Counted from the stretch's first letter, positions 1 to 64,000 are shown. The stretch is 64,000 nt of DNA from Gammaproteobacteria bacterium (GCA_021773835.1 JAJFJQ010000060.1:8540-72539), one strand, 5' to 3'. Notes: a model not told the origin generated them from the sequence alone. Program-made: numbers and translations.

Positions 1-897
1 GCGCTTAGCATGCAGTAGAAATGAGGAATAAACGCCGGCATACCCCATTATCAAAGAGTCGCGATCGAGGCGAATGAGTTGGTCCATCAGTGGCACGATG
101 ACATCTTCGGCAACGTTCATGAGTTTGAAAACATCAACGCCAGTCGTCGCGCCCATTCGGTCGAGCACCGCATTAAATGCTTCAAGCGGTGTATTGCCGG
201 CGCCGGCGCCCAAGCCCGCAGCCGACCCGTCTATACGATTGGCGCCGGCTTCAACCGCGGCGAGCGAGTTTCCTACGCCCATAGCCAGATTGTGATGACC
301 GTGAAACCCTAACTCCGTGTCCGGTTTTAAGGCGTCGCGCAGGGTTGAAATTCTGGCGCTCACGTCATCCGGCAACATATAACCGGCTGAGTCCGTGCAG
401 TAGATGCAATTGGCACCGTAGCTTTCCATCAGCTTAGCCTGCGTCAGTAGATCTTCAGGCCCCGCCATGTGCGCCATCATTAAAAAGCCAACCGTATCGA
501 AGCCCATTTCCCGAGCCTTCATGATGTGCTGCTCGGAGACGTCGGCCTCCGTACAGTGTGTTGCAACACGAACAGTGTTGACCCCACAGTCTTTGATCAT
601 GTGCAAATGATCGACCGTGGCAATCCCCGGGATCAGTAGCGCCGAAATTTTAGCCTGCTTCATTTCGGGAATAACGGCTCGCAGATATTCTTCGTCGCTC
701 GCCGCCGGAAAGCCGTAGTTCACAGAGGCGCCGCCGAGACCGTCGCCATGGGTGACTTCAATAAGCGGCACTCCGGCATCATCGAGCGCACGCGCGACGG
801 CAACCATTTGTTCAGGTGTGATTTGGTGGGCCTTCGCATGCATGCCATCGCGCAACGACATGTCATGTAGGGTGACGTTTTTGCCTTCGAGATCCAT
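1..897 (-). CDS. dmpG: 4-hydroxy-2-oxovalerate aldolase (DmpG/BphI/MhpE family). C-terminus runs off the window start, so partial.
   Basis: Manual reverse translation from the ATG at 897 gives [58 protein letters not shown]...[17 protein letters not shown]...GYAGVYSSF. Motifs [14 protein letters not shown] and [10 protein letters not shown] are characteristic of this family. The start lies 12 nt after the stop of the upstream acetaldehyde dehydrogenase gene. The ORF track misses it because it has no stop inside the window. Confidence 0.85.
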
Positions 898-908
898 TGT
901 CGTTCTCC

Positions 909-1829
909 TTACGCGCTCGCGGCGGTCAATACCAAACTACCATCGAGGATCTCCTCGGCAAACATCTCCGCCGTGCGTAGTGCTGCGGCGGTCATGATGT
1001 CGAGATTGCCGGCGTACTTCGGGAGATAATCTCCAAGCCCCTCGACCTCAAGAAAAATTGAGACGCGTTTGCCATCGAACACTGGTCCGTTTTTCAATCG
1101 ATAGCCGGGCACGTATTTTTGTACTTCGGCGATCATCGCGTGGACCGATTGCGTGATCGCAGCCTCATCGGGTTTGTCTTGCGTTAGGCAGTGCACCGTA
1201 TCGCGCATAATCAATGGCGGTTCTGCGGGATTCAAAATGATGATCGCCTTACCTTGCTTCGCACCACCGATCTGCTCGACCGCACCGGCAGTGGTGCGCG
1301 TAAATTCATCGATGTTCTTACGCGTCCCAGGGCCCGCCGACTTACTCGCCACGGTGGCAATAATCTCGCCGTAATCGACCGCTTGGATCCGAGACACCGC
1401 AGCCACCATCGGGATCGTCGCCTGACCGCCACAAGTCACCATATTGACATTCATTACCTGCTTGCCGACGTGTTCGGCCAGATTCACCGGAGGGATACAA
1501 TACGGCCCAATCGCAGCGGGCGTTAGATCGATCGTCAATACGCCATGGGCGGCGAGCTTGGCTGCGTTTTCCGGGTGAACGTAGGCTGAGGTCGCATCAA
1601 AGGCAATCTTGATGTCGTCGCGCTCGATCGCGCCGAGCAGTCCATCAATCCCCTCATGGGTCGTATTAAGGCCGGCCGCGGCCGCTTGTTTTAGGCCGTC
1701 CGAATCCGCTTCGATCCCAACCATCCATTTCGGATTGATGTGGTCACTGCGTAAGGCCTTAATCATGAGATCGGTGCCGATGTTGCCGGAACCAATGAGT
1801 GCTGCATTAACTTTCACGACAGCCTCCAA
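909..1829 (-). CDS. dmpF: Acetaldehyde dehydrogenase (acetylating), DmpF/MhpF/BphJ
   Basis: 306 aa. N-terminal NAD fold [11 protein letters not shown], with strong similarity to acylating acetaldehyde dehydrogenases throughout. Sits directly upstream of the aldolase gene, as in meta-pathway operons. Confidence 0.9.
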
Positions 1830-1853
1830 TCGATAATAGGTTTGTTGTTGATT

Positions 1854-2645
1854 TCAAACGAAGCGGACGGACGCTTGCCCGATCCCTCCGATTTCCATAT
1901 GCATAGCATCGCCTGCTTGGACGCTCTGCAAAGGCACTAGCGAGCCGGATAGAATCACTTCTCCAGCCTTCAGTTCAATACCGAATGCGCCGAGCGTATT
2001 CGCCAGCCACGCAATCGCATTAACCGGCGATCCCATCGCCGCGGCTCCGGCGCCGGTCGATATAATCTCGCCGTTGAGTGTCACCACAATACCGCAGGTG
2101 GCGAGGTCAACATCCAATGGGCTAACTGCCGTATCACCCAGAACGATCACGCCACACGATGCGTTATCTGCCACGGTGTCTTGAATTTTGATTTTCCAAT
2201 CGCGGATCCGAGAGTCCACAATCTCGAAACACGGCATGACAAAATCGGTCGCAGCCACCACATCGGCATTGGTCACGCCCGGTCCTTGCAAGTCTTGCTT
2301 CAAGACAAATGCGATCTCGCCTTCAGCCTTTGGCTGGATCAGGGTTGTGCTGGCCGGCACCTCTGCGCTATTACCGTAGACCATGGTATCGGTCAAAAAG
2401 CCAAAGTCGGGCTGACGCACGTTGAGCATGTCCATCACGACTTTACTGGTTACCCCGATCTTCTTTCCGATCATCGATTCGCCCGCGCCTAGGCGTCGCT
2501 CAAGCATCCGCAACGACACCTGATAGGCGTCTTCGATCGTGATCTCTGGTGCCTGTTCGGACAGCGGCTCGATAGTCGTGCGCGAACACATCGCATCAAA
2601 GAGTGCGTCACCAAAACCTGCAATTTTCTCTTTATCTAATGCCAT
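1854..2645 (-). CDS. dmpE: 2-oxopent-4-enoate (2-keto-4-pentenoate) hydratase, DmpE/XylJ/MhpD family
   Basis: 263 aa. Near full-length similarity to DmpE-type hydratases: LRMLERRL, GKKIGVTSK, WKIKIQDTVADNASCG, GAGAAA.GSPVN..AWLANTL, and ends ..GGIG.ASVRFV. From sequence alone the DmpH (4-oxalocrotonate decarboxylase) paralog cannot be fully excluded. Confidence 0.8.
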   Translation of the reverse strand: MALDKEKIAGFGDALFDAMCSRTTIEPLSEQAPEITIEDAYQVSLRMLERRLGAGESMIGKKIGVTSKVVMDMLNVRQPDFGFLTDTMVYGNSAEVPASTTLIQPKAEGEIAFVLKQDLQGPGVTNADVVAATDFVMPCFEIVDSRIRDWKIKIQDTVADNASCGVIVLGDTAVSPLDVDLATCGIVVTLNGEIISTGAGAAAMGSPVNAIAWLANTLGAFGIELKAGEVILSGSLVPLQSVQAGDAMHMEIGGIGQASVRFV

Positions 2646-2660
2646 ATTCGTTGCCGCGAT

Positions 2661-4157
2661 TTAAAGTTTTAAGCACACATTACGTAATTCGGTATAGAAC
2701 TCCAGTGAGTGTACCCCACCCTCACGTCCTATCCCCGATTGCTTCGCACCACCGAACGAGGTGCGCAGATCACGCAGGAACCAGCAGTTAACCCAGGTGA
2801 TGCCGACTTCGATTTTCTCTGCAACCCGATGCGCACGCGACGCATTAGTCGTCCAGATTGCGGTAGCCAAGCCGTACCTCGTATCGTTGGCAAGCCGGAT
2901 CGCTTCATCTTCGGTATCGAAGGGCTGGATATGGCAACAGGGACCGAATATCTCCTCTTTAATTATCGGAGAGTCCTCCGGCAGCCCAGTCCAGATCGTC
3001 GGCTCAACCCAAAATCCATCGGCAACGGCGGGCGGCATATCCGGTATACCACCGCCGGTAATAATCGTGGCGCCAAGCTCACGCGCCCTGTCGTAATACG
3101 ACAGTACTTTTTCCCGTTGCTGTCGACTCACCATGGGGCCCATCCCCGTTGCCTCATCACTGGGGATACCGATCGTCATGCCTTCGGCGCGAGCCTTTAG
3201 CCCTGCTACAAATTCATCGAAGATCGAACGTTCAACATAAACCCGTTCCGTGCCAAGACACACTTGCCCGCAGTTGGCGAAAACTGATCGAGCAGTACCT
3301 TCCAAGGCTTGTTCCATGTCGCAATCGGCAAACACAAGCCCAGCATTCTTACCCCCGAGTTCAAATGAGACATCGCGAATGCCAACCGCAGCGTTTTTCA
3401 TAATTGCGGTCCCGGTGACCGTCTCACCGGTAAACGTAATGGCGTCGATTCCAGGATGGCGCGTCAGGTACTCCCCCGTCGAGTCCGTACCAAAACCATT
3501 GATGACATTGAACACCCCTGCCGGCATCCCGACTTCGTTCATCACCTCACCCAGCAAGGTCGTGGTCGACGGTGTTTCTTCAGACGGCTTCACCACCACA
3601 GTGTTGCCGCACGCAAGTGCCGGACCGACCTTCCAAGTCATCAATAACAATGGCAAATTCCACGGCGATATAACCGCGATAACACCCTTCGGCAAACGTA
3701 CGCCATAGTTCAAGGCGCCTGCCCCGTCTGGGGTTTCCATGCGAAAGGCCTCGGTTGGTACGTTTCGGATCACGTCGGCGAAGATCTTAAAATTCGCCGC
3801 ACCACGCGGAATGTCGATATGACGCGCAAGCGAATAAGGTTTGCCCGTATCGCGACACTCGGCCTCGAGAAATTCGTCAAAGCGCTCGTTGATCCGGTCG
3901 GCAACCTTGTATAGGAGGTTAACCCGCGCATCAACGGTGAGCCTACCCCACTCGCCGCGATAGGCGTCCGCGGCCGCATTTACGGCCGCATCAACATCCT
4001 GTTCGGTTGCTTCGTGGACAATTGCGAACACTTCACCAGTAACTGGATCGATGTTGTCGAACGTTTTATTTGCCGATGACGCAACATACCGACCGTCGAT
4101 AAAGTTTTTTATTTCAATAAGCGTCGATTGCGCTGCAGATGATGCTTGTGATGACAT
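2661..4157 (-). CDS. dmpC: NAD+ aldehyde dehydrogenase, 2-hydroxymuconic semialdehyde dehydrogenase type (DmpC/XylG)
   Basis: 498 aa ALDH superfamily protein. Carries ELGGKN, the catalytic Cys context FANCGQVCLGTERVYV and the GTD/STG motifs. Position is between the GST and hydratase genes of the meta-pathway operon. Confidence 0.85.
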   Translation of the reverse strand: MSSQASSAAQSTLIEIKNFIDGRYVASSANKTFDNIDPVTGEVFAIVHEATEQDVDAAVNAAADAYRGEWGRLTVDARVNLLYKVADRINERFDEFLEAECRDTGKPYSLARHIDIPRGAANFKIFADVIRNVPTEAFRMETPDGAGALNYGVRLPKGVIAVISPWNLPLLLMTWKVGPALACGNTVVVKPSEETPSTTTLLGEVMNEVGMPAGVFNVINGFGTDSTGEYLTRHPGIDAITFTGETVTGTAIMKNAAVGIRDVSFELGGKNAGLVFADCDMEQALEGTARSVFANCGQVCLGTERVYVERSIFDEFVAGLKARAEGMTIGIPSDEATGMGPMVSRQQREKVLSYYDRARELGATIITGGGIPDMPPAVADGFWVEPTIWTGLPEDSPIIKEEIFGPCCHIQPFDTEDEAIRLANDTRYGLATAIWTTNASRAHRVAEKIEVGITWVNCWFLRDLRTSFGGAKQSGIGREGGVHSLEFYTELRNVCLKL

Positions 4158-4188
4158 GATTTACTCGCCTGTTTGCTCGCTAGCTTAG

Positions 4189-4998
4189 TTACGCCGCCTT
4201 CGAGCCTCGTTCTTTCAGTAGCGCCTGAATTTTACGCCAAGCCGGTTCACCACGCTGGCGCAGGTCATTGAGCTTGGCGTCGGTAAAATCTGCACTCACG
4301 GCACTTTCATAGGAATCCCGCGAGCGACAGCGTGCGTACCAGTCGGCCACATTTGGACGACTTTCATACCAATCACGCCAGCCAAATTGGTACGGCGTTT
4401 GAAAGTAAGGCGCCATGGCGGCGTCGGCAAGCGAAAACTCATCTCCCGCTATCCATTTTTGCGACGCAAGCACTACTTCTAGGTCGCTGATGGTCTTTTC
4501 GTACACACCAACCCCATCGATGACATCCGGTGCGTCATAGCCCATTTTCAATAGCCGCGTTTGACGTTCGCGCCGTGGTTTCTCCGGCACCGTGGCCATG
4601 ATCCGGTCCTGCTCTTCCTGTGGCAGCAATTTCAATTTATCTGCCATGACCAACGGCCACTGCAGTGCGCCGCAAGAAGGATGCAATTTATTGTCAATGT
4701 GTTTCATCCAATTTCGCATTGAGGCGATTTGATGCGGTTCGGTAGGCCGCATCCGCGGCTCGGGATAACGATCTTCGAGATATTCACAAATGGTCGACGA
4801 TTCGATGACGGGCTTGCCGTCTTCCACCAAAGTTGGCACTACGCCGGCGGGATTAAGTTTTAGGTAATCCGCGGACAGATTCGCTTTGCTTGGCAGATCG
4901 AGATCGATCTTGTCCCACGGTAAGCCTTTTTCCGCTAAAACAATCCGCACCTTCTGCGAACACGGGGACATCGGGTGGGTGTAGAGTTGTAGTCCCAT
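4189..4998 (-). CDS. Glutathione S-transferase family protein, first gene of the lower-pathway operon
   Basis: 269 aa. N-terminal thioredoxin-like GST domain (HPMSPCSQKVRIVLAEKGLPW...VVPTLVEDGKPVIESSTICEYLEDRYPE). AAGGAG RBS about 10 nt upstream of the ATG. Confidence 0.75.
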   Translation of the reverse strand: MGLQLYTHPMSPCSQKVRIVLAEKGLPWDKIDLDLPSKANLSADYLKLNPAGVVPTLVEDGKPVIESSTICEYLEDRYPEPRMRPTEPHQIASMRNWMKHIDNKLHPSCGALQWPLVMADKLKLLPQEEQDRIMATVPEKPRRERQTRLLKMGYDAPDVIDGVGVYEKTISDLEVVLASQKWIAGDEFSLADAAMAPYFQTPYQFGWRDWYESRPNVADWYARCRSRDSYESAVSADFTDAKLNDLRQRGEPAWRKIQALLKERGSKAA

Positions 4999-5210
4999 AG
5001 GGAGACGCTCCTTCAGCGCTGCCGAGCTTGCAACCTGCCATCCGAGGCGTGAAGTGGGCTTAATCGCAGTTAATAATTCGATGTACTGCCGGCATTATAT
5101 CGAGATAATTCAAAAAATCGATATTTTTCTTTTTTATCGATACTCTTCAACATTGACGGCCGGCCTGATATTCTCCTCGAGCACCTTTTCAGCCGAGTTC
5201 CATCTCCTAT

Positions 5211-5885
5211 ATGGCCAAACAAAACGCCAAGACGCTCAGCGAATCAGCCTATGACGCACTGCGTGACGACATTATCCGCGGCCGACTGGAGCCCGAGTCG
5301 AAACTCCGGATCGAGGAATTGCGCCAGTACTATAGTACGGGTGCGAGTCCGCTACGCGAAGCGCTCAATCGCCTTGCCGGAGAAGGATTCGTGACCATGG
5401 AAGGCCAGCGCGGATTCCGGGTCGCGCCATTATCGACCAAGGACTTGAGCGACATCACCCGGCTACGGATCATGCTGGAATGTGAAGCTATCCGTGAAAG
5501 CATGCGTAACGGTGACGATGAATGGGAGGCGGCGGTGGTTGCAGCATCGCACCGCTTGGCCAAAGTCGAATCCGGCGACAAATTGTTTCCCGAATGGGAG
5601 CTCCGCAACCAAGAGTTCCATGAAGCTTTGATCGCAGCCTGTGACTCCGCCTGGTTGCTAAAATTTCGACGTACGCTCTATGAACAACACAAACGCTACC
5701 GCTTGATATCGATACTCGAACACGATCCAAAGCGCGATGTACGTGCCGAACACGAAGCCATCCTGAACGCCGTGCTCGCGCGCGATGAATCAGGTGCCTG
5801 TGCTGCAACCCAGACCCATATCATGCGAACGGTGGAAATTACCGAGCAAGCATTTGCTCATTTGCAATCATCTGCCGAGGAGTAG
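5211..5885 (+). CDS. GntR-family (FadR/FCD subfamily) transcriptional regulator, divergent from the lower-pathway operon
   Basis: 224 aa. N-terminal winged HTH (SESAYDALRDDIIRGRLEPESKLRIEELRQYYSTGASPLREAL) plus a C-terminal FCD-like helical domain. Confidence 0.85.
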   Translation: MAKQNAKTLSESAYDALRDDIIRGRLEPESKLRIEELRQYYSTGASPLREALNRLAGEGFVTMEGQRGFRVAPLSTKDLSDITRLRIMLECEAIRESMRNGDDEWEAAVVAASHRLAKVESGDKLFPEWELRNQEFHEALIAACDSAWLLKFRRTLYEQHKRYRLISILEHDPKRDVRAEHEAILNAVLARDESGACAATQTHIMRTVEITEQAFAHLQSSAEE

Positions 5886-5907
5886 CGACGAGATCACGAT
5901 AACCAAC

Positions 5908-6040
5908 CTCATACCGGGTTCGACTCAGTATCCAGTCGACATTCGATCGTCCGGCGTAACTAATTCGCCACGATGGATCCCGGCCTACGCCGGAATGACG
6001 GCGGATTAATAACGTCATACCGGGCTTGACCCGGTATCCA
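5908..6040. repeat. REP-like compound hairpin repeat, copy 1. Contains the palindrome ATACCGGGCTTGACCCGGTAT.
   Basis: 5979-6000 (CCCGGCCTACGCCGGAATGACG) and 6013-6040 (CGTCATACCGGGCTTGACCCGGTATCCA) recur almost identically at 27451-27472 and 27546-27573. The 28-mer is 28/28 identical between copies. 5908-5935 is a degenerate third copy of the same 28-mer. Confidence 0.7.
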
Positions 6041-6087
6041 TTTAGCCTGACCGCGACAGTCGAAAAATTGCTAGTCGATGTCGTTAT

Positions 6088-7275
6088 CTAGCAGGCTTCG
6101 AATAATCCAGCCGCACCCATGCCCTTACCAATACACATCGACACGAGACCGAGTTTCTTCTTCCTCCGCCGCAATTCACGAATGGCAACTCCCGTCACCC
6201 GCGACCCAGTCATGCCGAACGGATGACCGATCGAAATTGAACCGCCGTTAACGTTATAGATGTCATTATCAATGCCGAGGGCATCACGACAATATAGGCA
6301 CTGCGAGGCGAACGCCTCGTTCAGTTCGACGAGATCGATGTCATCGAGACTCAGATTTTTGTATTGAAGCAAACGCGGTATCGCAAACACGGGGCCTATT
6401 CCCATTTCGTCAGGCTCACATCCGGCGACCGCAAAACCGCGGAAATATGCCAGCGGCTCGAGACCGAGTTGCTCGGCGCGGCGTTCGGACATCAACAGCG
6501 TCATTGAAGCGCCATCGGACAATTGTGACGCGTTGCCGGCGGTTACCGAGCCACCCTCTTCAAATGCCGGTCTAAGTTTTGCCAGACCTTCAAGCGTGGT
6601 CTCTGGTCGATTACATTCATCACGGTCGACCGTACCTTCGACGATCGCCGTTTCCTTGGTTTCCTTATTCATCATCTTGAGCCACTTGACGGTCATCGGT
6701 GCAATTTCGTCCTGCACGTAGCCCGCCTCGGCCGCAGCGGCATAGCGCTGCTGGCTTTGAAGCGCAAACTCGTCTTGTGCTTCTCGTGTGACCTTGTAGC
6801 GCCGGGCGACAACTTCCGCTGTATTGCCCATCAACATGAAGATATCCGGCTTGTTTGCTTCCAAGGTCGGATTGTTATCAAACTCGGCGGGCTTACCACG
6901 TTCAAGTCCGGTAATGGATTCAACGCCGCCGGCGATAGCAATTTCGCTGCACCCGCTCGCAATCTGCGTTGCCGCAACGGAGATCGCATTCAGCCCGGAC
7001 GAACACGCCCTGCTCAAAGTCATTGCCGAGACGCTTATTGGCAGCTTCGACAACGCGACCGAATGTCGCGCCATATTCGCCGATTGCTCGCCAATCTGGC
7101 GTGCGCAGCCGAGAACAACGTCTTCAACCTCATCCGGCGCGAACGCTGGATTCCGCTCCAGCAACGCATCGATGCAATGCGCCACCAGATCGTCGGCTCG
7201 GGTTAAGTTGAACGTACCGCGATGCGATTTGGCAAGACCGGTGCGAATGTTATCGACGATAACGACTTGGCTCAT
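6088..7275 (-). CDS. Acetyl-CoA C-acyltransferase (thiolase)
   Basis: 395 aa. Thiolase signatures: LSRACSSGLNAI, NVNGGSISIGHPFGMTGSR, CIGKGMGAA. Confidence 0.9.
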   Translation of the reverse strand: MSQVVIVDNIRTGLAKSHRGTFNLTRADDLVAHCIDALLERNPAFAPDEVEDVVLGCARQIGEQSANMARHSVALSKLPISVSAMTLSRACSSGLNAISVAATQIASGCSEIAIAGGVESITGLERGKPAEFDNNPTLEANKPDIFMLMGNTAEVVARRYKVTREAQDEFALQSQQRYAAAAEAGYVQDEIAPMTVKWLKMMNKETKETAIVEGTVDRDECNRPETTLEGLAKLRPAFEEGGSVTAGNASQLSDGASMTLLMSERRAEQLGLEPLAYFRGFAVAGCEPDEMGIGPVFAIPRLLQYKNLSLDDIDLVELNEAFASQCLYCRDALGIDNDIYNVNGGSISIGHPFGMTGSRVTGVAIRELRRRKKKLGLVSMCIGKGMGAAGLFEAC

Positions 7276-7508
7276 GGTGATGCGACTCCAATTTGGTATT
7301 TATGACACGGGATCATGGGACAAACGCTGACTTCGGACAAGGCGCAACAGTAATCGTTCGATTGACAATCTAGGTATTGATCTACGAGGCATTGTCGCTC
7401 GCGCAGCTCGTGCCGCAAAACCGATTCCGCCGGAGTCCGTTCTCGCCATTAATGCCCGATCAATTCCGAGCATGGCTTAATTGCCTACTGAGTGCTGCTG
7501 ATGCGTCG

Positions 7509-7856
7509 TTATTTCTTACGGTGCGCGGTGGCAACAGTTTGGCGCCACACTTTGCCGTTTCTCATGATGAACGTATCGGTTCCAAAGTCGAAAACATACT
7601 TTTCCGACTCTGCAGTCCAGGTGATGTAAACCATATCATCGCTGGCTTGATTGTCGATGAGATCGAAACGGCTACCCGCAGGCAGCCAATCGTTCAGCCA
7701 TAACGTAAAAAATTCGCGTGCGCCCGCCAAGCCGGTGAATTGCTTATCGCCATACATCATTACGCTGTCTTCGCTATAGTCGCTGAGGATCCCCTCCATA
7801 TCGCCGTTGCCAAACACTTCCAGATGATGGGCAAATATGTCCGCTGCTGCACTCAT
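7509..7856 (-). CDS. NTF2-like / SnoaL-like small protein
   Basis: 115 aa, acidic, no TM. Fold-level resemblance only. Confidence 0.5.
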   Translation of the reverse strand: MSAAADIFAHHLEVFGNGDMEGILSDYSEDSVMMYGDKQFTGLAGAREFFTLWLNDWLPAGSRFDLIDNQASDDMVYITWTAESEKYVFDFGTDTFIMRNGKVWRQTVATAHRKK

Positions 7857-7990
7857 GGTTCACTCCCGAAGATTGGATTGACGCAAAATATGCGAATATC
7901 TACTGCTTAAGTTGTAGGAATGGCGCCGCTCACCGTGCTCAATACTGCGCGCGGAGATCCCACCAAAGCTGACGCGCGGCGAATTCGCTG

Positions 7991-9055
7991 TTAGCGAAAA
8001 TGCGGCATCACAGCGCTGGCAAATAGTTCGAGATACTTGTCCATCTGCGCTGCGGGCATTCCCGGTGGAACGGTCCACGTATAGTAACGCTCAATGCCGG
8101 TGGCTTCGACATAGGCACCAATTGCATCGACGGCGGCTTGCGGCGTCAACACTTGCAGCATGCCGGATTCGCGCAACTGCTGTTCATTGTTTGTTTCCGG
8201 GTACGGCGTTTGGCCGGCTTCTTTCAACCACACGTTGTACATCTGCATCTGATAGATAATGTACGGCGCGACTTCGGCGAATGTCTCGCGCGGATTATTC
8301 GACACGATAAGCCAAAAATGACCGCCAGCAAGACGCCCCGCGTGTTCCTTGCCAAGCCGTTTCAGCTCTTCGCGATACACCGGCACCAACGCGGACATGT
8401 CGCCGGTGCCAATAAAACCATCGCCGAGCCGCGCGGCCCGCTTCGCGGCGGCTGCCGCGAAGCCACCGACCCATAACGGTGGGCGCGGCTGCTGTACCGG
8501 CATTGGTGCAAGTTTCGCACCCTTGACCGTGTAATGCTTACCATTGAAGTCGAGCGTTTCACCCGCCCACAATCGACGGATTATTTCTAAGCCCTCGTTA
8601 ATGCGTCCGGCGCGATCTCGTCGACTCAGCCCAAGACCTTCAAACTCCTGCGGTCGATAGCCAATCCCTACGCCAAGCTCAAATCGTCCATTGGAAAGAA
8701 TATCAATCGTGGCGCCGTCTTCGGCAACCCGGACCGCATCATGCAACGGTAGAAGGAGGACCGCAGTCCCAATGCGAATGGTCTTCGTCCGCACAGCAAC
8801 CGCGGCCGCCAGCGGCAATATCGACGGTGCATGACCGTCTTCACAAAAATGATGCTCGGTTAGCCACACATCGTCGTAGCCAATCGTTTCCGCCCAGGCT
8901 ATCTGGTCGAGGGTTTCCGCGTAGATTTCTCGGTCCGGACGATGCCAAGCCAGTGGGTTACGTAGGGAATACCACAACCCGAACTTAAGCTTAGGAACGC
9001 TCATAAGGTCTGCCTGCGCCACATCGATCCAAACATCACCATGCACGAAGCACAC
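7991..9055 (-). CDS. LLM-class (luciferase-like) flavin-dependent oxidoreductase
   Basis: 354 aa TIM-barrel LLM family: WLTEHHF, GVGIGYRPQEFEGLG, PLWVGG. Confidence 0.8.
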   Translation of the reverse strand: MCFVHGDVWIDVAQADLMSVPKLKFGLWYSLRNPLAWHRPDREIYAETLDQIAWAETIGYDDVWLTEHHFCEDGHAPSILPLAAAVAVRTKTIRIGTAVLLLPLHDAVRVAEDGATIDILSNGRFELGVGIGYRPQEFEGLGLSRRDRAGRINEGLEIIRRLWAGETLDFNGKHYTVKGAKLAPMPVQQPRPPLWVGGFAAAAAKRAARLGDGFIGTGDMSALVPVYREELKRLGKEHAGRLAGGHFWLIVSNNPRETFAEVAPYIIYQMQMYNVWLKEAGQTPYPETNNEQQLRESGMLQVLTPQAAVDAIGAYVEATGIERYYTWTVPPGMPAAQMDKYLELFASAVMPHFR

Positions 9056-9399
9056 AGCAGAGGTGTCGCTGGCACAGCGATCACTTGCACACTCCGTTGC
9101 AGCACGTGCTCGCCACCGTTTCGATCATTGACCATTGCATTGAATCGCCCTTGAAAACGCGCGCTAATCGGACATATCACCTTACCAAACATACCAATCG
9201 TAGTCGCGGCGGTGGCCATGTCGAAGGTGTCGCTGCTAGAAAGTGTCGGCGCTACCCCAAACCGTGTAATTCGATCTGCTCCATTCAACAAGTGATCGTT
9301 CGCAACCTGTGTCAAATCTTGGCCCAAATCATTAAGCTTCACTCCAACCGGGTTCTTTCGAGCAATAATCAGACTCAAATTAGCGGAGGAAGTAGGCAC

Positions 9400-10803
9400 A
9401 TGAGTGATGATCTCGCCCTGTTGTCGGCCACTAAGCTGGTCAAACTATTTCGCCGGCGCAAAGCCTCACCAATTGAAGCCTTGCATGCGGTGTTGGCGCG
9501 GATAGACCGCCTTAACCCTACGCTCAATGCGTTTCAATTCCTTGATCACGACGGTGCGCTGAAGGCGGCTAAAGCGTCCGAGAAGCGATGGAAAAAAGGC
9601 AAACCACGCGGTCCCGTCGACGGCGTCCCGACCACCATCAAGGACACCCTCATCACTATCGGCATGCCGACGGTCTATGGCACTCGGGCAAACGATCCGA
9701 AAGGCCCGTGGACACAGGATGCACCATGCGCAGCTTCGTTGCGCGATGCCGGCGCCGTGATTTTCGGCAAGACAACCACGCCCGAATACGGTTTCAAAGG
9801 CGTCACGGATTCTCCGCTTTATGGGACCACTCGAAACCCTTGGAATACCGATCACACACCCGGTGGGTCCTCGGGCGGTTCTGCCACTGCGCTGGCCAGT
9901 GGTATGTCTACCTTGTCGGTCGGCACCGATGCGGCGGGATCGGTACGGATCCCGGCTTCGTTTACCGGGCTCGCCACCATCAAGACGACGTTCGGACGCG
10001 TGCCGGCCTATCCCCCTAGCGCACAAGGCACCTTGGCGAATGTTGGCCCGATGGCGCGTAATGTCGCCGATGTCGCATTGATGATGAACGTGATCACCCG
10101 GCCTGATCCACGGGAATGGTGGAGCCTGCCCGATGATGGCGTGGATTACGTCAAGGCACTAAAGGGAAAAATAAAGGGGCTCAAAATCGCCTATTCACCG
10201 GATCTCGGCTTCGTCAAAAACATCGACCCCGAAGTAGCGAAAGCGGTCGCCAAGGCGGTCAAAACCTTCCGCCGCCTTGGCGCAAAGGTCACCGAAATTA
10301 ACCCCCAGTTGCCCGATCTGACCGAACCGCTTGACACCTTGTGGCAGGGCAACGCATCGGTGTTATTGGAACACTTCAGCCCAGAACAACGCGGGCTCAT
10401 GGACCCAGGCTTGCTCCGCGCAGCGGCGTTGGGTGCCAAGCAGAGTCAAAAGGATTACGTCGTGGCCAACCAACGGCGTGCGGAGATGGGCGTCATGGTC
10501 AATGAGCTGTTCTGTCAATACGATTTGCTGTTGACCCCAACGATGCCGATGCCGGCATTTAAGGTCGGACTTGATACGCCGAATGGCGGAGACGACGTCA
10601 GCCTGGCATGGACGCCGTTCACGTTCACCTTCAACCTCAGTCGTAACCCAGCTGCCTCGATCCCCTGTGGATTGACCAAGGCGGGTCTACCGATCGGTTT
10701 GCAGATCGTCGGCGCGCATTATGCCGATGCGCTGTTGCTCCGTGCAGCCTATGCCTTCGAACGGGAAGTCGGTGTATTTATCCCACCGATGGCGTCAAGC
10801 TAG
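9400..10803 (+). CDS. Amidase (amidase-signature family)
   Basis: ATG at 9400 preceded by GGAGGA. AS-family motif GGSSGGSATALASGMSTLSVGTDAAGSVRIPA. The 572-aa ORF in the track is an upstream over-extension. Confidence 0.85.
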   Translation: MSDDLALLSATKLVKLFRRRKASPIEALHAVLARIDRLNPTLNAFQFLDHDGALKAAKASEKRWKKGKPRGPVDGVPTTIKDTLITIGMPTVYGTRANDPKGPWTQDAPCAASLRDAGAVIFGKTTTPEYGFKGVTDSPLYGTTRNPWNTDHTPGGSSGGSATALASGMSTLSVGTDAAGSVRIPASFTGLATIKTTFGRVPAYPPSAQGTLANVGPMARNVADVALMMNVITRPDPREWWSLPDDGVDYVKALKGKIKGLKIAYSPDLGFVKNIDPEVAKAVAKAVKTFRRLGAKVTEINPQLPDLTEPLDTLWQGNASVLLEHFSPEQRGLMDPGLLRAAALGAKQSQKDYVVANQRRAEMGVMVNELFCQYDLLLTPTMPMPAFKVGLDTPNGGDDVSLAWTPFTFTFNLSRNPAASIPCGLTKAGLPIGLQIVGAHYADALLLRAAYAFEREVGVFIPPMASS

Positions 10804-10839
10804 CGGCGTTACCGGAGTATTGCGGCTCGCTAAATAGCG

Positions 10840-11850
10840 CTAATCAAAGTTGAGGCGATAAACCCGGGCGGCCGTACCACGAAACAGGTTGTCCTTCTCG
10901 GCCTCGGAATAAGGTGCCGCGATCTTCTTGAACGCATTCCACAGCACGGCATAGGACACCGATATTTTATCGACCGGAAAATTGCTTTCGAACATGCAGC
11001 GCTGCGGACCGAATACTTCGATTGCGTGTTGATAATGCCGCCGCTGTGCGGCCACAAGCTGATCCGAGGTCGGTGGTAACGCTTGTTGCTCAAAACCGAA
11101 CCCATTCCATGGCATTGCCAATCCCCCGAGCTTGATCGAGACGTTCGGACAACGGGCGAGCCCAGCCAAGTCAGCTGACCATTTGGAGTAGACCTCCTCG
11201 ACCCGATCAGCATACGGACCGACACCAAGCGGTGTGCCAAAGTGGTCCAATACAATGGTCGTTTCTGGAAACGCTTGCGCCAGCTCGGTCAAATATGGTG
11301 TCTGATGAAAATAATGCCAGGCATCGAAGCTAAGCCCCATTTCTCCCAGTATGGCGAAGCCTGCGCGAAAATCTGGATTTCGGTACAGGAAACCATCGGT
11401 AAAGCTGCCAAACTGAGGCACCGCGTCTGAAGGATCCCAGGCCGCGGATTGGCGGATCCCGCGAAACAACGAACTCGCAGCACGATGGGCTTCCAAGACG
11501 TCACGCACCGCGGGGCCGCGACGCAGATCGGCCGTACCGACCATCGCGCCAATTTGCGTCTTGTCGGGGTCCTGGCGGGCTTCGGTCGCAATGCTGTCGA
11601 CCCAGTCGGTTTCGCCAACCGGTTTCAGTGCCTCGGGCCCATCTTTTCGGTGGTGCTCCCCGCATTGCAGATAAACAGTTTGTTCGATTCGATGAGAGGC
11701 GGTGTCCGACCATAGGGCTGCAAGATCGTAGGGTTGGAAAAACTCGCTGGCCTCGAAAAAATGATGGTGCGGGTCGACGATGATGCGATCTGGCTCGATC
11801 GTCACTTCTGCAACCTGAGCGAGCCAATCTTCACGTACGGCGTCATTCAT
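10840..11850 (-). CDS. Amidohydrolase-2 family metal-dependent hydrolase/decarboxylase
   Basis: 336 aa. HHH near the N-terminus (VDPHHHFF), and a TIM-barrel amidohydrolase_2 pattern (IVLDHFG). Confidence 0.7.
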   Translation of the reverse strand: MNDAVREDWLAQVAEVTIEPDRIIVDPHHHFFEASEFFQPYDLAALWSDTASHRIEQTVYLQCGEHHRKDGPEALKPVGETDWVDSIATEARQDPDKTQIGAMVGTADLRRGPAVRDVLEAHRAASSLFRGIRQSAAWDPSDAVPQFGSFTDGFLYRNPDFRAGFAILGEMGLSFDAWHYFHQTPYLTELAQAFPETTIVLDHFGTPLGVGPYADRVEEVYSKWSADLAGLARCPNVSIKLGGLAMPWNGFGFEQQALPPTSDQLVAAQRRHYQHAIEVFGPQRCMFESNFPVDKISVSYAVLWNAFKKIAAPYSEAEKDNLFRGTAARVYRLNFD

Positions 11851-11866
11851 AAGCTTGTCAGGCCGC

Positions 11867-12283
11867 TCAAGGGAAAACGATCAACGCTTCACCAACAGCT
11901 TTTCGATTGTCCTGCTGATCGCAGCTGGCTACCTCGACCCGAACCAACTTCTCGCCGCCCTCCTCCAATTTCTCGATCACAGTGCCGGTACAACTCAGTG
12001 CATCTTGCAAATGCGTGATGCCGAGAAAGCGGAGATTGAACGATCGCAGCTGGCGCTGTGGTACCCAGCCCGTCAACAAACGACCCAAGTAAGCCATCGT
12101 CAACATGCCGTGGGCAAACACGTCTTCCTGACCCGCTTCGCGGGCGAAATCCAAATCGATGTGGATCGGATTATGATCGCCCGACGCGCCGGCAAAGAGC
12201 GCCAAAGTTGTACGCGTTATTGGTGGCACATCTAGCGCTGGTAGCTCGCTCCCGACATTTATGGATTCAAAAGTAATACTCAT
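11867..12283 (-). CDS. MaoC-like (R)-specific enoyl-CoA hydratase, hotdog fold
   Basis: 138 aa. MaoC dehydratase motif GDHNPIHIDLDFA. Confidence 0.75.
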   Translation of the reverse strand: MSITFESINVGSELPALDVPPITRTTLALFAGASGDHNPIHIDLDFAREAGQEDVFAHGMLTMAYLGRLLTGWVPQRQLRSFNLRFLGITHLQDALSCTGTVIEKLEEGGEKLVRVEVASCDQQDNRKAVGEALIVFP

Positions 12284-12295
12284 CTGCCTATGCCC

Positions 12296-12745
12296 TCAGC
12301 CGTTACGTTGGACGGTCGTGTTTTGTAGGTCGGCGACATGTACGCCATCCTGGTTCGTCACACGTGTCTTGCGCACGACGAATTCCAGCGCGCCGTTCTT
12401 TTTGTCATAGATATTGGCGACGCTTGTTGTGAAAGTGAGCTCATCACCAGCGCAAACGTCGGCGAAGTACACGAACAGTTGTTCGCCGTGCAACATCCGA
12501 CCCAGGTCCAGACCGAGCTCATCGATCCAGTGGAGCGGATCGGGTTTTTCATTATTCAAACAAAACAAAAAGCTCGGCGGTGCCGGCAATGCTGGATAAC
12601 CAGCGGCGCGGGCCGCACTTGCGTCGGTATAGATGGGGTCATCGTTACCGGTCGCCTTAGCGAAAAAACGTAGCCGTCCTACTTCAACGACGGCACTGTG
12701 CGACGGAAACTCATGCCCAATATGCGATTTGTCGATCACACCCAA
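12296..12745 (-). CDS. MaoC N-terminal-like hotdog protein, probable partner subunit of the adjacent MaoC hydratase
   Basis: 149 aa. Adjacent to the MaoC gene with a 13-nt gap, an arrangement typical of heteromeric hotdog hydratases. Confidence 0.6.
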   Translation of the reverse strand: MGVIDKSHIGHEFPSHSAVVEVGRLRFFAKATGNDDPIYTDASAARAAGYPALPAPPSFLFCLNNEKPDPLHWIDELGLDLGRMLHGEQLFVYFADVCAGDELTFTTSVANIYDKKNGALEFVVRKTRVTNQDGVHVADLQNTTVQRNG

Positions 12746-12968
12746 ACCTCTCTATTCAATTGATGTTTATTTTAACCGCGTAATGGTAATGCATTTTCGG
12801 TTCCGCCAGCGCTAGCCACGGTTCCCGTGAGCAAGCCTGGTGTCGCGCGCGACGGTCGGTGACAATAGCCGACGGTTGCGTACCGAGCCAACGTCATCGC
12901 GGCCTAAATCCGCAAACATCGACCGTCATCTGGAGCACTAGATTGAAAATTCGCGGGCGTCCGCTGTT

Positions 12969-14564
12969 GGCCGATTCTGTTGAAAAACTCTCGGAACTCT
13001 GACGGCGCTCGGTGATCTGATCATCGAAGTAGTCGTTAGGGGAATGTCGATGATGGGAGAGCGGACCGGGGGGCAGGATCGGTTTTTCTACGATTTCAAT
13101 CTCGACGAACGCATTCCGCATGACCACCTGCTTCGTCAGGTAGATGGAGTGCTCGATCTGAGCGATCTTCGCCAACAGCTCGCGTCGTATTACAGCCATA
13201 CCGGTCGCCCTTCGGTCGATCCAGAGCTAATGGTGCGGATGTTATTGATCGGCTATTGCTACGGCATCCGTTCGGAGCGGCGGTTGTGTGAGGAAGTCAG
13301 TTTAAACCTGGCTTACCGGTGGTTTTGTCGGTTAGGCCTTGAAGATGCCGTACCCGATCATTCAACGTTCTCAAAAAACCGGCATGGTCGTTTTAGGGAC
13401 GCTGATCTTCTGAGGACGGTCTTCGACACGGTAGTGGGTTGTTGCTATGACGAAGGTTTGATCAAGGGCGAGGGTTTTGCCACAGATGCGAGCTACATCA
13501 AAGCCGATGCATCCCGGCAACGTATGGTCGATGGCCCGGTAGATTGGACACCAGCGCCGACACAGTCACGGGCCGTCAGGGAATATCTGGACGCCTTAGA
13601 TAGCAATCCATTAGCAAGACGAACCCAGAAGAAAGTATCCGTCACAGACCCAATGGCGCAGTGGGCCGGCGACAAGGGACCGGGTCAATTTTATTACAGC
13701 ACCAATTACCTGATCGATATCGAACACAACATTATCGTCGATGTGGAAGCGACACCGGCTCATCGAACCGCCGAAGTCACCAGCACCCGGACGATGATTG
13801 ATCGAGTAGAGACGAAGCTGGATATCAAACCCAAACGACTCATCGCGGACACTTCCTACGGCTCTGCAGCGATGCTCGAATGGGTGGTTGAACAAAAACA
13901 AATCGAGCCGCACATTCCGGTGTGGGAAAAAGCGGTAACGACGCCAGGTATTTTTAGTCGAGCAGATTTCACCTGGGATAATGAAGCGGAGTGTTACCAT
14001 TGCCCGGGCGGTAATCGCTTGCAATCCGGAAGGCGGAACTTCAAAAACCCTCGCTCTCACGTCACGAAAGCGGACACAATTATTTATCGCTCAAGTCAGC
14101 CTGAGTGCAGAGTCTGCGAACTTAAAACTCGATGCTGCCCTAATACAACGTTTAGAAAAATCGCGCGCAGTGTTCACGAGTCGTCTCGCAATGTCGCCAG
14201 AGACATCAACGAAACTGACGAATACCGACAATCGCGAAAGGACAGAAAGAAAGTTGAAGTGCTGTTCGCGCACCTCAAACGGATCATGAACTTCGATCGA
14301 TTGCGACTTCGGGGTATTACTGGCGCAAGCGATGAATTTTTACTCGCCGCCACGGCCCAGAATCTGAAGAAACTCGCGCGACAAAAATATAAGCCACCCG
14401 ACCATGGGATAATTGCGCCCGCTTTATGCTAGATACCATTAACGACCATTAAACCAAGACCGAATCCACGCAAAACGTGGATAGCCGAGGTGACCTCGTT
14501 CCTGCACTAAATTACCGCAGGGGTAACAATCTTTTTTTCAGTGAGTTTTTCAACAGAATCGGCC
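12969..14564 (+). mobile_element. IS1182/IS5-superfamily insertion sequence, about 1596 bp, with perfect 22-bp terminal inverted repeats
   Basis: GGCCGATTCTGTTGAAAAACTC at 12969-12990, and its exact reverse complement at 14543-14564. They bracket a single DDE transposase ORF. Confidence 0.8.
13044..14432 (+). CDS. IS1182-family DDE transposase
   Basis: 462 aa. Typical N-terminal region (PSVDPELMVRMLLIGYCYGIRSERRLCEE...YRWFCRL) and a C-terminal CxxC...CxxC zinc motif. Confidence 0.85.
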   Translation: MSMMGERTGGQDRFFYDFNLDERIPHDHLLRQVDGVLDLSDLRQQLASYYSHTGRPSVDPELMVRMLLIGYCYGIRSERRLCEEVSLNLAYRWFCRLGLEDAVPDHSTFSKNRHGRFRDADLLRTVFDTVVGCCYDEGLIKGEGFATDASYIKADASRQRMVDGPVDWTPAPTQSRAVREYLDALDSNPLARRTQKKVSVTDPMAQWAGDKGPGQFYYSTNYLIDIEHNIIVDVEATPAHRTAEVTSTRTMIDRVETKLDIKPKRLIADTSYGSAAMLEWVVEQKQIEPHIPVWEKAVTTPGIFSRADFTWDNEAECYHCPGGNRLQSGRRNFKNPRSHVTKADTIIYRSSQPECRVCELKTRCCPNTTFRKIARSVHESSRNVARDINETDEYRQSRKDRKKVEVLFAHLKRIMNFDRLRLRGITGASDEFLLAATAQNLKKLARQKYKPPDHGIIAPALC

Positions 14565-15446
14565 CTGATCGGCATGTCGTTCCTATGGGGCTATTCCTGG
14601 ACCGGCATCAAAATAGGTTTGCTCGATGCGAGCCCATTCACGTTTGCGGCCTTGCGCATGGGGATCGGTGCAGCTTGCTTGTTGCTGGCATTGCCGCTCA
14701 CCGGGCGACCATTTTTGCCCCGACGGCTGCCTGAATTGCTCAAACTCGGACTGGTGCAGACCACCTGCCTCATGACCTTGTCCACCTGGGCGGTCTATGA
14801 GGGAACGGCCGGACGCGCTGCTTTCCTGGCCTACACCATGCCCTTTTTTACCCTCCTCATGGCGTGGCCAATGCTGGGCGAGCGGGTGCGCGGCCTTCAA
14901 TGGTTAGCAATCGTCTTGGCCGCCTTTGGTCTCGTGGTGATCGTTGAACCCTGGAATATGTCGGGGAAACTGATCAGCAGCCTGCTTGGCGTTGCCGTTG
15001 GATTCACCTGGGCGCTCGGCGCAATCATGGTCAAACGATTACAGCTGCGCGCACCAATGGATCTTATTTCGATGACGGCATGGCAAATGTTTTTGGGTTC
15101 GCTACCGTTGATCGTCGTGGCCATGCTGCTACCCGAGGCGCCGGTGGTGTGGTCCACTCGGTTTATCACCGTGTTGCTACTGGTGTCGGTCGTTACAACG
15201 GCATTCGGCTGGATCCTGTGGCTGTATGTACTCAACAACCTGCCGGCCGGCACGGCCAGCATGGGTACGCTCTCGGCACCGATTGTGGCAATGCTGTCCT
15301 CGTCATTTCACCTCGGCGAACGCCCCAGCACCGTCGAACTGATCGGGATCACGCTGATCGGCGGTGCATTGTTGATCTTAAGCCTTACCGCATTGCGCGA
15401 ACACCGTGAGCTCCCTAGCGCTACAGTACAAGGCGAGGGCGCGTAA
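14541..15446 (+). CDS. DMT/EamA-family transporter (10 TMS). The 5-prime end abuts the IS right inverted repeat, so the N-terminus is possibly truncated or remodelled.
   Basis: Hydrophobic throughout, with two EamA-like halves. The annotated GTG start lies inside the IS inverted repeat; the first ATG is at 14573. Confidence 0.7.
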   Translation: MSFSTESALIGMSFLWGYSWTGIKIGLLDASPFTFAALRMGIGAACLLLALPLTGRPFLPRRLPELLKLGLVQTTCLMTLSTWAVYEGTAGRAAFLAYTMPFFTLLMAWPMLGERVRGLQWLAIVLAAFGLVVIVEPWNMSGKLISSLLGVAVGFTWALGAIMVKRLQLRAPMDLISMTAWQMFLGSLPLIVVAMLLPEAPVVWSTRFITVLLLVSVVTTAFGWILWLYVLNNLPAGTASMGTLSAPIVAMLSSSFHLGERPSTVELIGITLIGGALLILSLTALREHRELPSATVQGEGA

Positions 15447-15453
15447 ACCGGGT

Positions 15454-17271
15454 TTAGATTTTCTGGTCCACACCCGCATCGTCGGGCGACGCATTTGAGT
15501 CGCGCCGACTCATTTCCTCACGCATAAGCTGATCGAAATCCTTACGCGATTGGATGACGCTTTGACGCATTCGATCCGGCTCATCGCGCAGTTCGAAAAG
15601 GCGCTCAAGCATGTCCTCATCGTGCTTGCGAAAGAATGCAACGGCGGCATAGGCATCATCATTTGAATAGCCGAGCAGTTTCAATACGCGTTCTGTCATC
15701 GCTAGCGACGAAAAAAAGGTTTCTCGCTCTACGTCCTTAACGCCACGTTCAAACAATTCATAGGCATGTGTCCGGTTCCGTGCCCTGGCCACGATTGGCA
15801 AGCTGGGGTATTTTGCCTTAACTACATCCACGATCTCCGTTGTCGCGTGCTGATCATCACAGGCAACGATAAGTAATCGTGCGTCTCCGATCCCGGCGGC
15901 CTCAAGCAGATCAGCGCGACGCGCGTCTCCGTAGTAGGCCTTATGCGCGTAACGTCGCGAGAGCTCAACCTGATCCGGGTCGTTGTCGATGACGGTGGCA
16001 TAGATATCGTTTGCGATAAGCATCCGTGAGATGACCTGGCCCATGCGGCCAACGCCAATCAGAATGACTGGATTTGATTCGTGTGGCATCTCTTCGACGG
16101 ATTCTTCTACGGTCATGCGTCGATCAATAAGCTTCTCGACCGCCACAATTAGTAACGGTGTGATTATCATCGATAAGCTCACCACGACGATCAGCGGGCC
16201 GCTGATGCTCGGATCGATCAAGTGCAAGCGATCGGCCAAACCAAAAATAACGAATGCAAACTCACCAACCTGGGCGACCAGTGCCGCTAACAATAGCGAC
16301 TGGTTGCCCGACAGGTGAAACCACTTTCCGACCAGTAGGAGCACGGCAAACTTGATCAACAAAATACCGCCGACCAAACCAATAATCAGTGGAAACTCCT
16401 CGCCAAGGAGACCGATATTGGTCGACATGCCGACGGCAATAAAAAAGAGCCCCATCAACAGGCCTTTAAACGGTTCGATCTCGATTTCAAGCTGCTGGCG
16501 ATACTCCGAATCAGCCAATACGACACCGGCAAGAAACGTCCCGAGTGCCATCGACAGCCCTACATATGCCATCAATAACGCGATCCCAATCACCAGCAAC
16601 AGCGCGAACGCCGTAAAAATCTCCCGCAATTCGGTTTTTGCGATAATGCGAAACACGTGACGCACGACATAGCGGCCGCCAATCAGTATCAAGCCAACTA
16701 CCGCGATGATGTGGATGAGGTTGATAGCGCCACCCGGCGTTGATTCGCCTGCCTTGTGCACCATCAACGGCATCAAGGCCAGCAACGGGATCACCGCGAG
16801 GTCCTGAAACAGCAATACGGCGAAAGCCGATTGCCCAGCGCTCGTTTGGGATAAATTTTTCTCTCCGACGAGTTGCATCGCCATTGCCGTAGACGACAGC
16901 GCCAGTGCTACAGCGACGATGAACAATGCCTTCATATCGTCGATGAAAAACCACCCAAACGCGGCAATTAAGCTCGCCGTCAGCAGGACTTGCAATGCAC
17001 CCAGACCGAATATTGCGTGGCGCAACGCCCACAACCGGCTCGGGTTGAGTTCGAGCCCGATCAGAAACAGTAGTAAAACGACACCGAATTCGGAGAAATG
17101 CAGGATCGTTTCCGCGTCATCGATGAGATGCAGACCCCACGGACCAATCACAATCCCGGCTATCAGGTACCCAATAACGGAGCCTAGGCCCAACCGTTTG
17201 GAGATCGGCACGGCAATGACTGCCGCCCCGAGGTAGACGACCGCATCGACCAGGATTTCAGCGCCCGCCAT
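15454..17271 (-). CDS. CPA2-family K+/H+ antiporter with C-terminal RCK/TrkA-N domain (KefB/KefC-like)
   Basis: 605 aa. N-terminal 12-13 TMS Na_H exchanger domain, then a Rossmann segment ILIGVGRMGQ (RCK). Confidence 0.85.
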   Translation of the reverse strand: MAGAEILVDAVVYLGAAVIAVPISKRLGLGSVIGYLIAGIVIGPWGLHLIDDAETILHFSEFGVVLLLFLIGLELNPSRLWALRHAIFGLGALQVLLTASLIAAFGWFFIDDMKALFIVAVALALSSTAMAMQLVGEKNLSQTSAGQSAFAVLLFQDLAVIPLLALMPLMVHKAGESTPGGAINLIHIIAVVGLILIGGRYVVRHVFRIIAKTELREIFTAFALLLVIGIALLMAYVGLSMALGTFLAGVVLADSEYRQQLEIEIEPFKGLLMGLFFIAVGMSTNIGLLGEEFPLIIGLVGGILLIKFAVLLLVGKWFHLSGNQSLLLAALVAQVGEFAFVIFGLADRLHLIDPSISGPLIVVVSLSMIITPLLIVAVEKLIDRRMTVEESVEEMPHESNPVILIGVGRMGQVISRMLIANDIYATVIDNDPDQVELSRRYAHKAYYGDARRADLLEAAGIGDARLLIVACDDQHATTEIVDVVKAKYPSLPIVARARNRTHAYELFERGVKDVERETFFSSLAMTERVLKLLGYSNDDAYAAVAFFRKHDEDMLERLFELRDEPDRMRQSVIQSRKDFDQLMREEMSRRDSNASPDDAGVDQKI

Positions 17272-17425
17272 CAGGCTACAGACTCAAGCATCCGCAAATG
17301 ATACTCGACACCGGCCGCTTCGCGTTCGGGTAACATAGGTGTCGCTCGAATTTACCGTGAATAAAAATTCGCGCAGGTCAGTTCTGGTATATTTGTTCCG
17401 GCCCGGGTTCATAAAGGAGTTCGAC

Positions 17426-17908
17426 ATGGCATCTGATGCATTCAATGAAGGTATTACCGCGATGTATCAAGGCGAGGTACTTGGCGAAGCGCTTTTCGAT
17501 CGAATGCTAAAGTCGTTCGATGATCCCATGCAACGCTACAAGGTGGCAACTATGTTGCAACTAGAATCTGAAACCGTGGCACGCCTACGCCCCACCTTGA
17601 TGGAATTGGGTCTGGACTTGGGCGAGGCCGATACCTCCCGGGAGTCCGGGATTAAATGGGCAGATAGCCTCGACGGTCTCGCGTGGAACGAAGTAATGGT
17701 GAAGTTACGCGACGCGCTGCAACCTTATATCGAACACTACCGTGCGATCGTCGAGCAAGCGCCACCGCAATATCGAACAGTTGCGGAATCGATGGTTGTC
17801 CACGAGGAATCGCTGCGGACATTCACTGAACTTGAAATCGCCGGCGACACCGAACATTCGCTTGATGATGTAATCGCCCAGCTACACCACCCGTTACCTC
17901 GACCGTAG
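17426..17908 (+). CDS. Hypothetical protein, 161 aa, acidic, no TM
   Basis: ATG at 17426 with AAGGAG 6 nt upstream. No recognisable family. Confidence 0.4.
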   Translation: MASDAFNEGITAMYQGEVLGEALFDRMLKSFDDPMQRYKVATMLQLESETVARLRPTLMELGLDLGEADTSRESGIKWADSLDGLAWNEVMVKLRDALQPYIEHYRAIVEQAPPQYRTVAESMVVHEESLRTFTELEIAGDTEHSLDDVIAQLHHPLPRP

Positions 17909-17974
17909 GAATAATCTCAAATCAAAGTGCAAAGCGGTCCGACGGTCGACGCTTACCCCGCATAAACAGAACAA

Positions 17975-18292
17975 ATGAGCGAACAAGCTAAAACACCGTC
18001 CGGTCCCGCGGATAACGAGACATCCGCGCGCGTTGCATCGAGCTATTGGCGCGCAAACCTCCGGATCATCGCAGGCTTGTTGGCTGTGTGGTTCACCGTA
18101 TCTTTCGGCTTCGGGATCCTGCTCGTCGAACCGCTGAATCGAATCAACTTTTTTGGGTTCAAACTTGGGTTTTGGTGGGCTCAACAAGGCGCCATCTTTG
18201 TCTTCGTCGTACTGATCTTCGTCTACGTTCGCTTGATGCACAATCTCGACCGCCGCTTCGGCGTCAGTGACGACGATACGGATCCTAGCTAA
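17975..18292 (+). CDS. DUF4212 small membrane protein, the usual companion of VC_2705-type SSS symporters
   Basis: 105 aa. Two TMS with conserved FWWAQQG; stop overlaps the symporter start. Confidence 0.75.
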   Translation: MSEQAKTPSGPADNETSARVASSYWRANLRIIAGLLAVWFTVSFGFGILLVEPLNRINFFGFKLGFWWAQQGAIFVFVVLIFVYVRLMHNLDRRFGVSDDDTDPS

Positions 18293-20070
18293 TGGACGCA
18301 CAAACATTAACTTACCTTTTCGTCGGCATGAGTTTCGCGCTGTACATCGGTATCGCGATTTGGTCTCGCGCAGCGTCAACGAACGATTTTTATGTTGCCG
18401 GCGGCGGCGTGCATCCGATCGCCAATGGCATGGCAACGGCTGCGGATTGGATGAGTGCGGCATCATTCATCTCCATGGCTGGGATCATCTCGTTCATGGG
18501 TTACGACGGCGCCGTCTATCTTATGGGTTGGACCGGCGGCTATGTGTTGCTGGCAATGCTGCTTGCGCCCTATCTACGCAAGTTTGGAGAGTTCACGGTG
18601 CCAGACTTTATCGGCACGCGGTACTACTCCAATACAGCGAGAGTTGTCGCCGTTATTAGCCTTATTGTGATTTCGTTTACCTATGTTGCCGGGCAAATGC
18701 GCGGCGTCGGCATCGTTTTCTCTCAATTTCTCGACATCCCCATCAGTTGGGGCGTGGCAGTCGGCATGGCCGTGGTTTTTATGTACGCAGTCCTCGGTGG
18801 GATGAAGGGCATCACCTATACGCAAGTTGCGCAGTATTGCGTCCTAATATTTGCCTACTTGGTCCCGGCCATATTTATTTCCTTACTCATCACCGGCGTC
18901 CCTGTTCCGCAAATTGGATTGGGTTCTGTGGTTAATGATGGATCTGGTTTATCGGTCTTGCAGAAACTCGACACCACCTTGATCGAACTTGGTTTCACCG
19001 CGTATACCGAAGGCAGTAAGTCGACGATCGATGTGTTCGCCATCACCATGGCGCTGATGCTCGGTACCGCAGGGTTGCCGCATGTGATCGTGCGATTCTT
19101 TACCGTGCCGAAGGTGTCTGATGCGCGAAAATCGGCCGGCTACGCTTTGTTTTTTATTGCGCTACTGTACACAACAGCACCGGCTGTGGGCGCGTTCGCA
19201 CGACTCAACTTTATCGACACCATCAATGACGCGCCTTACACGCAAGTCGCAGCCTGGTTCACTAATTGGGAAGACGTCGGGCTCATTGGTTGGCAAGATA
19301 AAAATGGGGATGGCCGCATTCAGTACGGTCCGGGTGCACCGTTCAAGGGTAAACCAAGTTTTGACGACAATGCGCGCGGCGCTTCCGGAGAGCGCGTTGT
19401 CGTCAATCCATCAGTGCCAACGACAAATGAAGTGTATGTCGACCGTGACATCATGGTACTGGCTAATCCCGAAATAGCGGATCTCGCGCCATGGGTCATT
19501 GCATTGGTTGCGGCGGGCAGCCTTGCGGCTGCACTGTCGACGGCCGCAGGTCTTCTATTAGTGATATCCGCAGCCGTGTCGCACGACTTGCTTAAGAAAA
19601 CCTTTGCGCGTGGGATCAGCGATCGCCAAGAATTACGCTATGCACGCATTGCTGCAGCAACTGCGATTGGCATCGCCGGTTATTTAGGGATCCATCCACC
19701 CGGATTCGTTGCGCAAGTTGTCGCTTTCGCTTTTGGTTTGGCAGCGGCTTCATTATTTCCACCAATCTTGCTTGGGATTTTTTCAACCCGCATGAATGTC
19801 GCCGGTGCCGTCGCCGGCATGATCGTGGGACTCGCGTTTACATTTTCCTATATCGTGTACTTCAAAATGATTGCGCCCGAGTTCAATAGCCCAGAACACT
19901 GGTGGTTCGGTATATCGCCAGAGGGGATTGGGGTCGTGGGTGCCGCGCTAAATATAGCCGCCGCCTGGGCCGTCGCATACTTGACCCCGCCGCCGCCGAC
20001 TTCCGTGCGGCAGATGATCGAGGACATCCGCATCCCGATCGGCGTTAGCGCGCCGCACAACCATCCTTAG
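18292..20070 (+). CDS. Sodium:solute symporter family transporter (ActP / VC_2705-like)
   Basis: 592 aa. SSS-family pattern throughout (GGVHPIANGMATAADWMSAASFIS). Confidence 0.9.
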   Translation: MDAQTLTYLFVGMSFALYIGIAIWSRAASTNDFYVAGGGVHPIANGMATAADWMSAASFISMAGIISFMGYDGAVYLMGWTGGYVLLAMLLAPYLRKFGEFTVPDFIGTRYYSNTARVVAVISLIVISFTYVAGQMRGVGIVFSQFLDIPISWGVAVGMAVVFMYAVLGGMKGITYTQVAQYCVLIFAYLVPAIFISLLITGVPVPQIGLGSVVNDGSGLSVLQKLDTTLIELGFTAYTEGSKSTIDVFAITMALMLGTAGLPHVIVRFFTVPKVSDARKSAGYALFFIALLYTTAPAVGAFARLNFIDTINDAPYTQVAAWFTNWEDVGLIGWQDKNGDGRIQYGPGAPFKGKPSFDDNARGASGERVVVNPSVPTTNEVYVDRDIMVLANPEIADLAPWVIALVAAGSLAAALSTAAGLLLVISAAVSHDLLKKTFARGISDRQELRYARIAAATAIGIAGYLGIHPPGFVAQVVAFAFGLAAASLFPPILLGIFSTRMNVAGAVAGMIVGLAFTFSYIVYFKMIAPEFNSPEHWWFGISPEGIGVVGAALNIAAAWAVAYLTPPPPTSVRQMIEDIRIPIGVSAPHNHP

Positions 20071-20092
20071 CGCCGGCTACTTGGGCGACGGT

Positions 20093-21094
20093 CTAGCGAA
20101 GCTGTGGCATCACTGATGTCGCGAATCGGTTTAACGACTCCATGATGAGCGAATGGGCAAGTCCACCCATGTTGCTAAAGAAAATCACATACTCAATCCC
20201 GAGGTCACGTACCTCCTGCAATTTCTCGATGCAGGTTTCGGATCCGCAGATCATCGCGCTCGCCCGAATGGCACTGCTATCGAACGGCATCGGTGACGCA
20301 TTGCCGGTGGGCGATTCCGCTACCTTACGCGCTAGGGCAAGAAATTCTTCGTAAGCGGGTCCCGCCTCGTCCCACGCACTCGCGTCATCAACCCCAAGGT
20401 GCATACCGCGGGCCAGGATCAGTTTTTCTGGATCAAAGGGCTTGCCGCGCCGCTCAAACGCAGCCCGATACCCAGTCACCCAATGTGCGACTGTTTCGAT
20501 CGGAACCGCCTGTGGCAACATCACACCCCAGCCGTGCTCAACACACAGGTCAAAACCGTCGTCGCTCACGGTCGCCATCCAGATCGGCGGATGCGGCTTT
20601 TGTGACGGCTGCGGCTGGGGCCGGGCGTTGCGGTATTGCCAATATTTCCCGGCATGGGTCAAGGGATCGTCGCTCTTCCAGGTTCGCAGAATGACGTCGA
20701 TCGCTTCGTCGAAACGCTCGACGCGATCGTCTAAGGATTTACCGAAGCCGTCGAACTCGCCCCATTGATAACCGCGCCCAATGCCAAATTCAAATCGTCC
20801 ACCAGAAAGCTGATCGACGAGTGCTACGGACTCCGCTAATCGCACGGGATCATGCAGCGGCAATACACTGACCGCGGTGCCCAATCGGACCTGTTTTGTT
20901 TGTGCTGCAATATAGGCGAGCATCGACAGGTTATCCGGCACGATCCCGTGTCGGCTGAAATGATGCTCGGTCATGAATACCGATTCGTAGCCGAGTTCGT
21001 CAGCGAGCACGCTTTGTGCAACGGCATCGTGCAAACGGACTTGTTGATCGGTGCCTTCAGGCCATTGAGCGGATTGGAATATACCGAAACGCAT
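20093..21094 (-). CDS. LLM-class flavin-dependent oxidoreductase
   Basis: 333 aa. Motifs FMTEHHF, FEFGIGRGY, PIWMA. Confidence 0.8.
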   Translation of the reverse strand: MRFGIFQSAQWPEGTDQQVRLHDAVAQSVLADELGYESVFMTEHHFSRHGIVPDNLSMLAYIAAQTKQVRLGTAVSVLPLHDPVRLAESVALVDQLSGGRFEFGIGRGYQWGEFDGFGKSLDDRVERFDEAIDVILRTWKSDDPLTHAGKYWQYRNARPQPQPSQKPHPPIWMATVSDDGFDLCVEHGWGVMLPQAVPIETVAHWVTGYRAAFERRGKPFDPEKLILARGMHLGVDDASAWDEAGPAYEEFLALARKVAESPTGNASPMPFDSSAIRASAMICGSETCIEKLQEVRDLGIEYVIFFSNMGGLAHSLIMESLNRFATSVMPQLR

Positions 21095-21201
21095 AATTGG
21101 ATTATCGAGAACTTATACACATGGGGGAGGCCACAGGCACAGCTTCAGTTATTTTCGTTCGTACACGCATAAGCTGCCCGGGGGACCGGCACTATAAGTG
21201 C

Positions 21202-22125
21202 CTAAGTCACAACCGTCAAAAAATTCTCGTTCAATTTCCGATCGTGATAGAAGATCGCCTTTCCAAGCTCCTCCGCGGTCCACGTGATCGGCTCCCGGTC
21301 TGGATACCATGTGTAATCGCCACAAAATACTTCATTGCGATTACCGGATGGATCAAAGAAATAGATCGTACGCCCCCGCGTTATACCGTGACGGGTAGGA
21401 CCGATGTCAATCGAGATGTTGTGCATCCCCATGATGTCGGCCGCGTGCAAGATCTCCTCCCACGTGTTGAGTAAGAACGACGCGTGGTGAAACTTGCTGG
21501 GCTCCGGATATTGGATGAAGGCGATATCGTGTGCTTTGTTTGAGCACGATAAAAACGCACCGGTCATATTCGAGTCGGGATCGAGTACCCGCTCGGTCAA
21601 GGCGAAGCCCAATACATTCACGAAAAAATCGACCACGTCTGGAATGTTAGGACCATAAAGCAGGCAGTGATCAAAACGATTAACCTGCATGCCTTTAAGC
21701 CCTTCAGGCCACGGATCAGGATTTAGATAGCCCAAGCCATTGCCGGCATGATCTTTCTCCGCGTAAAGCTCGATTGGATGACCGCTTGGGATCACAAAGC
21801 GTATCCGATGGCCGCAGCCCTTGAGTTCACCCGCCGGCATCCGCTCGACATCGATGCCATATTCTCTTATAGCGACCTCGAAGCGGTCGAGGTCTGCGGT
21901 GGAATGCACTTTAAATCCCATGAAATCCATACCCGGTTCATCTGCTTCGCGTAGCACAATAGAAAAGCAATCGTGTTCGTCCCACGCCTTGAGATACACC
22001 CTACCTTGGTCGTCCTCGCCGGTTTTGATCATGCCAAGCCGCTCGACGTAGTGCGTCAGAGACGGTTCCATTTCTAATACGCGCAAACAGGTGTGGCCTG
22101 GCCGCATAACTCCGGTGTATGACAT
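21202..22125 (-). CDS. dmpB: Catechol 2,3-dioxygenase (type I extradiol, two VOC modules)
   Basis: 307 aa. Full-length similarity to XylE/DmpB (RVLEME...HTCLRV; HDIAF; metal ligands and catalytic residues in canonical spacing). Confidence 0.9.
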
Positions 22126-22184
22126 CTTGTAGTCCTCCGTTCGGTATTGTTTTGCTTATGCCGCTAGGCACGGCTGCTGCGTCG

Positions 22185-22511
22185 CTAATTCAACTTGTTA
22201 CGCAGAAACCCCAGCGGTCGGATCTGCAGGTCGCCTTCCGGGATCAGCTTGCACGCGAGGGCGATCCCATTTCTTTCATCTTCTTCGCTGACCTGGGCGC
22301 GGCTCATTTTCGTGGTTCGATACTTGCCGTCGTCGAGCACCTGCACGCGGCAGATACCACAACCGCCGCCGCGGCAGCCCACTGGGATCCCTTTGCGACC
22401 CAGTCGCTCCATCGCGAGCAGAACATTCTGCCCTTCTTTGCACAAAAAGCTATCCCCACTATCGGAAATAGTGATTTCGAAGCGCCTCGCTTGCTCAATT
22501 TCGTCACTCAA
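22185..22511 (-). CDS. dmpQ: Plant-type [2Fe-2S] ferredoxin of the XylT/DmpQ type (reactivator of catechol 2,3-dioxygenase)
   Basis: 108 aa with CRGGGCGICRV...C. Lies between the phenol hydroxylase reductase and catechol 2,3-dioxygenase genes, as in dmp/xyl operons. Confidence 0.85.
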   Translation of the reverse strand: MSDEIEQARRFEITISDSGDSFLCKEGQNVLLAMERLGRKGIPVGCRGGGCGICRVQVLDDGKYRTTKMSRAQVSEEDERNGIALACKLIPEGDLQIRPLGFLRNKLN

Positions 22512-23572
22512 AATTTCTTGAACAAAGCGCTCCGGCGTGCGGGCTCGGCGCCATCGGCAGCGGTCAGAAACGACTCCATGAAGATATGTTCTTCGAATAA
22601 ACGTCCTTGCATCAAGGTTGTAATGCAGGCGTCTATCATCGGCGGCGGTCCACAGAGATAGGCCTTATGGCCGGCGAAGTTACCGCCGAAATACGCCGCC
22701 GCAAGCTCATGCACGAAGCCACGCGGCCCATCCCAGGAGTCATCTTCGGCGGCATCCGATAGTGCGGCACGGTAGGTAAAATTCGCGTGGTCCGCCGCCA
22801 GGCCCGAGAATAGATCATAGTAATAGAGTTCCGCACGATTACGTGCACCATAGAGTAACGTGATTTCGCGTGAGTCACCGGCCTCGAGCAAATCCAATAT
22901 CATCGATTTCGGACTCGATAATCCAGACCCGCCGGCGAGAAACATGACCGGCTCCGGCGCCGATTTGCGCACAAAGAATCGTCCAAGCGGTGCCGTGAAG
23001 CTTAGCCGGTCACCGATAGCCAACTGACTATGAAGAAATCCCGTCGCCTCGCCGCCGTCAACCAGACGAATATTGAGTTCGATCGAATTGGCTTGTGACG
23101 GCGCACTCGCGATGGAGAATGCCCGCGGATGCTCCACACCGTCGATCGACAAGTTGATGTATTGCCCTGCTTGAAACGCCACGCCGTCACCTTCGACGTC
23201 AAGCCAGATCCCCTTGATGGTTGGCGTGAGTGCTTCGATACGCGCAACGACGCCCACCGAATCCTCGACGGCGTAACCCGCAGCATCGGGTTCCTCGTCG
23301 ATCTCGGCCTCGATAACCAGATCGGATTCTAAGGTCGCGCAACACGCAAGCGTCTTGTTCTCGTCACGCTCGATATCCATCAGCGCAAATGAAGAAGCAT
23401 GATTGTGCTCGACCTCTCCCTCAAGCACCTCGACCTTGCAGGTGCCACATAGGCCATGGTTACAGGCGTAGGGTAGCCAGATCCCAGCACGCAACGCCGC
23501 ATCGAGGATCGTCTGCCCCTCCTCCACCTCTATCGTGTCGCCGAGCGGTTCAATGGTGACCTGGTAGCTCAT
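22508..23572 (-). CDS. dmpP: Phenol hydroxylase reductase component ([2Fe-2S] ferredoxin plus FAD/NAD-binding domains)
   Basis: 354 aa. N-terminal CNHGLCGTCKV...C; FNR-like motifs RAFSIAS, GGSGLSS and CGPPPM. Confidence 0.9.
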   Translation of the reverse strand: MSYQVTIEPLGDTIEVEEGQTILDAALRAGIWLPYACNHGLCGTCKVEVLEGEVEHNHASSFALMDIERDENKTLACCATLESDLVIEAEIDEEPDAAGYAVEDSVGVVARIEALTPTIKGIWLDVEGDGVAFQAGQYINLSIDGVEHPRAFSIASAPSQANSIELNIRLVDGGEATGFLHSQLAIGDRLSFTAPLGRFFVRKSAPEPVMFLAGGSGLSSPKSMILDLLEAGDSREITLLYGARNRAELYYYDLFSGLAADHANFTYRAALSDAAEDDSWDGPRGFVHELAAAYFGGNFAGHKAYLCGPPPMIDACITTLMQGRLFEEHIFMESFLTAADGAEPARRSALFKKF

Positions 23573-23584
23573 GCAATGTTGCGC

Positions 23585-23947
23585 CTAGATACCGGTCCCG
23601 AACATCCCATCCAAACCTGGCGATCGGATTTGTAGATAGGTCATGTGTCCGATGCCATTGTCTTTGAAACTCTTGTCCAGCTCCGGTTGCCATGGTTTTT
23701 GATCGAGCTCCCATTCAAGCGTTTCGATATCAAGCTTCGCGGTATCGGGATGAGTGGCGTAATCCGGTTTAAACATCTGCTCCATAAAGTCCCGCAAAAT
23801 CATCTCAACCGGCGCCCGGTAAGCGGATGGACATGAGTACAGCAAGTGCTTCTCCCATTGGATGTAGAAATTAATATCGCCACCGTAACGCGCTTCTCGA
23901 TTTTCAGATTCGAATTCGTAGCGCTCACCTAAATGTTTTACTGTCAT
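23585..23947 (-). CDS. dmpO: Phenol hydroxylase gamma subunit (DmpO/P4)
   Basis: ATG at 23947 (MTVKHLGERYEFE) with a GGGAG RBS. 120 aa, the size and position of DmpO. The upstream in-frame extension in the ORF track overlaps the preceding gene. Confidence 0.8.
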   Translation of the reverse strand: MTVKHLGERYEFESENREARYGGDINFYIQWEKHLLYSCPSAYRAPVEMILRDFMEQMFKPDYATHPDTAKLDIETLEWELDQKPWQPELDKSFKDNGIGHMTYLQIRSPGLDGMFGTGI

Positions 23948-23967
23948 CTTTAAACTCCCTAGCGTTG

Positions 23968-25506
23968 CTACGCCGCTTCGTCGGAATTTGCCTGCGGGGT
24001 TGGTTGCTGTGACTGCCACGCTTCCCAGTTCTGATGATCAGGCGAGCCGTTATATTCCCCGGTATCGATGTCTTTTTTAAGATGCAACCACTCGGCGTAC
24101 TCGAATATGTCGCGCGCACCTCCGGCGTCCCCGCGATAGATCTGCTGCGGCGGAATCAAAGACTGTACAAATTTTTCCGGTTCGCGATTGAAGATGTCGG
24201 CACAGCCATCCGAGCAACAATGATGCTTGGTGTCCGCCCACTCGACGATGCGCACACACTGTTTTTGCGGATCGTCAGGCTCGGTGTAGAACACCGGGAT
24301 CTGACAGACTTGGCACACCATCGGCAGACGATTGTTGAAGTAGCGATTTCCCGCCTGTTCCTGTTCACGAAGAAACAACAAACGAGGTCGATACATCGTA
24401 TCGAACAGGTCCCCATATTTTTCCGACATCCAATCGAGTTCTTCGTCCTCGGGCACCCAAGTATGCAGACCAAGCGCGTTACCGTATTGGTATAGCGTTG
24501 CCCAAAGTTCATGCGTAACTCGTGTTTTCTCTTTTGTCGCAACTTCGTGGTACTTCGGCAATCGAATACCGTAACGGCTCAAGTCGTGAAACAGGGCGAT
24601 GCCATTTTCTTCCCAATAGATCTCCCACGCCTCTTTCCATGACATGACCTTCTTCGGCAGCATGTAGTCCATCATCGTGCCGACTAGGCCGAGCAGGCGA
24701 TAGCCACGCCAAAACCACTTGTCCAACCAGGCTTGAACGATCGGCACGTTGTCTTCGTGTTGCTCCAGCATGAATTTCACGACCTCGAGGCCTAAAGTCA
24801 TGTGTCGTGACTCATCGGATTGCGCGGAGAAACCAAACGTGGTCGTCGCCATATCACCGTTGTAGGCAGCACCGGAGACAAACGGCATGAATAACAAGTT
24901 CGTTAATACGTATTCAAATGCGAAGGATATCGAGGTGACGAATTCGAACGGGCCGGCACTCATCGCGTCTTCAAAGAAACTCTTGGGGATTGATAAATAC
25001 CAAGCGCGGTCGCGAAGATGCGCGAAGCCATGCATGCCGTTGAAGAATTTGTTGTAATGACTAAATGCATGCAACTGCGTTTGCGCATGCCGTAATTCGT
25101 CTATCGACTGCATTTGACAGGCAACCCGGGCTCCAGCCCCGCGAAAGGCGCGTCCCGCATGCGCAAAGCCGCGGTGGGCGGCATACTCGAGCGGGGTGAT
25201 CCCCTGTAGCCACAGCTTGACCGCATTCATGTAACGCGCATCGCTGATATTAAGCTGGCCGTTATTTTGTTGGAACGCATCCAAGATGGCGTAGAGCTTG
25301 CGTTCCTTTTCGCTTTGGTATTTCCAGTAGGACTCCATCGTGAGGCGAAATGGATCTTCCCACTTATCCCAATCGATGATTTTTATGCCTTCGTATTTGT
25401 CGTAGGGAAATACCTCGTCCATTGGTTGATACGTGGTCTCCCAATCGAGGCCCCGCGTCATCAAGCTATATCGTTCTTTCAAACCTAGGCGTTTTGCTTT
25501 GGCCAT
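23968..25506 (-). CDS. dmpN: Phenol hydroxylase large (alpha) diiron subunit
   Basis: 512 aa. Diiron ligands EXXH x2 (IDELRHAQ, SDESRH), and a C-terminal Cys-rich tail as in DmpN. Confidence 0.92.
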   Translation of the reverse strand: MAKAKRLGLKERYSLMTRGLDWETTYQPMDEVFPYDKYEGIKIIDWDKWEDPFRLTMESYWKYQSEKERKLYAILDAFQQNNGQLNISDARYMNAVKLWLQGITPLEYAAHRGFAHAGRAFRGAGARVACQMQSIDELRHAQTQLHAFSHYNKFFNGMHGFAHLRDRAWYLSIPKSFFEDAMSAGPFEFVTSISFAFEYVLTNLLFMPFVSGAAYNGDMATTTFGFSAQSDESRHMTLGLEVVKFMLEQHEDNVPIVQAWLDKWFWRGYRLLGLVGTMMDYMLPKKVMSWKEAWEIYWEENGIALFHDLSRYGIRLPKYHEVATKEKTRVTHELWATLYQYGNALGLHTWVPEDEELDWMSEKYGDLFDTMYRPRLLFLREQEQAGNRYFNNRLPMVCQVCQIPVFYTEPDDPQKQCVRIVEWADTKHHCCSDGCADIFNREPEKFVQSLIPPQQIYRGDAGGARDIFEYAEWLHLKKDIDTGEYNGSPDHQNWEAWQSQQPTPQANSDEAA

Positions 25507-25572
25507 TGGAAATCCTTATTTAGCAAATAGTTTTAATGCAGCAATCTTTCAATTTCGTGATCTACGATACCG

Positions 25573-25845
25573 CTAGGTATTCCAAGCGATCACAAACTCG
25601 TCGTCGTCCTCATCGATATTGCCCCCGAGCGAGATTAGATTGATATGCATTTCCTGCAGATCAAAATCACGTCCCATTTTTTCTTCGACCGTCTCACGTC
25701 TCACTACTAGCCGCCCAGGACAATCGATCTTGACCATGCCCGGACTTTCATTGGCGACCGCGGCGGGGTTGTCTTCGAGGATCGCCTCGATGATTGGCTG
25801 CGCTTCAGCATTGTTCTGGAACGCGATAAAAACATTGTCTGCCAT
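25573..25845 (-). CDS. dmpM: Phenol hydroxylase regulatory/coupling protein (MmoB/DmpM family)
   Basis: ATG at 25845 (MADNVFIAFQNN) with a GGAAG RBS. 90 aa. Confidence 0.85.
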   Translation of the reverse strand: MADNVFIAFQNNAEAQPIIEAILEDNPAAVANESPGMVKIDCPGRLVVRRETVEEKMGRDFDLQEMHINLISLGGNIDEDDDEFVIAWNT

Positions 25846-25856
25846 GGTGTCGCTTC

Positions 25857-26855
25857 CTATACGTCGAGACCGGCCTTGCCGGCACGGGTCATGAGCCGAT
25901 CGACAACTTCGTCGAGTGCAACGCTGCCCTCGCCGTCGAAGGCAGCATCGCTGAGTGGCTTTAACGCACCTTGTATGCGAGGCATCCACTTGGCGATCCA
26001 GCCCTCAATATGCGTTTTGTTGGCCGGTGACTCCTGGGCGCAACGTTTTATTACCGCATCGGCCCAACGCGAGGCCTCGGCAAACCATTCGATCGTGAAT
26101 TCGTTCATCATCGAATAGGCCGCACCGCCGTGCTGAGTCACCGCCGCATCGAACTTATCGAACATCAGCGGATGCAGGGCGCCATCGATAAGCAGATTCT
26201 GTAAGACGTGCAGTTCAAACCAGTCTTTTGTCACCATCGCTTCTTCGACCAAGGCGCGCATCGGCTGCCACATATCGTCGTCTAACCATAAGGCCTTGGC
26301 GTCGTCCAATGCCGTTGGATCGTTGTCTGCCAATATCAGACCGATGCGGGTTATGTATTGCGCAATACCGAGTTGGTCCATCGTTTGTAATGACGCAGCA
26401 GAGGTTATGGGCGCCCCAAACCCATAGGCAGCGATATAGCTGTTGTTCGTATTAGCCGCCCAAGCGACGTGACGTAAGGGGACAATAAGGCGGCGGATCT
26501 TGTCTTTCCATGCCGCCTCCATTCCATCCATCAATCCACGCGACTCAACAAATTTAAAATTCTTTTCTTGCGAGTCTTGTTGCTTGCCGCGTTGGATCGT
26601 CCAGGTGCCGTAGTAATACTGCCGCGGATCGATGAGGTCGTCGAAGTCCTCCATGACAACGGCTGTACGTGATGGATCATAGAGCGTCTTGGTCGGATCC
26701 CAGGTCGGGCGGTAATGCTGATTGACGATTGGCTGCAAACCCCACACCGCCTCTTGGTAACGCGTTGCCGCTTTATCGGGACCAAGCTTCTCGGCGATAT
26801 GGTCAAAGGTCTTGCGTACGGGATCGATTGAAGTCGTCTTGAGATCGATAGTCAT
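25857..26855 (-). CDS. dmpL: Phenol hydroxylase beta subunit (DmpL/P1)
   Basis: 332 aa. Beta-subunit family of soluble diiron monooxygenases. Confidence 0.88.
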   Translation of the reverse strand: MTIDLKTTSIDPVRKTFDHIAEKLGPDKAATRYQEAVWGLQPIVNQHYRPTWDPTKTLYDPSRTAVVMEDFDDLIDPRQYYYGTWTIQRGKQQDSQEKNFKFVESRGLMDGMEAAWKDKIRRLIVPLRHVAWAANTNNSYIAAYGFGAPITSAASLQTMDQLGIAQYITRIGLILADNDPTALDDAKALWLDDDMWQPMRALVEEAMVTKDWFELHVLQNLLIDGALHPLMFDKFDAAVTQHGGAAYSMMNEFTIEWFAEASRWADAVIKRCAQESPANKTHIEGWIAKWMPRIQGALKPLSDAAFDGEGSVALDEVVDRLMTRAGKAGLDV

Positions 26856-26859
26856 TTAT

Positions 26860-27120
26860 CTATTCCTGTTCGTCATCACCAAAACGCCAACGGCGTTCGT
26901 TTGCATCGACTGTGGCGGCGTCATCGTCGGTCAGCATCCGAACTTCGTGGTCGGCACAGAATTCATCGAAGGCTGCCGGCGGCAATACCATCTCGAGGTA
27001 CAAGCTCGGATCGCCGATAGAGAACTGAAATTCCACGTTCCCGTGATGGTTTAGGTTCGTCACACGGACGTAGCGAATGATCTTGCCGCTTGAACGCTCT
27101 AATCGGGTGACGTTATCCAT
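26860..27120 (-). CDS. dmpK: Phenol hydroxylase assembly protein (DmpK/P0)
   Basis: ATG at 27120 (MDNVTRLERSSGK...) is preferred. It leaves a ~27-nt leader after the sigma54 promoter. The track start at 27144 is a GTG only ~3 nt from the predicted transcription start. Confidence 0.7.
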   Translation of the reverse strand: MDNVTRLERSSGKIIRYVRVTNLNHHGNVEFQFSIGDPSLYLEMVLPPAAFDEFCADHEVRMLTDDDAATVDANERRWRFGDDEQE

Positions 27121-27157
27121 GGACCGTGATGTTCTGTTCTCCACTTAACAGTGATAG

Positions 27158-27173
27158 AGCAGAATCCGTGCCA
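27158..27173 (-). promoter_or_regulatory. Sigma54 (-24/-12) promoter of the phenol hydroxylase operon
   Basis: Minus-strand sequence TGGCACGGATTCTGCT against the consensus TGGCACG-N4-TTGCW: 11 of 12 conserved positions, GG and GC invariant. Lies 38-53 nt upstream of the dmpK ATG. Confidence 0.65.
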
Positions 27174-27450
27174 TCAAACACGATGCTGTTGATTTCTAAC
27201 AGTTTTACGTTCTAGCAGTAGCTGCTGCGCTGCATGATAGTACTGATATGGATTACTCATCCTGATCCCTTTTCATCATATGAGCAAATTAATCAACCCG
27301 TATTCGGTACTTTGTACTCCGTGCTGCTCAATTTGGGGTCCATCGGAAACCTCGTTCCATTTGGACAATCAATAGACCACGTCATATCGGTCATGACCTG
27401 ATATCCAGCGGAATTTCGCTCTTACGTATGAAGCTACTCGCGGCATGGAT

Positions 27451-27573
27451 TCCGGCCTCCGCCGGAATGACGACGAGAAAATTGTCGTATCCACGGCCGG
27501 ATGAGCGGAGCCGTGGTCAATTCTACTTGGGCCAGCCATGAACTCCGTCATACCGGGCTTGACCCGGTATCCA
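27451..27573. repeat. REP-like compound hairpin repeat, copy 2. Includes an extra CCACGGC...GCCGTGG hairpin.
   Basis: See copy 1. Located between the 3-prime end of the activator gene and the promoter region of the phenol hydroxylase operon. Confidence 0.7.
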
Positions 27574-27600
27574 ACCAACCTGAAGCGGGCGCGCGAGAAT

Positions 27601-29262
27601 TCAACCCACTTCCTTGTTGGTCGCCTCGCGCTTCAATCGATAAGCAAGCTGCGCTCGGGTCATCCCGAGCAGCCGTGCCGCGGCGCTCAGATTCCCATCC
27701 TTGCGATCAACGGCGAGCTTTAGCAATCGCGACTCCAAATCGTCGAACGTGAGCTCGTGCTGGATCGCGTACTCCAACAGATTATCGACCCGAGTGGCCT
27801 CACTGCTGCTATTCGCTCGACCACGAGATTCCCCAGGAAGCAAGCTATCCGCATCGATAGCCGCGTCGCTTGCCGTCAGGATCACGCCGCGTTCAATGAT
27901 GTTCTTCAGCTCACGAATGTTGCCGGGCCAGGCGTAACCAAGCAGGATCCCCATGGCCTCGTCCGACACGCTGGCGATTCGCTTACCGTGTGTCGCGGAA
28001 TACTTTTCAATGAAGTGGTGCACCAACAACGGGATATCGTGCAGTCGATCTCGCAGCGGCGGAATGGCGACTGGATATGGGTTGAGGCGATAGTACAAGT
28101 CGGCGCGAAAGTTGCCCGCGCTAACCGCTGCTTCGAGGTCGATATTGGTCGCTACGATCACCCTAACATCAACCCGCCGTACTGCGGTGTCACCAATACG
28201 TTCGATCTCACCCTCCTCTAGCACACGCAGGAGTTTCGCCTGCGCAGCGGGCGATAATTCACTGACCTCGTCCAAGAATAACGTGCCGCCATGTGCGCGC
28301 TCGAAACGCCCGGGACGCGACCGGCTCGCACCCGTAAAGGCGCCCTTTTCGACCCCAAATAGTTCCGATTCAATCAGGTCCTCTGGGATAGCAGCACAAT
28401 TAACCGCAACGAATGCGCCATTGGAGCGGGTACTCAGTTCGTGAATTCGACGCGCGAACATTTCCTTACCAACGCCGGTTTCGCCTAACAGCATCACCGT
28501 GACCTGGCTTGCCGCGACTTTATTAATCATCTCGAACGCGATTTTGAAACTTTCGCTCTCGCCGATTAATTCACCAGCGCCGTCTTGTTCGTTGATAGAA
28601 GCCCGCAGTTGTTCAACCTGGGTCTGCAACTCTAGAAGGCGGTCGGCCAAACTTTCCGGTTGAAAATACTTAAGATCTTGCTCTGCATCGTCCCAACGCT
28701 CGAGCGGCCGTCCAATGATGCGGCAATGCCGGTCACCGGTCGCCGCACACTCGACTTCGCGATAGAGGACGAAGCTGCCAAATAATTCAGAGGTGTATCC
28801 GGCCGCATAACCGATCTGCATCCAACAGGCAGGAGCCGTATCAACGCCGAAATGGGCCCGGTGGACCTCGGCCTCGTAGGAGTTTTCCCAAATGAACTCA
28901 CCTTCACAGATCCCGCGCGCCGCATTCATCTCGAATTTCACCGGCTTCACGTTGACGATGCCTTCGAGATTGTGGAGTTGAGGACCCATGACGTACATAT
29001 CGTTGTCGCTGGCATTCGGGAATAAACGACGCACGAACGCTGCATCTCTCGTACCCGACGCAAAGCCCATACGGGTTAACGCACCACGGGCACGATCGTG
29101 CCCGAGCGTCTCGATGAGTTCGCGTCTAAGCTCGCCCATGGCGCCCGCATGGACCATGATCATGCGCTGCTCGTCGAGCCAAATCTGTCCCGAGTCGGGC
29201 AGAAAACGCAGCCGAGAGCGCATCTCTGTACCCGCTTTTAGGTGGGATCCTGGTGTGGCCAT
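27601..29262 (-). CDS. dmpR: Sigma54-dependent XylR/DmpR-type transcriptional activator (phenol sensor)
   Basis: 553 aa. N-terminal XylR-N/V4R sensing domain, AAA+ sigma54-activation domain ([29 protein letters not shown]), C-terminal HTH. Confidence 0.9.
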
Positions 29263-29852
29263 CGTTGCCCCTCACTTGATCAACGGATAATTCAAGATTT
29301 GATCATATCGTAAAAAGATAATTCGGAGTCGCTGGACGCAATAGGACTGAATTACTTCGATTGTGGAATTCGCGGGTTACGACTCGTTTGTGGTTCGCGC
29401 CTCCTCCGACCGTACGTCTATCTCTGGCAAAATTTACTCCAACATTACCGGGTGGGCTTTTTCATCAAAGAGTGGCCCGTGGCACAAGGGCGGCTAGGGC
29501 CCGATATCGTTAAGGGTTGTTGGACACCTGCCGACGTCGAAGTCTATCTGTTTAGCACGGCGTGATGGGGCAGGTGTCTAAAAAGCCCCGAGGTAGGAAA
29601 CCGCGGGGTTGTGCTGATGTGCTATGGGGGAAGTAGTTGAGTATCGATAGACGACGGTATCTTGATCGAGTAAATGTGTAGCACGATCTCCGTCGCCCGC
29701 TGTTGCGCTTCGTGTTGTTTCACGTTTATGCATCGACAATAAGGTCTCCGAAGACGCGGCAACTGCGGTCCCGTTCAGGTCAAACCATAGGGTGCCATCA
29801 TCGCCGTTTTGACGATGTCGGGTGTGACTCATTTGAGAACTAACGTGCAAGG

Positions 29853-31013
29853 TCACGGCGGCGCACGGGGTCGTTCAAAGCGCCGAAGCAGTTCGACGAT
29901 CGTCATTGGCGCGTGGCAGGTGGGGCACACGAAGGTGGGCGTGTCGTTCGCTTCGGGCTTTTCGGTAGTCGTTTCATTCGGCTCATCGTTGCTGAGTTGC
30001 TTGCGGATGAGTCGAAGGTTTTCTCTGCGACAGTGGTTGGACAAGAGCCCGAAGTGACGGATCCGATGAAAGCCTAACGGTAAGATGTGGATGAGGAAGC
30101 GACGGATAAATTCGCTGGTGTCGAGCCGCATCGTTTTATTGCGTTCGTTGGGCTTGGCGCGGTAGTCGGTCCACTTGAAGGTGACACCATGCTCATCGCA
30201 ACGCACGAGCCGGCGGTTAGCGATAACGACGCGGTGGGTATATCGAGAGAGATAAGCCAACACAGCTTCGGGACCTTGGAAGGGTCGCTTAGCATAGACG
30301 ACCCATTGCACACGTCGCGACGGTGCTAAATAGGCAGCGAAGGCTAGCGGATCGCTCAGGTGTTGGAGTCGCCCATAAAAGTTAAGTCGATCGTGTGCAT
30401 CGACGAGTTGTTCAAGGAACCGTCGTCGGAACAATCGCGATAACACGCGCACCGGTAAGAAGAATCCCTTTCTACAGGCTATCCATCGTTCGTTCTGCGA
30501 GAGACCGCCGCCCGGCACGATGCAATGCAGATGCGGATGATGCGTCAGCGCCGAGCCCCAAGTATGCAGCACGGCGGTGAAGCCAAGCTTAACGCCGAGA
30601 CGCTTGGGATCGGCGGCGATGGTCGTTAAGGTCTCAGAGGTCGCTTTAAACAATAGGTCGTAGACCACCGCTTTATTTTGATAGGCGATGTCGGCGATCG
30701 GCGCTGGTAAGGTGAACACGACGTGGTAATACTCAACGGGTAAGAGATCGGCCTCGCGAGCGGCCAACCACCGTTTGGCTGTCGCACCCTGACACTTCGG
30801 ACAATGCCGATTGCGACAGGAGTTGTAGGCGATCTGCTGCGTATCGCAGGCATCACAGCGCAATACATGACCGCCGAGCGCGGCCGAGCGACAGCGTTCA
30901 ATGGCCGACATGGCCTTGAGTTGGCCCAGACTTACATGTCCAGTGTTTTGATGTCGCCACGCCGGCCCGTGGTCGCGGAAGATGTCCGCGACCTCGAGAG
31001 CCTCGTGAGACAC
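29853..31013 (-). CDS. IS91-family rolling-circle (HUH/Y2) transposase
   Basis: 386 aa. N-terminal zinc-binding CxxC...CxxC, an HxH-like motif (HTWGSALTHHPHLHCIVPGGG), and a two-Tyr C-terminal region typical of IS91/ISCR transposases. Confidence 0.85.
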   Translation of the reverse strand: MSHEALEVADIFRDHGPAWRHQNTGHVSLGQLKAMSAIERCRSAALGGHVLRCDACDTQQIAYNSCRNRHCPKCQGATAKRWLAAREADLLPVEYYHVVFTLPAPIADIAYQNKAVVYDLLFKATSETLTTIAADPKRLGVKLGFTAVLHTWGSALTHHPHLHCIVPGGGLSQNERWIACRKGFFLPVRVLSRLFRRRFLEQLVDAHDRLNFYGRLQHLSDPLAFAAYLAPSRRVQWVVYAKRPFQGPEAVLAYLSRYTHRVVIANRRLVRCDEHGVTFKWTDYRAKPNERNKTMRLDTSEFIRRFLIHILPLGFHRIRHFGLLSNHCRRENLRLIRKQLSNDEPNETTTEKPEANDTPTFVCPTCHAPMTIVELLRRFERPRAPP

Positions 31014-31016
31014 GGG

Positions 31017-31901
31017 CTAACCCGGTGGTCGGATATCCAGATACTCGAGGGGCCCTCGGACCTCACGTAACAAGTTCGTCGCGACTTGGGTATAGCGCGC
31101 GGTGTTCTCGAGCTTCTTATGCCCCAGCAACACCTGGATAATGCGGATATCCTCGTGCTTCTCTAGCAAGTGAGTGGCAAAGGCGTGACGTAAGGAATGC
31201 AGCGACACGCGCTTGTCGATCTCGGCGGCGTTACGGGCAAAGTGGAACGCGCGATTGAGTTGCCGGGTCGATAAGGGATCCACCGGGTTTTGCCCGGGGA
31301 ATAACCAGCCACCCGGTAGCAGCTTATGTTGGGCCCGACCGTCGCGCCACCAGGCGCGCAAGATCTTGAGCAATCCGGGTGACAACATCGCGTGACGATC
31401 GCGCTTCCCTTTGCCCTGCTCGACACGGAGGATCATGCGCTCGCTGTCGATATCGCTCACCTTAAGATGGACGACCTCGCTGGCGCGTAATCCGGCGCCG
31501 TAAGCGACGCCGAGAGCGGCTTGATACTTCAGTCCGCCAGCAGCTTGTAGTAACCGGGTGACTTCTTCAGTACTCAGAATCTCGGGGATCTTGCGCGGCT
31601 CGTAGATGTGCCGCATCTTCTTCATCACTTCGGGCCGGTCGAGGGTGACATCGAAGAACATTTTTAGACCGGTGATGGTCGCGTTAATGGTCGTCGTCGA
31701 GACGCCTTGTTCGACGAGATGAAGTTGGAAACGCCGGAGGTCTTCGGCATCCGCCGTGTCGGGTGAACGCGCTAGGAAACGCGTGAAGTTCGCGACGGCT
31801 CGAACGTACTGTGTTTGAGTTCTCGGACTCAGTTTGCGCATCCTCATGTCGTCGAGCATGCGTTGACGCAACGGGCTGATGGGCTTGGTAGACTGGGCCA
31901 T
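31017..31901 (-). CDS. Tyrosine recombinase (phage-integrase family), co-oriented with and immediately upstream of the IS91-family transposase
   Basis: ATG at 31901 with an AGGAGA RBS. Catalytic R...HxLRH...Y pattern (RASEVVHLKVSDI; HSLRHAFATHLL; TARYTQV). Stop is 4 nt before the transposase start. Confidence 0.85.
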   Translation of the reverse strand: MAQSTKPISPLRQRMLDDMRMRKLSPRTQTQYVRAVANFTRFLARSPDTADAEDLRRFQLHLVEQGVSTTTINATITGLKMFFDVTLDRPEVMKKMRHIYEPRKIPEILSTEEVTRLLQAAGGLKYQAALGVAYGAGLRASEVVHLKVSDIDSERMILRVEQGKGKRDRHAMLSPGLLKILRAWWRDGRAQHKLLPGGWLFPGQNPVDPLSTRQLNRAFHFARNAAEIDKRVSLHSLRHAFATHLLEKHEDIRIIQVLLGHKKLENTARYTQVATNLLREVRGPLEYLDIRPPG

Positions 31902-32140
31902 GGGTACTTCTCCTGTGTTTTTGTTTGATGATTCGCAACACAACATCAACACAGGGGGAGCCCATACCCCAAAATTAACCTAGAAGAAAAAAACCAGCGC
32001 GGCCTCAACAATACCGCGAGAGCGGTTTAGTACATCGAACCTAAACGGCCTGTAAGCAATTGCTAATATACAGGTTGTAGAGCAACGCACGGAGCGGTTG
32101 CCGACGGTTGCTATCGTCGCGTCAAAATCGGGGTCGGAGT

Positions 32141-33466
32141 CTGAAGGATCCCCACAAAATTAATTAGCATTAAAGGCATAGTGTTGCACATTGAGTTGTA
32201 GCCGTTGAAGGGCAGCACGTAATTCGTGCTGGGCGCAGCGCGTATTTCTAAACAATAATCGTGTACCGACGAAGAAGACGGATAAAACGGTGTAGCGTTT
32301 TTCAGTGTTTGCCTGAAGCGTGCGGGCGATCCCTCGCTTGATCCCGACAAGGCCAGTCAGCCAAATACCAATGGTAGCGATGGCGGCGATTAATAAGAGA
32401 TTGGCGAGTCGGTCCGGGTGACGTCCTAAGTTTTGGCGGAAGGCGAAACCATGGCGGTGGGCCTTGAGGTCACGAAAGCTGAGTTCAATACTCATGCGCT
32501 CGCGGTAGATAGCAACGACCCGTTTGGCACGATTAGCTTGTGCTGGCAGATTACTCACCAATAGCCACGGTTCACGTTCCCGTTTGGCGTGTTTCAAGCT
32601 AGCTGAGTTGCGGCGTGGCTTACCGTGTGCGGTCAGTCGTTTGCGTCCTTTCGAGTGTTTGCGATAGAGATAGGCGTGGGTTAACCAGGGCTTGGAGCGG
32701 GGAAGCCACAACTCACCGGCGTCTCGGGGGCGAGCGGTGGCTTGCGCATACAGGGATTTCGCTGGCACCCAGGTTTCGGTGTCAGGGAAGCACACGAACT
32801 CACGGTTGCGTACACGACCCACATAATACCAACCGAGTGTTTCGACGGCTTTGAACCAGGGGCGCCTAAAACCCGCATCGGTAACGATGATGGGGATGCA
32901 ATCGTGCGGCAACAAGCTTGCCAATTGGGTGAGGAAACGTCGGGTATCTGTAGGATGATTATTACGTGTCAGCACTTGTTCGTACAACGGTAGTGACCGT
33001 CCACCAACGGCTACTGCCGCACGCAAAATAAACCGCGTTCGAGCGCCGTCCACATCCGAGAAATCGACGATGATGTTCGGGTGGCGACAGCCACCCAGGA
33101 CCAAGCGGCAAAGCCAACCGTAGATAGCTTCGCGCTCATGGCTGAGCCGATGATTACCCAACAACCGGTCCATCCGTTTGATGGCATGTTTCTCGGACGT
33201 CCCGAGCCGTAGACTGCGCCCTAACGCCGTCAGATAAAGTTGTTGCCCTCGCAGGAGTCCTTCGACGGCCAGAAACAACGTCATTAGGCGCGTTGAATGC
33301 ATCTCCGGTAGCGCTTTACCCATCCACTTCTGTAACATCCCGATCGCATGCATGGCATCCTCCAAGTGACCAAATTGACCTCGTAATCGATCTGATCACT
33401 GGATGCCATGTATGTTCCCGAACATTAACTCGTTGTTATTGATCACTTTTTTATGGGGAGCTGTCA
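32141..33466 (-). mobile_element. IS4-family insertion sequence, 1326 bp, with imperfect terminal inverted repeats and a 10-bp target site duplication
   Basis: Ends CTGAAGGATCCCCACAAAAT... and ...TTTTTTATGGGGAGCTGTCA (core CCCCAYAAAA inverted). Direct repeat GGGTCGGAGT at 32131-32140 and 33467-33476. Confidence 0.7.
32160..33365 (-). CDS. IS4-family DDE transposase
   Basis: 401 aa. C-terminal Y-(2)-R-(3)-E-(6)-K signature (YRERMSIELSFRDLK). Confidence 0.85.
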   Translation of the reverse strand: MEDAMHAIGMLQKWMGKALPEMHSTRLMTLFLAVEGLLRGQQLYLTALGRSLRLGTSEKHAIKRMDRLLGNHRLSHEREAIYGWLCRLVLGGCRHPNIIVDFSDVDGARTRFILRAAVAVGGRSLPLYEQVLTRNNHPTDTRRFLTQLASLLPHDCIPIIVTDAGFRRPWFKAVETLGWYYVGRVRNREFVCFPDTETWVPAKSLYAQATARPRDAGELWLPRSKPWLTHAYLYRKHSKGRKRLTAHGKPRRNSASLKHAKREREPWLLVSNLPAQANRAKRVVAIYRERMSIELSFRDLKAHRHGFAFRQNLGRHPDRLANLLLIAAIATIGIWLTGLVGIKRGIARTLQANTEKRYTVLSVFFVGTRLLFRNTRCAQHELRAALQRLQLNVQHYAFNAN

Positions 33467-33828
33467 GGGTCGGAGTAGTTTTTTGTCGATTGGTCATTGC
33501 TAACAGCGAAGAACGGGACACCCACAATAAGATTTGCGTGGCGGAAGAATGAATCGAGCAATTCGACCTCGGTGTGACCAATTGGGGCGATGACGAAGAC
33601 CCGGTTACGATTTCGTGTCGGCATCGCATCTGCCCTGCCATTTTAGGGGGTGTCCCAATACCCCCCCCCAATAATCTCCCCCTCCAGAATCCCTTCCTGA
33701 GGACAATGACCTGCGCCAGAGCACCTGGTTCTACGTATTAGCCAGCGATCTGGGTACACTCGGGATCCGGCATTTCTCCGCGGAACGTTGGGATAACGCC
33801 GCACAACACATAAATCAAGGAGAAACCG

Positions 33829-34533
33829 ATGGCCACGCCAACGAAAGAAGAAGTACAGCAGGCACTCGATACAATCTTCGCCGCCGACTCTGAAATTTAC
33901 CAGAGCCGCGGTTTTCAACGGCGCATCGGATTTGGCAAGCGTCCGGCGCTGTTGATCATCGATCTCGCAAATGCTTGGACCCGGCCCGGCCACAAATTCA
34001 GCTGCGACGGGATGGATGTCATTATCCCGACCAATCAAAAACTCCTAGAGGCGGCCCGCAAAAAGAATATTCCGATCATCTACACGACCACTGCTTACCA
34101 GGATCCGGACGGCCCCCGCTCGGACACCGGACTCTGGGCCTTGAAAATCCCAGTCGAATCGTTGGAGGAAGGATCCGAGGCGGCACAAATTGACGATCGC
34201 ATCGCACCGATCCCGGAACGCGGCGAACAAGTGATCGTGAAAAAAAGGGCAAGCGCCTTCCACGGCACTTATCTGGCCGGCTACTTGAGGGCCCAGGGTG
34301 TCGATACCGTGATCACGACTGGCGTGACCATGGCTGGCTGCGTGCGTCACACCGCTGAAGACACCATCGCCGAAGGCTTTCGTCCGATCCTCGTGCGTGA
34401 AGGCTGCGGTGACCGAGTGCCCGGTGTAACCGAGTGGAACCTATTTGATATTGACGCTAAGTTCGGCGACGTAGAACCACTCGATCGTGTGCTGGAATAT
34501 CTCGCAGGCATCGAACCACACGCCGCGACATAA
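33829..34533 (+). CDS. Isochorismatase-family cysteine hydrolase
   Basis: 234 aa. Motifs PALLIIDLANAW, and VITTGVTMAGCVRHTAEDT with the catalytic Cys. Confidence 0.8.
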   Translation: MATPTKEEVQQALDTIFAADSEIYQSRGFQRRIGFGKRPALLIIDLANAWTRPGHKFSCDGMDVIIPTNQKLLEAARKKNIPIIYTTTAYQDPDGPRSDTGLWALKIPVESLEEGSEAAQIDDRIAPIPERGEQVIVKKRASAFHGTYLAGYLRAQGVDTVITTGVTMAGCVRHTAEDTIAEGFRPILVREGCGDRVPGVTEWNLFDIDAKFGDVEPLDRVLEYLAGIEPHAAT

Positions 34534-34725
34534 AAAATGGGGTCGGAGTAGTTTTTGGGAGCGACTTTGGACGCGCTTCTTCGAGATCTTTATACCAGCG
34601 CCCAATGTGCTGACGCTCGCGGTGCGCGAGGTTAACTCGAATCGCTTACACACTCAAAGCATATAACGCCGAGACCAATGTAATGCGCATGGAAACGGCC
34701 GGCGAAAACGGGCCCCATGAGAGGC

Positions 34726-35313
34726 TCATCGCGAAGAGCCCGTACTAGCGAGCGCTTTCTTTATTTCGTTTTCGATACTGTACGTAGAGTTAATTGCGAT
34801 CGAGACAAGACGACCGTCTTTGAGTTTGGCGAATAAAATGTCATAGCCTTCCCCCGGTTCATGGTTGTCCCCGGGCGAGGACACTGTCCTATGGAACAAG
34901 GCATCAATGTCATCGATGAAAACTCGCCGGTGTGATCGGAATGAAAACCAGAACCGATAGAAGCGTAGTTCACGTAAAGTTTTGTCGAGTACGAGTCGCC
35001 CCCGCGTTAGAGAAAATATCCCAAGAAATATAGATCCGCAGCAAAGTAGGAAGCCGATAAATACTAGGAGAATCTTTACCATCAGGTGAGATTGATGCGA
35101 CAGCGGATCGTGTTGGTAGGCATACCACAATACCCACCCGAAACTACATGACACCCCGCCGGTAAGAAAATTCAGCCACAGCGGCGTCGCCCAGACCAAC
35201 CGAGTGTTTCCGATCGATGCGCAATTAAGGTTCTGGTACGCATAAGGCAGATCGAAATCCGTGAGGCCACCTGCGTTGCCTCGTAGTTTGCTATGTTTTT
35301 CGCGAAACGACAC
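34726..35313 (-). CDS. Hypothetical membrane protein (2-3 TMS) in an AT-richer segment
   Basis: 195 aa. No family recognised. Codon usage and GC differ from neighbours. Confidence 0.35.
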   Translation of the reverse strand: MSFREKHSKLRGNAGGLTDFDLPYAYQNLNCASIGNTRLVWATPLWLNFLTGGVSCSFGWVLWYAYQHDPLSHQSHLMVKILLVFIGFLLCCGSIFLGIFSLTRGRLVLDKTLRELRFYRFWFSFRSHRRVFIDDIDALFHRTVSSPGDNHEPGEGYDILFAKLKDGRLVSIAINSTYSIENEIKKALASTGSSR

Positions 35314-35607
35314 CTTGGAATTCGTTTATACCGGAAGTCCCTTAAGAGAACCTGTGTTTATTGTGCACGCTGCAATGCATCATTACATTCCTCGCCAATC
35401 AAAATGTACATTTCGGACAATCACAATAAATATTAATGTTAAAGCCACATTGCGTAGCGATACGATCCTGGTGTTCCTCGTTACGGCGATGACGAAGCCG
35501 CTGTCGCGCCTTCCTGTCGGCATCAGCGCCGTCCCACCACCTTGGTGGATGTCATACAATGCACTTTGTCTGTTCGAGAGGCTTCGAACGAAAAAAGAGA
35601 ATTTGGT

Positions 35608-36438
35608 ATGTCTGATGAAAATCTTGTAGTGGGTCACTACACCTCCGGCCATCTACTCACGGCAATCGAAGCCGCCGTTATTGCGGCGGGTAAAACAACC
35701 GCCAACATTACTGTCGATGATCTTGGCCCGGTAGACGAATTTCACATTGGCGGACGAGCCGCGAGCCAAAGTTTCCTCGATCAACTCTCACTCAATCCCG
35801 AAGATCATGTGCTGGATGTCGGTTGCGGATTAGGTGGCGCAAGTCGATTCGTCGCAAATCATTACGGCAGCCGCGTGACCGGAATCGATTTAACTGACGA
35901 GTTTATTCAAACCGGCAAAGCATTGTGTAGCTGGGTCGGGCTAGACAAGCTCGTAACGCTTGATTGCGGTAGCGCGACCGCTATGACATATGACCAGGCG
36001 GTGTTTGATAAGGCGTATATGATGCACGTAGGCATGAATATCGCCGATAAGCACCTGCTGGCGAGCAATGTGTCTCGCGTCCTTAGGCCGGGTGGATTGT
36101 TTGGCATTTATGATGTGATGCAAACCGGGAACGGAGCGCTAAGCTTTCCCGTTCCATGGGCTACCACCGCGCTCGGCAGCGTGGTTGAAAGTCCAACGTA
36201 TTACCGTGCGGCGTTGGAGCAAGCCGGCTTCGAAATCATCGCAGAACGCAATCGTCGAGATTTTGCGCTCGAATTCTTTGAGAACATGGCCGCGTCAAAT
36301 GCAGCTACCGGCGGGCCGCCGCCGTTAGGGCTGCACATAGTCATGGGCGAAGATAGACCGGCGAAAGTGAAAAACATGATCGACAATATCGCCGAGGGCC
36401 GGGTCGCACCGGTCGAAATCATTGCACGAAAACAATGA
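35608..36438 (+). CDS. Class I SAM-dependent methyltransferase
   Basis: ATG at 35608. SAM motif I VLDVGCGLGGASRFVA and motif II VTGIDL. Confidence 0.75.
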   Translation: MSDENLVVGHYTSGHLLTAIEAAVIAAGKTTANITVDDLGPVDEFHIGGRAASQSFLDQLSLNPEDHVLDVGCGLGGASRFVANHYGSRVTGIDLTDEFIQTGKALCSWVGLDKLVTLDCGSATAMTYDQAVFDKAYMMHVGMNIADKHLLASNVSRVLRPGGLFGIYDVMQTGNGALSFPVPWATTALGSVVESPTYYRAALEQAGFEIIAERNRRDFALEFFENMAASNAATGGPPPLGLHIVMGEDRPAKVKNMIDNIAEGRVAPVEIIARKQ

Positions 36439-36448
36439 CACAAGGATC

Positions 36449-36952
36449 TTAGTCAGGGGGCAGCTGGTCGGGTCGCGCAAAAAACGCCTTGTCCAACAAC
36501 TCCTGTACGTTTGCCGGACGTTCGATATTTGCCGGTCTGTCTTCACCGGGTTGTCGTACCGGACCAAGCGCCGAAATTAAGGTTTCGAGACCCGGAGGTA
36601 AGATCACCCAGAATATTTTCAATTGGGAGTCGCCTTCATTGACGAATCCATGTTTAACCCAGCGCCCCGCGTACACAAGAGAACCTGGCTCGACGGGAAA
36701 ACGTTCACCATCGACAATCGCGGTGCCATGTCCTTCGAATACGAATAACATCTCTTCGTTGCGCTGATGTCCATGCTGGCGTAGCTCACCACCTGGATCG
36801 ACAACCTGAACGCCCGCCGCGAATTGATTGCTCGGCAGATTAAATGGACTCAATTTGACGGTCGCATAGCCGCCGGCCGGCTCGGGCTGCCAAAATGAGT
36901 CGCCGTCGTCGGGTCCCAAAACGAATTTAAGGCCTTTGTCGGGGTGTTCCAT
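36449..36952 (-). CDS. Cupin-domain protein
   Basis: Start MEHPDKG with AGGAG 7 nt upstream. Cupin motifs G(X)5HXH(X)nE...H are partly recognisable (HGHQRNEEMLFVFEGHG...VKHGF). Confidence 0.65.
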   Translation of the reverse strand: MEHPDKGLKFVLGPDDGDSFWQPEPAGGYATVKLSPFNLPSNQFAAGVQVVDPGGELRQHGHQRNEEMLFVFEGHGTAIVDGERFPVEPGSLVYAGRWVKHGFVNEGDSQLKIFWVILPPGLETLISALGPVRQPGEDRPANIERPANVQELLDKAFFARPDQLPPD

Positions 36953-37130
36953 CGGCATACTCCTGCTACCCACAGTACAGAACGTGTCGCGTTATAGTAG
37001 GGACCATCTTAAATACTAAGCTTATGCTTTACCACGGCGCAACGAGCAAACAACCCGGCAAAAGGCCGGTTTGAAGATCGCAGACAATGAGTTCTAATCA
37101 TCAAACACATAAAGCATGTTTGGAGGTCCT

Positions 37131-37514
37131 ATGAAACATTTCGCCGTTCAACCTAAGGGGCACGCCGTTCCAGTAATGCCTTATTCCCCCGCGGTCGTGG
37201 CTGACGGGGTCGTCTACGTCGCGGGCCTGGTCTCTATCGACGAAGAAAACCGGCTCGTTGGCGCTGATGATATCGGCGCACAAACGCGACAATTATTGAC
37301 CAATATGTCGCGATTATTGGAGGCCGCCGGCAGTTCGATGCGATCGGTGCTGAAGACCACCGTCTACCTCCCGAATCGGGATCACTATGTCGAGATGAAT
37401 GCGGTCTACGCAGAGTTCTTCTCAGATCCCCTACCAGCGCGCGCGACGCTACGGGTCGATCTCATCAATCCAAAATACCTAGTGGAAATCGACGCCTACG
37501 CACTTGTCGAATAA
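37131..37514 (+). CDS. RidA-family protein (YjgF/TdcF/RutC-like), with the catalytic Arg context PARATL present
   Basis: ATG at 37131 with a GGAGG RBS. 127 aa; chorismate-mutase-like fold signature. Confidence 0.8.
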   Translation: MKHFAVQPKGHAVPVMPYSPAVVADGVVYVAGLVSIDEENRLVGADDIGAQTRQLLTNMSRLLEAAGSSMRSVLKTTVYLPNRDHYVEMNAVYAEFFSDPLPARATLRVDLINPKYLVEIDAYALVE

Positions 37515-37520
37515 GCCTGA

Positions 37521-38391
37521 GATGAATTCACACACCGCCAATGTAGCGCCAGGTGAAATCGACTGGGAGGGCCAGTTTAACCCACGCGTAGCGGTGCCAA
37601 ACTTCGATCAGATAATGGATGAACGAAAACGGGCGTCAGCCCAGATCCGACAGCGCCGACCATGCCTTAGTGGCCTGCGTTATGGCGAGGCGGAACGCTC
37701 GACCCTGGACGCGTTCCCAGCAAAATCAGCAACGGCGACCCTGGTCTACATTCACGGTGGCTATTGGCGTTCGGGGCAGGCGCAGGACAATAGCGCGATC
37801 GCAGAGCATTTCTGCGCCGCCGGCGCGGCCGTATTTTTACCCAACTACTCACTGTGCCCGGACGCAACAGTCCCGCAAATCGTTGACCAAATTGCTCAGG
37901 CAATTGCTTGGGTCAAGACAGCCGGATGCGATTATGGCGCAAACCCAGATGCGCTATACCTCTGCGGCACCTCAGCCGGCGCGCATCTTGCCGCAATGCT
38001 GTTGGCATCGAATTCAGGCATCGCAGGCGCTTGTCTCATCAGCGGCATCTACGATCTCGCGCCCGTGCTCAAGGTGTCCGTCAACGCCGAAATCGGTTTA
38101 AACGAAGAAACTGCCGAGCGAATGAGTCCAATGGTCCATCCGCCAGCGGGTCATCCGCGATTGATAATGGCTGTTGGTGGGCTGGAGCCACCATTGTGGG
38201 TTCGGCAGACCCATGACTATGCGATCCAGTGTGAAGCGCGCGGGCTAGAATGTGACGTGCTGGAAATTCCGGATGCCAACCATTTTTCCGTCGTCGAAGC
38301 CTTGTATCGCGGCTCGGCACCGATTGCAGCGGCGATGACAGATGCCATGCGATTAACAGACCATCTGCCGCTGGACGAAACATTAATATGA
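37521..38391 (+). CDS. Alpha/beta hydrolase, esterase / arylformamidase-like (HGGYW ... GTSAGAHL)
   Basis: Motifs HGGYW and the nucleophile elbow G-T-S-A-G. Start uncertain: the first ATG is 37521, and the track calls a non-ATG start at 37504. Confidence 0.7.
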
Positions 38392-39383
38392 ATTCGATAG
38401 TAGTAGATCGAATGTGCCGGGGTGGACGCCTAACTGCGCTGTTGGCGTGCCTATGCGGTGTTCATATCGTATTTGCGCCCTCCGCGAATGCTAACGACGA
38501 CCAGCCGTTATGGAAACTACCGCCGGAAGTGATCCGCGACCAGGTCAGCCGCAGTGTAAGCGCCGGCGCCAGCCTCAAGCCAAGCGCCTGGCCAAATGGT
38601 GCCAAGGTCGCGGTATCGCTATCGTTTGATCTCGATACGGAGGCCTTGTGGCTCGGCTTCTACAAACAATCGAGCGCCTCCTATATCAGTCGCGGCGTCT
38701 ACGGCGCGCGAGTAGGTATGCCGCGCATCCTAAGCTTGTTGGATGAACACAAAATTCCGGCGACGTTTTTCACACCCGTCATGTCGATGGTGCTGCATCC
38801 CGATACCTTGCAACAGCTTTTGGCCCGCCCGCAACATGAACTTGCCTTTCATAGTTATGTACATGAGAGCGTCAATGAGTTCAAAGGTGACGAAGAACGT
38901 GAAACCTATGAGGCAGCACTGGCAAAATTTACTGAACTGACGGGCAAGCGTCCGGTTGGATTTCGATCCGGGGCGTGGGACTTATCGCCGCAGACACTCG
39001 GCATTGTTCAAGATCTAGGGTTTTTATATGACAGTAGCCTAATGGCGGACGATGACCCCTACATGATCGTTGCCGATGGGGTCGCCAGCGGCATCATTGA
39101 ATTACCGATTGAATGGATGCTAACGGACACGCCGTTTTTTCAGGGTCAGTGGGTCAATCGTCTCAGCCCGGTAAAAGCAACTGCGGAAGTATTTGCCATC
39201 TGGGCCGAGGAGTTCGACGCCGCCTACCGTGACGGTGGTATGTTTATTCTCGTGTTGCACCCGCAAGTCATCGGACGACGCCCGCGCATCGAATTATTAG
39301 ACCGTCTGATCACCCACATGAAGAGCAAGCCGGGCGGGGTGTGGTTCGCGACCCATGAGCAGATCGCTCGACATGTAAAATAA
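38388..39383 (+). CDS. Polysaccharide deacetylase (NodB-homology, PuuE-like), with N-terminal signal peptide
   Basis: 331 aa. ATGA start/stop overlap with the upstream gene. NodB-like motifs (SFDLDTE; HSYVHE). Confidence 0.7.
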   Translation: MNSIVVDRMCRGGRLTALLACLCGVHIVFAPSANANDDQPLWKLPPEVIRDQVSRSVSAGASLKPSAWPNGAKVAVSLSFDLDTEALWLGFYKQSSASYISRGVYGARVGMPRILSLLDEHKIPATFFTPVMSMVLHPDTLQQLLARPQHELAFHSYVHESVNEFKGDEERETYEAALAKFTELTGKRPVGFRSGAWDLSPQTLGIVQDLGFLYDSSLMADDDPYMIVADGVASGIIELPIEWMLTDTPFFQGQWVNRLSPVKATAEVFAIWAEEFDAAYRDGGMFILVLHPQVIGRRPRIELLDRLITHMKSKPGGVWFATHEQIARHVK

Positions 39384-39445
39384 CGACTGTTTCAGACACA
39401 TAAGCAGTTTCGATACTCCACCAACTCAATAGGAACTCGTCAGCG

Positions 39446-40477
39446 ATGCCGACAAAGATAGATTTTGGACTATTTGATTGGATTGACCAGGCACCCGGCC
39501 CGCTCGCGGACTTGTACGAGTCGCGGTTGCAGCTTGTCGAACTCGCAGACAAAGCCGGGTTTTTCGGTTACCACCTGGCAGAGCATCACAGCACACCGTT
39601 AGGCATGGCGCCGTCGCCATCGGTGTTTTTCGCATCTCTGGCTCAGAGAACGAAAAACATCCGCTTCGGCCCGATGGCCTATTTGCTCCCACTTTATCAT
39701 CCCGTGCGTTTGATCGAGGAAGTCTGCATGCTCGACAACCTGTCGAATGGGCGCATGGAATTGGGCATTAGTCGTGGCGTTTCACCGTACGAAATATCCA
39801 GCTATAGCGTCGATCCAGAAAAAACGAGGGAGATGTTCGCCGAAGTCCTGGACATTTTCCGAGCGGGAATGTGCAACGAGATACTCGACTATGTCGGTAA
39901 ACATTATGAATTTCGTGACGTGCCAATGACGATTAAACCCGTGCAAACGCCTTACCCGCCGCTTTGGTATCCTTCTTTTAGTGAGGCTGGCGTTGAATAC
40001 GCCGCGCAACACGGCATGCATTTCTTAAGCCTTGGACCGCCATCCCTCGTCGCGCACCTAATGGGGCGATATCGCGAAATCGCTGCAGCCAGTCGCGACC
40101 GCGACGTCCGCTTTAATGGTCATGTTGCCGAGCCAAAACTCGGTGCCATGCGACAGATTTATATTGCAGAAACCGAACAAGCAGCTTTGGCTACCGCGAA
40201 GCCGGCATACCAACATTGGTACGGATCCATCACAAAACTTTGGCATCGGCATAACGATACCGCCTATGACGGCTTTTTCGCCTGGGATCCCTGCTTTTCT
40301 GGCGAGACCATACTGATCGGATCGGTAGAGAAAGTACGCGAGCAAATCCAGCAGCTGGTCTCTGCAAGCGGCATTAACTATTTTGTCGGATCTTTTGCGT
40401 GGGGTTCGTTGACGCCAGCGCAAAGCCAGCGGTCGCTTGAGCTTTTTGTTTCGGAAATCATGCCTGGATTACAATGA
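39446..40477 (+). CDS. LLM-class flavin-dependent monooxygenase/oxidoreductase
   Basis: 343 aa. Motifs LAEHHS, MELGISRG, PLWYPS. Confidence 0.8.
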   Translation: MPTKIDFGLFDWIDQAPGPLADLYESRLQLVELADKAGFFGYHLAEHHSTPLGMAPSPSVFFASLAQRTKNIRFGPMAYLLPLYHPVRLIEEVCMLDNLSNGRMELGISRGVSPYEISSYSVDPEKTREMFAEVLDIFRAGMCNEILDYVGKHYEFRDVPMTIKPVQTPYPPLWYPSFSEAGVEYAAQHGMHFLSLGPPSLVAHLMGRYREIAAASRDRDVRFNGHVAEPKLGAMRQIYIAETEQAALATAKPAYQHWYGSITKLWHRHNDTAYDGFFAWDPCFSGETILIGSVEKVREQIQQLVSASGINYFVGSFAWGSLTPAQSQRSLELFVSEIMPGLQ

Positions 40478-40586
40478 CGCAAGTAGGAGGCTCCAGGGCA
40501 TAGCCCCAAAGCTGTAGATTGACAGTTACCGTCAAAAGCACCAAAGTTTCGAAAAACACAATCATAAATCAAGTAAATCAGGCATC

Positions 40587-41810
40587 GTGAATCCAATTGA
40601 ACAGCAGCTGTCGGACTTCGCCGACAACCGGATCGATTTCGAAGGCCTAGGCGCCGCTGTGCGTTCTATCGCTGCGAAGGACGCCGCGGCGTCGTCTCGA
40701 CTTATGCACTACCTCTCGGAGGCACACGAGGAAGGCCTGGTCAACGCCGACCAGTGCCACAGTTTGCTATTGCAGGTAGTCGAGTCGGGAACCATGGAGG
40801 TCACCGACTCGACCGATGACGAGCAAACGCAAACGTTTGTGATGAGTCAAGATGATTCGGAAAAAACAGTTGGCGTTGGCAGCATCATCAAAGGCCGCTT
40901 CATTCTCGAAGAAAAACTCGGCGAAGGAGGAATGGGTGTCGTCTATCGAGCGCGAGATAAGGTTCGTGTCGAAGCCAAAGACCGTCATCCCCACGTTGCG
41001 ATTAAAGTTTTGAACGAGGATTTCAAACAGCATCCCGAATCGTTCATTGCACTACAACGCGAATGCAGAAAGGCGCAAAAGCTTGCCCATCCGAATATTG
41101 CCACCGTTTACGATTTCGATCGAACCGGGCGAATGGCCTATATGACGATGGAATTACTCGAGGGGCTGCCGCTAAATGCATTTTTGAAACAGCAAGTGCC
41201 GGAAGGTGGTCTATCATTCAAATCTGCTTGGCCAATCATTAAAGACTTAGGCGACGCACTGGCATATGCTCACAAAAATAACCTCGTGCACTCGGACTTT
41301 AAACCGGCTAATGCATTTATTTGCGACAACGGAACAGTCAAGGTCATCGACTTCGGCATAGCTCGCGCTGTGCGTAATCCTGAACAAGCCGATCAAACGA
41401 TGTTTGACGCAAGCACCCTGGGCGCTTTCACACCCGCATATGCGAGTCCAGAGATGCTCGAAGGCGAAGATCCCGATCCTCGCGATGATCTATTCGCCCT
41501 CGCGGTCGTCACCTACATGTTGCTTTCCGGCGAGCATCCGTTCAACCGTAATTCCGCTACCGTAGCGAAAGCGGCTCAAATGCGACCAGATCCGATACAG
41601 TCGCTAACGAAATTACAAAACCTTGCGCTATCGAACGCGCTGGATCTCGAACAAGAAAGCCGGACAGCTGACATCCCGACGTTTTTGTCAGCAATTTCCG
41701 ACGAGGATATGCTGCTACGCAAAGTCGAAGCACAAGCGCTGACAATAAAAATTCTGGCCGGGGGTCTTGCTATCTCACTTGGCGCGATCGGTTTTCTGTT
41801 AGCGCAGTAG
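40587..41810 (+). CDS. Ser/Thr protein kinase with ~100-aa unknown N-terminal domain and a C-terminal single TM anchor
   Basis: Hanks motifs GEGGMGVVY, VAIK, HSDFKPAN, DFGIA, ASPE. C-terminal ILAGGLAISLGAIGFLLAQ. GTG start. Confidence 0.8.
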   Translation: MNPIEQQLSDFADNRIDFEGLGAAVRSIAAKDAAASSRLMHYLSEAHEEGLVNADQCHSLLLQVVESGTMEVTDSTDDEQTQTFVMSQDDSEKTVGVGSIIKGRFILEEKLGEGGMGVVYRARDKVRVEAKDRHPHVAIKVLNEDFKQHPESFIALQRECRKAQKLAHPNIATVYDFDRTGRMAYMTMELLEGLPLNAFLKQQVPEGGLSFKSAWPIIKDLGDALAYAHKNNLVHSDFKPANAFICDNGTVKVIDFGIARAVRNPEQADQTMFDASTLGAFTPAYASPEMLEGEDPDPRDDLFALAVVTYMLLSGEHPFNRNSATVAKAAQMRPDPIQSLTKLQNLALSNALDLEQESRTADIPTFLSAISDEDMLLRKVEAQALTIKILAGGLAISLGAIGFLLAQ

Positions 41811-41863
41811 CAGGTGCCAAAACCCGTTGTTTACAGCCCCGGTTATGGGAAAACAATTTGGCG

Positions 41864-42970
41864 CTAATGATTCTTCGGGGTTAATCTGAGCAGCCGCCCA
41901 CGTCTGCCGTCTTCGAGCAACCAGATTGAGCCGTCCGGTCCTTGTTCGACTTCGCGGATCCGTTCACCCAGCGCAAATCGTTCGGCTTCTCGCGCCGTCT
42001 CTCCGTCGAATTCGACACGTATGAGTGACTCCGATTCCAAACCGCCGATGAAGCCATCGCCATCCCAATCAGAGAAGAGCTTGCCCGAATAGATCACAAA
42101 CCCAGCAGGTGCAATTGTTGGTATCCAAACGGCTTTTGGCGCCGTAAATTCCGGACGTGTCGCATGGTCGGGGATCTCGACGCCACTGTAGTGGTCGCCA
42201 TCAGACACGATCGGATAACCGTAGTTTTCACCCCGGATGACCAGGTTTAGCTCATCACCATGGCGTGCGCCCATCTCGTGGTTCCACAGCCGGCCATCCC
42301 CATCGAATGCAAGTCCCAGCAAATTTCGGTGACCGAGGGTCCAGACCTCCGCGGCAACACCACCGTGCGCGACAAACGGGTTGTCACTCGGAACCGATCC
42401 GTCGGCCTTGAGGCGCACGATCTTGCCGAGATTGGTCTGCATGTCTTGGGCCGGATCGAACTTTTGACGCTCGCCTGAGGTAATAAACAAATACCCGTCT
42501 GGCGAAAACGCAATGCGGTGTCCGTAATGGCCACGGCCGGTTACTTTTGGTACCTGCCGCCATATCACTTCGAAGTTCTTGAGGTGTGCACCGGCGGGAT
42601 CTAACTCAAGCATTCCTCGGGCCACGGCGGCGCCCCGCAATCCGCGCTCATCAGCCTCCGCGAAACTCAAGTACAGTAGTTTGTTTTCAACGAAATCCGG
42701 ATGCAAAACTACGTCACCTAGTCCGCCCTGCCCACCATAGGCAAGGTTTGGCACATCTTCGAATACAACGGTGCTGTTGCCATCGGCGGTCAGCAACAAT
42801 AGGCGGCCGGCCTTTTCAGTTACCAGCAAACGTCCGTCCGGCAGGAATGTCATCGCCCAGGGCTGTTTGAACGTCGTCACTGGTGTTGCATTGAACGGCC
42901 ACGCATCTGGGTCGGCCGCCACGCATGCTGTTAGGATCACGCCGAGCAGGAGCAGCACGGCACGTTGCAT
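41864..42970 (-). CDS. PQQ-dependent sugar (glucose/sorbosone) dehydrogenase, beta-propeller, probable lipoprotein
   Basis: Start [16 protein letters not shown] with lipobox LTAC. Soluble quinoprotein dehydrogenase motifs throughout. Confidence 0.8.
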
Positions 42971-43026
42971 TACAAAATTGGTATTCACTCGTGACAAGGT
43001 CTAAGTATTGAGCGCCAGCATTAATC

Positions 43027-44736
43027 CTATCTCGAAGCGCTCTGGTGCGCGTCCACTCCAGTGTGCCGCTTCGAATTAGCGTCGGTCGTTCCTTCCTCCT
43101 TGAAAGCAAACCCGGCGTACCCCTGCGCTACAACATCGGCGCAGATGCCCCGGTACTTTGGCGCACCGCCGACATAAACCATACAACACCGAGGCTTACC
43201 CGGGATGTTCGTGCCCATGTAGTACGATTCCGCTGCGGGCACAATGGTCTTGTCCGCTTCTTCCTTCGTGTGGACGACCCACTTGCGTTCCGCATCGAGT
43301 TCGGGGTCACACGTTTCAAGCCCATGCTCACGCATGTAGGCAATCAGATCCGTGGCAAAATCAACGTGATCTTCGATTGCACTCGGCATGTTGTACCAAA
43401 CCGAAGGGCTTTGCGGACCCGTGATAATGAACAGGTTAGGAAACCCGTGGGAGGCGAAGCCCAAATAAGTTTGCGGGCCTGCTCGCCACTTATCCTGGAT
43501 CGTTTGACCGCCTCGACCACGCACATCGATGTTCATGAGCGGCCCGCTCATGGCGTCGAAACCGATGGCCATAATAATGGCGTCGACCTCGAACTCGCGA
43601 TCTTGCGTTCTCAACCCGTTCGCGGTCGCTTCTATAATCGGTGTCTTCTTAGCGTCGATAAGCTCGACATTGTCGCGGTTAAAAGTTTCATAGTAATTCG
43701 TCTCACACGGCACGCGTTTCGCGCCGTATGGATGAGACGTCGGAGTCAATATGTCTGCAACCTTCGGATCATTGACCCGTTCCCGGATCTTACGGCGAAC
43801 GAACTCCGAGACAAACTTGTTCGCTTCCAGGTCCGTCAGCACATCCAGATAACTACCGTACGGAAGACGAAAGCTGCCGCCCGCGTAACGCTCTTCGAAA
43901 ACCTGTTCTCGGTCCTCCTCGGAATCAGCGAATACAGACGGGCGGATCTCGAACTCCAGCTCGTAGGGAATGCCGGCATAGGTTTCGCGCGAATATCGCC
44001 GCAGTTCTGGGTACTTCGCTTTGATGGCCGCAGATTCCTCCGGGTCGATCGGGCGATTCTGCAATGGCGTTGCGTAGTTCGCCGTTCGCTGAAAGACAGT
44101 CAGACGCGCAGCCTGCTCCGCAATCAGCGGGATCGCTTGAATGGCGCTTGCGCCCGTACCCACAATCGCGACCCGTTTGTCGGTGAAATCGACCGGCTCA
44201 TGGGGCCACCGGCTAGTCGAATACACCTCGCCCGTAAAATCCGAAAGGCCTGGGAAGTTCGGCTCTTGGGGCAACGACAGGTTGCCGAGTCCGGAGATCA
44301 GAAACTGTGCTTCCACACATTTACCGTCACTCGTCTCAATCTTCCAGCGTCTGATGTCCTCGTCAAAAATAGCAGCGTTCACACGCGTATTGCACTGGAT
44401 ATCCCGTCGCAGGTCGAAGCGATCAGCGACATGGTTAAGGTAGCGTAGTATCTCTGGCTGATCTGAGAATTGTTCCTTCCACGTCCACTCTCGCTGCAGA
44501 TCCTCGTCAAATGAATAGGAATACCAATAGCTCTCGATATCGCAACGCGCCCCCGGATAACGGTTCCAGTACCAAGTGCCGCCGACGTCTTCGGCCGCAT
44601 CAAATGCCCGGACCTTGAGGCCCAGGTCGTCGCGCAGACGATGAAGCGTGTAGAGACCCGAAAAGCCTGCGCCGATGATGACGGCGTCAAAGTTTTCGTG
44701 CGCCGTATTGCTAGCTGTCGCACCCATCCTTTTCAC
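43027..44736 (-). CDS. Type I Baeyer-Villiger (flavin-containing) monooxygenase
   Basis: 569 aa. FAD fold GAGFSG, motif GGTWYWNRYPGARCD, second Rossmann GTGASA. Fingerprint reads FTGEVYSTSRWP (Ser at the usual His position). Confidence 0.85.
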   Translation of the reverse strand: MKRMGATASNTAHENFDAVIIGAGFSGLYTLHRLRDDLGLKVRAFDAAEDVGGTWYWNRYPGARCDIESYWYSYSFDEDLQREWTWKEQFSDQPEILRYLNHVADRFDLRRDIQCNTRVNAAIFDEDIRRWKIETSDGKCVEAQFLISGLGNLSLPQEPNFPGLSDFTGEVYSTSRWPHEPVDFTDKRVAIVGTGASAIQAIPLIAEQAARLTVFQRTANYATPLQNRPIDPEESAAIKAKYPELRRYSRETYAGIPYELEFEIRPSVFADSEEDREQVFEERYAGGSFRLPYGSYLDVLTDLEANKFVSEFVRRKIRERVNDPKVADILTPTSHPYGAKRVPCETNYYETFNRDNVELIDAKKTPIIEATANGLRTQDREFEVDAIIMAIGFDAMSGPLMNIDVRGRGGQTIQDKWRAGPQTYLGFASHGFPNLFIITGPQSPSVWYNMPSAIEDHVDFATDLIAYMREHGLETCDPELDAERKWVVHTKEEADKTIVPAAESYYMGTNIPGKPRCCMVYVGGAPKYRGICADVVAQGYAGFAFKEEGTTDANSKRHTGVDAHQSASR

Positions 44737-45184
44737 TCCTGATCTACTTCATGTGCTATGAGATGCTCATTGCCATTCTTTCTTAGGTTCTCACAGATCT
44801 CATCAACAATATTGACAGCTTACGCCGAGCGACGGCTGGGTGGAAATCCGCTGCAACAGGGCCCGGGCATTATTGGTGACAGCGCAACGTCAAGCGGACC
44901 GCCTTCGCGTTCAATGCCGCTAAGTCCGATGGAATGCTAGTAAAAACGGACTATGTGCTAGGCCGCAAAATGCAGTGTCGATGACGCGCCGAAAGTCGCG
45001 CGAACGACAGTTTCCAGGCTCCTTCAAGTTACAAACCAACGAAGGTACCCAGGCGGGCTGGTGGTGCCCCAACTGGAGTCCATTGACGGGCGCTAGTGTG
45101 CGCGCGACCATGCAGTCATGAGTACCTCGATTGCGTAATTCGCCACAGCCACGAAATAATTCGAACCCAACGGACGATTACACC

Positions 45185-46357
45185 ATGCCAAAAATCACTC
45201 GAGAAGACCTGCTCGTACGCGCAAAGGAGATGATCCCAACCTTACGCGAGCGTGCGGAAGAAACGGAAGCACTACGGCGCATCCCAGACCAAACCATCCG
45301 TGACCTCGTCGATGGCGGCTTTATACGCGCGACGCTACCGGCTCGTTATGGCGGCGCCGAGCTCGACTATCGCAGCATTATGGAGATCATCGGTATGATC
45401 TCGCGCGGCTGCGCCTCGACCGGATGGGTTTTGTGCAACTTGATGAGTTGCACCTTTAAGCTCGCCTTTTGGCCGGCTCAGGCACAGGACGAAATCTGGG
45501 GCGAATCGGTCGACACTTTATTCACCGGCAACCTGATTTTCCCCGCAGGGCGGGCGCAACGTGTGGACGGCGGCTATGTATTGCGCGGCCGCTGGCCTTT
45601 CGGCAGTGGCATCGAGCATGCCGCCTGGAACTTTTTCGCCGGCATGGTCGCGGACAGCGAAGCACCCGAGTTTCGCATCTTCCTATTGCCGAAATCGGAC
45701 TTTACGATACTTGATACCTGGCGCGCCTCCGGCCTGCGCGGCACTGGCAGCCAAGACGCGGAGGTAGAAGACGTTTTCGTGCCCGAGTACCGCACGCTCA
45801 ACGCTGCAGATACGCGCGAGGGCAATAGCCCTGGTAGTCAAGTCAACCCGGCACCGGTTTATCGCCTGCCGCTATTCGCGATGTTCTTTACATGGGTCGG
45901 TGCGGTGGAACTCGGGATCGCCGAAGCCGCTGTCGAAGACTATATCGACGCAGCGCGCATACGGGCTGCGAGCTACAGTGGGCAAAAGCTGTCAGAACTA
46001 ACAACAGTTCAGGTCAAGATCGCCGAAGCGCGTGCTTTGGTGAGCGCGGCGCGACGATTTTACTTGGACAACTGCGACCACGCGATGGCGATCGCGCGTG
46101 ATGGTGGACTGCCTTCGATGGAGGAGCGCGCACGCTATCGAGCTGAAGGTGCCTTAGGAGCGCAGTTCTGCTGCAAAGCCGTTGACCTCCTAGCTGCGGC
46201 GAGCGGTGGTGGCGGGATCTATGACCGTAATCCTCTGTCGCGCGCCTTTCGCGACATCCACGCCGGGCGTGCCCACATCACGCAAACTTGGGAACCCAAC
46301 GCCACTACCTACGGCCGAGTCGCGCTCGGTCTCGAAAGCGACAATCCGTTGCTTTAA
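45185..46357 (+). CDS. Acyl-CoA-dehydrogenase-fold flavin-dependent monooxygenase, oxygenase component (HsaA/C2-HpaH-like, group D)
   Basis: ATG at 45185 (MPKITREDLL...). ACAD N/M/C domain pattern without the catalytic Glu context. About 390 aa. Confidence 0.7.
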   Translation: MPKITREDLLVRAKEMIPTLRERAEETEALRRIPDQTIRDLVDGGFIRATLPARYGGAELDYRSIMEIIGMISRGCASTGWVLCNLMSCTFKLAFWPAQAQDEIWGESVDTLFTGNLIFPAGRAQRVDGGYVLRGRWPFGSGIEHAAWNFFAGMVADSEAPEFRIFLLPKSDFTILDTWRASGLRGTGSQDAEVEDVFVPEYRTLNAADTREGNSPGSQVNPAPVYRLPLFAMFFTWVGAVELGIAEAAVEDYIDAARIRAASYSGQKLSELTTVQVKIAEARALVSAARRFYLDNCDHAMAIARDGGLPSMEERARYRAEGALGAQFCCKAVDLLAAASGGGGIYDRNPLSRAFRDIHAGRAHITQTWEPNATTYGRVALGLESDNPLL

Positions 46358-46484
46358 GACTCACGTCGCTGAATTCTTGCGGACGATCGTCTCACCCTCG
46401 ACGGGGATCTGGGTTCAGACCAACTAGCAAGGGTCGAGCGTTCCAAATAACGTAGCCCGCGGTTAGAAGACGGTACTCGTTTCC

Positions 46485-47267
46485 CTAGAGTAAGCCCGTA
46501 ACGAAGCAAAGCGCGGTAAGCAACAACCCGATACCGATGAGATGTCGCCAGATACGCGGCCACGGCAACAATTTTTCGATTGTAACGAGCACTGCAACCG
46601 CTGCTACCCAGCGCAGATCCATCACCGCAACGGCGAACAGTAGGCCCATCAGCGCCGCGCAACAGCCGACACAAAATAGCCCGTGACGCAGACCCATGAC
46701 CACAGCGCCTAGGGTACCGTCACGCCATTCGGTCAGCACGAAACCCATCGGCGTGCGGCAGCGGTTCAAGCAAACATCTTTCAAGGGCGTCCATTGATAC
46801 AGGCCGGCTGCAGCGAACAGCACTGCAGAGAGCATTGGAGAAGCGGATTCCATCATTGGTGTCAGCCAGCCAAGGGATTCAAATACCCAGTGCAAGGCCG
46901 TGGCCGCGACGCTGAATAGTGACCAGGCCACGAGATACCCAAAGAGAAATACCGAGGTTCCCACATGCGCATCCCCGGCATCGCGTCGACGCCGATTGAT
47001 GGTTGCGAAAGCCGTGATCATAGGACTTGCGGCGGGCACCATCATTGCGATCATCATCACGACCCACATCAAGTAGACCATGCCAAAGTCTGCAATGCGC
47101 CACGGTGATGTCGATTGCATGCCGGTCATCGCGCCCATGTCCGCCATGCTGCTCGCCTGCCAGGCCATGAACATCCAGGCGAGGACGCAAACTGTACTGA
47201 GACCTAGCCCAATGACGAACCGATCCAGTGGGCTCAAACCGACACGAGCGTCGAGCGGGAAGTTCAT
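46485..47267 (-). CDS. DUF2182-family predicted metal-binding integral membrane protein
   Basis: 260 aa, 6-7 TMS with conserved Met/His/Cys-rich segments. Sits 20 nt downstream of the DUF1326 gene. Confidence 0.65.
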   Translation of the reverse strand: MNFPLDARVGLSPLDRFVIGLGLSTVCVLAWMFMAWQASSMADMGAMTGMQSTSPWRIADFGMVYLMWVVMMIAMMVPAASPMITAFATINRRRRDAGDAHVGTSVFLFGYLVAWSLFSVAATALHWVFESLGWLTPMMESASPMLSAVLFAAAGLYQWTPLKDVCLNRCRTPMGFVLTEWRDGTLGAVVMGLRHGLFCVGCCAALMGLLFAVAVMDLRWVAAVAVLVTIEKLLPWPRIWRHLIGIGLLLTALCFVTGLL

Positions 47268-47287
47268 CGTATCCGCCCAATAAAAAG

Positions 47288-47972
47288 TTAATTGAGCGGC
47301 TTACGCCAAGTGAAGGCTTCCGGTCCGCGTGTGTCGAAGGGGATCCACTTAGCCGAGCGATCAGTCCAATCCCAATTGCGACCGAAGGCACCGGTCACGA
47401 CATTGCGTAATGCACGCCCAAGCGTAATAAAGCCAGGGGTCATTTCTGGGCGCGGCGCGTTGTAGATCCGGCACGTATCGTCCTCCGGCACCATGTACAT
47501 CCGGTGCGGCCCACCGAGACCTTCGACCAAGCCCGGCACCTCGACTTTCCATTGTTCTGCGTTGTGGGAGATGTGCATCGGAACGAATTCAACCCCGTCA
47601 ACCTTGATGGTCAGATCCGCCCACGCCTTAAACGCACCACCAGCCTTGCCCGTGAAAATGATCTCAAGCGCTTCACGTTGCGCCGGGTTGGCACGCTCGT
47701 CGATTAGAAAACCGAACTCACGGTTTTTCTTGAACACACTGCCTTCGTAATGGGCGATTAAGATCACCCCCAATTCGCCGTCTAGTGAGACGTCACCGTA
47801 GTGCCCTTCTCGGATCAACCAGGTCAGTACACCCTCGCAGTAGCCAAGCGTCGGTTCAGAGCCAAACACGCATGGGCAGCCGATCGCACAATTGCAGAGG
47901 TCCCACCAATCACCCTTCATACGCCATTGGGTAGCCTCGGACTTGTCGGTGTTTGCGGTTTCGGTCGCCATT
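47288..47972 (-). CDS. DUF1326-family protein with Cys cluster CNCAIGCPC
   Basis: Start MATETANT at 47972. About 228 aa. Typical partner of DUF2182. Confidence 0.65.
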
Positions 47973-48020
47973 AAGGTCTCCTTGGGAATATGCGGGGCCG
48001 GAAACGGCCGCTCGTTACAG

Positions 48021-49019
48021 TCACCCGCTGATACCAAGTTCGACTCGGTAAGATGCTGCGCCCTGCTTCGCCACCGCGACAAGATCTTTATCGTCCGCTA
48101 GTTCTGCGCAATACACCTCTATCGCCGTCTCTACCAAGGGCACCCATTTCTGTACATGTCGAGCGATCGCTTGCGCGTTTTCTTCGCTTTCCCCGGTGCA
48201 AAACTCAACGAAGGCTCGCGTCCACCGCCTAGAGCGTTCCGTGTCCAACCACTGCGCATCGTTCATCAACGCCAGTAGTTCATCATCATTGCGCCGCGCG
48301 ACCTGCTCAAGTTGTCGCAGGCAACATTGATCAACCCCAGGCTTAATCACGACATTCATTGCAATCAGCGCTTCGCCCCAATCGAACGTCGTGAGCACCC
48401 GCTCGACGGCCTCGCGAAATCCCTGCCAGGCTGGATCGTCTTCCCAAATACTTCGTTCGTTCTGACCAAACCCTACATCCGGCCAGGCGCGCTTGAGTTC
48501 CGCCGTGCGATATGCCGTGCGCGAAAGCCAGCGCAAAGCATCGCCGCCCTGAAAGCCGAGGCAATTTACGATGGTGCTCGCCGGTGCCATCATCGCGACG
48601 TAACCGGCCCACATTTGCTGGGCGTGGAGGATATATCTGCACGGCGTATAGAATCGTTGAAGCTGTGCAATCCATGACGGATCCAGCCGTTTGTCGTGTT
48701 CGATCCGACTATATTCTGCCAACAGACCGTCGACATAAGACTCCTGGTGATCCTGCGATGCAACGTAACTCCGATACGTGATTCGTTCCGGATCGGTAAA
48801 GCTATCCCATTCGCGATGCTGCAATGAAGCGTCACGCCGATAGCGTCGAAACCACTCGTTCATCGGTATATCTGGATCCAACTCCAGAGCGGCGTCTGGC
48901 TGGCGCGTATTGTAGATGCCGCGCCGAGCAACGATGTCATATTCGCTCGGTCGTTTCTTCTTCTCGTGAAGGTGGCTCCACGTTTTAAGCGGTCGCATTG
49001 TTGGCGGTTTACTCGACAT
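48021..49019 (-). CDS. Soluble diiron monooxygenase beta subunit (TmoE/TouE/TbuA2-like)
   Basis: 332 aa beta-subunit family. Downstream of the effector gene. Confidence 0.8.
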   Translation of the reverse strand: MSSKPPTMRPLKTWSHLHEKKKRPSEYDIVARRGIYNTRQPDAALELDPDIPMNEWFRRYRRDASLQHREWDSFTDPERITYRSYVASQDHQESYVDGLLAEYSRIEHDKRLDPSWIAQLQRFYTPCRYILHAQQMWAGYVAMMAPASTIVNCLGFQGGDALRWLSRTAYRTAELKRAWPDVGFGQNERSIWEDDPAWQGFREAVERVLTTFDWGEALIAMNVVIKPGVDQCCLRQLEQVARRNDDELLALMNDAQWLDTERSRRWTRAFVEFCTGESEENAQAIARHVQKWVPLVETAIEVYCAELADDKDLVAVAKQGAASYRVELGISG

Positions 49020-49038
49020 AGCTCGGCCTTAAGATCCG

Positions 49039-49401
49039 TTACGACTGTTTGGTCGGCGTCGGGTTGGAATCGCCGTGCTCTCTGTGCATCTTCGCGGACA
49101 CATCTTCCGAAAGATAAAACCTGAAATATTCGGGCGTCGTCTCAACTCTGCCGGCAAACGACGTCAGCACGACACCTAACTCCTGCATGGAAAACGGCCG
49201 TCCTATGAGGTCCTCTACGGTAGCGCGTTGGATCCAGCATTCGCGCTGTATTTCAATCCTGATATACCCGCCGTTATCTTCGATGTTGATTTCTTTGTCG
49301 GGGTTGTCGATTTCTACCGCCTCGGCAACAACGCTGGCGATGTCACCGCTGCGCAAGACCGGCCCTACTGCATCTCCCATCTGCTCGCTAGCACTCACCA
49401 T
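49039..49401 (-). CDS. Monooxygenase effector/coupling protein (TmoD/MmoB family)
   Basis: Motifs GPVLRSGD, EIDNPDKEI, GRPFSMQEL match TmoD-type effectors. Confidence 0.75.
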   Translation of the reverse strand: MVSASEQMGDAVGPVLRSGDIASVVAEAVEIDNPDKEINIEDNGGYIRIEIQRECWIQRATVEDLIGRPFSMQELGVVLTSFAGRVETTPEYFRFYLSEDVSAKMHREHGDSNPTPTKQS

Positions 49402-49443
49402 TGGCCTGGCTTACAGCTATTGTTGAGAATCGCTCGTGCGAGT

Positions 49444-49701
49444 CTATTCGTAGACAATGTCGATGCTCTCATTCACTTCCCAGCCAAGTTCCCCAACCGT
49501 TGCGGTGCGCGACAATAATTCGTCGGTCGCGTGAAGGCGCACCCTGAGAATGCGATCGAATTTCGGCTGGACCCTGATCCCGACGGTTACTTTCGCCGCC
49601 GTTGCGGCCACTTCATCCATCGTTTGCGTAGGGGCAACGTCAAGCACCTGCACGACACCGTCGTCTTCGAACAGAAACATTATAGGCAGTGTCGTGACCA
49701 T
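49444..49701 (-). CDS. Monooxygenase gamma subunit (TmoB-like)
   Basis: 85 aa, positioned after the alpha subunit gene. TmoB-like pattern (FEDDGVVQVL..VD). Confidence 0.7.
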   Translation of the reverse strand: MVTTLPIMFLFEDDGVVQVLDVAPTQTMDEVAATAAKVTVGIRVQPKFDRILRVRLHATDELLSRTATVGELGWEVNESIDIVYE

Positions 49702-49716
49702 GAAACGTAACCCGCG

Positions 49717-51216
49717 CTAGCCGCCTGATGCGACCTCGTCCGCTGGTGGCGTCACCCAACTATAGTCATGCGCGTCAACGCCCCGCTGTTCAGGCGGCAG
49801 TCCCATGTAGTGCAAAAACCCATCGATCGTCGCCGGCTGGATCACACCGTTATAGAGGCGATCGACTACGCTACGATGTCCTGCAATTCGTGCCGGGTCG
49901 ACATCGAAGATCCATTTGCACGGGCGACTGCAGAAGATGTAGCGGCGACCTTCATGATGGGTCCAGTAGTTGCGGTAGGAGATCCCTCTATTTGGCGTAC
50001 CAAGCATCGTGATCGCACATGTATTACAGATCGCCGGCACCGTCTGCGGCTGGGTAAGCTCCTCGTGGCCGGCGACAATATTTTGCTCCATCACATCCCA
50101 AGATTTGCCGAAAGTGTCGTTCCACCCTGGATATTTTTCCTCCAACCATTCGCGCTCCGCGGGCGATACACCGGCCGTCGGATTCCAGAACTGCGCAGCG
50201 CGCCAGAACCAGAATGCCAGGTGCGTGGCATGCGAAACAGTGTCTAGCGATTCAGTAAATTCCTCCCAAAACCACGGCAGGTTAAGACCCAGGTCCAATA
50301 ACTTGCGCTCGAATTGTTGCGCCACAAACTCTCGCGCAAACTCCTTGAACGACTTCTCGCGCGCTTCTAACGGCGTGTAGTAGTCGACGGTTGGGCCACC
50401 GACCGTCGCAAACAACCGCCACTGCCGCCACCAAGCGATATCGACAAGCTGCTGCGCCTGTTCATTGTTCCCATTCTCCAAAAGAACTTTAAGCACCGCA
50501 TTGCCGATTTGAGCATGGCGTGTCTCGTCCGTTTGAATGTTTGAGATCAAGTTTGCAAAATTGTAGTCGCCCGCCCTGTGTGCCTCCGCCGACAGACCAA
50601 GAAATTGGAGATTGGTGAGACCCTCTTCGGTCGCAAACGTCAGCATGATGCCGATAGAGGCGGCATCTCGTCCAAGCTCGACGTCGTCCAGGTTTGCACG
50701 TGCAGCGATCGCAGCCCAGTGGTTGCTGTGGTACATCTTCTGGGCCCAGTCAAAGCGAGAATCTTTGCTAATGTTCTCGTGGGCAAAGTACAGCTGCATC
50801 TGCGTATGCCGGATCTCATCGAGTAAGCCGAAGGTCGCCATGTTGCGCATCCCCGGCGCCTTACCAAAACGCAACATCTTTGCTTCGGCTAGTCCGGCGC
50901 CAAGCTCGCCGATAGTAATACTGGCATAGTGGAGCAACATGCTCGTGCGCCAACCTGGATCTGATTCGTCGAAAAATCGTGACCGCGTGAGCGCGGCACG
51001 CACGGAATAGGCGTCATCGTCCTTCTTGTGTTGGACCTCGACGTATTCACGGTAGGTGATCTTGTAGGGCTCGTCGAATCGTTCCCAATTCTCGCGCGGC
51101 ACGCCAAAACTGTCCGCCATCTCATCCGGAAACAGCTCGTCTTCAGCGACATAGCGAGGTGTCCAATTGGTGTCCCTGGCAATGTCGTACCATTCAGATG
51201 AATCCAATCGTTCCAT
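49717..51216 (-). CDS. Toluene/alkene-type soluble diiron monooxygenase alpha subunit (TmoA/TouA/TbuA1-like)
   Basis: 499 aa. Diiron ligands (DEIRH; TDETRH), and a C-terminal Cys-rich region (CNTCAI...CSRPC). Confidence 0.9.
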   Translation of the reverse strand: MERLDSSEWYDIARDTNWTPRYVAEDELFPDEMADSFGVPRENWERFDEPYKITYREYVEVQHKKDDDAYSVRAALTRSRFFDESDPGWRTSMLLHYASITIGELGAGLAEAKMLRFGKAPGMRNMATFGLLDEIRHTQMQLYFAHENISKDSRFDWAQKMYHSNHWAAIAARANLDDVELGRDAASIGIMLTFATEEGLTNLQFLGLSAEAHRAGDYNFANLISNIQTDETRHAQIGNAVLKVLLENGNNEQAQQLVDIAWWRQWRLFATVGGPTVDYYTPLEAREKSFKEFAREFVAQQFERKLLDLGLNLPWFWEEFTESLDTVSHATHLAFWFWRAAQFWNPTAGVSPAEREWLEEKYPGWNDTFGKSWDVMEQNIVAGHEELTQPQTVPAICNTCAITMLGTPNRGISYRNYWTHHEGRRYIFCSRPCKWIFDVDPARIAGHRSVVDRLYNGVIQPATIDGFLHYMGLPPEQRGVDAHDYSWVTPPADEVASGG

Positions 51217-51257
51217 GGCTTCCTCCTTTCGTTCGGCGGTCGCGCTTCGGGTAAGGT

Positions 51258-51572
51258 TTAGTCGTTACCTAAGTCCACGTACACCTCATCACCATCGACC
51301 CGGACCGGAAACAATGCAAGCAAGGTGTTCTCCGGATTAATCCCCATCCCACTCATCAAGTCGAAGCGCCAGCGGTGTGCCTTACAGGTTAACACCTGGC
51401 CGTCGAGCTCCCCATCTACCAGGGGCTGTTCCTGATGTGGGCAACTCGGCGGGATAGCCCGCACCTCCCCACCCTCTAAGTGGATCACCAGCACCTCACG
51501 GCCGTTGACTTGGAAAACGGCCATCTCGCCTTCCCACAGATCGTCGGTATTGCATACATGTTGAAAAGCCAT
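51258..51572 (-). CDS. Rieske [2Fe-2S] ferredoxin (TmoC-like)
   Basis: 104 aa. Motifs CPH...CKAHRW. Confidence 0.85.
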   Translation of the reverse strand: MAFQHVCNTDDLWEGEMAVFQVNGREVLVIHLEGGEVRAIPPSCPHQEQPLVDGELDGQVLTCKAHRWRFDLMSGMGINPENTLLALFPVRVDGDEVYVDLGND

Positions 51573-51698
51573 TGGATGCTGATTCTACCGAGTGTATAGA
51601 GGTCGAAGCATGTCCAAATCCGAGAGTACTTCGAGTATAGAGAGGCCATCGGACAGGCGTCAATCGGGGCTTCGCTCCACCGCTGCCGTTCCCGCAAG

Positions 51699-52205
51699 CT
51701 AACAAGCGGAATTCGCGACCAAGTCCCAGGCGAAGGTGAAATTTTCCACTTTGGCGCCACCTGCCCCGTCGTTTGGATCACCCGAACTGTGATGGTAGAC
51801 CTCGTATTTTATTTTGCCAAAATTCAAAATCAGCCTTTCGCGAAAAAAATTCTCTTCCGCCTCCCCGTCTGTGCGCATCGCCGTGATACGAACGTCTTCC
51901 ATAATGATTGATTGATACTTCAGCAAGGCTTCACGCTTCCCGACCACTGGAATGACGCTGATTTCAACCAGCTTGATCGGCGTTTGCTCAACGAACGACC
52001 GTATCAATGCAGCACTTTCCTTGCCGATCGGTTTCAATATCGTGATCTGATTCATGCTGCCGCACGGCTGGCCGTCCGCAATCTGCTCCTCAGATGTGCG
52101 TTCGAGATTCCAATTCCATGACAGCATGTCCGCCCAACCCTTGTGTTGATAGTTGCGCGTGCCGCCATCGATCCCGTCTATTTTCAAAAACATTTCTAAC
52201 GCCAT
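51699..52205 (-). CDS. hcp: Type VI secretion system tube protein Hcp (TssD), orphan
   Basis: 168 aa. N-terminus MALEMFLKIDGIDGGTRNYQHKGWADMLSWNW and C-terminus ...LILNFGKIKYEVY...G match Hcp1-family signatures. AGGAGAGAGG RBS. Confidence 0.8.
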   Translation of the reverse strand: MALEMFLKIDGIDGGTRNYQHKGWADMLSWNWNLERTSEEQIADGQPCGSMNQITILKPIGKESAALIRSFVEQTPIKLVEISVIPVVGKREALLKYQSIIMEDVRITAMRTDGEAEENFFRERLILNFGKIKYEVYHHSSGDPNDGAGGAKVENFTFAWDLVANSAC

Positions 52206-52681
52206 TTACCTCTCTCCTGCTGCGGATGGACCGAAGTTGCTCACGGATGAGCCAGCGACCCATCCAAATCGATGGCCGTAACATGGATTCGATTGGTCAC
52301 GACGACGGTCAGCGAGCTTGGGTGTAGCAGCCAAGCTCAGTATCAAAAAATGCTCCACGACGTACCGATTTCACGTCGCGTCAATGGGCTTTGGGGGAAA
52401 CGCCTCGATTGTTCAGGCTGAGGTTGTAACCGACATTGCGTACATCTGAGATACGCAGTGGAGACCGCGTAACCTACCGCCCAGGCTACGTTATTTTGAC
52501 TTCAATTGCAGGTACTAAATTGCATAACGCGTGAATCTGTTTTCGAAACACACGGCCAATTCGAGTTGGGCCATCGACAATCCAGCGTCGCAACCAGATC
52601 TGACGCAGGCTCGAATATTTACCTGACTAGATCGAAATTGATACGATCTGGCGCCGTATTCAATTACGAGGAGGTCCCTCA

Positions 52682-53423
52682 GATGAGTCGTTGGAAAGCG
52701 TCAGGTATTCACTTTCTAATCAGCTTGTTTATAGCCATTGCAGCAATTGCGATCGTCATCCTGGTGATGTATCCCCCTCCCTACACCGGGAGTGCCGGCG
52801 CGGGCCGCTTGCTCGTTATTTTAATCAGCGTTGATGTAACGCTCGGGCCCTTGATCACTCTGATCATATTTAAGCAGGGCAAACCTGGGCTCAAATTCGA
52901 TTTGAGCGTGATCGCGATGCTGCAAGTCGCCGCACTCGGTTATGGCCTAATAATCATTGGTCAAGCACGGCCAGTGTTTCTCGCGTTTGTCGAAGACCGG
53001 TTTGCACTCGTTCATGCCAACGCCATCAAAGACGACGCAATTGCCCAAGCGTCCGCACCGTACAACCGCAAATCCTGGACTGGACCGGTGCTGGTCGGCA
53101 CGCAGTTGTCCGGTGATATTGACGCTCATAATGATGTGCTGATGTCCGCGATGGAGGGCGGGCCCGACATCGACTCGATGCCCCAATACTATGTTCCATA
53201 TGAGCAACAAAAAGAGAAAGTATTAGCACAGGCTAAGCCGCTTAAGGATCTGCGAAGCTGGAGCGAAAACGCAGATACCCTGGTGGCGACCTGGCTAGAG
53301 CGCAAACAAACATCCGCTGAGGACTTTCTTTATCTACCGCTACAGGTCAGGACCGGATTTCATACGTTAGTGCTAAATCAAAATGTCGAGCCGATCGATG
53401 TGTTGCCAGTTGACCCCTGGTGA
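52682..53423 (+). CDS. Membrane protein, possibly a TfpX/TfpZ-family type IV pilin accessory protein (tentative)
   Basis: ATG at 52682 with a GAGGAGG RBS. Three N-terminal TMS. The family assignment rests on remembered motifs, not a search. Confidence 0.4.
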
Positions 53424-53522
53424 GCCGCGGGCGATTTGGCCTGGAGGTAACAGGCCACCCACGACGGACTAGGCGCATATTCATCCAGTAGACAGCGGTA
53501 TTATCGGGTTACGGCAAATCCG

Positions 53523-56500
53523 CTAGGGTCTGCCGTAATCCACCTTCCGTTCAGCCGTGATATACCCATCCAGCAGGTCGGCGTCGATCTCGGCATCGGA
53601 ACGTTCCGCCGGATCACCATAGCCGCCTCCACCTGGCGCATGCATGAGCAGTTGATCTCCTAGCTGCATTCGGATGTTGACGAATTTGGTCGGACTCACG
53701 GTCCCAAAAGCCTCAGTGAAGGTTTTGAACTCGGTAGTTCCGGCGAATCGGACAAATATGCCGGCCGGTCCACCGGATATTCCACCTTGAAACCCCCATG
53801 GACCTTCCTGGGTACGATCGAGCAACGCACTTACGGTGACCTCCGGAGCCGTGACTTCAAACAAGCGGCGCACGCCTAAGCCACCGCGCCATTTTCCTGC
53901 ACCACCAGAGTCCGGACGTAAGGCATATTCCACGGTACGCATGGGGTAACGGGTTTCGAATACCTCGATCGGCGTTGCGCGAATGGTACTGCCGTGGGCG
54001 ATACACTGCGCACTATTGCCATCCTTACCCAGACGGCCACCCCAGCCACCACCGTCAAGCTGGTAGTGAGTGTAATAATCACCGGTATCCGGGTGCGCGC
54101 CGCCGATCAGGATATTACACGCCGTGCCGCCCTCCGCAGCACTAATGCGATCAGGGATCGCTTTGGCCAGCGCTCCTTGCACGGCGGAGATGATGCGCGG
54201 CTGACCTTCGGTGTTGCCGGCCACGCACGGTGCGGGAAAAACCGGGTTCGCAACCGTGCCCGGAGGTGCAACAACTTTAATCGGTTTAAAACAACCGCTA
54301 TTTAGCGGTACGTCGCGCGCACCGATCGATTGCAGTACCGCGGTACTACCTGCTGCGGCCGTGGCGACATAGCTGACATTGATCGGGCCGCGGGCTTGTG
54401 GGTCAGATTCCGATAAATCGACGACGATGTCGTCATCGTGGATGTGAACGGCAGCGCGAAAGTAGTACGGTTTTGCCTCGACCCCATCATCCTCGAAATA
54501 ATCTTCGAATTTATAGATCCCGTTCGGGAGCTTCTTGATTTCGCTACGCATCCATTTCTCAGCGTGGTCGATAAGGTTATCGGTGATCTGCTCGAACAAT
54601 TCCAAACCGAGCTTACCAACGACCTCTTGCAGGCGACGTTCGGCCGTGGTTAATGATCCCAGCAATGCATGGAAATCACCCCATGTCGTATCCGGAGTGC
54701 GATGGTTTGCCATGACGATGCGCCACACATCCTTAACGTACTCACCACGCGACATGATCTTAACTGGCGGCAACCGCAATCCTTCTTGAAAAATCTCCGT
54801 CGCGGTGCTCGCAAACGAACCGACAGCCATACCACCGATCTCAGCGATATGCGCGATATTGGCGGCATATCCAATGACCTTGCCATCCAAAAACACAGGC
54901 TTCATAAACATATGCTCAGGCATGTGGCACTGCCCGCGGTAGGGATCGTTATGCACGATCACATCCCCTGGCTCGAAACTATCCTCACCAAGTTCCTCCA
55001 CGCACAAGGGGATTGTATGCAGTCCTGCGCATATGATTGCCGGATTCATCTCCGCCTGACCAACCATCCTAAGCTTGCGATCAAAAAGGATGCAGCTAAA
55101 GTCTCGCGACTCACTGAATATTGGTGAATGTGCTGTACGCACCATCGCGCTAGCCATCTCATCGCAAATATTTTTCAGCGCGTTGTTTATAACCGTTAAT
55201 GTCACCGGATCATCTGCTACATTCTGCGCCACGGTGTTGTCGCGTCGCTCGACATTTGTCGGCACATCCACCACGAGACTACCGTCCGCTTGAACCTCAA
55301 AGGCACCGCCGGGCGGAATCAACGTCGTTGAGTCGGTTTCCTCAACCAAGGCCGGACCGCTGATGCGAGTGCCGACAGCGAGCTGGTCTCGCCGGTGCAC
55401 CGGCGTGTCGATCTCACCGATATCGGCAAAGTGAATCGTGCGCGATGAGTTAGGGTCGAGTGTGCCTTCGCTCACCCCCGACAGCGTGACCTCAGCGCCC
55501 TCCTCACCCAGGCCGATCATTCGCACTTCGGTGATCTCGACGACTTTGTCTTCAAACGAATAACCGTACAGTGCTTCGTGTTGTTGGTGCAGTCGCGCTA
55601 GCCCACGCGCAAAAGCAGCATCGTCCAGTGGTAATGTGTCGAGCGCCACGATTTCGCCGAAGTTCTGCCCGAGATAACGCATATTGAGATAACCGGTGAT
55701 ACGCGCCGCCCCTTCCAGGCCGTCACGCTTGAGCTCGGCGACGGATTCTTCACTCAGTTCGCGTAATTGCTGATTCAGCAACTCGAGGTCCAGCTGGTCG
55801 GAGCGATGCATCACTGTACGCGCGCGATCAACACGCAATTCAGTCAATAAGGTACCCAGTGCCGATAACAAGCCCGGGTTCGGCGGGACTATGACGTGCT
55901 GCATACCGAGGTGGGCGGCAACGTCAACCGCATGTAACGGCCCCGCGCCGCCAAACGCTATCAAGGCAAAATCCCGATGGTCGATACCTCGGTCTACTGT
56001 CATAAGGCGGATCGCGTCGGCCATGTTTTCTGCCGCAGTACCCAGTATGGCGAGCGCAGTTTCATTTTCGTTTAGTCCAATTTGTTTGCCTAAGGCTGCA
56101 ACCGCTGCGTGTGCAGCAGCGGCATCGAGGCTGACTTCCCCGCCAAGGAAAAATTTCGGATCCAAACGCCCGAGAACTACATTCGCGTCTGTTACCGTGG
56201 GCTCAGTCCCGCCCTTGCCATAACAGGCAGGACCGGGCTCAGCACCTGCGCTGCGCGGACCTACTCGTAGTAGACCACCGGAATCAACATAGGCGATGGA
56301 ACCACCACCGGCCCCGATCGTGGTGTAGTCAATAAACAAAGAACTGACCGGTACACCCCATTCGATTTCGTATTCGGTGGTCGAGCCGAACTCCCCGTCG
56401 CTAATCAAGCCGACATCACAGCTGGTACCACCCATGTCGAGGGTCACCGCATTGCCGCCGGCGTGGTCCCGGGCGAAGCGCCGCCCTGCTATCACGCCAC

Positions 56501-57299
56501 CCGCAAGACCCGACAACAGTAGTTGGACCGGTATCTCACCAGCCGTAGCCGATTGCACGTGCCCACCGTTCGATTTCATCAGTGCTAATGGTGCTGTAAC
56601 CGACATGTCCTGAAGTGCACCGGCCAGACCGTCGACGAAGCGTTCAATGATGTGTTTGATGAACGCATCGGTGATAGTCGTCGTAGAGCGTTCATATTCG
56701 CGCCAGATCGGCGAGACGCGATGCGATAAGGAAACCGGGGTATGCGGAAATCGCTCAGTCAAATACTCACCGACAGCGATCTCATGTGCGGGATTGACGT
56801 AGGAAAATAATAAATTTACGGCAATCGCCCAGTCTGTATCCGGTGCAGAACTTATCCAGCCCTCGACCCACTCACCAAGCTTCTCGAGGGAAGCTTGATC
56901 GAGCGGCTCGATAACTTTCCCGCGATGGTCGACGCGCTCCAATATCCCATGAGTGTGGCGGCGCATAACCCCAGTGTCGGGTTTTGGCCAAGCAGGATTG
57001 TAGGCCTCGCGCCGATCGATGCGGCCGATGATCGGCACGTCCTCGACCCCTTTGGTACCGACGTATAGGACCGTCGCGCCTTTCTTTTGTAGGCGCGCAT
57101 TGGTCGCAATCGTGGTACCTAAAAGAATACGTTCGATGTCTTTTGGATCAACACCACAACGCGCGATTGCGGCGAGTGGCGCATCAGCCGGTGCAGCTGG
57201 GGTGGATGGGACTTTAATCGTCGAGATACGACCAGTCTGATCATCGAATGCGATGAGATCGGTAAAGGTACCTCCGGTATCAATGCCAAGTCGTATCAT
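53523..57299 (-). CDS. Fused hydantoinase A/B (HyuA-HyuB), 5-oxoprolinase-like single-chain enzyme
   Basis: Start MIRLGIDTGGTFTD at 57299. N-terminal half HyuA-like (ASKHA fold), C-terminal half HyuB-like. 1258 aa. Confidence 0.85.
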   Translation of the reverse strand: MIRLGIDTGGTFTDLIAFDDQTGRISTIKVPSTPAAPADAPLAAIARCGVDPKDIERILLGTTIATNARLQKKGATVLYVGTKGVEDVPIIGRIDRREAYNPAWPKPDTGVMRRHTHGILERVDHRGKVIEPLDQASLEKLGEWVEGWISSAPDTDWAIAVNLLFSYVNPAHEIAVGEYLTERFPHTPVSLSHRVSPIWREYERSTTTITDAFIKHIIERFVDGLAGALQDMSVTAPLALMKSNGGHVQSATAGEIPVQLLLSGLAGGVIAGRRFARDHAGGNAVTLDMGGTSCDVGLISDGEFGSTTEYEIEWGVPVSSLFIDYTTIGAGGGSIAYVDSGGLLRVGPRSAGAEPGPACYGKGGTEPTVTDANVVLGRLDPKFFLGGEVSLDAAAAHAAVAALGKQIGLNENETALAILGTAAENMADAIRLMTVDRGIDHRDFALIAFGGAGPLHAVDVAAHLGMQHVIVPPNPGLLSALGTLLTELRVDRARTVMHRSDQLDLELLNQQLRELSEESVAELKRDGLEGAARITGYLNMRYLGQNFGEIVALDTLPLDDAAFARGLARLHQQHEALYGYSFEDKVVEITEVRMIGLGEEGAEVTLSGVSEGTLDPNSSRTIHFADIGEIDTPVHRRDQLAVGTRISGPALVEETDSTTLIPPGGAFEVQADGSLVVDVPTNVERRDNTVAQNVADDPVTLTVINNALKNICDEMASAMVRTAHSPIFSESRDFSCILFDRKLRMVGQAEMNPAIICAGLHTIPLCVEELGEDSFEPGDVIVHNDPYRGQCHMPEHMFMKPVFLDGKVIGYAANIAHIAEIGGMAVGSFASTATEIFQEGLRLPPVKIMSRGEYVKDVWRIVMANHRTPDTTWGDFHALLGSLTTAERRLQEVVGKLGLELFEQITDNLIDHAEKWMRSEIKKLPNGIYKFEDYFEDDGVEAKPYYFRAAVHIHDDDIVVDLSESDPQARGPINVSYVATAAAGSTAVLQSIGARDVPLNSGCFKPIKVVAPPGTVANPVFPAPCVAGNTEGQPRIISAVQGALAKAIPDRISAAEGGTACNILIGGAHPDTGDYYTHYQLDGGGWGGRLGKDGNSAQCIAHGSTIRATPIEVFETRYPMRTVEYALRPDSGGAGKWRGGLGVRRLFEVTAPEVTVSALLDRTQEGPWGFQGGISGGPAGIFVRFAGTTEFKTFTEAFGTVSPTKFVNIRMQLGDQLLMHAPGGGGYGDPAERSDAEIDADLLDGYITAERKVDYGRP

Positions 57300-57490
57300 T
57301 ACTGTGCCCCCGTTTGCGCGTGATTGATAAGCGATCGTTTCACATCGGCACACGATGCTTCACAAAACTTCTTATCTGGAAACTCGTCGTCTTCCCAATA
57401 GATCCGCGAAATCATGCGACCGCAGAAGAAGCAATTCAGGATCCGCGTTTCGTGCCACGGGATCTCAAGGATGTGTTGTTGACCGGACAT
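57299..57490 (-). CDS. Small CxxC...CxxxC protein (63 aa), translationally coupled (TAATG) to the hydantoinase/oxoprolinase gene
   Basis: GGGGAG RBS 7 nt upstream of the ATG. Stop TAA overlaps the downstream ATG. Contains CFFC and CEASC. Confidence 0.45.
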   Translation of the reverse strand: MSGQQHILEIPWHETRILNCFFCGRMISRIYWEDDEFPDKKFCEASCADVKRSLINHAQTGAQ

Positions 57491-57669
57491 GTCATTCTCC
57501 CCAGAATCTGACCGTCCAGCATATCGCACTGAGAGAAAAATGAGGACAGGCTTAGGACGATGCCATATTGGCATCGATCCTCACTTAAAACACCGGCGGC
57601 TCAACTTACGTTTGGGGCCATGGTCTGCCCTGCGCCGAGCCGCACCCTGATCTAAAACGGTGGTCTATA

Positions 57670-59067
57670 TTGACTGAATTGCATTATTTCAATATCACCG
57701 ATCTAGCGAAACTACTTGCCGCGCGAGCGGTTTCGTCCGTTGAAGTCACCGAGGCACAACTTGAACGGATCGCTCTGATCGATGGCGATCTTCAGGCCTA
57801 CGCGTCGATAAGTGCCGATTCGGCACTGCTTGAGGCAAAACGCGCCGACCAAGAAATCAGTCACGGAAATTACCGTGGAGCACTGCACGGCGTGCCCATC
57901 GCCGTGAAAGATCTTTGCTTCATCAAAGGCACTCGGACAATGGGCGGCACAGCGGTGTTGCAAGATTTTATCCCGGACTACGATGCAACCGTTGTAGCGA
58001 AGCTGCGCGAGGCCGGTGCGGTGATCCTTGGCAAGCTCAACCTCGCCGAAGGCGCGATGGCGGGCTACAACCCTAAGTTCGCAGTGCCATACAATCCATG
58101 GGATCGGTCACTGTCGCCTGGCGGTTCCTCGAGCGGTTCGGGTGTCGCCACCGCCGCTGGGCTATGTTTCGGAAGTTTAGGTACAGACACCGGCGGTTCG
58201 ATCCGGTTTCCTTCCAGCATGTGTGGCGTAGTCGGAATGAAACCGACATGGGGTCGGGTGAGTCGCTACGGCATCCTCGACCTCGCACCAACAATGGATC
58301 ACGTTGGCACACTAACTCGCAGCGTTGCCGATGCCGCGATCATCAACGAGGTCATAGCCGGCCACGATCCGAACGACCTTACGACACTGCCGACCGGCGC
58401 AATGGATCTTTCTGCCGCCTGTGACAGCGGCGTAGCCGACTTGCGCATCGGTTACGCAGAGCGATATAGCAACGAAGGCGTCGACCCCGCGACGGCGGCG
58501 GCAGTGGCGGCGGCCGTCGACATGCTTGAATCGCTGGGCGCCACCTTGGTGGAGGTCGAAATCCCGAATCTCGACAAATACGTCATCGCGTGGCGCGAAT
58601 TGTGCACATCGGAGGCATTTGTCGCGCACTCGAAGTATTTCCCCTCGCGTGCCCCGGAATATGGCCCGTGGTTCCGCTCATGGCTTGCGCACGGACAGTC
58701 TCGCAGCGCTACGGGTTACATCAATGCTCACCGACAACGTCTTGAGTGTAATGCTGTAATCGCAGCCGCATTTTCGAACATCGACGTACTGTTGTGCCCT
58801 GCCATGACGACGCCGGAGCAGCGCAAAAGCGATCCGCAATACTTCGGCGAACCAATGGGGGAAATCAATGCGCCACGCCAGCGGTTTACAATTCCCTATA
58901 ACTTTAATGGCGCTCCCAGCATCACGCTTCCGGCTGGACAGAACTCAAACGGCGAACCCATTAGTGTTCAGTGCGTCGGGAAACCAATGCGGGAGGATAG
59001 TGTTTTTAAGACCGCTGCTGCGCTCGAACAAAGCAACGAATACCGGACTCGTCACCCACCACTTTGA
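57670..59067 (+). CDS. Amidase (amidase-signature family), second copy in the window
   Basis: 465 aa. Motif GGSSSGSGVATAAGLCFGSLGTDTGGSIRFPS. Confidence 0.85.
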   Translation: MTELHYFNITDLAKLLAARAVSSVEVTEAQLERIALIDGDLQAYASISADSALLEAKRADQEISHGNYRGALHGVPIAVKDLCFIKGTRTMGGTAVLQDFIPDYDATVVAKLREAGAVILGKLNLAEGAMAGYNPKFAVPYNPWDRSLSPGGSSSGSGVATAAGLCFGSLGTDTGGSIRFPSSMCGVVGMKPTWGRVSRYGILDLAPTMDHVGTLTRSVADAAIINEVIAGHDPNDLTTLPTGAMDLSAACDSGVADLRIGYAERYSNEGVDPATAAAVAAAVDMLESLGATLVEVEIPNLDKYVIAWRELCTSEAFVAHSKYFPSRAPEYGPWFRSWLAHGQSRSATGYINAHRQRLECNAVIAAAFSNIDVLLCPAMTTPEQRKSDPQYFGEPMGEINAPRQRFTIPYNFNGAPSITLPAGQNSNGEPISVQCVGKPMREDSVFKTAAALEQSNEYRTRHPPL

Positions 59068-59149
59068 TTGTTACACCTACTGTCGCGATCTACTCGTAGG
59101 CAGCTAGGATCGTTAAGCGCCAGGTCAACCTGGCTTCTCGTGCACCCGC

Positions 59150-59767
59150 TTACGGCCCTTCTTTGAGGTTCAAGATCGGATTCAATGCGCTAAGTAGATA
59201 GGTGATCAAGGCTGTGGCGACCAACTCTATTATTGCGGCGTCGCCGTATCCGGCGTCGCGTAGGCCTTGCACATCCGCATCTTTAACTTGGTTTGGATGA
59301 AACGCCGCCTTGACGCCAAAGTCCACAGCAATACGCGTCGCCGGATCGAGATCCGTCTGCTCAATTGTGCCACTGGATAGCGCCAGGATCGCTTCCTCAT
59401 TTGCGCCTTCTAGCCGCGCGGCGCCCGCATGGTAGGGCGCACATACGGCGTTTAGTTCCTGTTCGTTCTCCTTGGCGACAGCAATCGCAATCAGCTCCTT
59501 TACGCGCGACGGCACCTCCCCCTGCTTCATCGCGTGATGTTCCGTTTGGAACACGCCATAGAAGATATCGGGTTTGAGGGCGAGGGCGCGCAGTGTCACC
59601 GCGCCATAGAAAGCCCCGCGGGGAACCCCAGGGATTGCCTCAAGCCCGTCTTTGATCAACTCAAAGTGCCGTTTAAGCTCCGGCGGCGCGTTGTCTTCCA
59701 ACTCGCGTAGCCGTTCGGGTTCAGCCAGTTGGATCCGGAAAGCATCACTTGGATCAGCCATCGTCAC
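59150..59767 (-). CDS. Carboxymuconolactone decarboxylase (CMD)/AhpD-like family protein
   Basis: 205 aa, helical AhpD-like pattern. Moderate confidence on family. Confidence 0.6.
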   Translation of the reverse strand: MTMADPSDAFRIQLAEPERLRELEDNAPPELKRHFELIKDGLEAIPGVPRGAFYGAVTLRALALKPDIFYGVFQTEHHAMKQGEVPSRVKELIAIAVAKENEQELNAVCAPYHAGAARLEGANEEAILALSSGTIEQTDLDPATRIAVDFGVKAAFHPNQVKDADVQGLRDAGYGDAAIIELVATALITYLLSALNPILNLKEGP

Positions 59768-59784
59768 AGCCCTTCAGTAGCTAG

Positions 59785-60984
59785 CTAGACCATGGCCAAC
59801 GCGTGGATTTCATGCAAATACCCCTCTTGCCAGAGCCCGGTAGTGCCGGTTGCGGTCCACGCCGGCCCATTACCGCTGTTAAAGCGTGGTCGGGCCGCAT
59901 CCATTACTTCTGGTATCGCACGTGGGTCTTTGTGAAAAGAGATGATCTCCACCACGTCAGACAGTCCAGCGCCGAATCCATCGAGGATGAGTTCGATCTG
60001 ATCAAAATCATAGGCAGTCTGCGCCGCGATGTCGCCCGATCCGACGATCGCCCCGTCACCGTCTGACGCTACCTGACCGGCGACACCTATCAAGGAGCCA
60101 CCTTTTTTCATGGAGCCGCCGGACACCGGTAGCGTGCGCCACCAGATCGTATCTGGGGTGCTCGCGATGCGCTGGCCACTGCCGAGATCCGCGATCACCT
60201 TATACTCGCCAAGTAATCCGGGCATCGCGAGCCCGGTCGTCCCGATAGCGGTCCATGGCGCGGCGTTTGGTATTGCAGTGGCGCCAAAAATATCGTTCCG
60301 CTTGCACACCGACTCGGCGGCAAGGTCCATGCCGCGTGGGTCGACGTGAAATGAATGCAGATCGACGATGTCGTCGAGCGACCCGCCTGCCATATCGAGC
60401 ACCGAGCGTATGCCATCGAAGGCATGGACCGCATGTGCCGCATGGTCGCCATGGTCTAACACATTGCCTTTGGCATCTGCCCCAACGCAGCCAGAAATGA
60501 ACAAAAGGTCGCCTTTGCGACACGCTGCTGACATCGGGAAAGCGCGAAAGAACTCGAGCCGATCGGGGTTGTAGCAGATCTTCTCACCCGCACCGAGATG
60601 GGCAATCGCCTTGATATTAATCAGTTGCTCGGGTTCGTAAGTTCCCTGGCTCCCAATCGCCGTCCAGGCCGGCGCATCGCTCGGAAAATACTTTGCTGCC
60701 ACTTCGGCAACGGCGCCGAGATCGCGGATGTCCTTATGGAAGGAAACGAGGTCGAGCACATCATCCAGGCTACCACCAGCCTCTTCAACCAATGCCTGAA
60801 TGCTATCGAAGACGTGCGCCGCTTGACCACGCGAATCGCCTGGAGCGACGATGCTGCCGTCGGCTGCGGCCGCTACCTGGCCGCTAATAAACAGGAGATC
60901 GCCGGCACGTACCGCCGACGATGCCGGGAACCCGTGGAACCAGTCGTGCGACTTTGGATTGTAGAAGGTCTTATCCATGCTCAT
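59785..60984 (-). CDS. Triple tandem Rid (YjgF/RidA-family) domain protein. All three repeats lack the RidA catalytic Arg.
   Basis: 399 aa = 3 x ~133 aa. Repeated GDLLFISGQVA / GDLLFISGCVG / GSLIGVAGQVA; SFHKD x3; (A/G)PAWTA(I/T)G x3, where canonical RidA has PARSAV. Confidence 0.75.
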   Translation of the reverse strand: MSMDKTFYNPKSHDWFHGFPASSAVRAGDLLFISGQVAAAADGSIVAPGDSRGQAAHVFDSIQALVEEAGGSLDDVLDLVSFHKDIRDLGAVAEVAAKYFPSDAPAWTAIGSQGTYEPEQLINIKAIAHLGAGEKICYNPDRLEFFRAFPMSAACRKGDLLFISGCVGADAKGNVLDHGDHAAHAVHAFDGIRSVLDMAGGSLDDIVDLHSFHVDPRGMDLAAESVCKRNDIFGATAIPNAAPWTAIGTTGLAMPGLLGEYKVIADLGSGQRIASTPDTIWWRTLPVSGGSMKKGGSLIGVAGQVASDGDGAIVGSGDIAAQTAYDFDQIELILDGFGAGLSDVVEIISFHKDPRAIPEVMDAARPRFNSGNGPAWTATGTTGLWQEGYLHEIHALAMV

Positions 60985-61032
60985 CCTCCAAGTATAGGAC
61001 GGAGATCAGTGATTAAATACCACACACCCCGG

Positions 61033-62358
61033 TCACCGCCCGCTGGTGAGTTTGGAAATACTGAACAGTTGTTTGACTTGACTTGGTTTCATTGTGAGAA
61101 ATTCCGTCGGCTTCATCGCCATCGCCACCGTAGCGGTATCATCTCGCACATTGATACCGATAGATGAGCGCCAGCGCTGCACGCTTTCTCCCGGGTCGCC
61201 GTCGTTTGTATCAACCGCGCTTTGATGCACGACCATGAAAATCTTATACAACTCATCGTTGCGATCAAAGACCAGTGCCAAGCCGATACCGAATGTTTCC
61301 TCGTCGATGAACAACAAGCGGCGACTATACGGATGGTCTTCCAATTTCGGGATCGCCTCAACCACATAACTTGGCCGCAGTTGCCAGCGGTCCAGTGGGA
61401 TAGTGCTCATGGGTCCGTGCGACTGGGGGTGCGACTGCTTGGAATTGACGACCGACGGGATCACCTTGTGGCCGAGCAGTGACCAGGTGTTATCGGTGAC
61501 GAGGCCGGAGAATCCCTCGAAGTCGTCCAGCGTCCAAATGGTGCCCATGAAACTATCGGAACGTTCTTTGGCTGATAGGCGTCGCACGCGCCGTTCGGTT
61601 GCGAGGTAGGAATTTACCTGGTCACCCTGAGCCTGGTCTAGCGGCCGCTCAATGATGAACTGGGTACCGGCCACGTCAAACGGTGCCAAAAATTCCATAT
61701 GTTCCTTGTACAGCAACTCATCACTACCGGGGACATCCATGCGATAGTTTTGCTCTGGGAGCGTTGCCAACTTGGATAGATAAACGCGGTGATAGGTCAG
61801 CGCCAGATGTCGATCAACATGCCCCCCACCAACCATGCCATCAAGCAGTTGACCCGTCGTACCATCAGGTGTCGGTTTAACATAGGCCATCTCGGTTTCC
61901 CGCATGCGGTAGCCGTAATGCTGCCACCTGTGGATCTGGTTCCACGCCACCATATAACCGGCTTTATCTGCTGGTGCTGCTTCTATTCCTTCTCGGGTAA
62001 ACGGTTGACCCGCGGTGTAACCTTCAAGCTGACCGTTGCTACTAATCGTCGCCTGATCGCCGTAGCGGGCGGTCGCGTCTCGGTACAGCTGATGCGGCCT
62101 GTGACTGCGGGTCTCCTCTATCTCGACGTCGAGCTCTGGAAAATCGAATTGCTCGATGAAGCCTGGTGGCAAATAGGCTGTAAACTCTTGCACGCGCGCT
62201 TGATCATATTTACCCGGCGCAAGACCATCGGCTGGAGCTTGCGCGTGCTTTGTCAACCAAGCCTGCACGTCTGAAAATTGCACCCCCGCAGCATGTGCTT
62301 GGCTGGTGACTGCTAACACCCAGGTAATGACAACTGCCGATAATGATCCTCTGAACAC
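61033..62358 (-). CDS. DUF1329-family secreted/outer-membrane-associated protein
   Basis: 441 aa with signal peptide (VLAVTSQAHAA). Family call from overall pattern only. Confidence 0.55.
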   Translation of the reverse strand: MFRGSLSAVVITWVLAVTSQAHAAGVQFSDVQAWLTKHAQAPADGLAPGKYDQARVQEFTAYLPPGFIEQFDFPELDVEIEETRSHRPHQLYRDATARYGDQATISSNGQLEGYTAGQPFTREGIEAAPADKAGYMVAWNQIHRWQHYGYRMRETEMAYVKPTPDGTTGQLLDGMVGGGHVDRHLALTYHRVYLSKLATLPEQNYRMDVPGSDELLYKEHMEFLAPFDVAGTQFIIERPLDQAQGDQVNSYLATERRVRRLSAKERSDSFMGTIWTLDDFEGFSGLVTDNTWSLLGHKVIPSVVNSKQSHPQSHGPMSTIPLDRWQLRPSYVVEAIPKLEDHPYSRRLLFIDEETFGIGLALVFDRNDELYKIFMVVHQSAVDTNDGDPGESVQRWRSSIGINVRDDTATVAMAMKPTEFLTMKPSQVKQLFSISKLTSGR

Positions 62359-62481
62359 TGACTTCTCCTGATGAAATTTAGCCGATCGACCTTCGGGTTG
62401 CGCGCCAAGTGCACTCGGGCGCAGCTAGACGGGTTGATGTGCCGCGATACTACAAGATCCAGCGCCAATAATCCCGTGGAG

Positions 62482-63324
62482 TCACATCATCTTTGTGTAC
62501 TGATCGAGAATTGGCAGCACCACATCGGCGGTCTCTGCCGGCAAATAGAATACAGCACGAGAACAACCCATATCGGGTAATGCCTTAACCTTTTCCGGCG
62601 TCGGCTCTGCAAAGAACATCGTAGTTGCCACACTGTCGGGGTCTCGACCAATTGCCTTGCAGGCATCGCCAATGTGAATCATCCCTTTTTCGAAATCGTA
62701 GAGCTCCCCTAACGGCATCCAACCGTCACAGAATTCCGCGATATTCGCCGCGGTCTTCGGTCCCGCCGCGCCACCCAAAACGATCGGAGGATGTGGTTTT
62801 TGCGTTGGCTTAGGCCAGGCCCAACTTTCTTCAAAATTGATATGACCGCTCGAGTAGCTTACCTCGTCCTCGGTCCATAGTTTCTTCATGAACAATATAT
62901 TGTCGCGCAATATGCTGCGACGTTTATAGTAGTCGAGGCCGTGGTTGCGCATCTCTTCCTTACACCAACCATAGCCGACGCCGAATTCGAGCCGTCCACC
63001 GGAAATCATATCCAGGCTGGCGACTTCCTTGGCAAGCCAGATTGGATCGCGCTGCGCGACGAGCGTGATTCCACTGCCGATCCGCAGCGTTTTGGTTGCG
63101 GCCGCAGCAGCGGTCAAGGCGACGAATTGATCGTGCGCGCGCCAGTATTCTTCAGGTAAGGGGCCGAGCGCCGGGTTTGCGTTCCACGGCGTTTCGCGAC
63201 TCGTCGGGATGTGGCTATGCTCGGGAAACCACAGGGAATCGAAGCCGCGCTCCTCACACGCTCGCGCCAACTCCATTGGCTGAATTGCCTTGTCCGTCGG
63301 GAACATGAGAACACCAATATCCAC
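62482..63324 (-). CDS. LLM-class oxidoreductase (F420-dependent-like subgroup)
   Basis: 280 aa. Motifs FPEHSH, GGRLEFGVGYGW, PIVLGGA. Confidence 0.8.
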   Translation of the reverse strand: MDIGVLMFPTDKAIQPMELARACEERGFDSLWFPEHSHIPTSRETPWNANPALGPLPEEYWRAHDQFVALTAAAAATKTLRIGSGITLVAQRDPIWLAKEVASLDMISGGRLEFGVGYGWCKEEMRNHGLDYYKRRSILRDNILFMKKLWTEDEVSYSSGHINFEESWAWPKPTQKPHPPIVLGGAAGPKTAANIAEFCDGWMPLGELYDFEKGMIHIGDACKAIGRDPDSVATTMFFAEPTPEKVKALPDMGCSRAVFYLPAETADVVLPILDQYTKMM

Positions 63325-63392
63325 AATGACTACCTCCTGAATCTATCTGCCGCACAAAGCGATCGCTACGTCACCAATCGCCGTCGTTTTGT

Positions 63393-63992
63393 TTAATGCG
63401 CCATTAAGGCCCTTAGTTTATTTCGCTGTTCGTCCATGTCGACCAACTCTCCGTCGTGGTAGAACATCACAACTTCAAGGGGAAAGTTATTCCATGCTAA
63501 CTGCGCAACGTTGTCCGGGCTAATGCTGTGTCTACCAAGCGTTTTTTCGGTCGCCCAATCGATCGACGGAAACGCCACGTAGGCCAGCTCAGAACAGACG
63601 ATTTTATCCGTCGTATTCACATCGAAATTAAAATCATACTGTTTTCCAATCTGTCGAAAGGCAAGCAGTAACGCCTCGCGTTTTAAATCCCCAGCGGCAT
63701 CGTCGGGGAAAACCGGGCGCAAGACCGCGAAATCATCGACGTTCAGAAAATGCTCCAATTTGCTGAGCTGGACACCGTTTCTTAACGCCTCGATGATTTG
63801 ATGCTCATCACGTGAATGCGGATCGGATCCATTACTGATGTGCTCTGCGTGCTGTTGAACAACTGGGTCCTCCCAAACCCCGGCCTCGATGACCTCCGCC
63901 TTCGTTCCGGTCCAAATGGCAACATGACCAAAATGGCCGGGGATCAGTTTATCGGTGAGTCTGAACGGTGTTTTCTCCAACAGAATATCCAA
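63393..63992 (-). CDS. YiiX-like permuted papain-fold (NlpC/P60-related) protein, possibly N-terminally incomplete at the window edge
   Basis: 199 aa from the first Met. The reading frame stays open to position 64000. Family call tentative. Confidence 0.45.
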   Translation of the reverse strand: MDILLEKTPFRLTDKLIPGHFGHVAIWTGTKAEVIEAGVWEDPVVQQHAEHISNGSDPHSRDEHQIIEALRNGVQLSKLEHFLNVDDFAVLRPVFPDDAAGDLKREALLLAFRQIGKQYDFNFDVNTTDKIVCSELAYVAFPSIDWATEKTLGRHSISPDNVAQLAWNNFPLEVVMFYHDGELVDMDEQRNKLRALMAH

Positions 63993-64000
63993 CGGTTGCA

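Follow-up and report, generated by a model that had tools for sequence, protein, structure and literature searches.

Do two genes of the DUF1326 and DUF2182 families, appended to a soluble diiron monooxygenase operon that lacks a reductase gene, support the enzyme or merely travel with it? The locus that raises this question lies in a 64,000-nucleotide stretch of DNA, here called the window, from a Gammaproteobacteria bacterium (GCA_021773835.1 JAJFJQ010000060.1:8540-72539). An earlier note, made from the sequence alone, had placed seven genes at positions 46485 to 51572, and all seven were found there on the minus strand with their Pfam families upheld: Rieske ferredoxin, alpha, gamma, effector, beta, DUF1326, and DUF2182 (Table 1).

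Layout of the locus

Gaps within the monooxygenase cluster measure 41, 15, 42, and 19 nt, and the DUF1326 and DUF2182 genes follow after 49 and 20 nt, close to the earlier estimates of about 48 and 20 nt. The mechanical DUF1326 ORF begins at TTG 48082, overlapping beta; the start is most likely ATG 47971, as used for the 49-nt gap, since AAGGAG precedes it by 7 nt and homologues start there. No terminator-like or promoter-like sites were found in the gaps around DUF1326 and DUF2182, and the pair is probably co-transcribed with the monooxygenase genes. The promoter candidate falls in the 126-nt gap between the Rieske gene and its upstream neighbor, an Hcp gene, where no sigma-54 -24/-12 motif was seen by eye. 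Downstream, the neighbor is a convergent gene for an HsaA/HpaH-C2-like flavin monooxygenase.

Table 1. Predicted features of the monooxygenase locus and the DmpP-like reductase gene elsewhere in the window
Feature	Coordinates	Strand	Basis
Sigma-70-like promoter candidate (TTGACG, 18 nt, TATACT)	51634..51663	-	Consensus scan, 10/12 matches; prediction
Rieske [2Fe-2S] ferredoxin, T4moC-like, first gene	51258..51572	-	PF00355, E 7.5e-17
Hydroxylase alpha, 499 aa, diiron center and C-terminal YHS domain	49717..51216	-	Phenol_Hydrox, E 1.1e-65; YHS
Hydroxylase gamma, TmoB-like, 85 aa	49444..49701	-	PF06234 (TmoB), E 2.7e-14
Effector/coupling protein, MmoB/DmpM family, 120 aa	49039..49401	-	PF02406 (MmoB_DmpM), E 2.1e-25
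Hydroxylase beta, 332 aa	48021..49019	-	PF02332 (Phenol_Hydrox), E 1.7e-61
DUF1326 protein, DmdF-like, 227 aa from ATG	47288..47971	-	PF07040, E 6.9e-43
DUF2182/PpoB2-family membrane protein, DmdE-like, 260 aa	46485..47267	-	PF09948, E 1.5e-63
DmpP-like NADH:ferredoxin oxidoreductase, phenol-hydroxylase cluster, outside operon	22508..23572	-	Fer2 + FAD_binding_6 + NAD_binding_1

A TMO-group monooxygenase operon without a reductase gene

The enzyme is a four-component soluble diiron monooxygenase of the toluene-monooxygenase (TMO) group; its class is not in doubt, and the composition of its operon alone is non-canonical. Alpha aligned end to end with the solved structures of ToMO TouA (1t0q, E 3.9e-193) and T4MO TmoA (3dhg, E 6e-185), compared with E values of 1.9e-33 for phenol hydroxylase and 6e-14 for sMMO. 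In the alignment to 1t0q, E104, E134, H137, E197, T201, E231, and H234 are all conserved, including the diiron motifs E134-x2-H137 and E231-x2-H234, and with these residues intact the hydroxylase looks catalytically competent. The best solved relative of the Rieske protein is T4moC (1sjg, E 2.8e-27), with the CPH...CxAH ligands (Cys-Pro-His, Cys-x-Ala-His) aligned, and the TmoB-like gamma (PF06234), effector (PF02406), and beta (PF02332) all scored above Pfam cut-offs. Alpha is roughly 54 to 56% identical to plasmid-borne TMO alphas of cultured bacteria, and about 41 to 42% identical to the isoprene and alkene (Xanthobacter Py2) enzymes; outside its own small clade, no sequence exceeds 60% identity to it. 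Beta is 72 to 77% identical to the beta subunits of loci L001, L006, and L018. The YHS domain of alpha carries a Cys4 motif (Cys397/400/429/433), which is present in 22 of 22 members of the clade versus 24 of 102 sequences outside it.

The TMO group is reportedly group 2 of Leahy/Notomista. It is named "group 1" in PMC11825192, where the canonical operon begins with alpha and gamma, continues with ferredoxin, coupling protein, and beta, and ends with the reductase; the order here of ferredoxin, alpha, gamma, effector, beta is thus non-canonical, as the earlier note had it. The same note's statement that no reductase gene adjoins the cluster also held: no Fer2/FAD_binding_6/NAD_binding_1 reductase was found flanking it, and none, of the tmoF type or otherwise, lies beside the clusters of the relatives L006, L001, L002, L009, and P0008, so that the earlier note's own condition for refutation, a tmoF-type reductase in relatives, did not apply. 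Since the gene is missing both here and from the relatives' clusters, it is reasonable to infer, as had been suggested, a reductase encoded elsewhere. Among the window's annotated ORFs of at least 150 aa, the sole such reductase is the DmpP-like gene about 23 kb from the cluster, whose product is 30 to 33% identical to the TMO reductases of loci L003 to L005; that it might serve this monooxygenase is pure conjecture.

A neighbor-joining (NJ) tree together with locus comparison indicated that ferredoxin position is variable in the window's clade and that an in-operon reductase is usually missing. Ferredoxin comes first in L002 and L009 and last in L001; P0008 has the canonical order with no reductase, and in L017 ferredoxin and reductase lie 4 kb away. 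The canonical-order loci L003 to L005 fall in a different clade.

Spread of the pair and its capture

We surveyed 80 metagenome loci carrying a DUF1326 gene whose product is 67 to 82% identical to that of the window. DUF2182 lay directly downstream in about three quarters of them, the commonest neighbors of the two genes were M3 peptidases and gamma-glutamyltranspeptidases (GGT), and a monooxygenase beta gene was upstream of DUF1326 at a single locus. The pair is therefore an autonomous, very widespread two-gene unit that is not specific to these monooxygenases, and the earlier idea of a new module for such monooxygenases generally does not stand. The tight linkage itself does: the relatives L018/L019 and L020 each read beta, DUF1326, DUF2182, with DUF2182 orthologues 72 to 74% identical to the window's. 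Gaps in L018 are 16 and 19 nt, and across linked loci they range from 16 to 49 nt. Locus L006 has lost DUF2182 and kept the monooxygenase and DUF1326; DNA homology between it and the window begins at the Rieske gene and breaks off at the last codons of DUF1326, and the flanks are unrelated. At the nine other TMO loci examined, neither gene was present.

The monooxygenase-linked copies are monophyletic, and the pair was therefore captured once. The linkage was kept after capture while the flanks changed, and dN/dS values of 0.05 to 0.13 for both DUF genes, at saturated dS (>1), indicate purifying selection. The association of a monooxygenase with DUF1326-DUF2182 has not been described previously and is confined to one small uncultured lineage. 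In L001, whose alpha is 88% identical to the window's, a DUF1326 gene of another subfamily (38% identical) lies directly beside the cluster. This is a second, independent association with a TMO cluster, and since the gene is convergent, it is not co-transcribed with that cluster.

The two appended proteins

Published names already exist: DmdF/DmdE for the pair (PMC12992908) and PpoB2 for DUF2182 (PMC2855505). The cysteine cluster that the earlier note had seen in DUF1326 is real: C26, C28, C32, C34, and C45 (C-x-C-x3-C-x-C-x10-C) are invariant across two DUF1326 subfamilies. The cysteine-rich protein is cytosolic, and its predicted fold is an acetoacetate-decarboxylase-like beta-cone unlike known peroxidase or metallochaperone folds. 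For DUF2182, the match to PF09948, whose current Pfam name is "PpoB2 copper chaperone," spans profile positions 2 to 186 of 188, and hydropathy gives five to six hydrophobic segments, i.e., multiple transmembrane passes. At ≥90% conservation among 42 sequences, it retains 13 Met, C166-x3-C170, H195, and C199-x2-C202-C203. When the two DUF proteins were scanned against Pfam and NCBIfam, PF07040 and PF09948 alone were returned, with no match to MmoD or DmpK models. H2O2 is consumed by purified DmdF, a DUF1326 protein, and reactive oxygen species are elevated in a dmdF mutant (PMC12992908), while PpoB2 is required for copper transfer to tyrosinase, its operon partner (PMC2855505).

Possible roles of the pair

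Uncoupled diiron monooxygenases release H2O2. The reading we favor, with confidence short of even, is of one operon that joins a complete TMO set without a reductase gene to a captured DmdF/DmdE-type pair as protective or metal-handling support, with the reductase in trans. The operon, from an uncultured gammaproteobacterial lineage, encodes the TMO hydroxylase (alpha, beta, gamma), effector, and Rieske ferredoxin, and since the TMO clade appears to encode its NADH oxidoreductase elsewhere, electrons would most likely reach the Rieske protein via a reductase acting in trans. DUF1326-DUF2182 was inserted once behind beta in the lineage's ancestor and has been co-inherited since under purifying selection. 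A thiophilic metal would pass from the Met/Cys-rich membrane protein to DUF1326, the cysteine-rich protein of the cytosol, and the latter would clear H2O2 or related oxidants from uncoupled turnover of the diiron hydroxylase. By analogy with the characterized homologues, the pair is best read as an accessory module, transcribed together with the operon, that protects or handles metal, and not as a reductase substitute. Several observations count against this. Both genes are missing at all nine other TMO loci, and instead of oxygenases the pair usually has a Zn peptidase (M3) and GGT as neighbors. The DUF1326 gene of L001, being convergent, is not co-transcribed with its cluster. Because L006 lacks DUF2182, the two genes are not needed as a pair. 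The predicted acetoacetate-decarboxylase-like fold is that of neither a known peroxidase nor a known metallochaperone, and the DmdF result concerns a distant alphaproteobacterial homologue, whose gamma- and betaproteobacterial counterparts stand apart in phylogeny (PMC12992908).

Given a single capture event, the conserved linkage could be mere co-inheritance. The pair would then be a passenger that landed beside the operon once, is perhaps read through, and has an unrelated housekeeping job with no role in monooxygenation. The monophyly of linked copies, the dozens of unrelated contexts in which the autonomous pair occurs, its absence from the nine TMO loci, and the loss of DUF2182 in L006 without loss of the monooxygenase are all consistent with such a passenger. 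However, synonymous sites have become saturated and both flanks have been exchanged without the linkage being broken, the gaps are short and hold no terminator, and an independent DUF1326 paralogue sits beside the orthologous cluster in L001, and so we consider a passenger somewhat unlikely. We regard it as unlikely that the pair delivers or inserts a metal into the hydroxylase, whether diiron-site iron or a thiophilic metal bound by the Cys4 motif of the alpha YHS domain, and so fills the place that MmoD or DmpK (PHK) has in other diiron monooxygenase groups. PpoB2, the founding member of the DUF2182 family, passes copper specifically to its operon partner (PMC2855505), TMO operons lack a known assembly factor (PMC11825192), and the conserved Met/Cys/His residues of DUF2182, the DUF1326 cysteine cluster, the Zn metallopeptidase often adjoining the pair, and the Cys4 motif of the clade's alpha would all suit a metallochaperone. 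Yet Met/Cys ligands fit Cu(I) or Zn and not a diiron site of carboxylates and His, all 22 clade members have the Cys4 motif whereas the pair occurs only in the window's subclade, neither protein matches MmoD or DmpK models, the membrane partner is missing in L006, and TMOs are active in E. coli without helpers (PMC11825192). The earlier suggestion of metal supply to the hydroxylase is possible but found no specific support, the sole DUF1326 biochemistry, that of DmdF, pointing to peroxide consumption.

More doubtful still is a portable module that matures or protects metal-dependent enzymes in general and is needed here for full hydroxylase activity or lifetime. Its clients would be the copper enzyme tyrosinase, the zinc-dependent M3 peptidases, the pathway of DMSP demethylation, and here the diiron hydroxylase, and it might act by loading the alpha YHS Cys4 site or by removing peroxide at its source; if true, the TMO group would thereby gain its first known accessory factor. 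We consider it highly improbable that DUF1326, perhaps as an Fe-S protein, and its membrane partner replace the NADH oxidoreductase and feed the Rieske ferredoxin. In favor of this, the operon has no reductase gene and the DUF1326 cysteine motif could in principle hold a cluster, but both proteins lack flavin- and NAD(P)H-binding domains, the fold predicted for DUF1326 is acetoacetate-decarboxylase-like, the reductase-less loci L002, L009, and P0008 also lack the pair, and the pair mostly adjoins non-redox enzymes.

Comparison with known systems

The operon encodes the same components (alpha, TmoB-like gamma, a Rieske protein like T4moC, effector, and beta) as those of the four-component toluene/alkene monooxygenases T4MO (tmoABCDEF) and ToMO (touABCDEF). 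In contrast to both, its ferredoxin gene leads the operon where theirs stands third, it has no tmoF/touF-type reductase gene, and two extra genes follow beta; moreover, the YHS domain of its alpha has the Cys4 motif, whereas TouA lacks the second Cys pair.

Other diiron monooxygenase groups have accessory factors, namely, MmoD, DmpK (PHK), and the GroEL-like MimG/BmoG. Like the extra genes here, these are non-catalytic additions to the operon, and they influence hydroxylase assembly or expression, but in Pfam and NCBIfam scans the window's DUF proteins match none of these families' models.

PpoB2 of Marinomonas mediterranea (COG5486) belongs to the same PF09948 family as the window's DUF2182 and is likewise polytopic in the membrane and furnished with Met/Cys/His motifs. 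It serves the tyrosinase PpoB1, and the window's DUF2182 is similarly encoded behind the oxidase genes it would serve, although the partner here is a diiron and not a copper oxygenase; no tyrosinase or multicopper oxidase gene is adjacent or among the annotated window ORFs.

DmdE/DmdF of Roseobacters (PMC12992908, EMBO J 2026) represent the same two Pfam families, adjacent, co-directional, and appended to a catabolic operon. In the window the order is reversed, with DUF1326 first, and no dmdA, acuI, dmdR, or dinB lies near the pair, nor is there a dmdA/acuI/DmdR link among annotated window ORFs of at least 150 aa. Gamma- and betaproteobacterial DmdE/DmdF homologues form a separate phylogenetic group with no DMSP link, non-Rhodobacterales being set apart (PMC12992908). 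By analogy with DmdF, an H2O2-consuming activity of the window's DUF1326 protein is putative, and oxidant production by the pathway is a plausible link for both pairs.

Operon structure and monooxygenase identity

There is firm support for two conclusions: that the operon is an intact TMO-type (toluene/alkene) soluble diiron monooxygenase system, in a clade whose operons are fluid in architecture and whose reductase is encoded in trans, and that a portable DmdF/DmdE-type pair, DUF1326 and DUF2182, was added to it on a single occasion and has since been retained. The earlier note had described ferredoxin, hydroxylase, and effector genes in noncanonical order, without a reductase and with the two DUF genes closely appended. 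That description proved right in every particular when gene content, order, gaps, and flanks were checked, as coordinates, families, gaps, and flanking genes all match. The seven genes run in one direction, separated by successive gaps of 41, 15, 42, 19, 49, and 20 nt from the Rieske gene to DUF2182. A mechanical ORF call had placed the DUF1326 start at TTG 48082, within beta; this was rejected in favor of ATG 47971, which has AAGGAG 7 nt to its 5′ side and coincides with the start of homologues. A consensus scan of the cluster yielded a sigma-70-like promoter candidate upstream of the Rieske gene only, and inspection by eye revealed no convincing sigma-54 −24/−12 promoter upstream of that gene. 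Both minus-strand terminator-like sites in the cluster lie within coding sequence, with none in its intergenic gaps. Downstream lies a convergent gene for an HsaA/HpaH-C2-like flavin monooxygenase.

Features of the monooxygenase locus, its surroundings, and relatives' loci (window positions unless a relative is named)
Feature	Coordinates	Strand	Family or content
Seven-gene cluster	51572-46485	-	
Promoter candidate	51663-51634		sigma-70-like
Rieske ferredoxin	51572-51258	-	PF00355
Hydroxylase alpha	51216-49717	-	Phenol_Hydrox, C-terminal YHS domain
Gamma	49701-49444	-	TmoB
Effector	49401-49039	-	MmoB/DmpM
Beta	49019-48021	-	Phenol_Hydrox
DUF1326	47971-47288	-	PF07040
DUF2182	47267-46485	-	PF09948, current name "PpoB2 copper chaperone"
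DmpP-like reductase	23572-22508		Fer2/FAD/NAD
Orphan Hcp	51699-52205	-	T6SS tube protein
TfpX/TfpZ-family gene	52506-53423	+	type IV pilin accessory
Fused hydantoinase A/B	53523-57353	-	oxoprolinase-type, 1276 aa
BVMO	43027-44736		Baeyer-Villiger monooxygenase
Esterase	37504-38391		
Catabolic mosaic	909-4998, 20093-29262, 13044-14432, 29853-33365		
L001, DUF1326	13669-14316	-	stand-alone subfamily
L001, substrate-hint genes	8507-9952		
L009, BVMO	16249-17832		
L016, three alphas	1-9757		
L016, substrate-hint genes	5565-6740		
L017, alpha region	3568-13901		

Alpha aligns over its full length with ToMO TouA (1t0q, E 3.9e-193) and T4MO TmoA (3dhg, E 6e-185), with far weaker matches to phenol hydroxylase and sMMO. 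At the sequence level, this assigns the enzyme to the TMO group ("group 1" in a 2025 review [PMC11825192], group 2 of Leahy/Notomista). The alignment to 1t0q shows T201 and the full set of six diiron ligands, and T4moC is the closest solved structure to the Rieske ferredoxin, with the cluster ligands aligned. Alpha is 54 to 56% identical to plasmid-borne TMOs of cultured Paraburkholderia, Cupriavidus, and Marinobacter and ~41 to 42% identical to isoprene and Xanthobacter Py2 alkene enzymes. Close alphas (87 to 88%) were few in a large protein collection, where all others were at most 60% identical. Every TMO alpha match in the plasmid collection was below 60% identity, and near-identical DNA for window 40 to 64 kb was absent from it. 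The contig index held no exact match to the window alpha, a metagenome scan with alpha as the lone query returned no loci, and a genome scan returned only four, one of them close.

Substrates are unknown for most environmental TMO-group sequences (PMC11825192), and gene context in the window and its relatives hints at substrates beyond simple aromatics. The window carries an esterase and a BVMO; the latter shares 53% identity with a BVMO located 3 kb away from the cluster in Panacagrimonas (L009). Among the other inspected loci, an SDR lies directly upstream of the cluster in L001 and P0008, a limonene-epoxide-hydrolase/SnoaL protein occurs in L001, and an epoxide hydrolase occurs in L016.

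Directly upstream of the monooxygenase and on the same strand is an orphan Hcp gene, with a TfpX/TfpZ-family gene divergent from it; no further T6SS or pilus genes were seen near the two. The hydantoinase is situated a short way upstream of the cluster region, and one 30% identical to it lies near the DUF pair of L027, which is probably a coincidence. The window as a whole is a catabolic mosaic of meta-cleavage genes and a dmp-type phenol hydroxylase with a DmpR-like activator, DmpP-like reductase, and catechol 2,3-dioxygenase. The mosaic also holds three transposase/integrase genes (IS91-type, tyrosine recombinase, and DDE) and another DDE transposase.

A clade with fluid operon architecture

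In a neighbor-joining tree of 124 alphas, the window alpha groups with P0001, P0002, and the sequence from L006 (a Gammaproteobacteria MAG), and this group is nested in a larger clade with Nevskia and Panacagrimonas MAG sequences. Operons in L002 (Nevskia) and L009 begin with the ferredoxin and have no reductase, and that in L001 (alpha 88% identical), also without a reductase, carries the ferredoxin last, after beta. P0008 has its ferredoxin at the canonical position and an amidohydrolase in the reductase's place. The canonical order is alpha, gamma, ferredoxin, coupling protein, beta, reductase (PMC11825192), and the canonical six-gene operons L003 to L005 fall in the other major alpha clade. 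The odd gene order and absent reductase are features of the clade. In some relatives, several TMO alpha paralogues occur with an incomplete set of components: in L016, three alphas are spread over 10 kb with one gamma only and no beta or effector nearby, and in L017 a lone alpha adjoins a full alpha-gamma-effector-beta set, and the ferredoxin and reductase lie 4 kb upstream, away from the two alphas, together with a fragment of beta.

Among the window's annotated ORFs of at least 150 aa, the sole Fer2/FAD/NAD reductase is the DmpP-like one, which sits in the dmp-type phenol hydroxylase and meta-cleavage island. Since operons of the clade mostly lack a reductase and this is the only one found among those ORFs, it is sensible to infer that electrons arrive via a trans-acting reductase. 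The original description of T4MO listed tmoABCDE, and the enzyme shows activity in E. coli when tmoF is missing.

The only cysteines of alpha, C397, C400, C429, and C433, form a Cys4 motif (CxxC...CxxxC) in its YHS domain, present in 22 of 22 alphas of the larger clade versus 24 of 102 outside it. ToMO TouA, unlike the window alpha, lacks the second Cys pair. We take the motif to resemble the Zn site reported for phenol hydroxylase alpha.

Origin and distribution of the DUF1326-DUF2182 pair

At the DNA level, the window and L006 are homologous from the start of the Rieske gene through the final codons of DUF1326 (51576-47294) and not beyond; the flanks of L006 are unrelated to the window's, and neither DUF2182 nor a remnant was found there by blastn and low-stringency tblastn. 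Further relatives, L018/L019, carry beta (72% identical), 16 nt, DUF1326 (81%), 19 nt, and DUF2182 (74%), followed by PhyH and luciferase-like genes, and L020 has the same run of beta, DUF1326, and DUF2182. The DUF1326 tree unites these monooxygenase-linked copies in one clade, which branches from within the pair-type copies. Pairwise dN/dS was 0.04 to 0.13 for all scorable genes, including both DUFs, except one short beta fragment in L020 (0.28), and dS exceeded 1; the gene arrangement has therefore outlived synonymous saturation. The linkage in the window's lineage is old and conserved and arose once, and it is restricted to that lineage, which is small and uncultured. HMM scanning of nine other TMO loci detected neither DUF, and in the 64-kb window it gave no further copy of either. 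L001, on a 6.3-Mb contig, has a convergent DUF1326 directly beside its cluster. This protein shares only 38% identity with the window's and is a member of another subfamily, stand-alone and very abundant (2806 homologues at E<=1e-5). Its position may reflect an independent second association or may be fortuitous.

The pair itself is autonomous and widespread. The window DUF1326 has hundreds of relatives (66 to 86% identical) in Alpha-, Beta-, and Gammaproteobacteria, including P0121 to P0124 on short contigs (82 to 86%), and is conserved much more tightly than alpha. Copies 70 to 74% identical are paired with DUF2182 in unrelated surroundings (L010, L013 to L015), and L012 has DUF1326 alone. 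A metagenome scan with the DUF1326 alignment returned 80 loci (67 to 82% identical); DUF2182 lies directly downstream in about three quarters of them, and a monooxygenase beta lies upstream of the pair in only one, L020, the closest. Plasmid-collection matches to DUF1326 were all below 40% identity.

Pfam scans of the pair's 66 immediate neighbors gave Peptidase_M3 (17), gamma-glutamyltranspeptidase (GGT; 6), and otherwise scattered families. The commonest string in soil metagenomes is Peptidase_M3 (~690 aa), DUF1326, DUF2182, and GGT (~540 aa), the genes being tens of nucleotides apart (upstream loci L030, L038, L040, L049, L051, L053, L056, L070, L071, L096, L097, and L099; downstream loci L040, L049, L056, L064, L069, and L098). 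It looks like a conserved operon tying the pair to a Zn peptidase and glutathione turnover.

Possible role of the pair

DUF1326 has five cysteines invariant in both subfamilies (C26-x-C28-x3-C32-x-C34-x10-C45) and a sixth, C167, invariant within the pair-type subfamily. AlphaFold2, with input that included the second subfamily (27 near-identical sequences alone gave a pLDDT of 57), predicts an acetoacetate-decarboxylase-like barrel, a fold typical of enzymes and small-molecule binders; as modeled, it is neither a known peroxidase nor a metallochaperone fold. DUF2182 is a polytopic membrane protein that conserves, at >=90%, 13 Met, C166-x3-C170, H195, and C199-x2-C202-C203, among others, a ligand set typical of Cu(I) or other soft metals. 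PDB sequence searches with both proteins gave no meaningful match, and NCBIfam has no model for either. In the literature, DUF2182 is DmdE and DUF1326 is DmdF, always adjacent and both required for growth on DMSP, and purified DmdF consumes H2O2 (EMBO J 2026, PMC12992908). For the transfer of copper, tyrosinase depends on its operon partner PpoB2, the protein on which PF09948 was founded (PMC2855505).

We favor a protective or metal-handling accessory role, given these published DmdF and PpoB2 activities, the thiol- or oxidant-related neighbors of the pair elsewhere (GGT, GST, and DinB), and the long-kept linkage. In this model, the membrane protein DUF2182 might hand a soft metal to the cysteine-rich cytosolic DUF1326, which could dispose of peroxide from uncoupled hydroxylase turnover, a risk expected to be higher under a noncognate reductase. 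Since there was a single capture and L006 has dropped DUF2182, the idea that the pair is simply a passenger beside the monooxygenase is a serious rival to this role, if a somewhat doubtful one. The earlier note proposed that the pair may supply or insert metal for the hydroxylase, which we consider unlikely: Met/Cys ligand chemistry is ill suited to a diiron site bridged by carboxylates, and many more alphas have the Cys4 site than have the pair beside them. That the pair substitutes for the reductase is very unlikely and was rejected, as neither protein contains a flavin or NAD domain and the pair is likewise missing from reductase-less relatives.

TMO-type monooxygenases matter greatly for the breakdown of hydrocarbons and pollutants and as biocatalysts, and this locus documents a clade in which fluid operon architecture and a reductase in trans are joined by an extra Cys4 site in alpha. 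Because TMOs express well in E. coli (PMC11825192), the effect of the pair should be easy to test there, and if it improves coupling or stability, it would be useful for heterologous expression of diiron monooxygenases. The same review presents the canonical TMO operon only, and our literature search found no published link of either DUF to a diiron monooxygenase. This new partner sharpens the question of what a very abundant pair does: after tyrosinase and the DMSP demethylation operon, a diiron oxygenase is the third genetic partner of DUF1326 and DUF2182.
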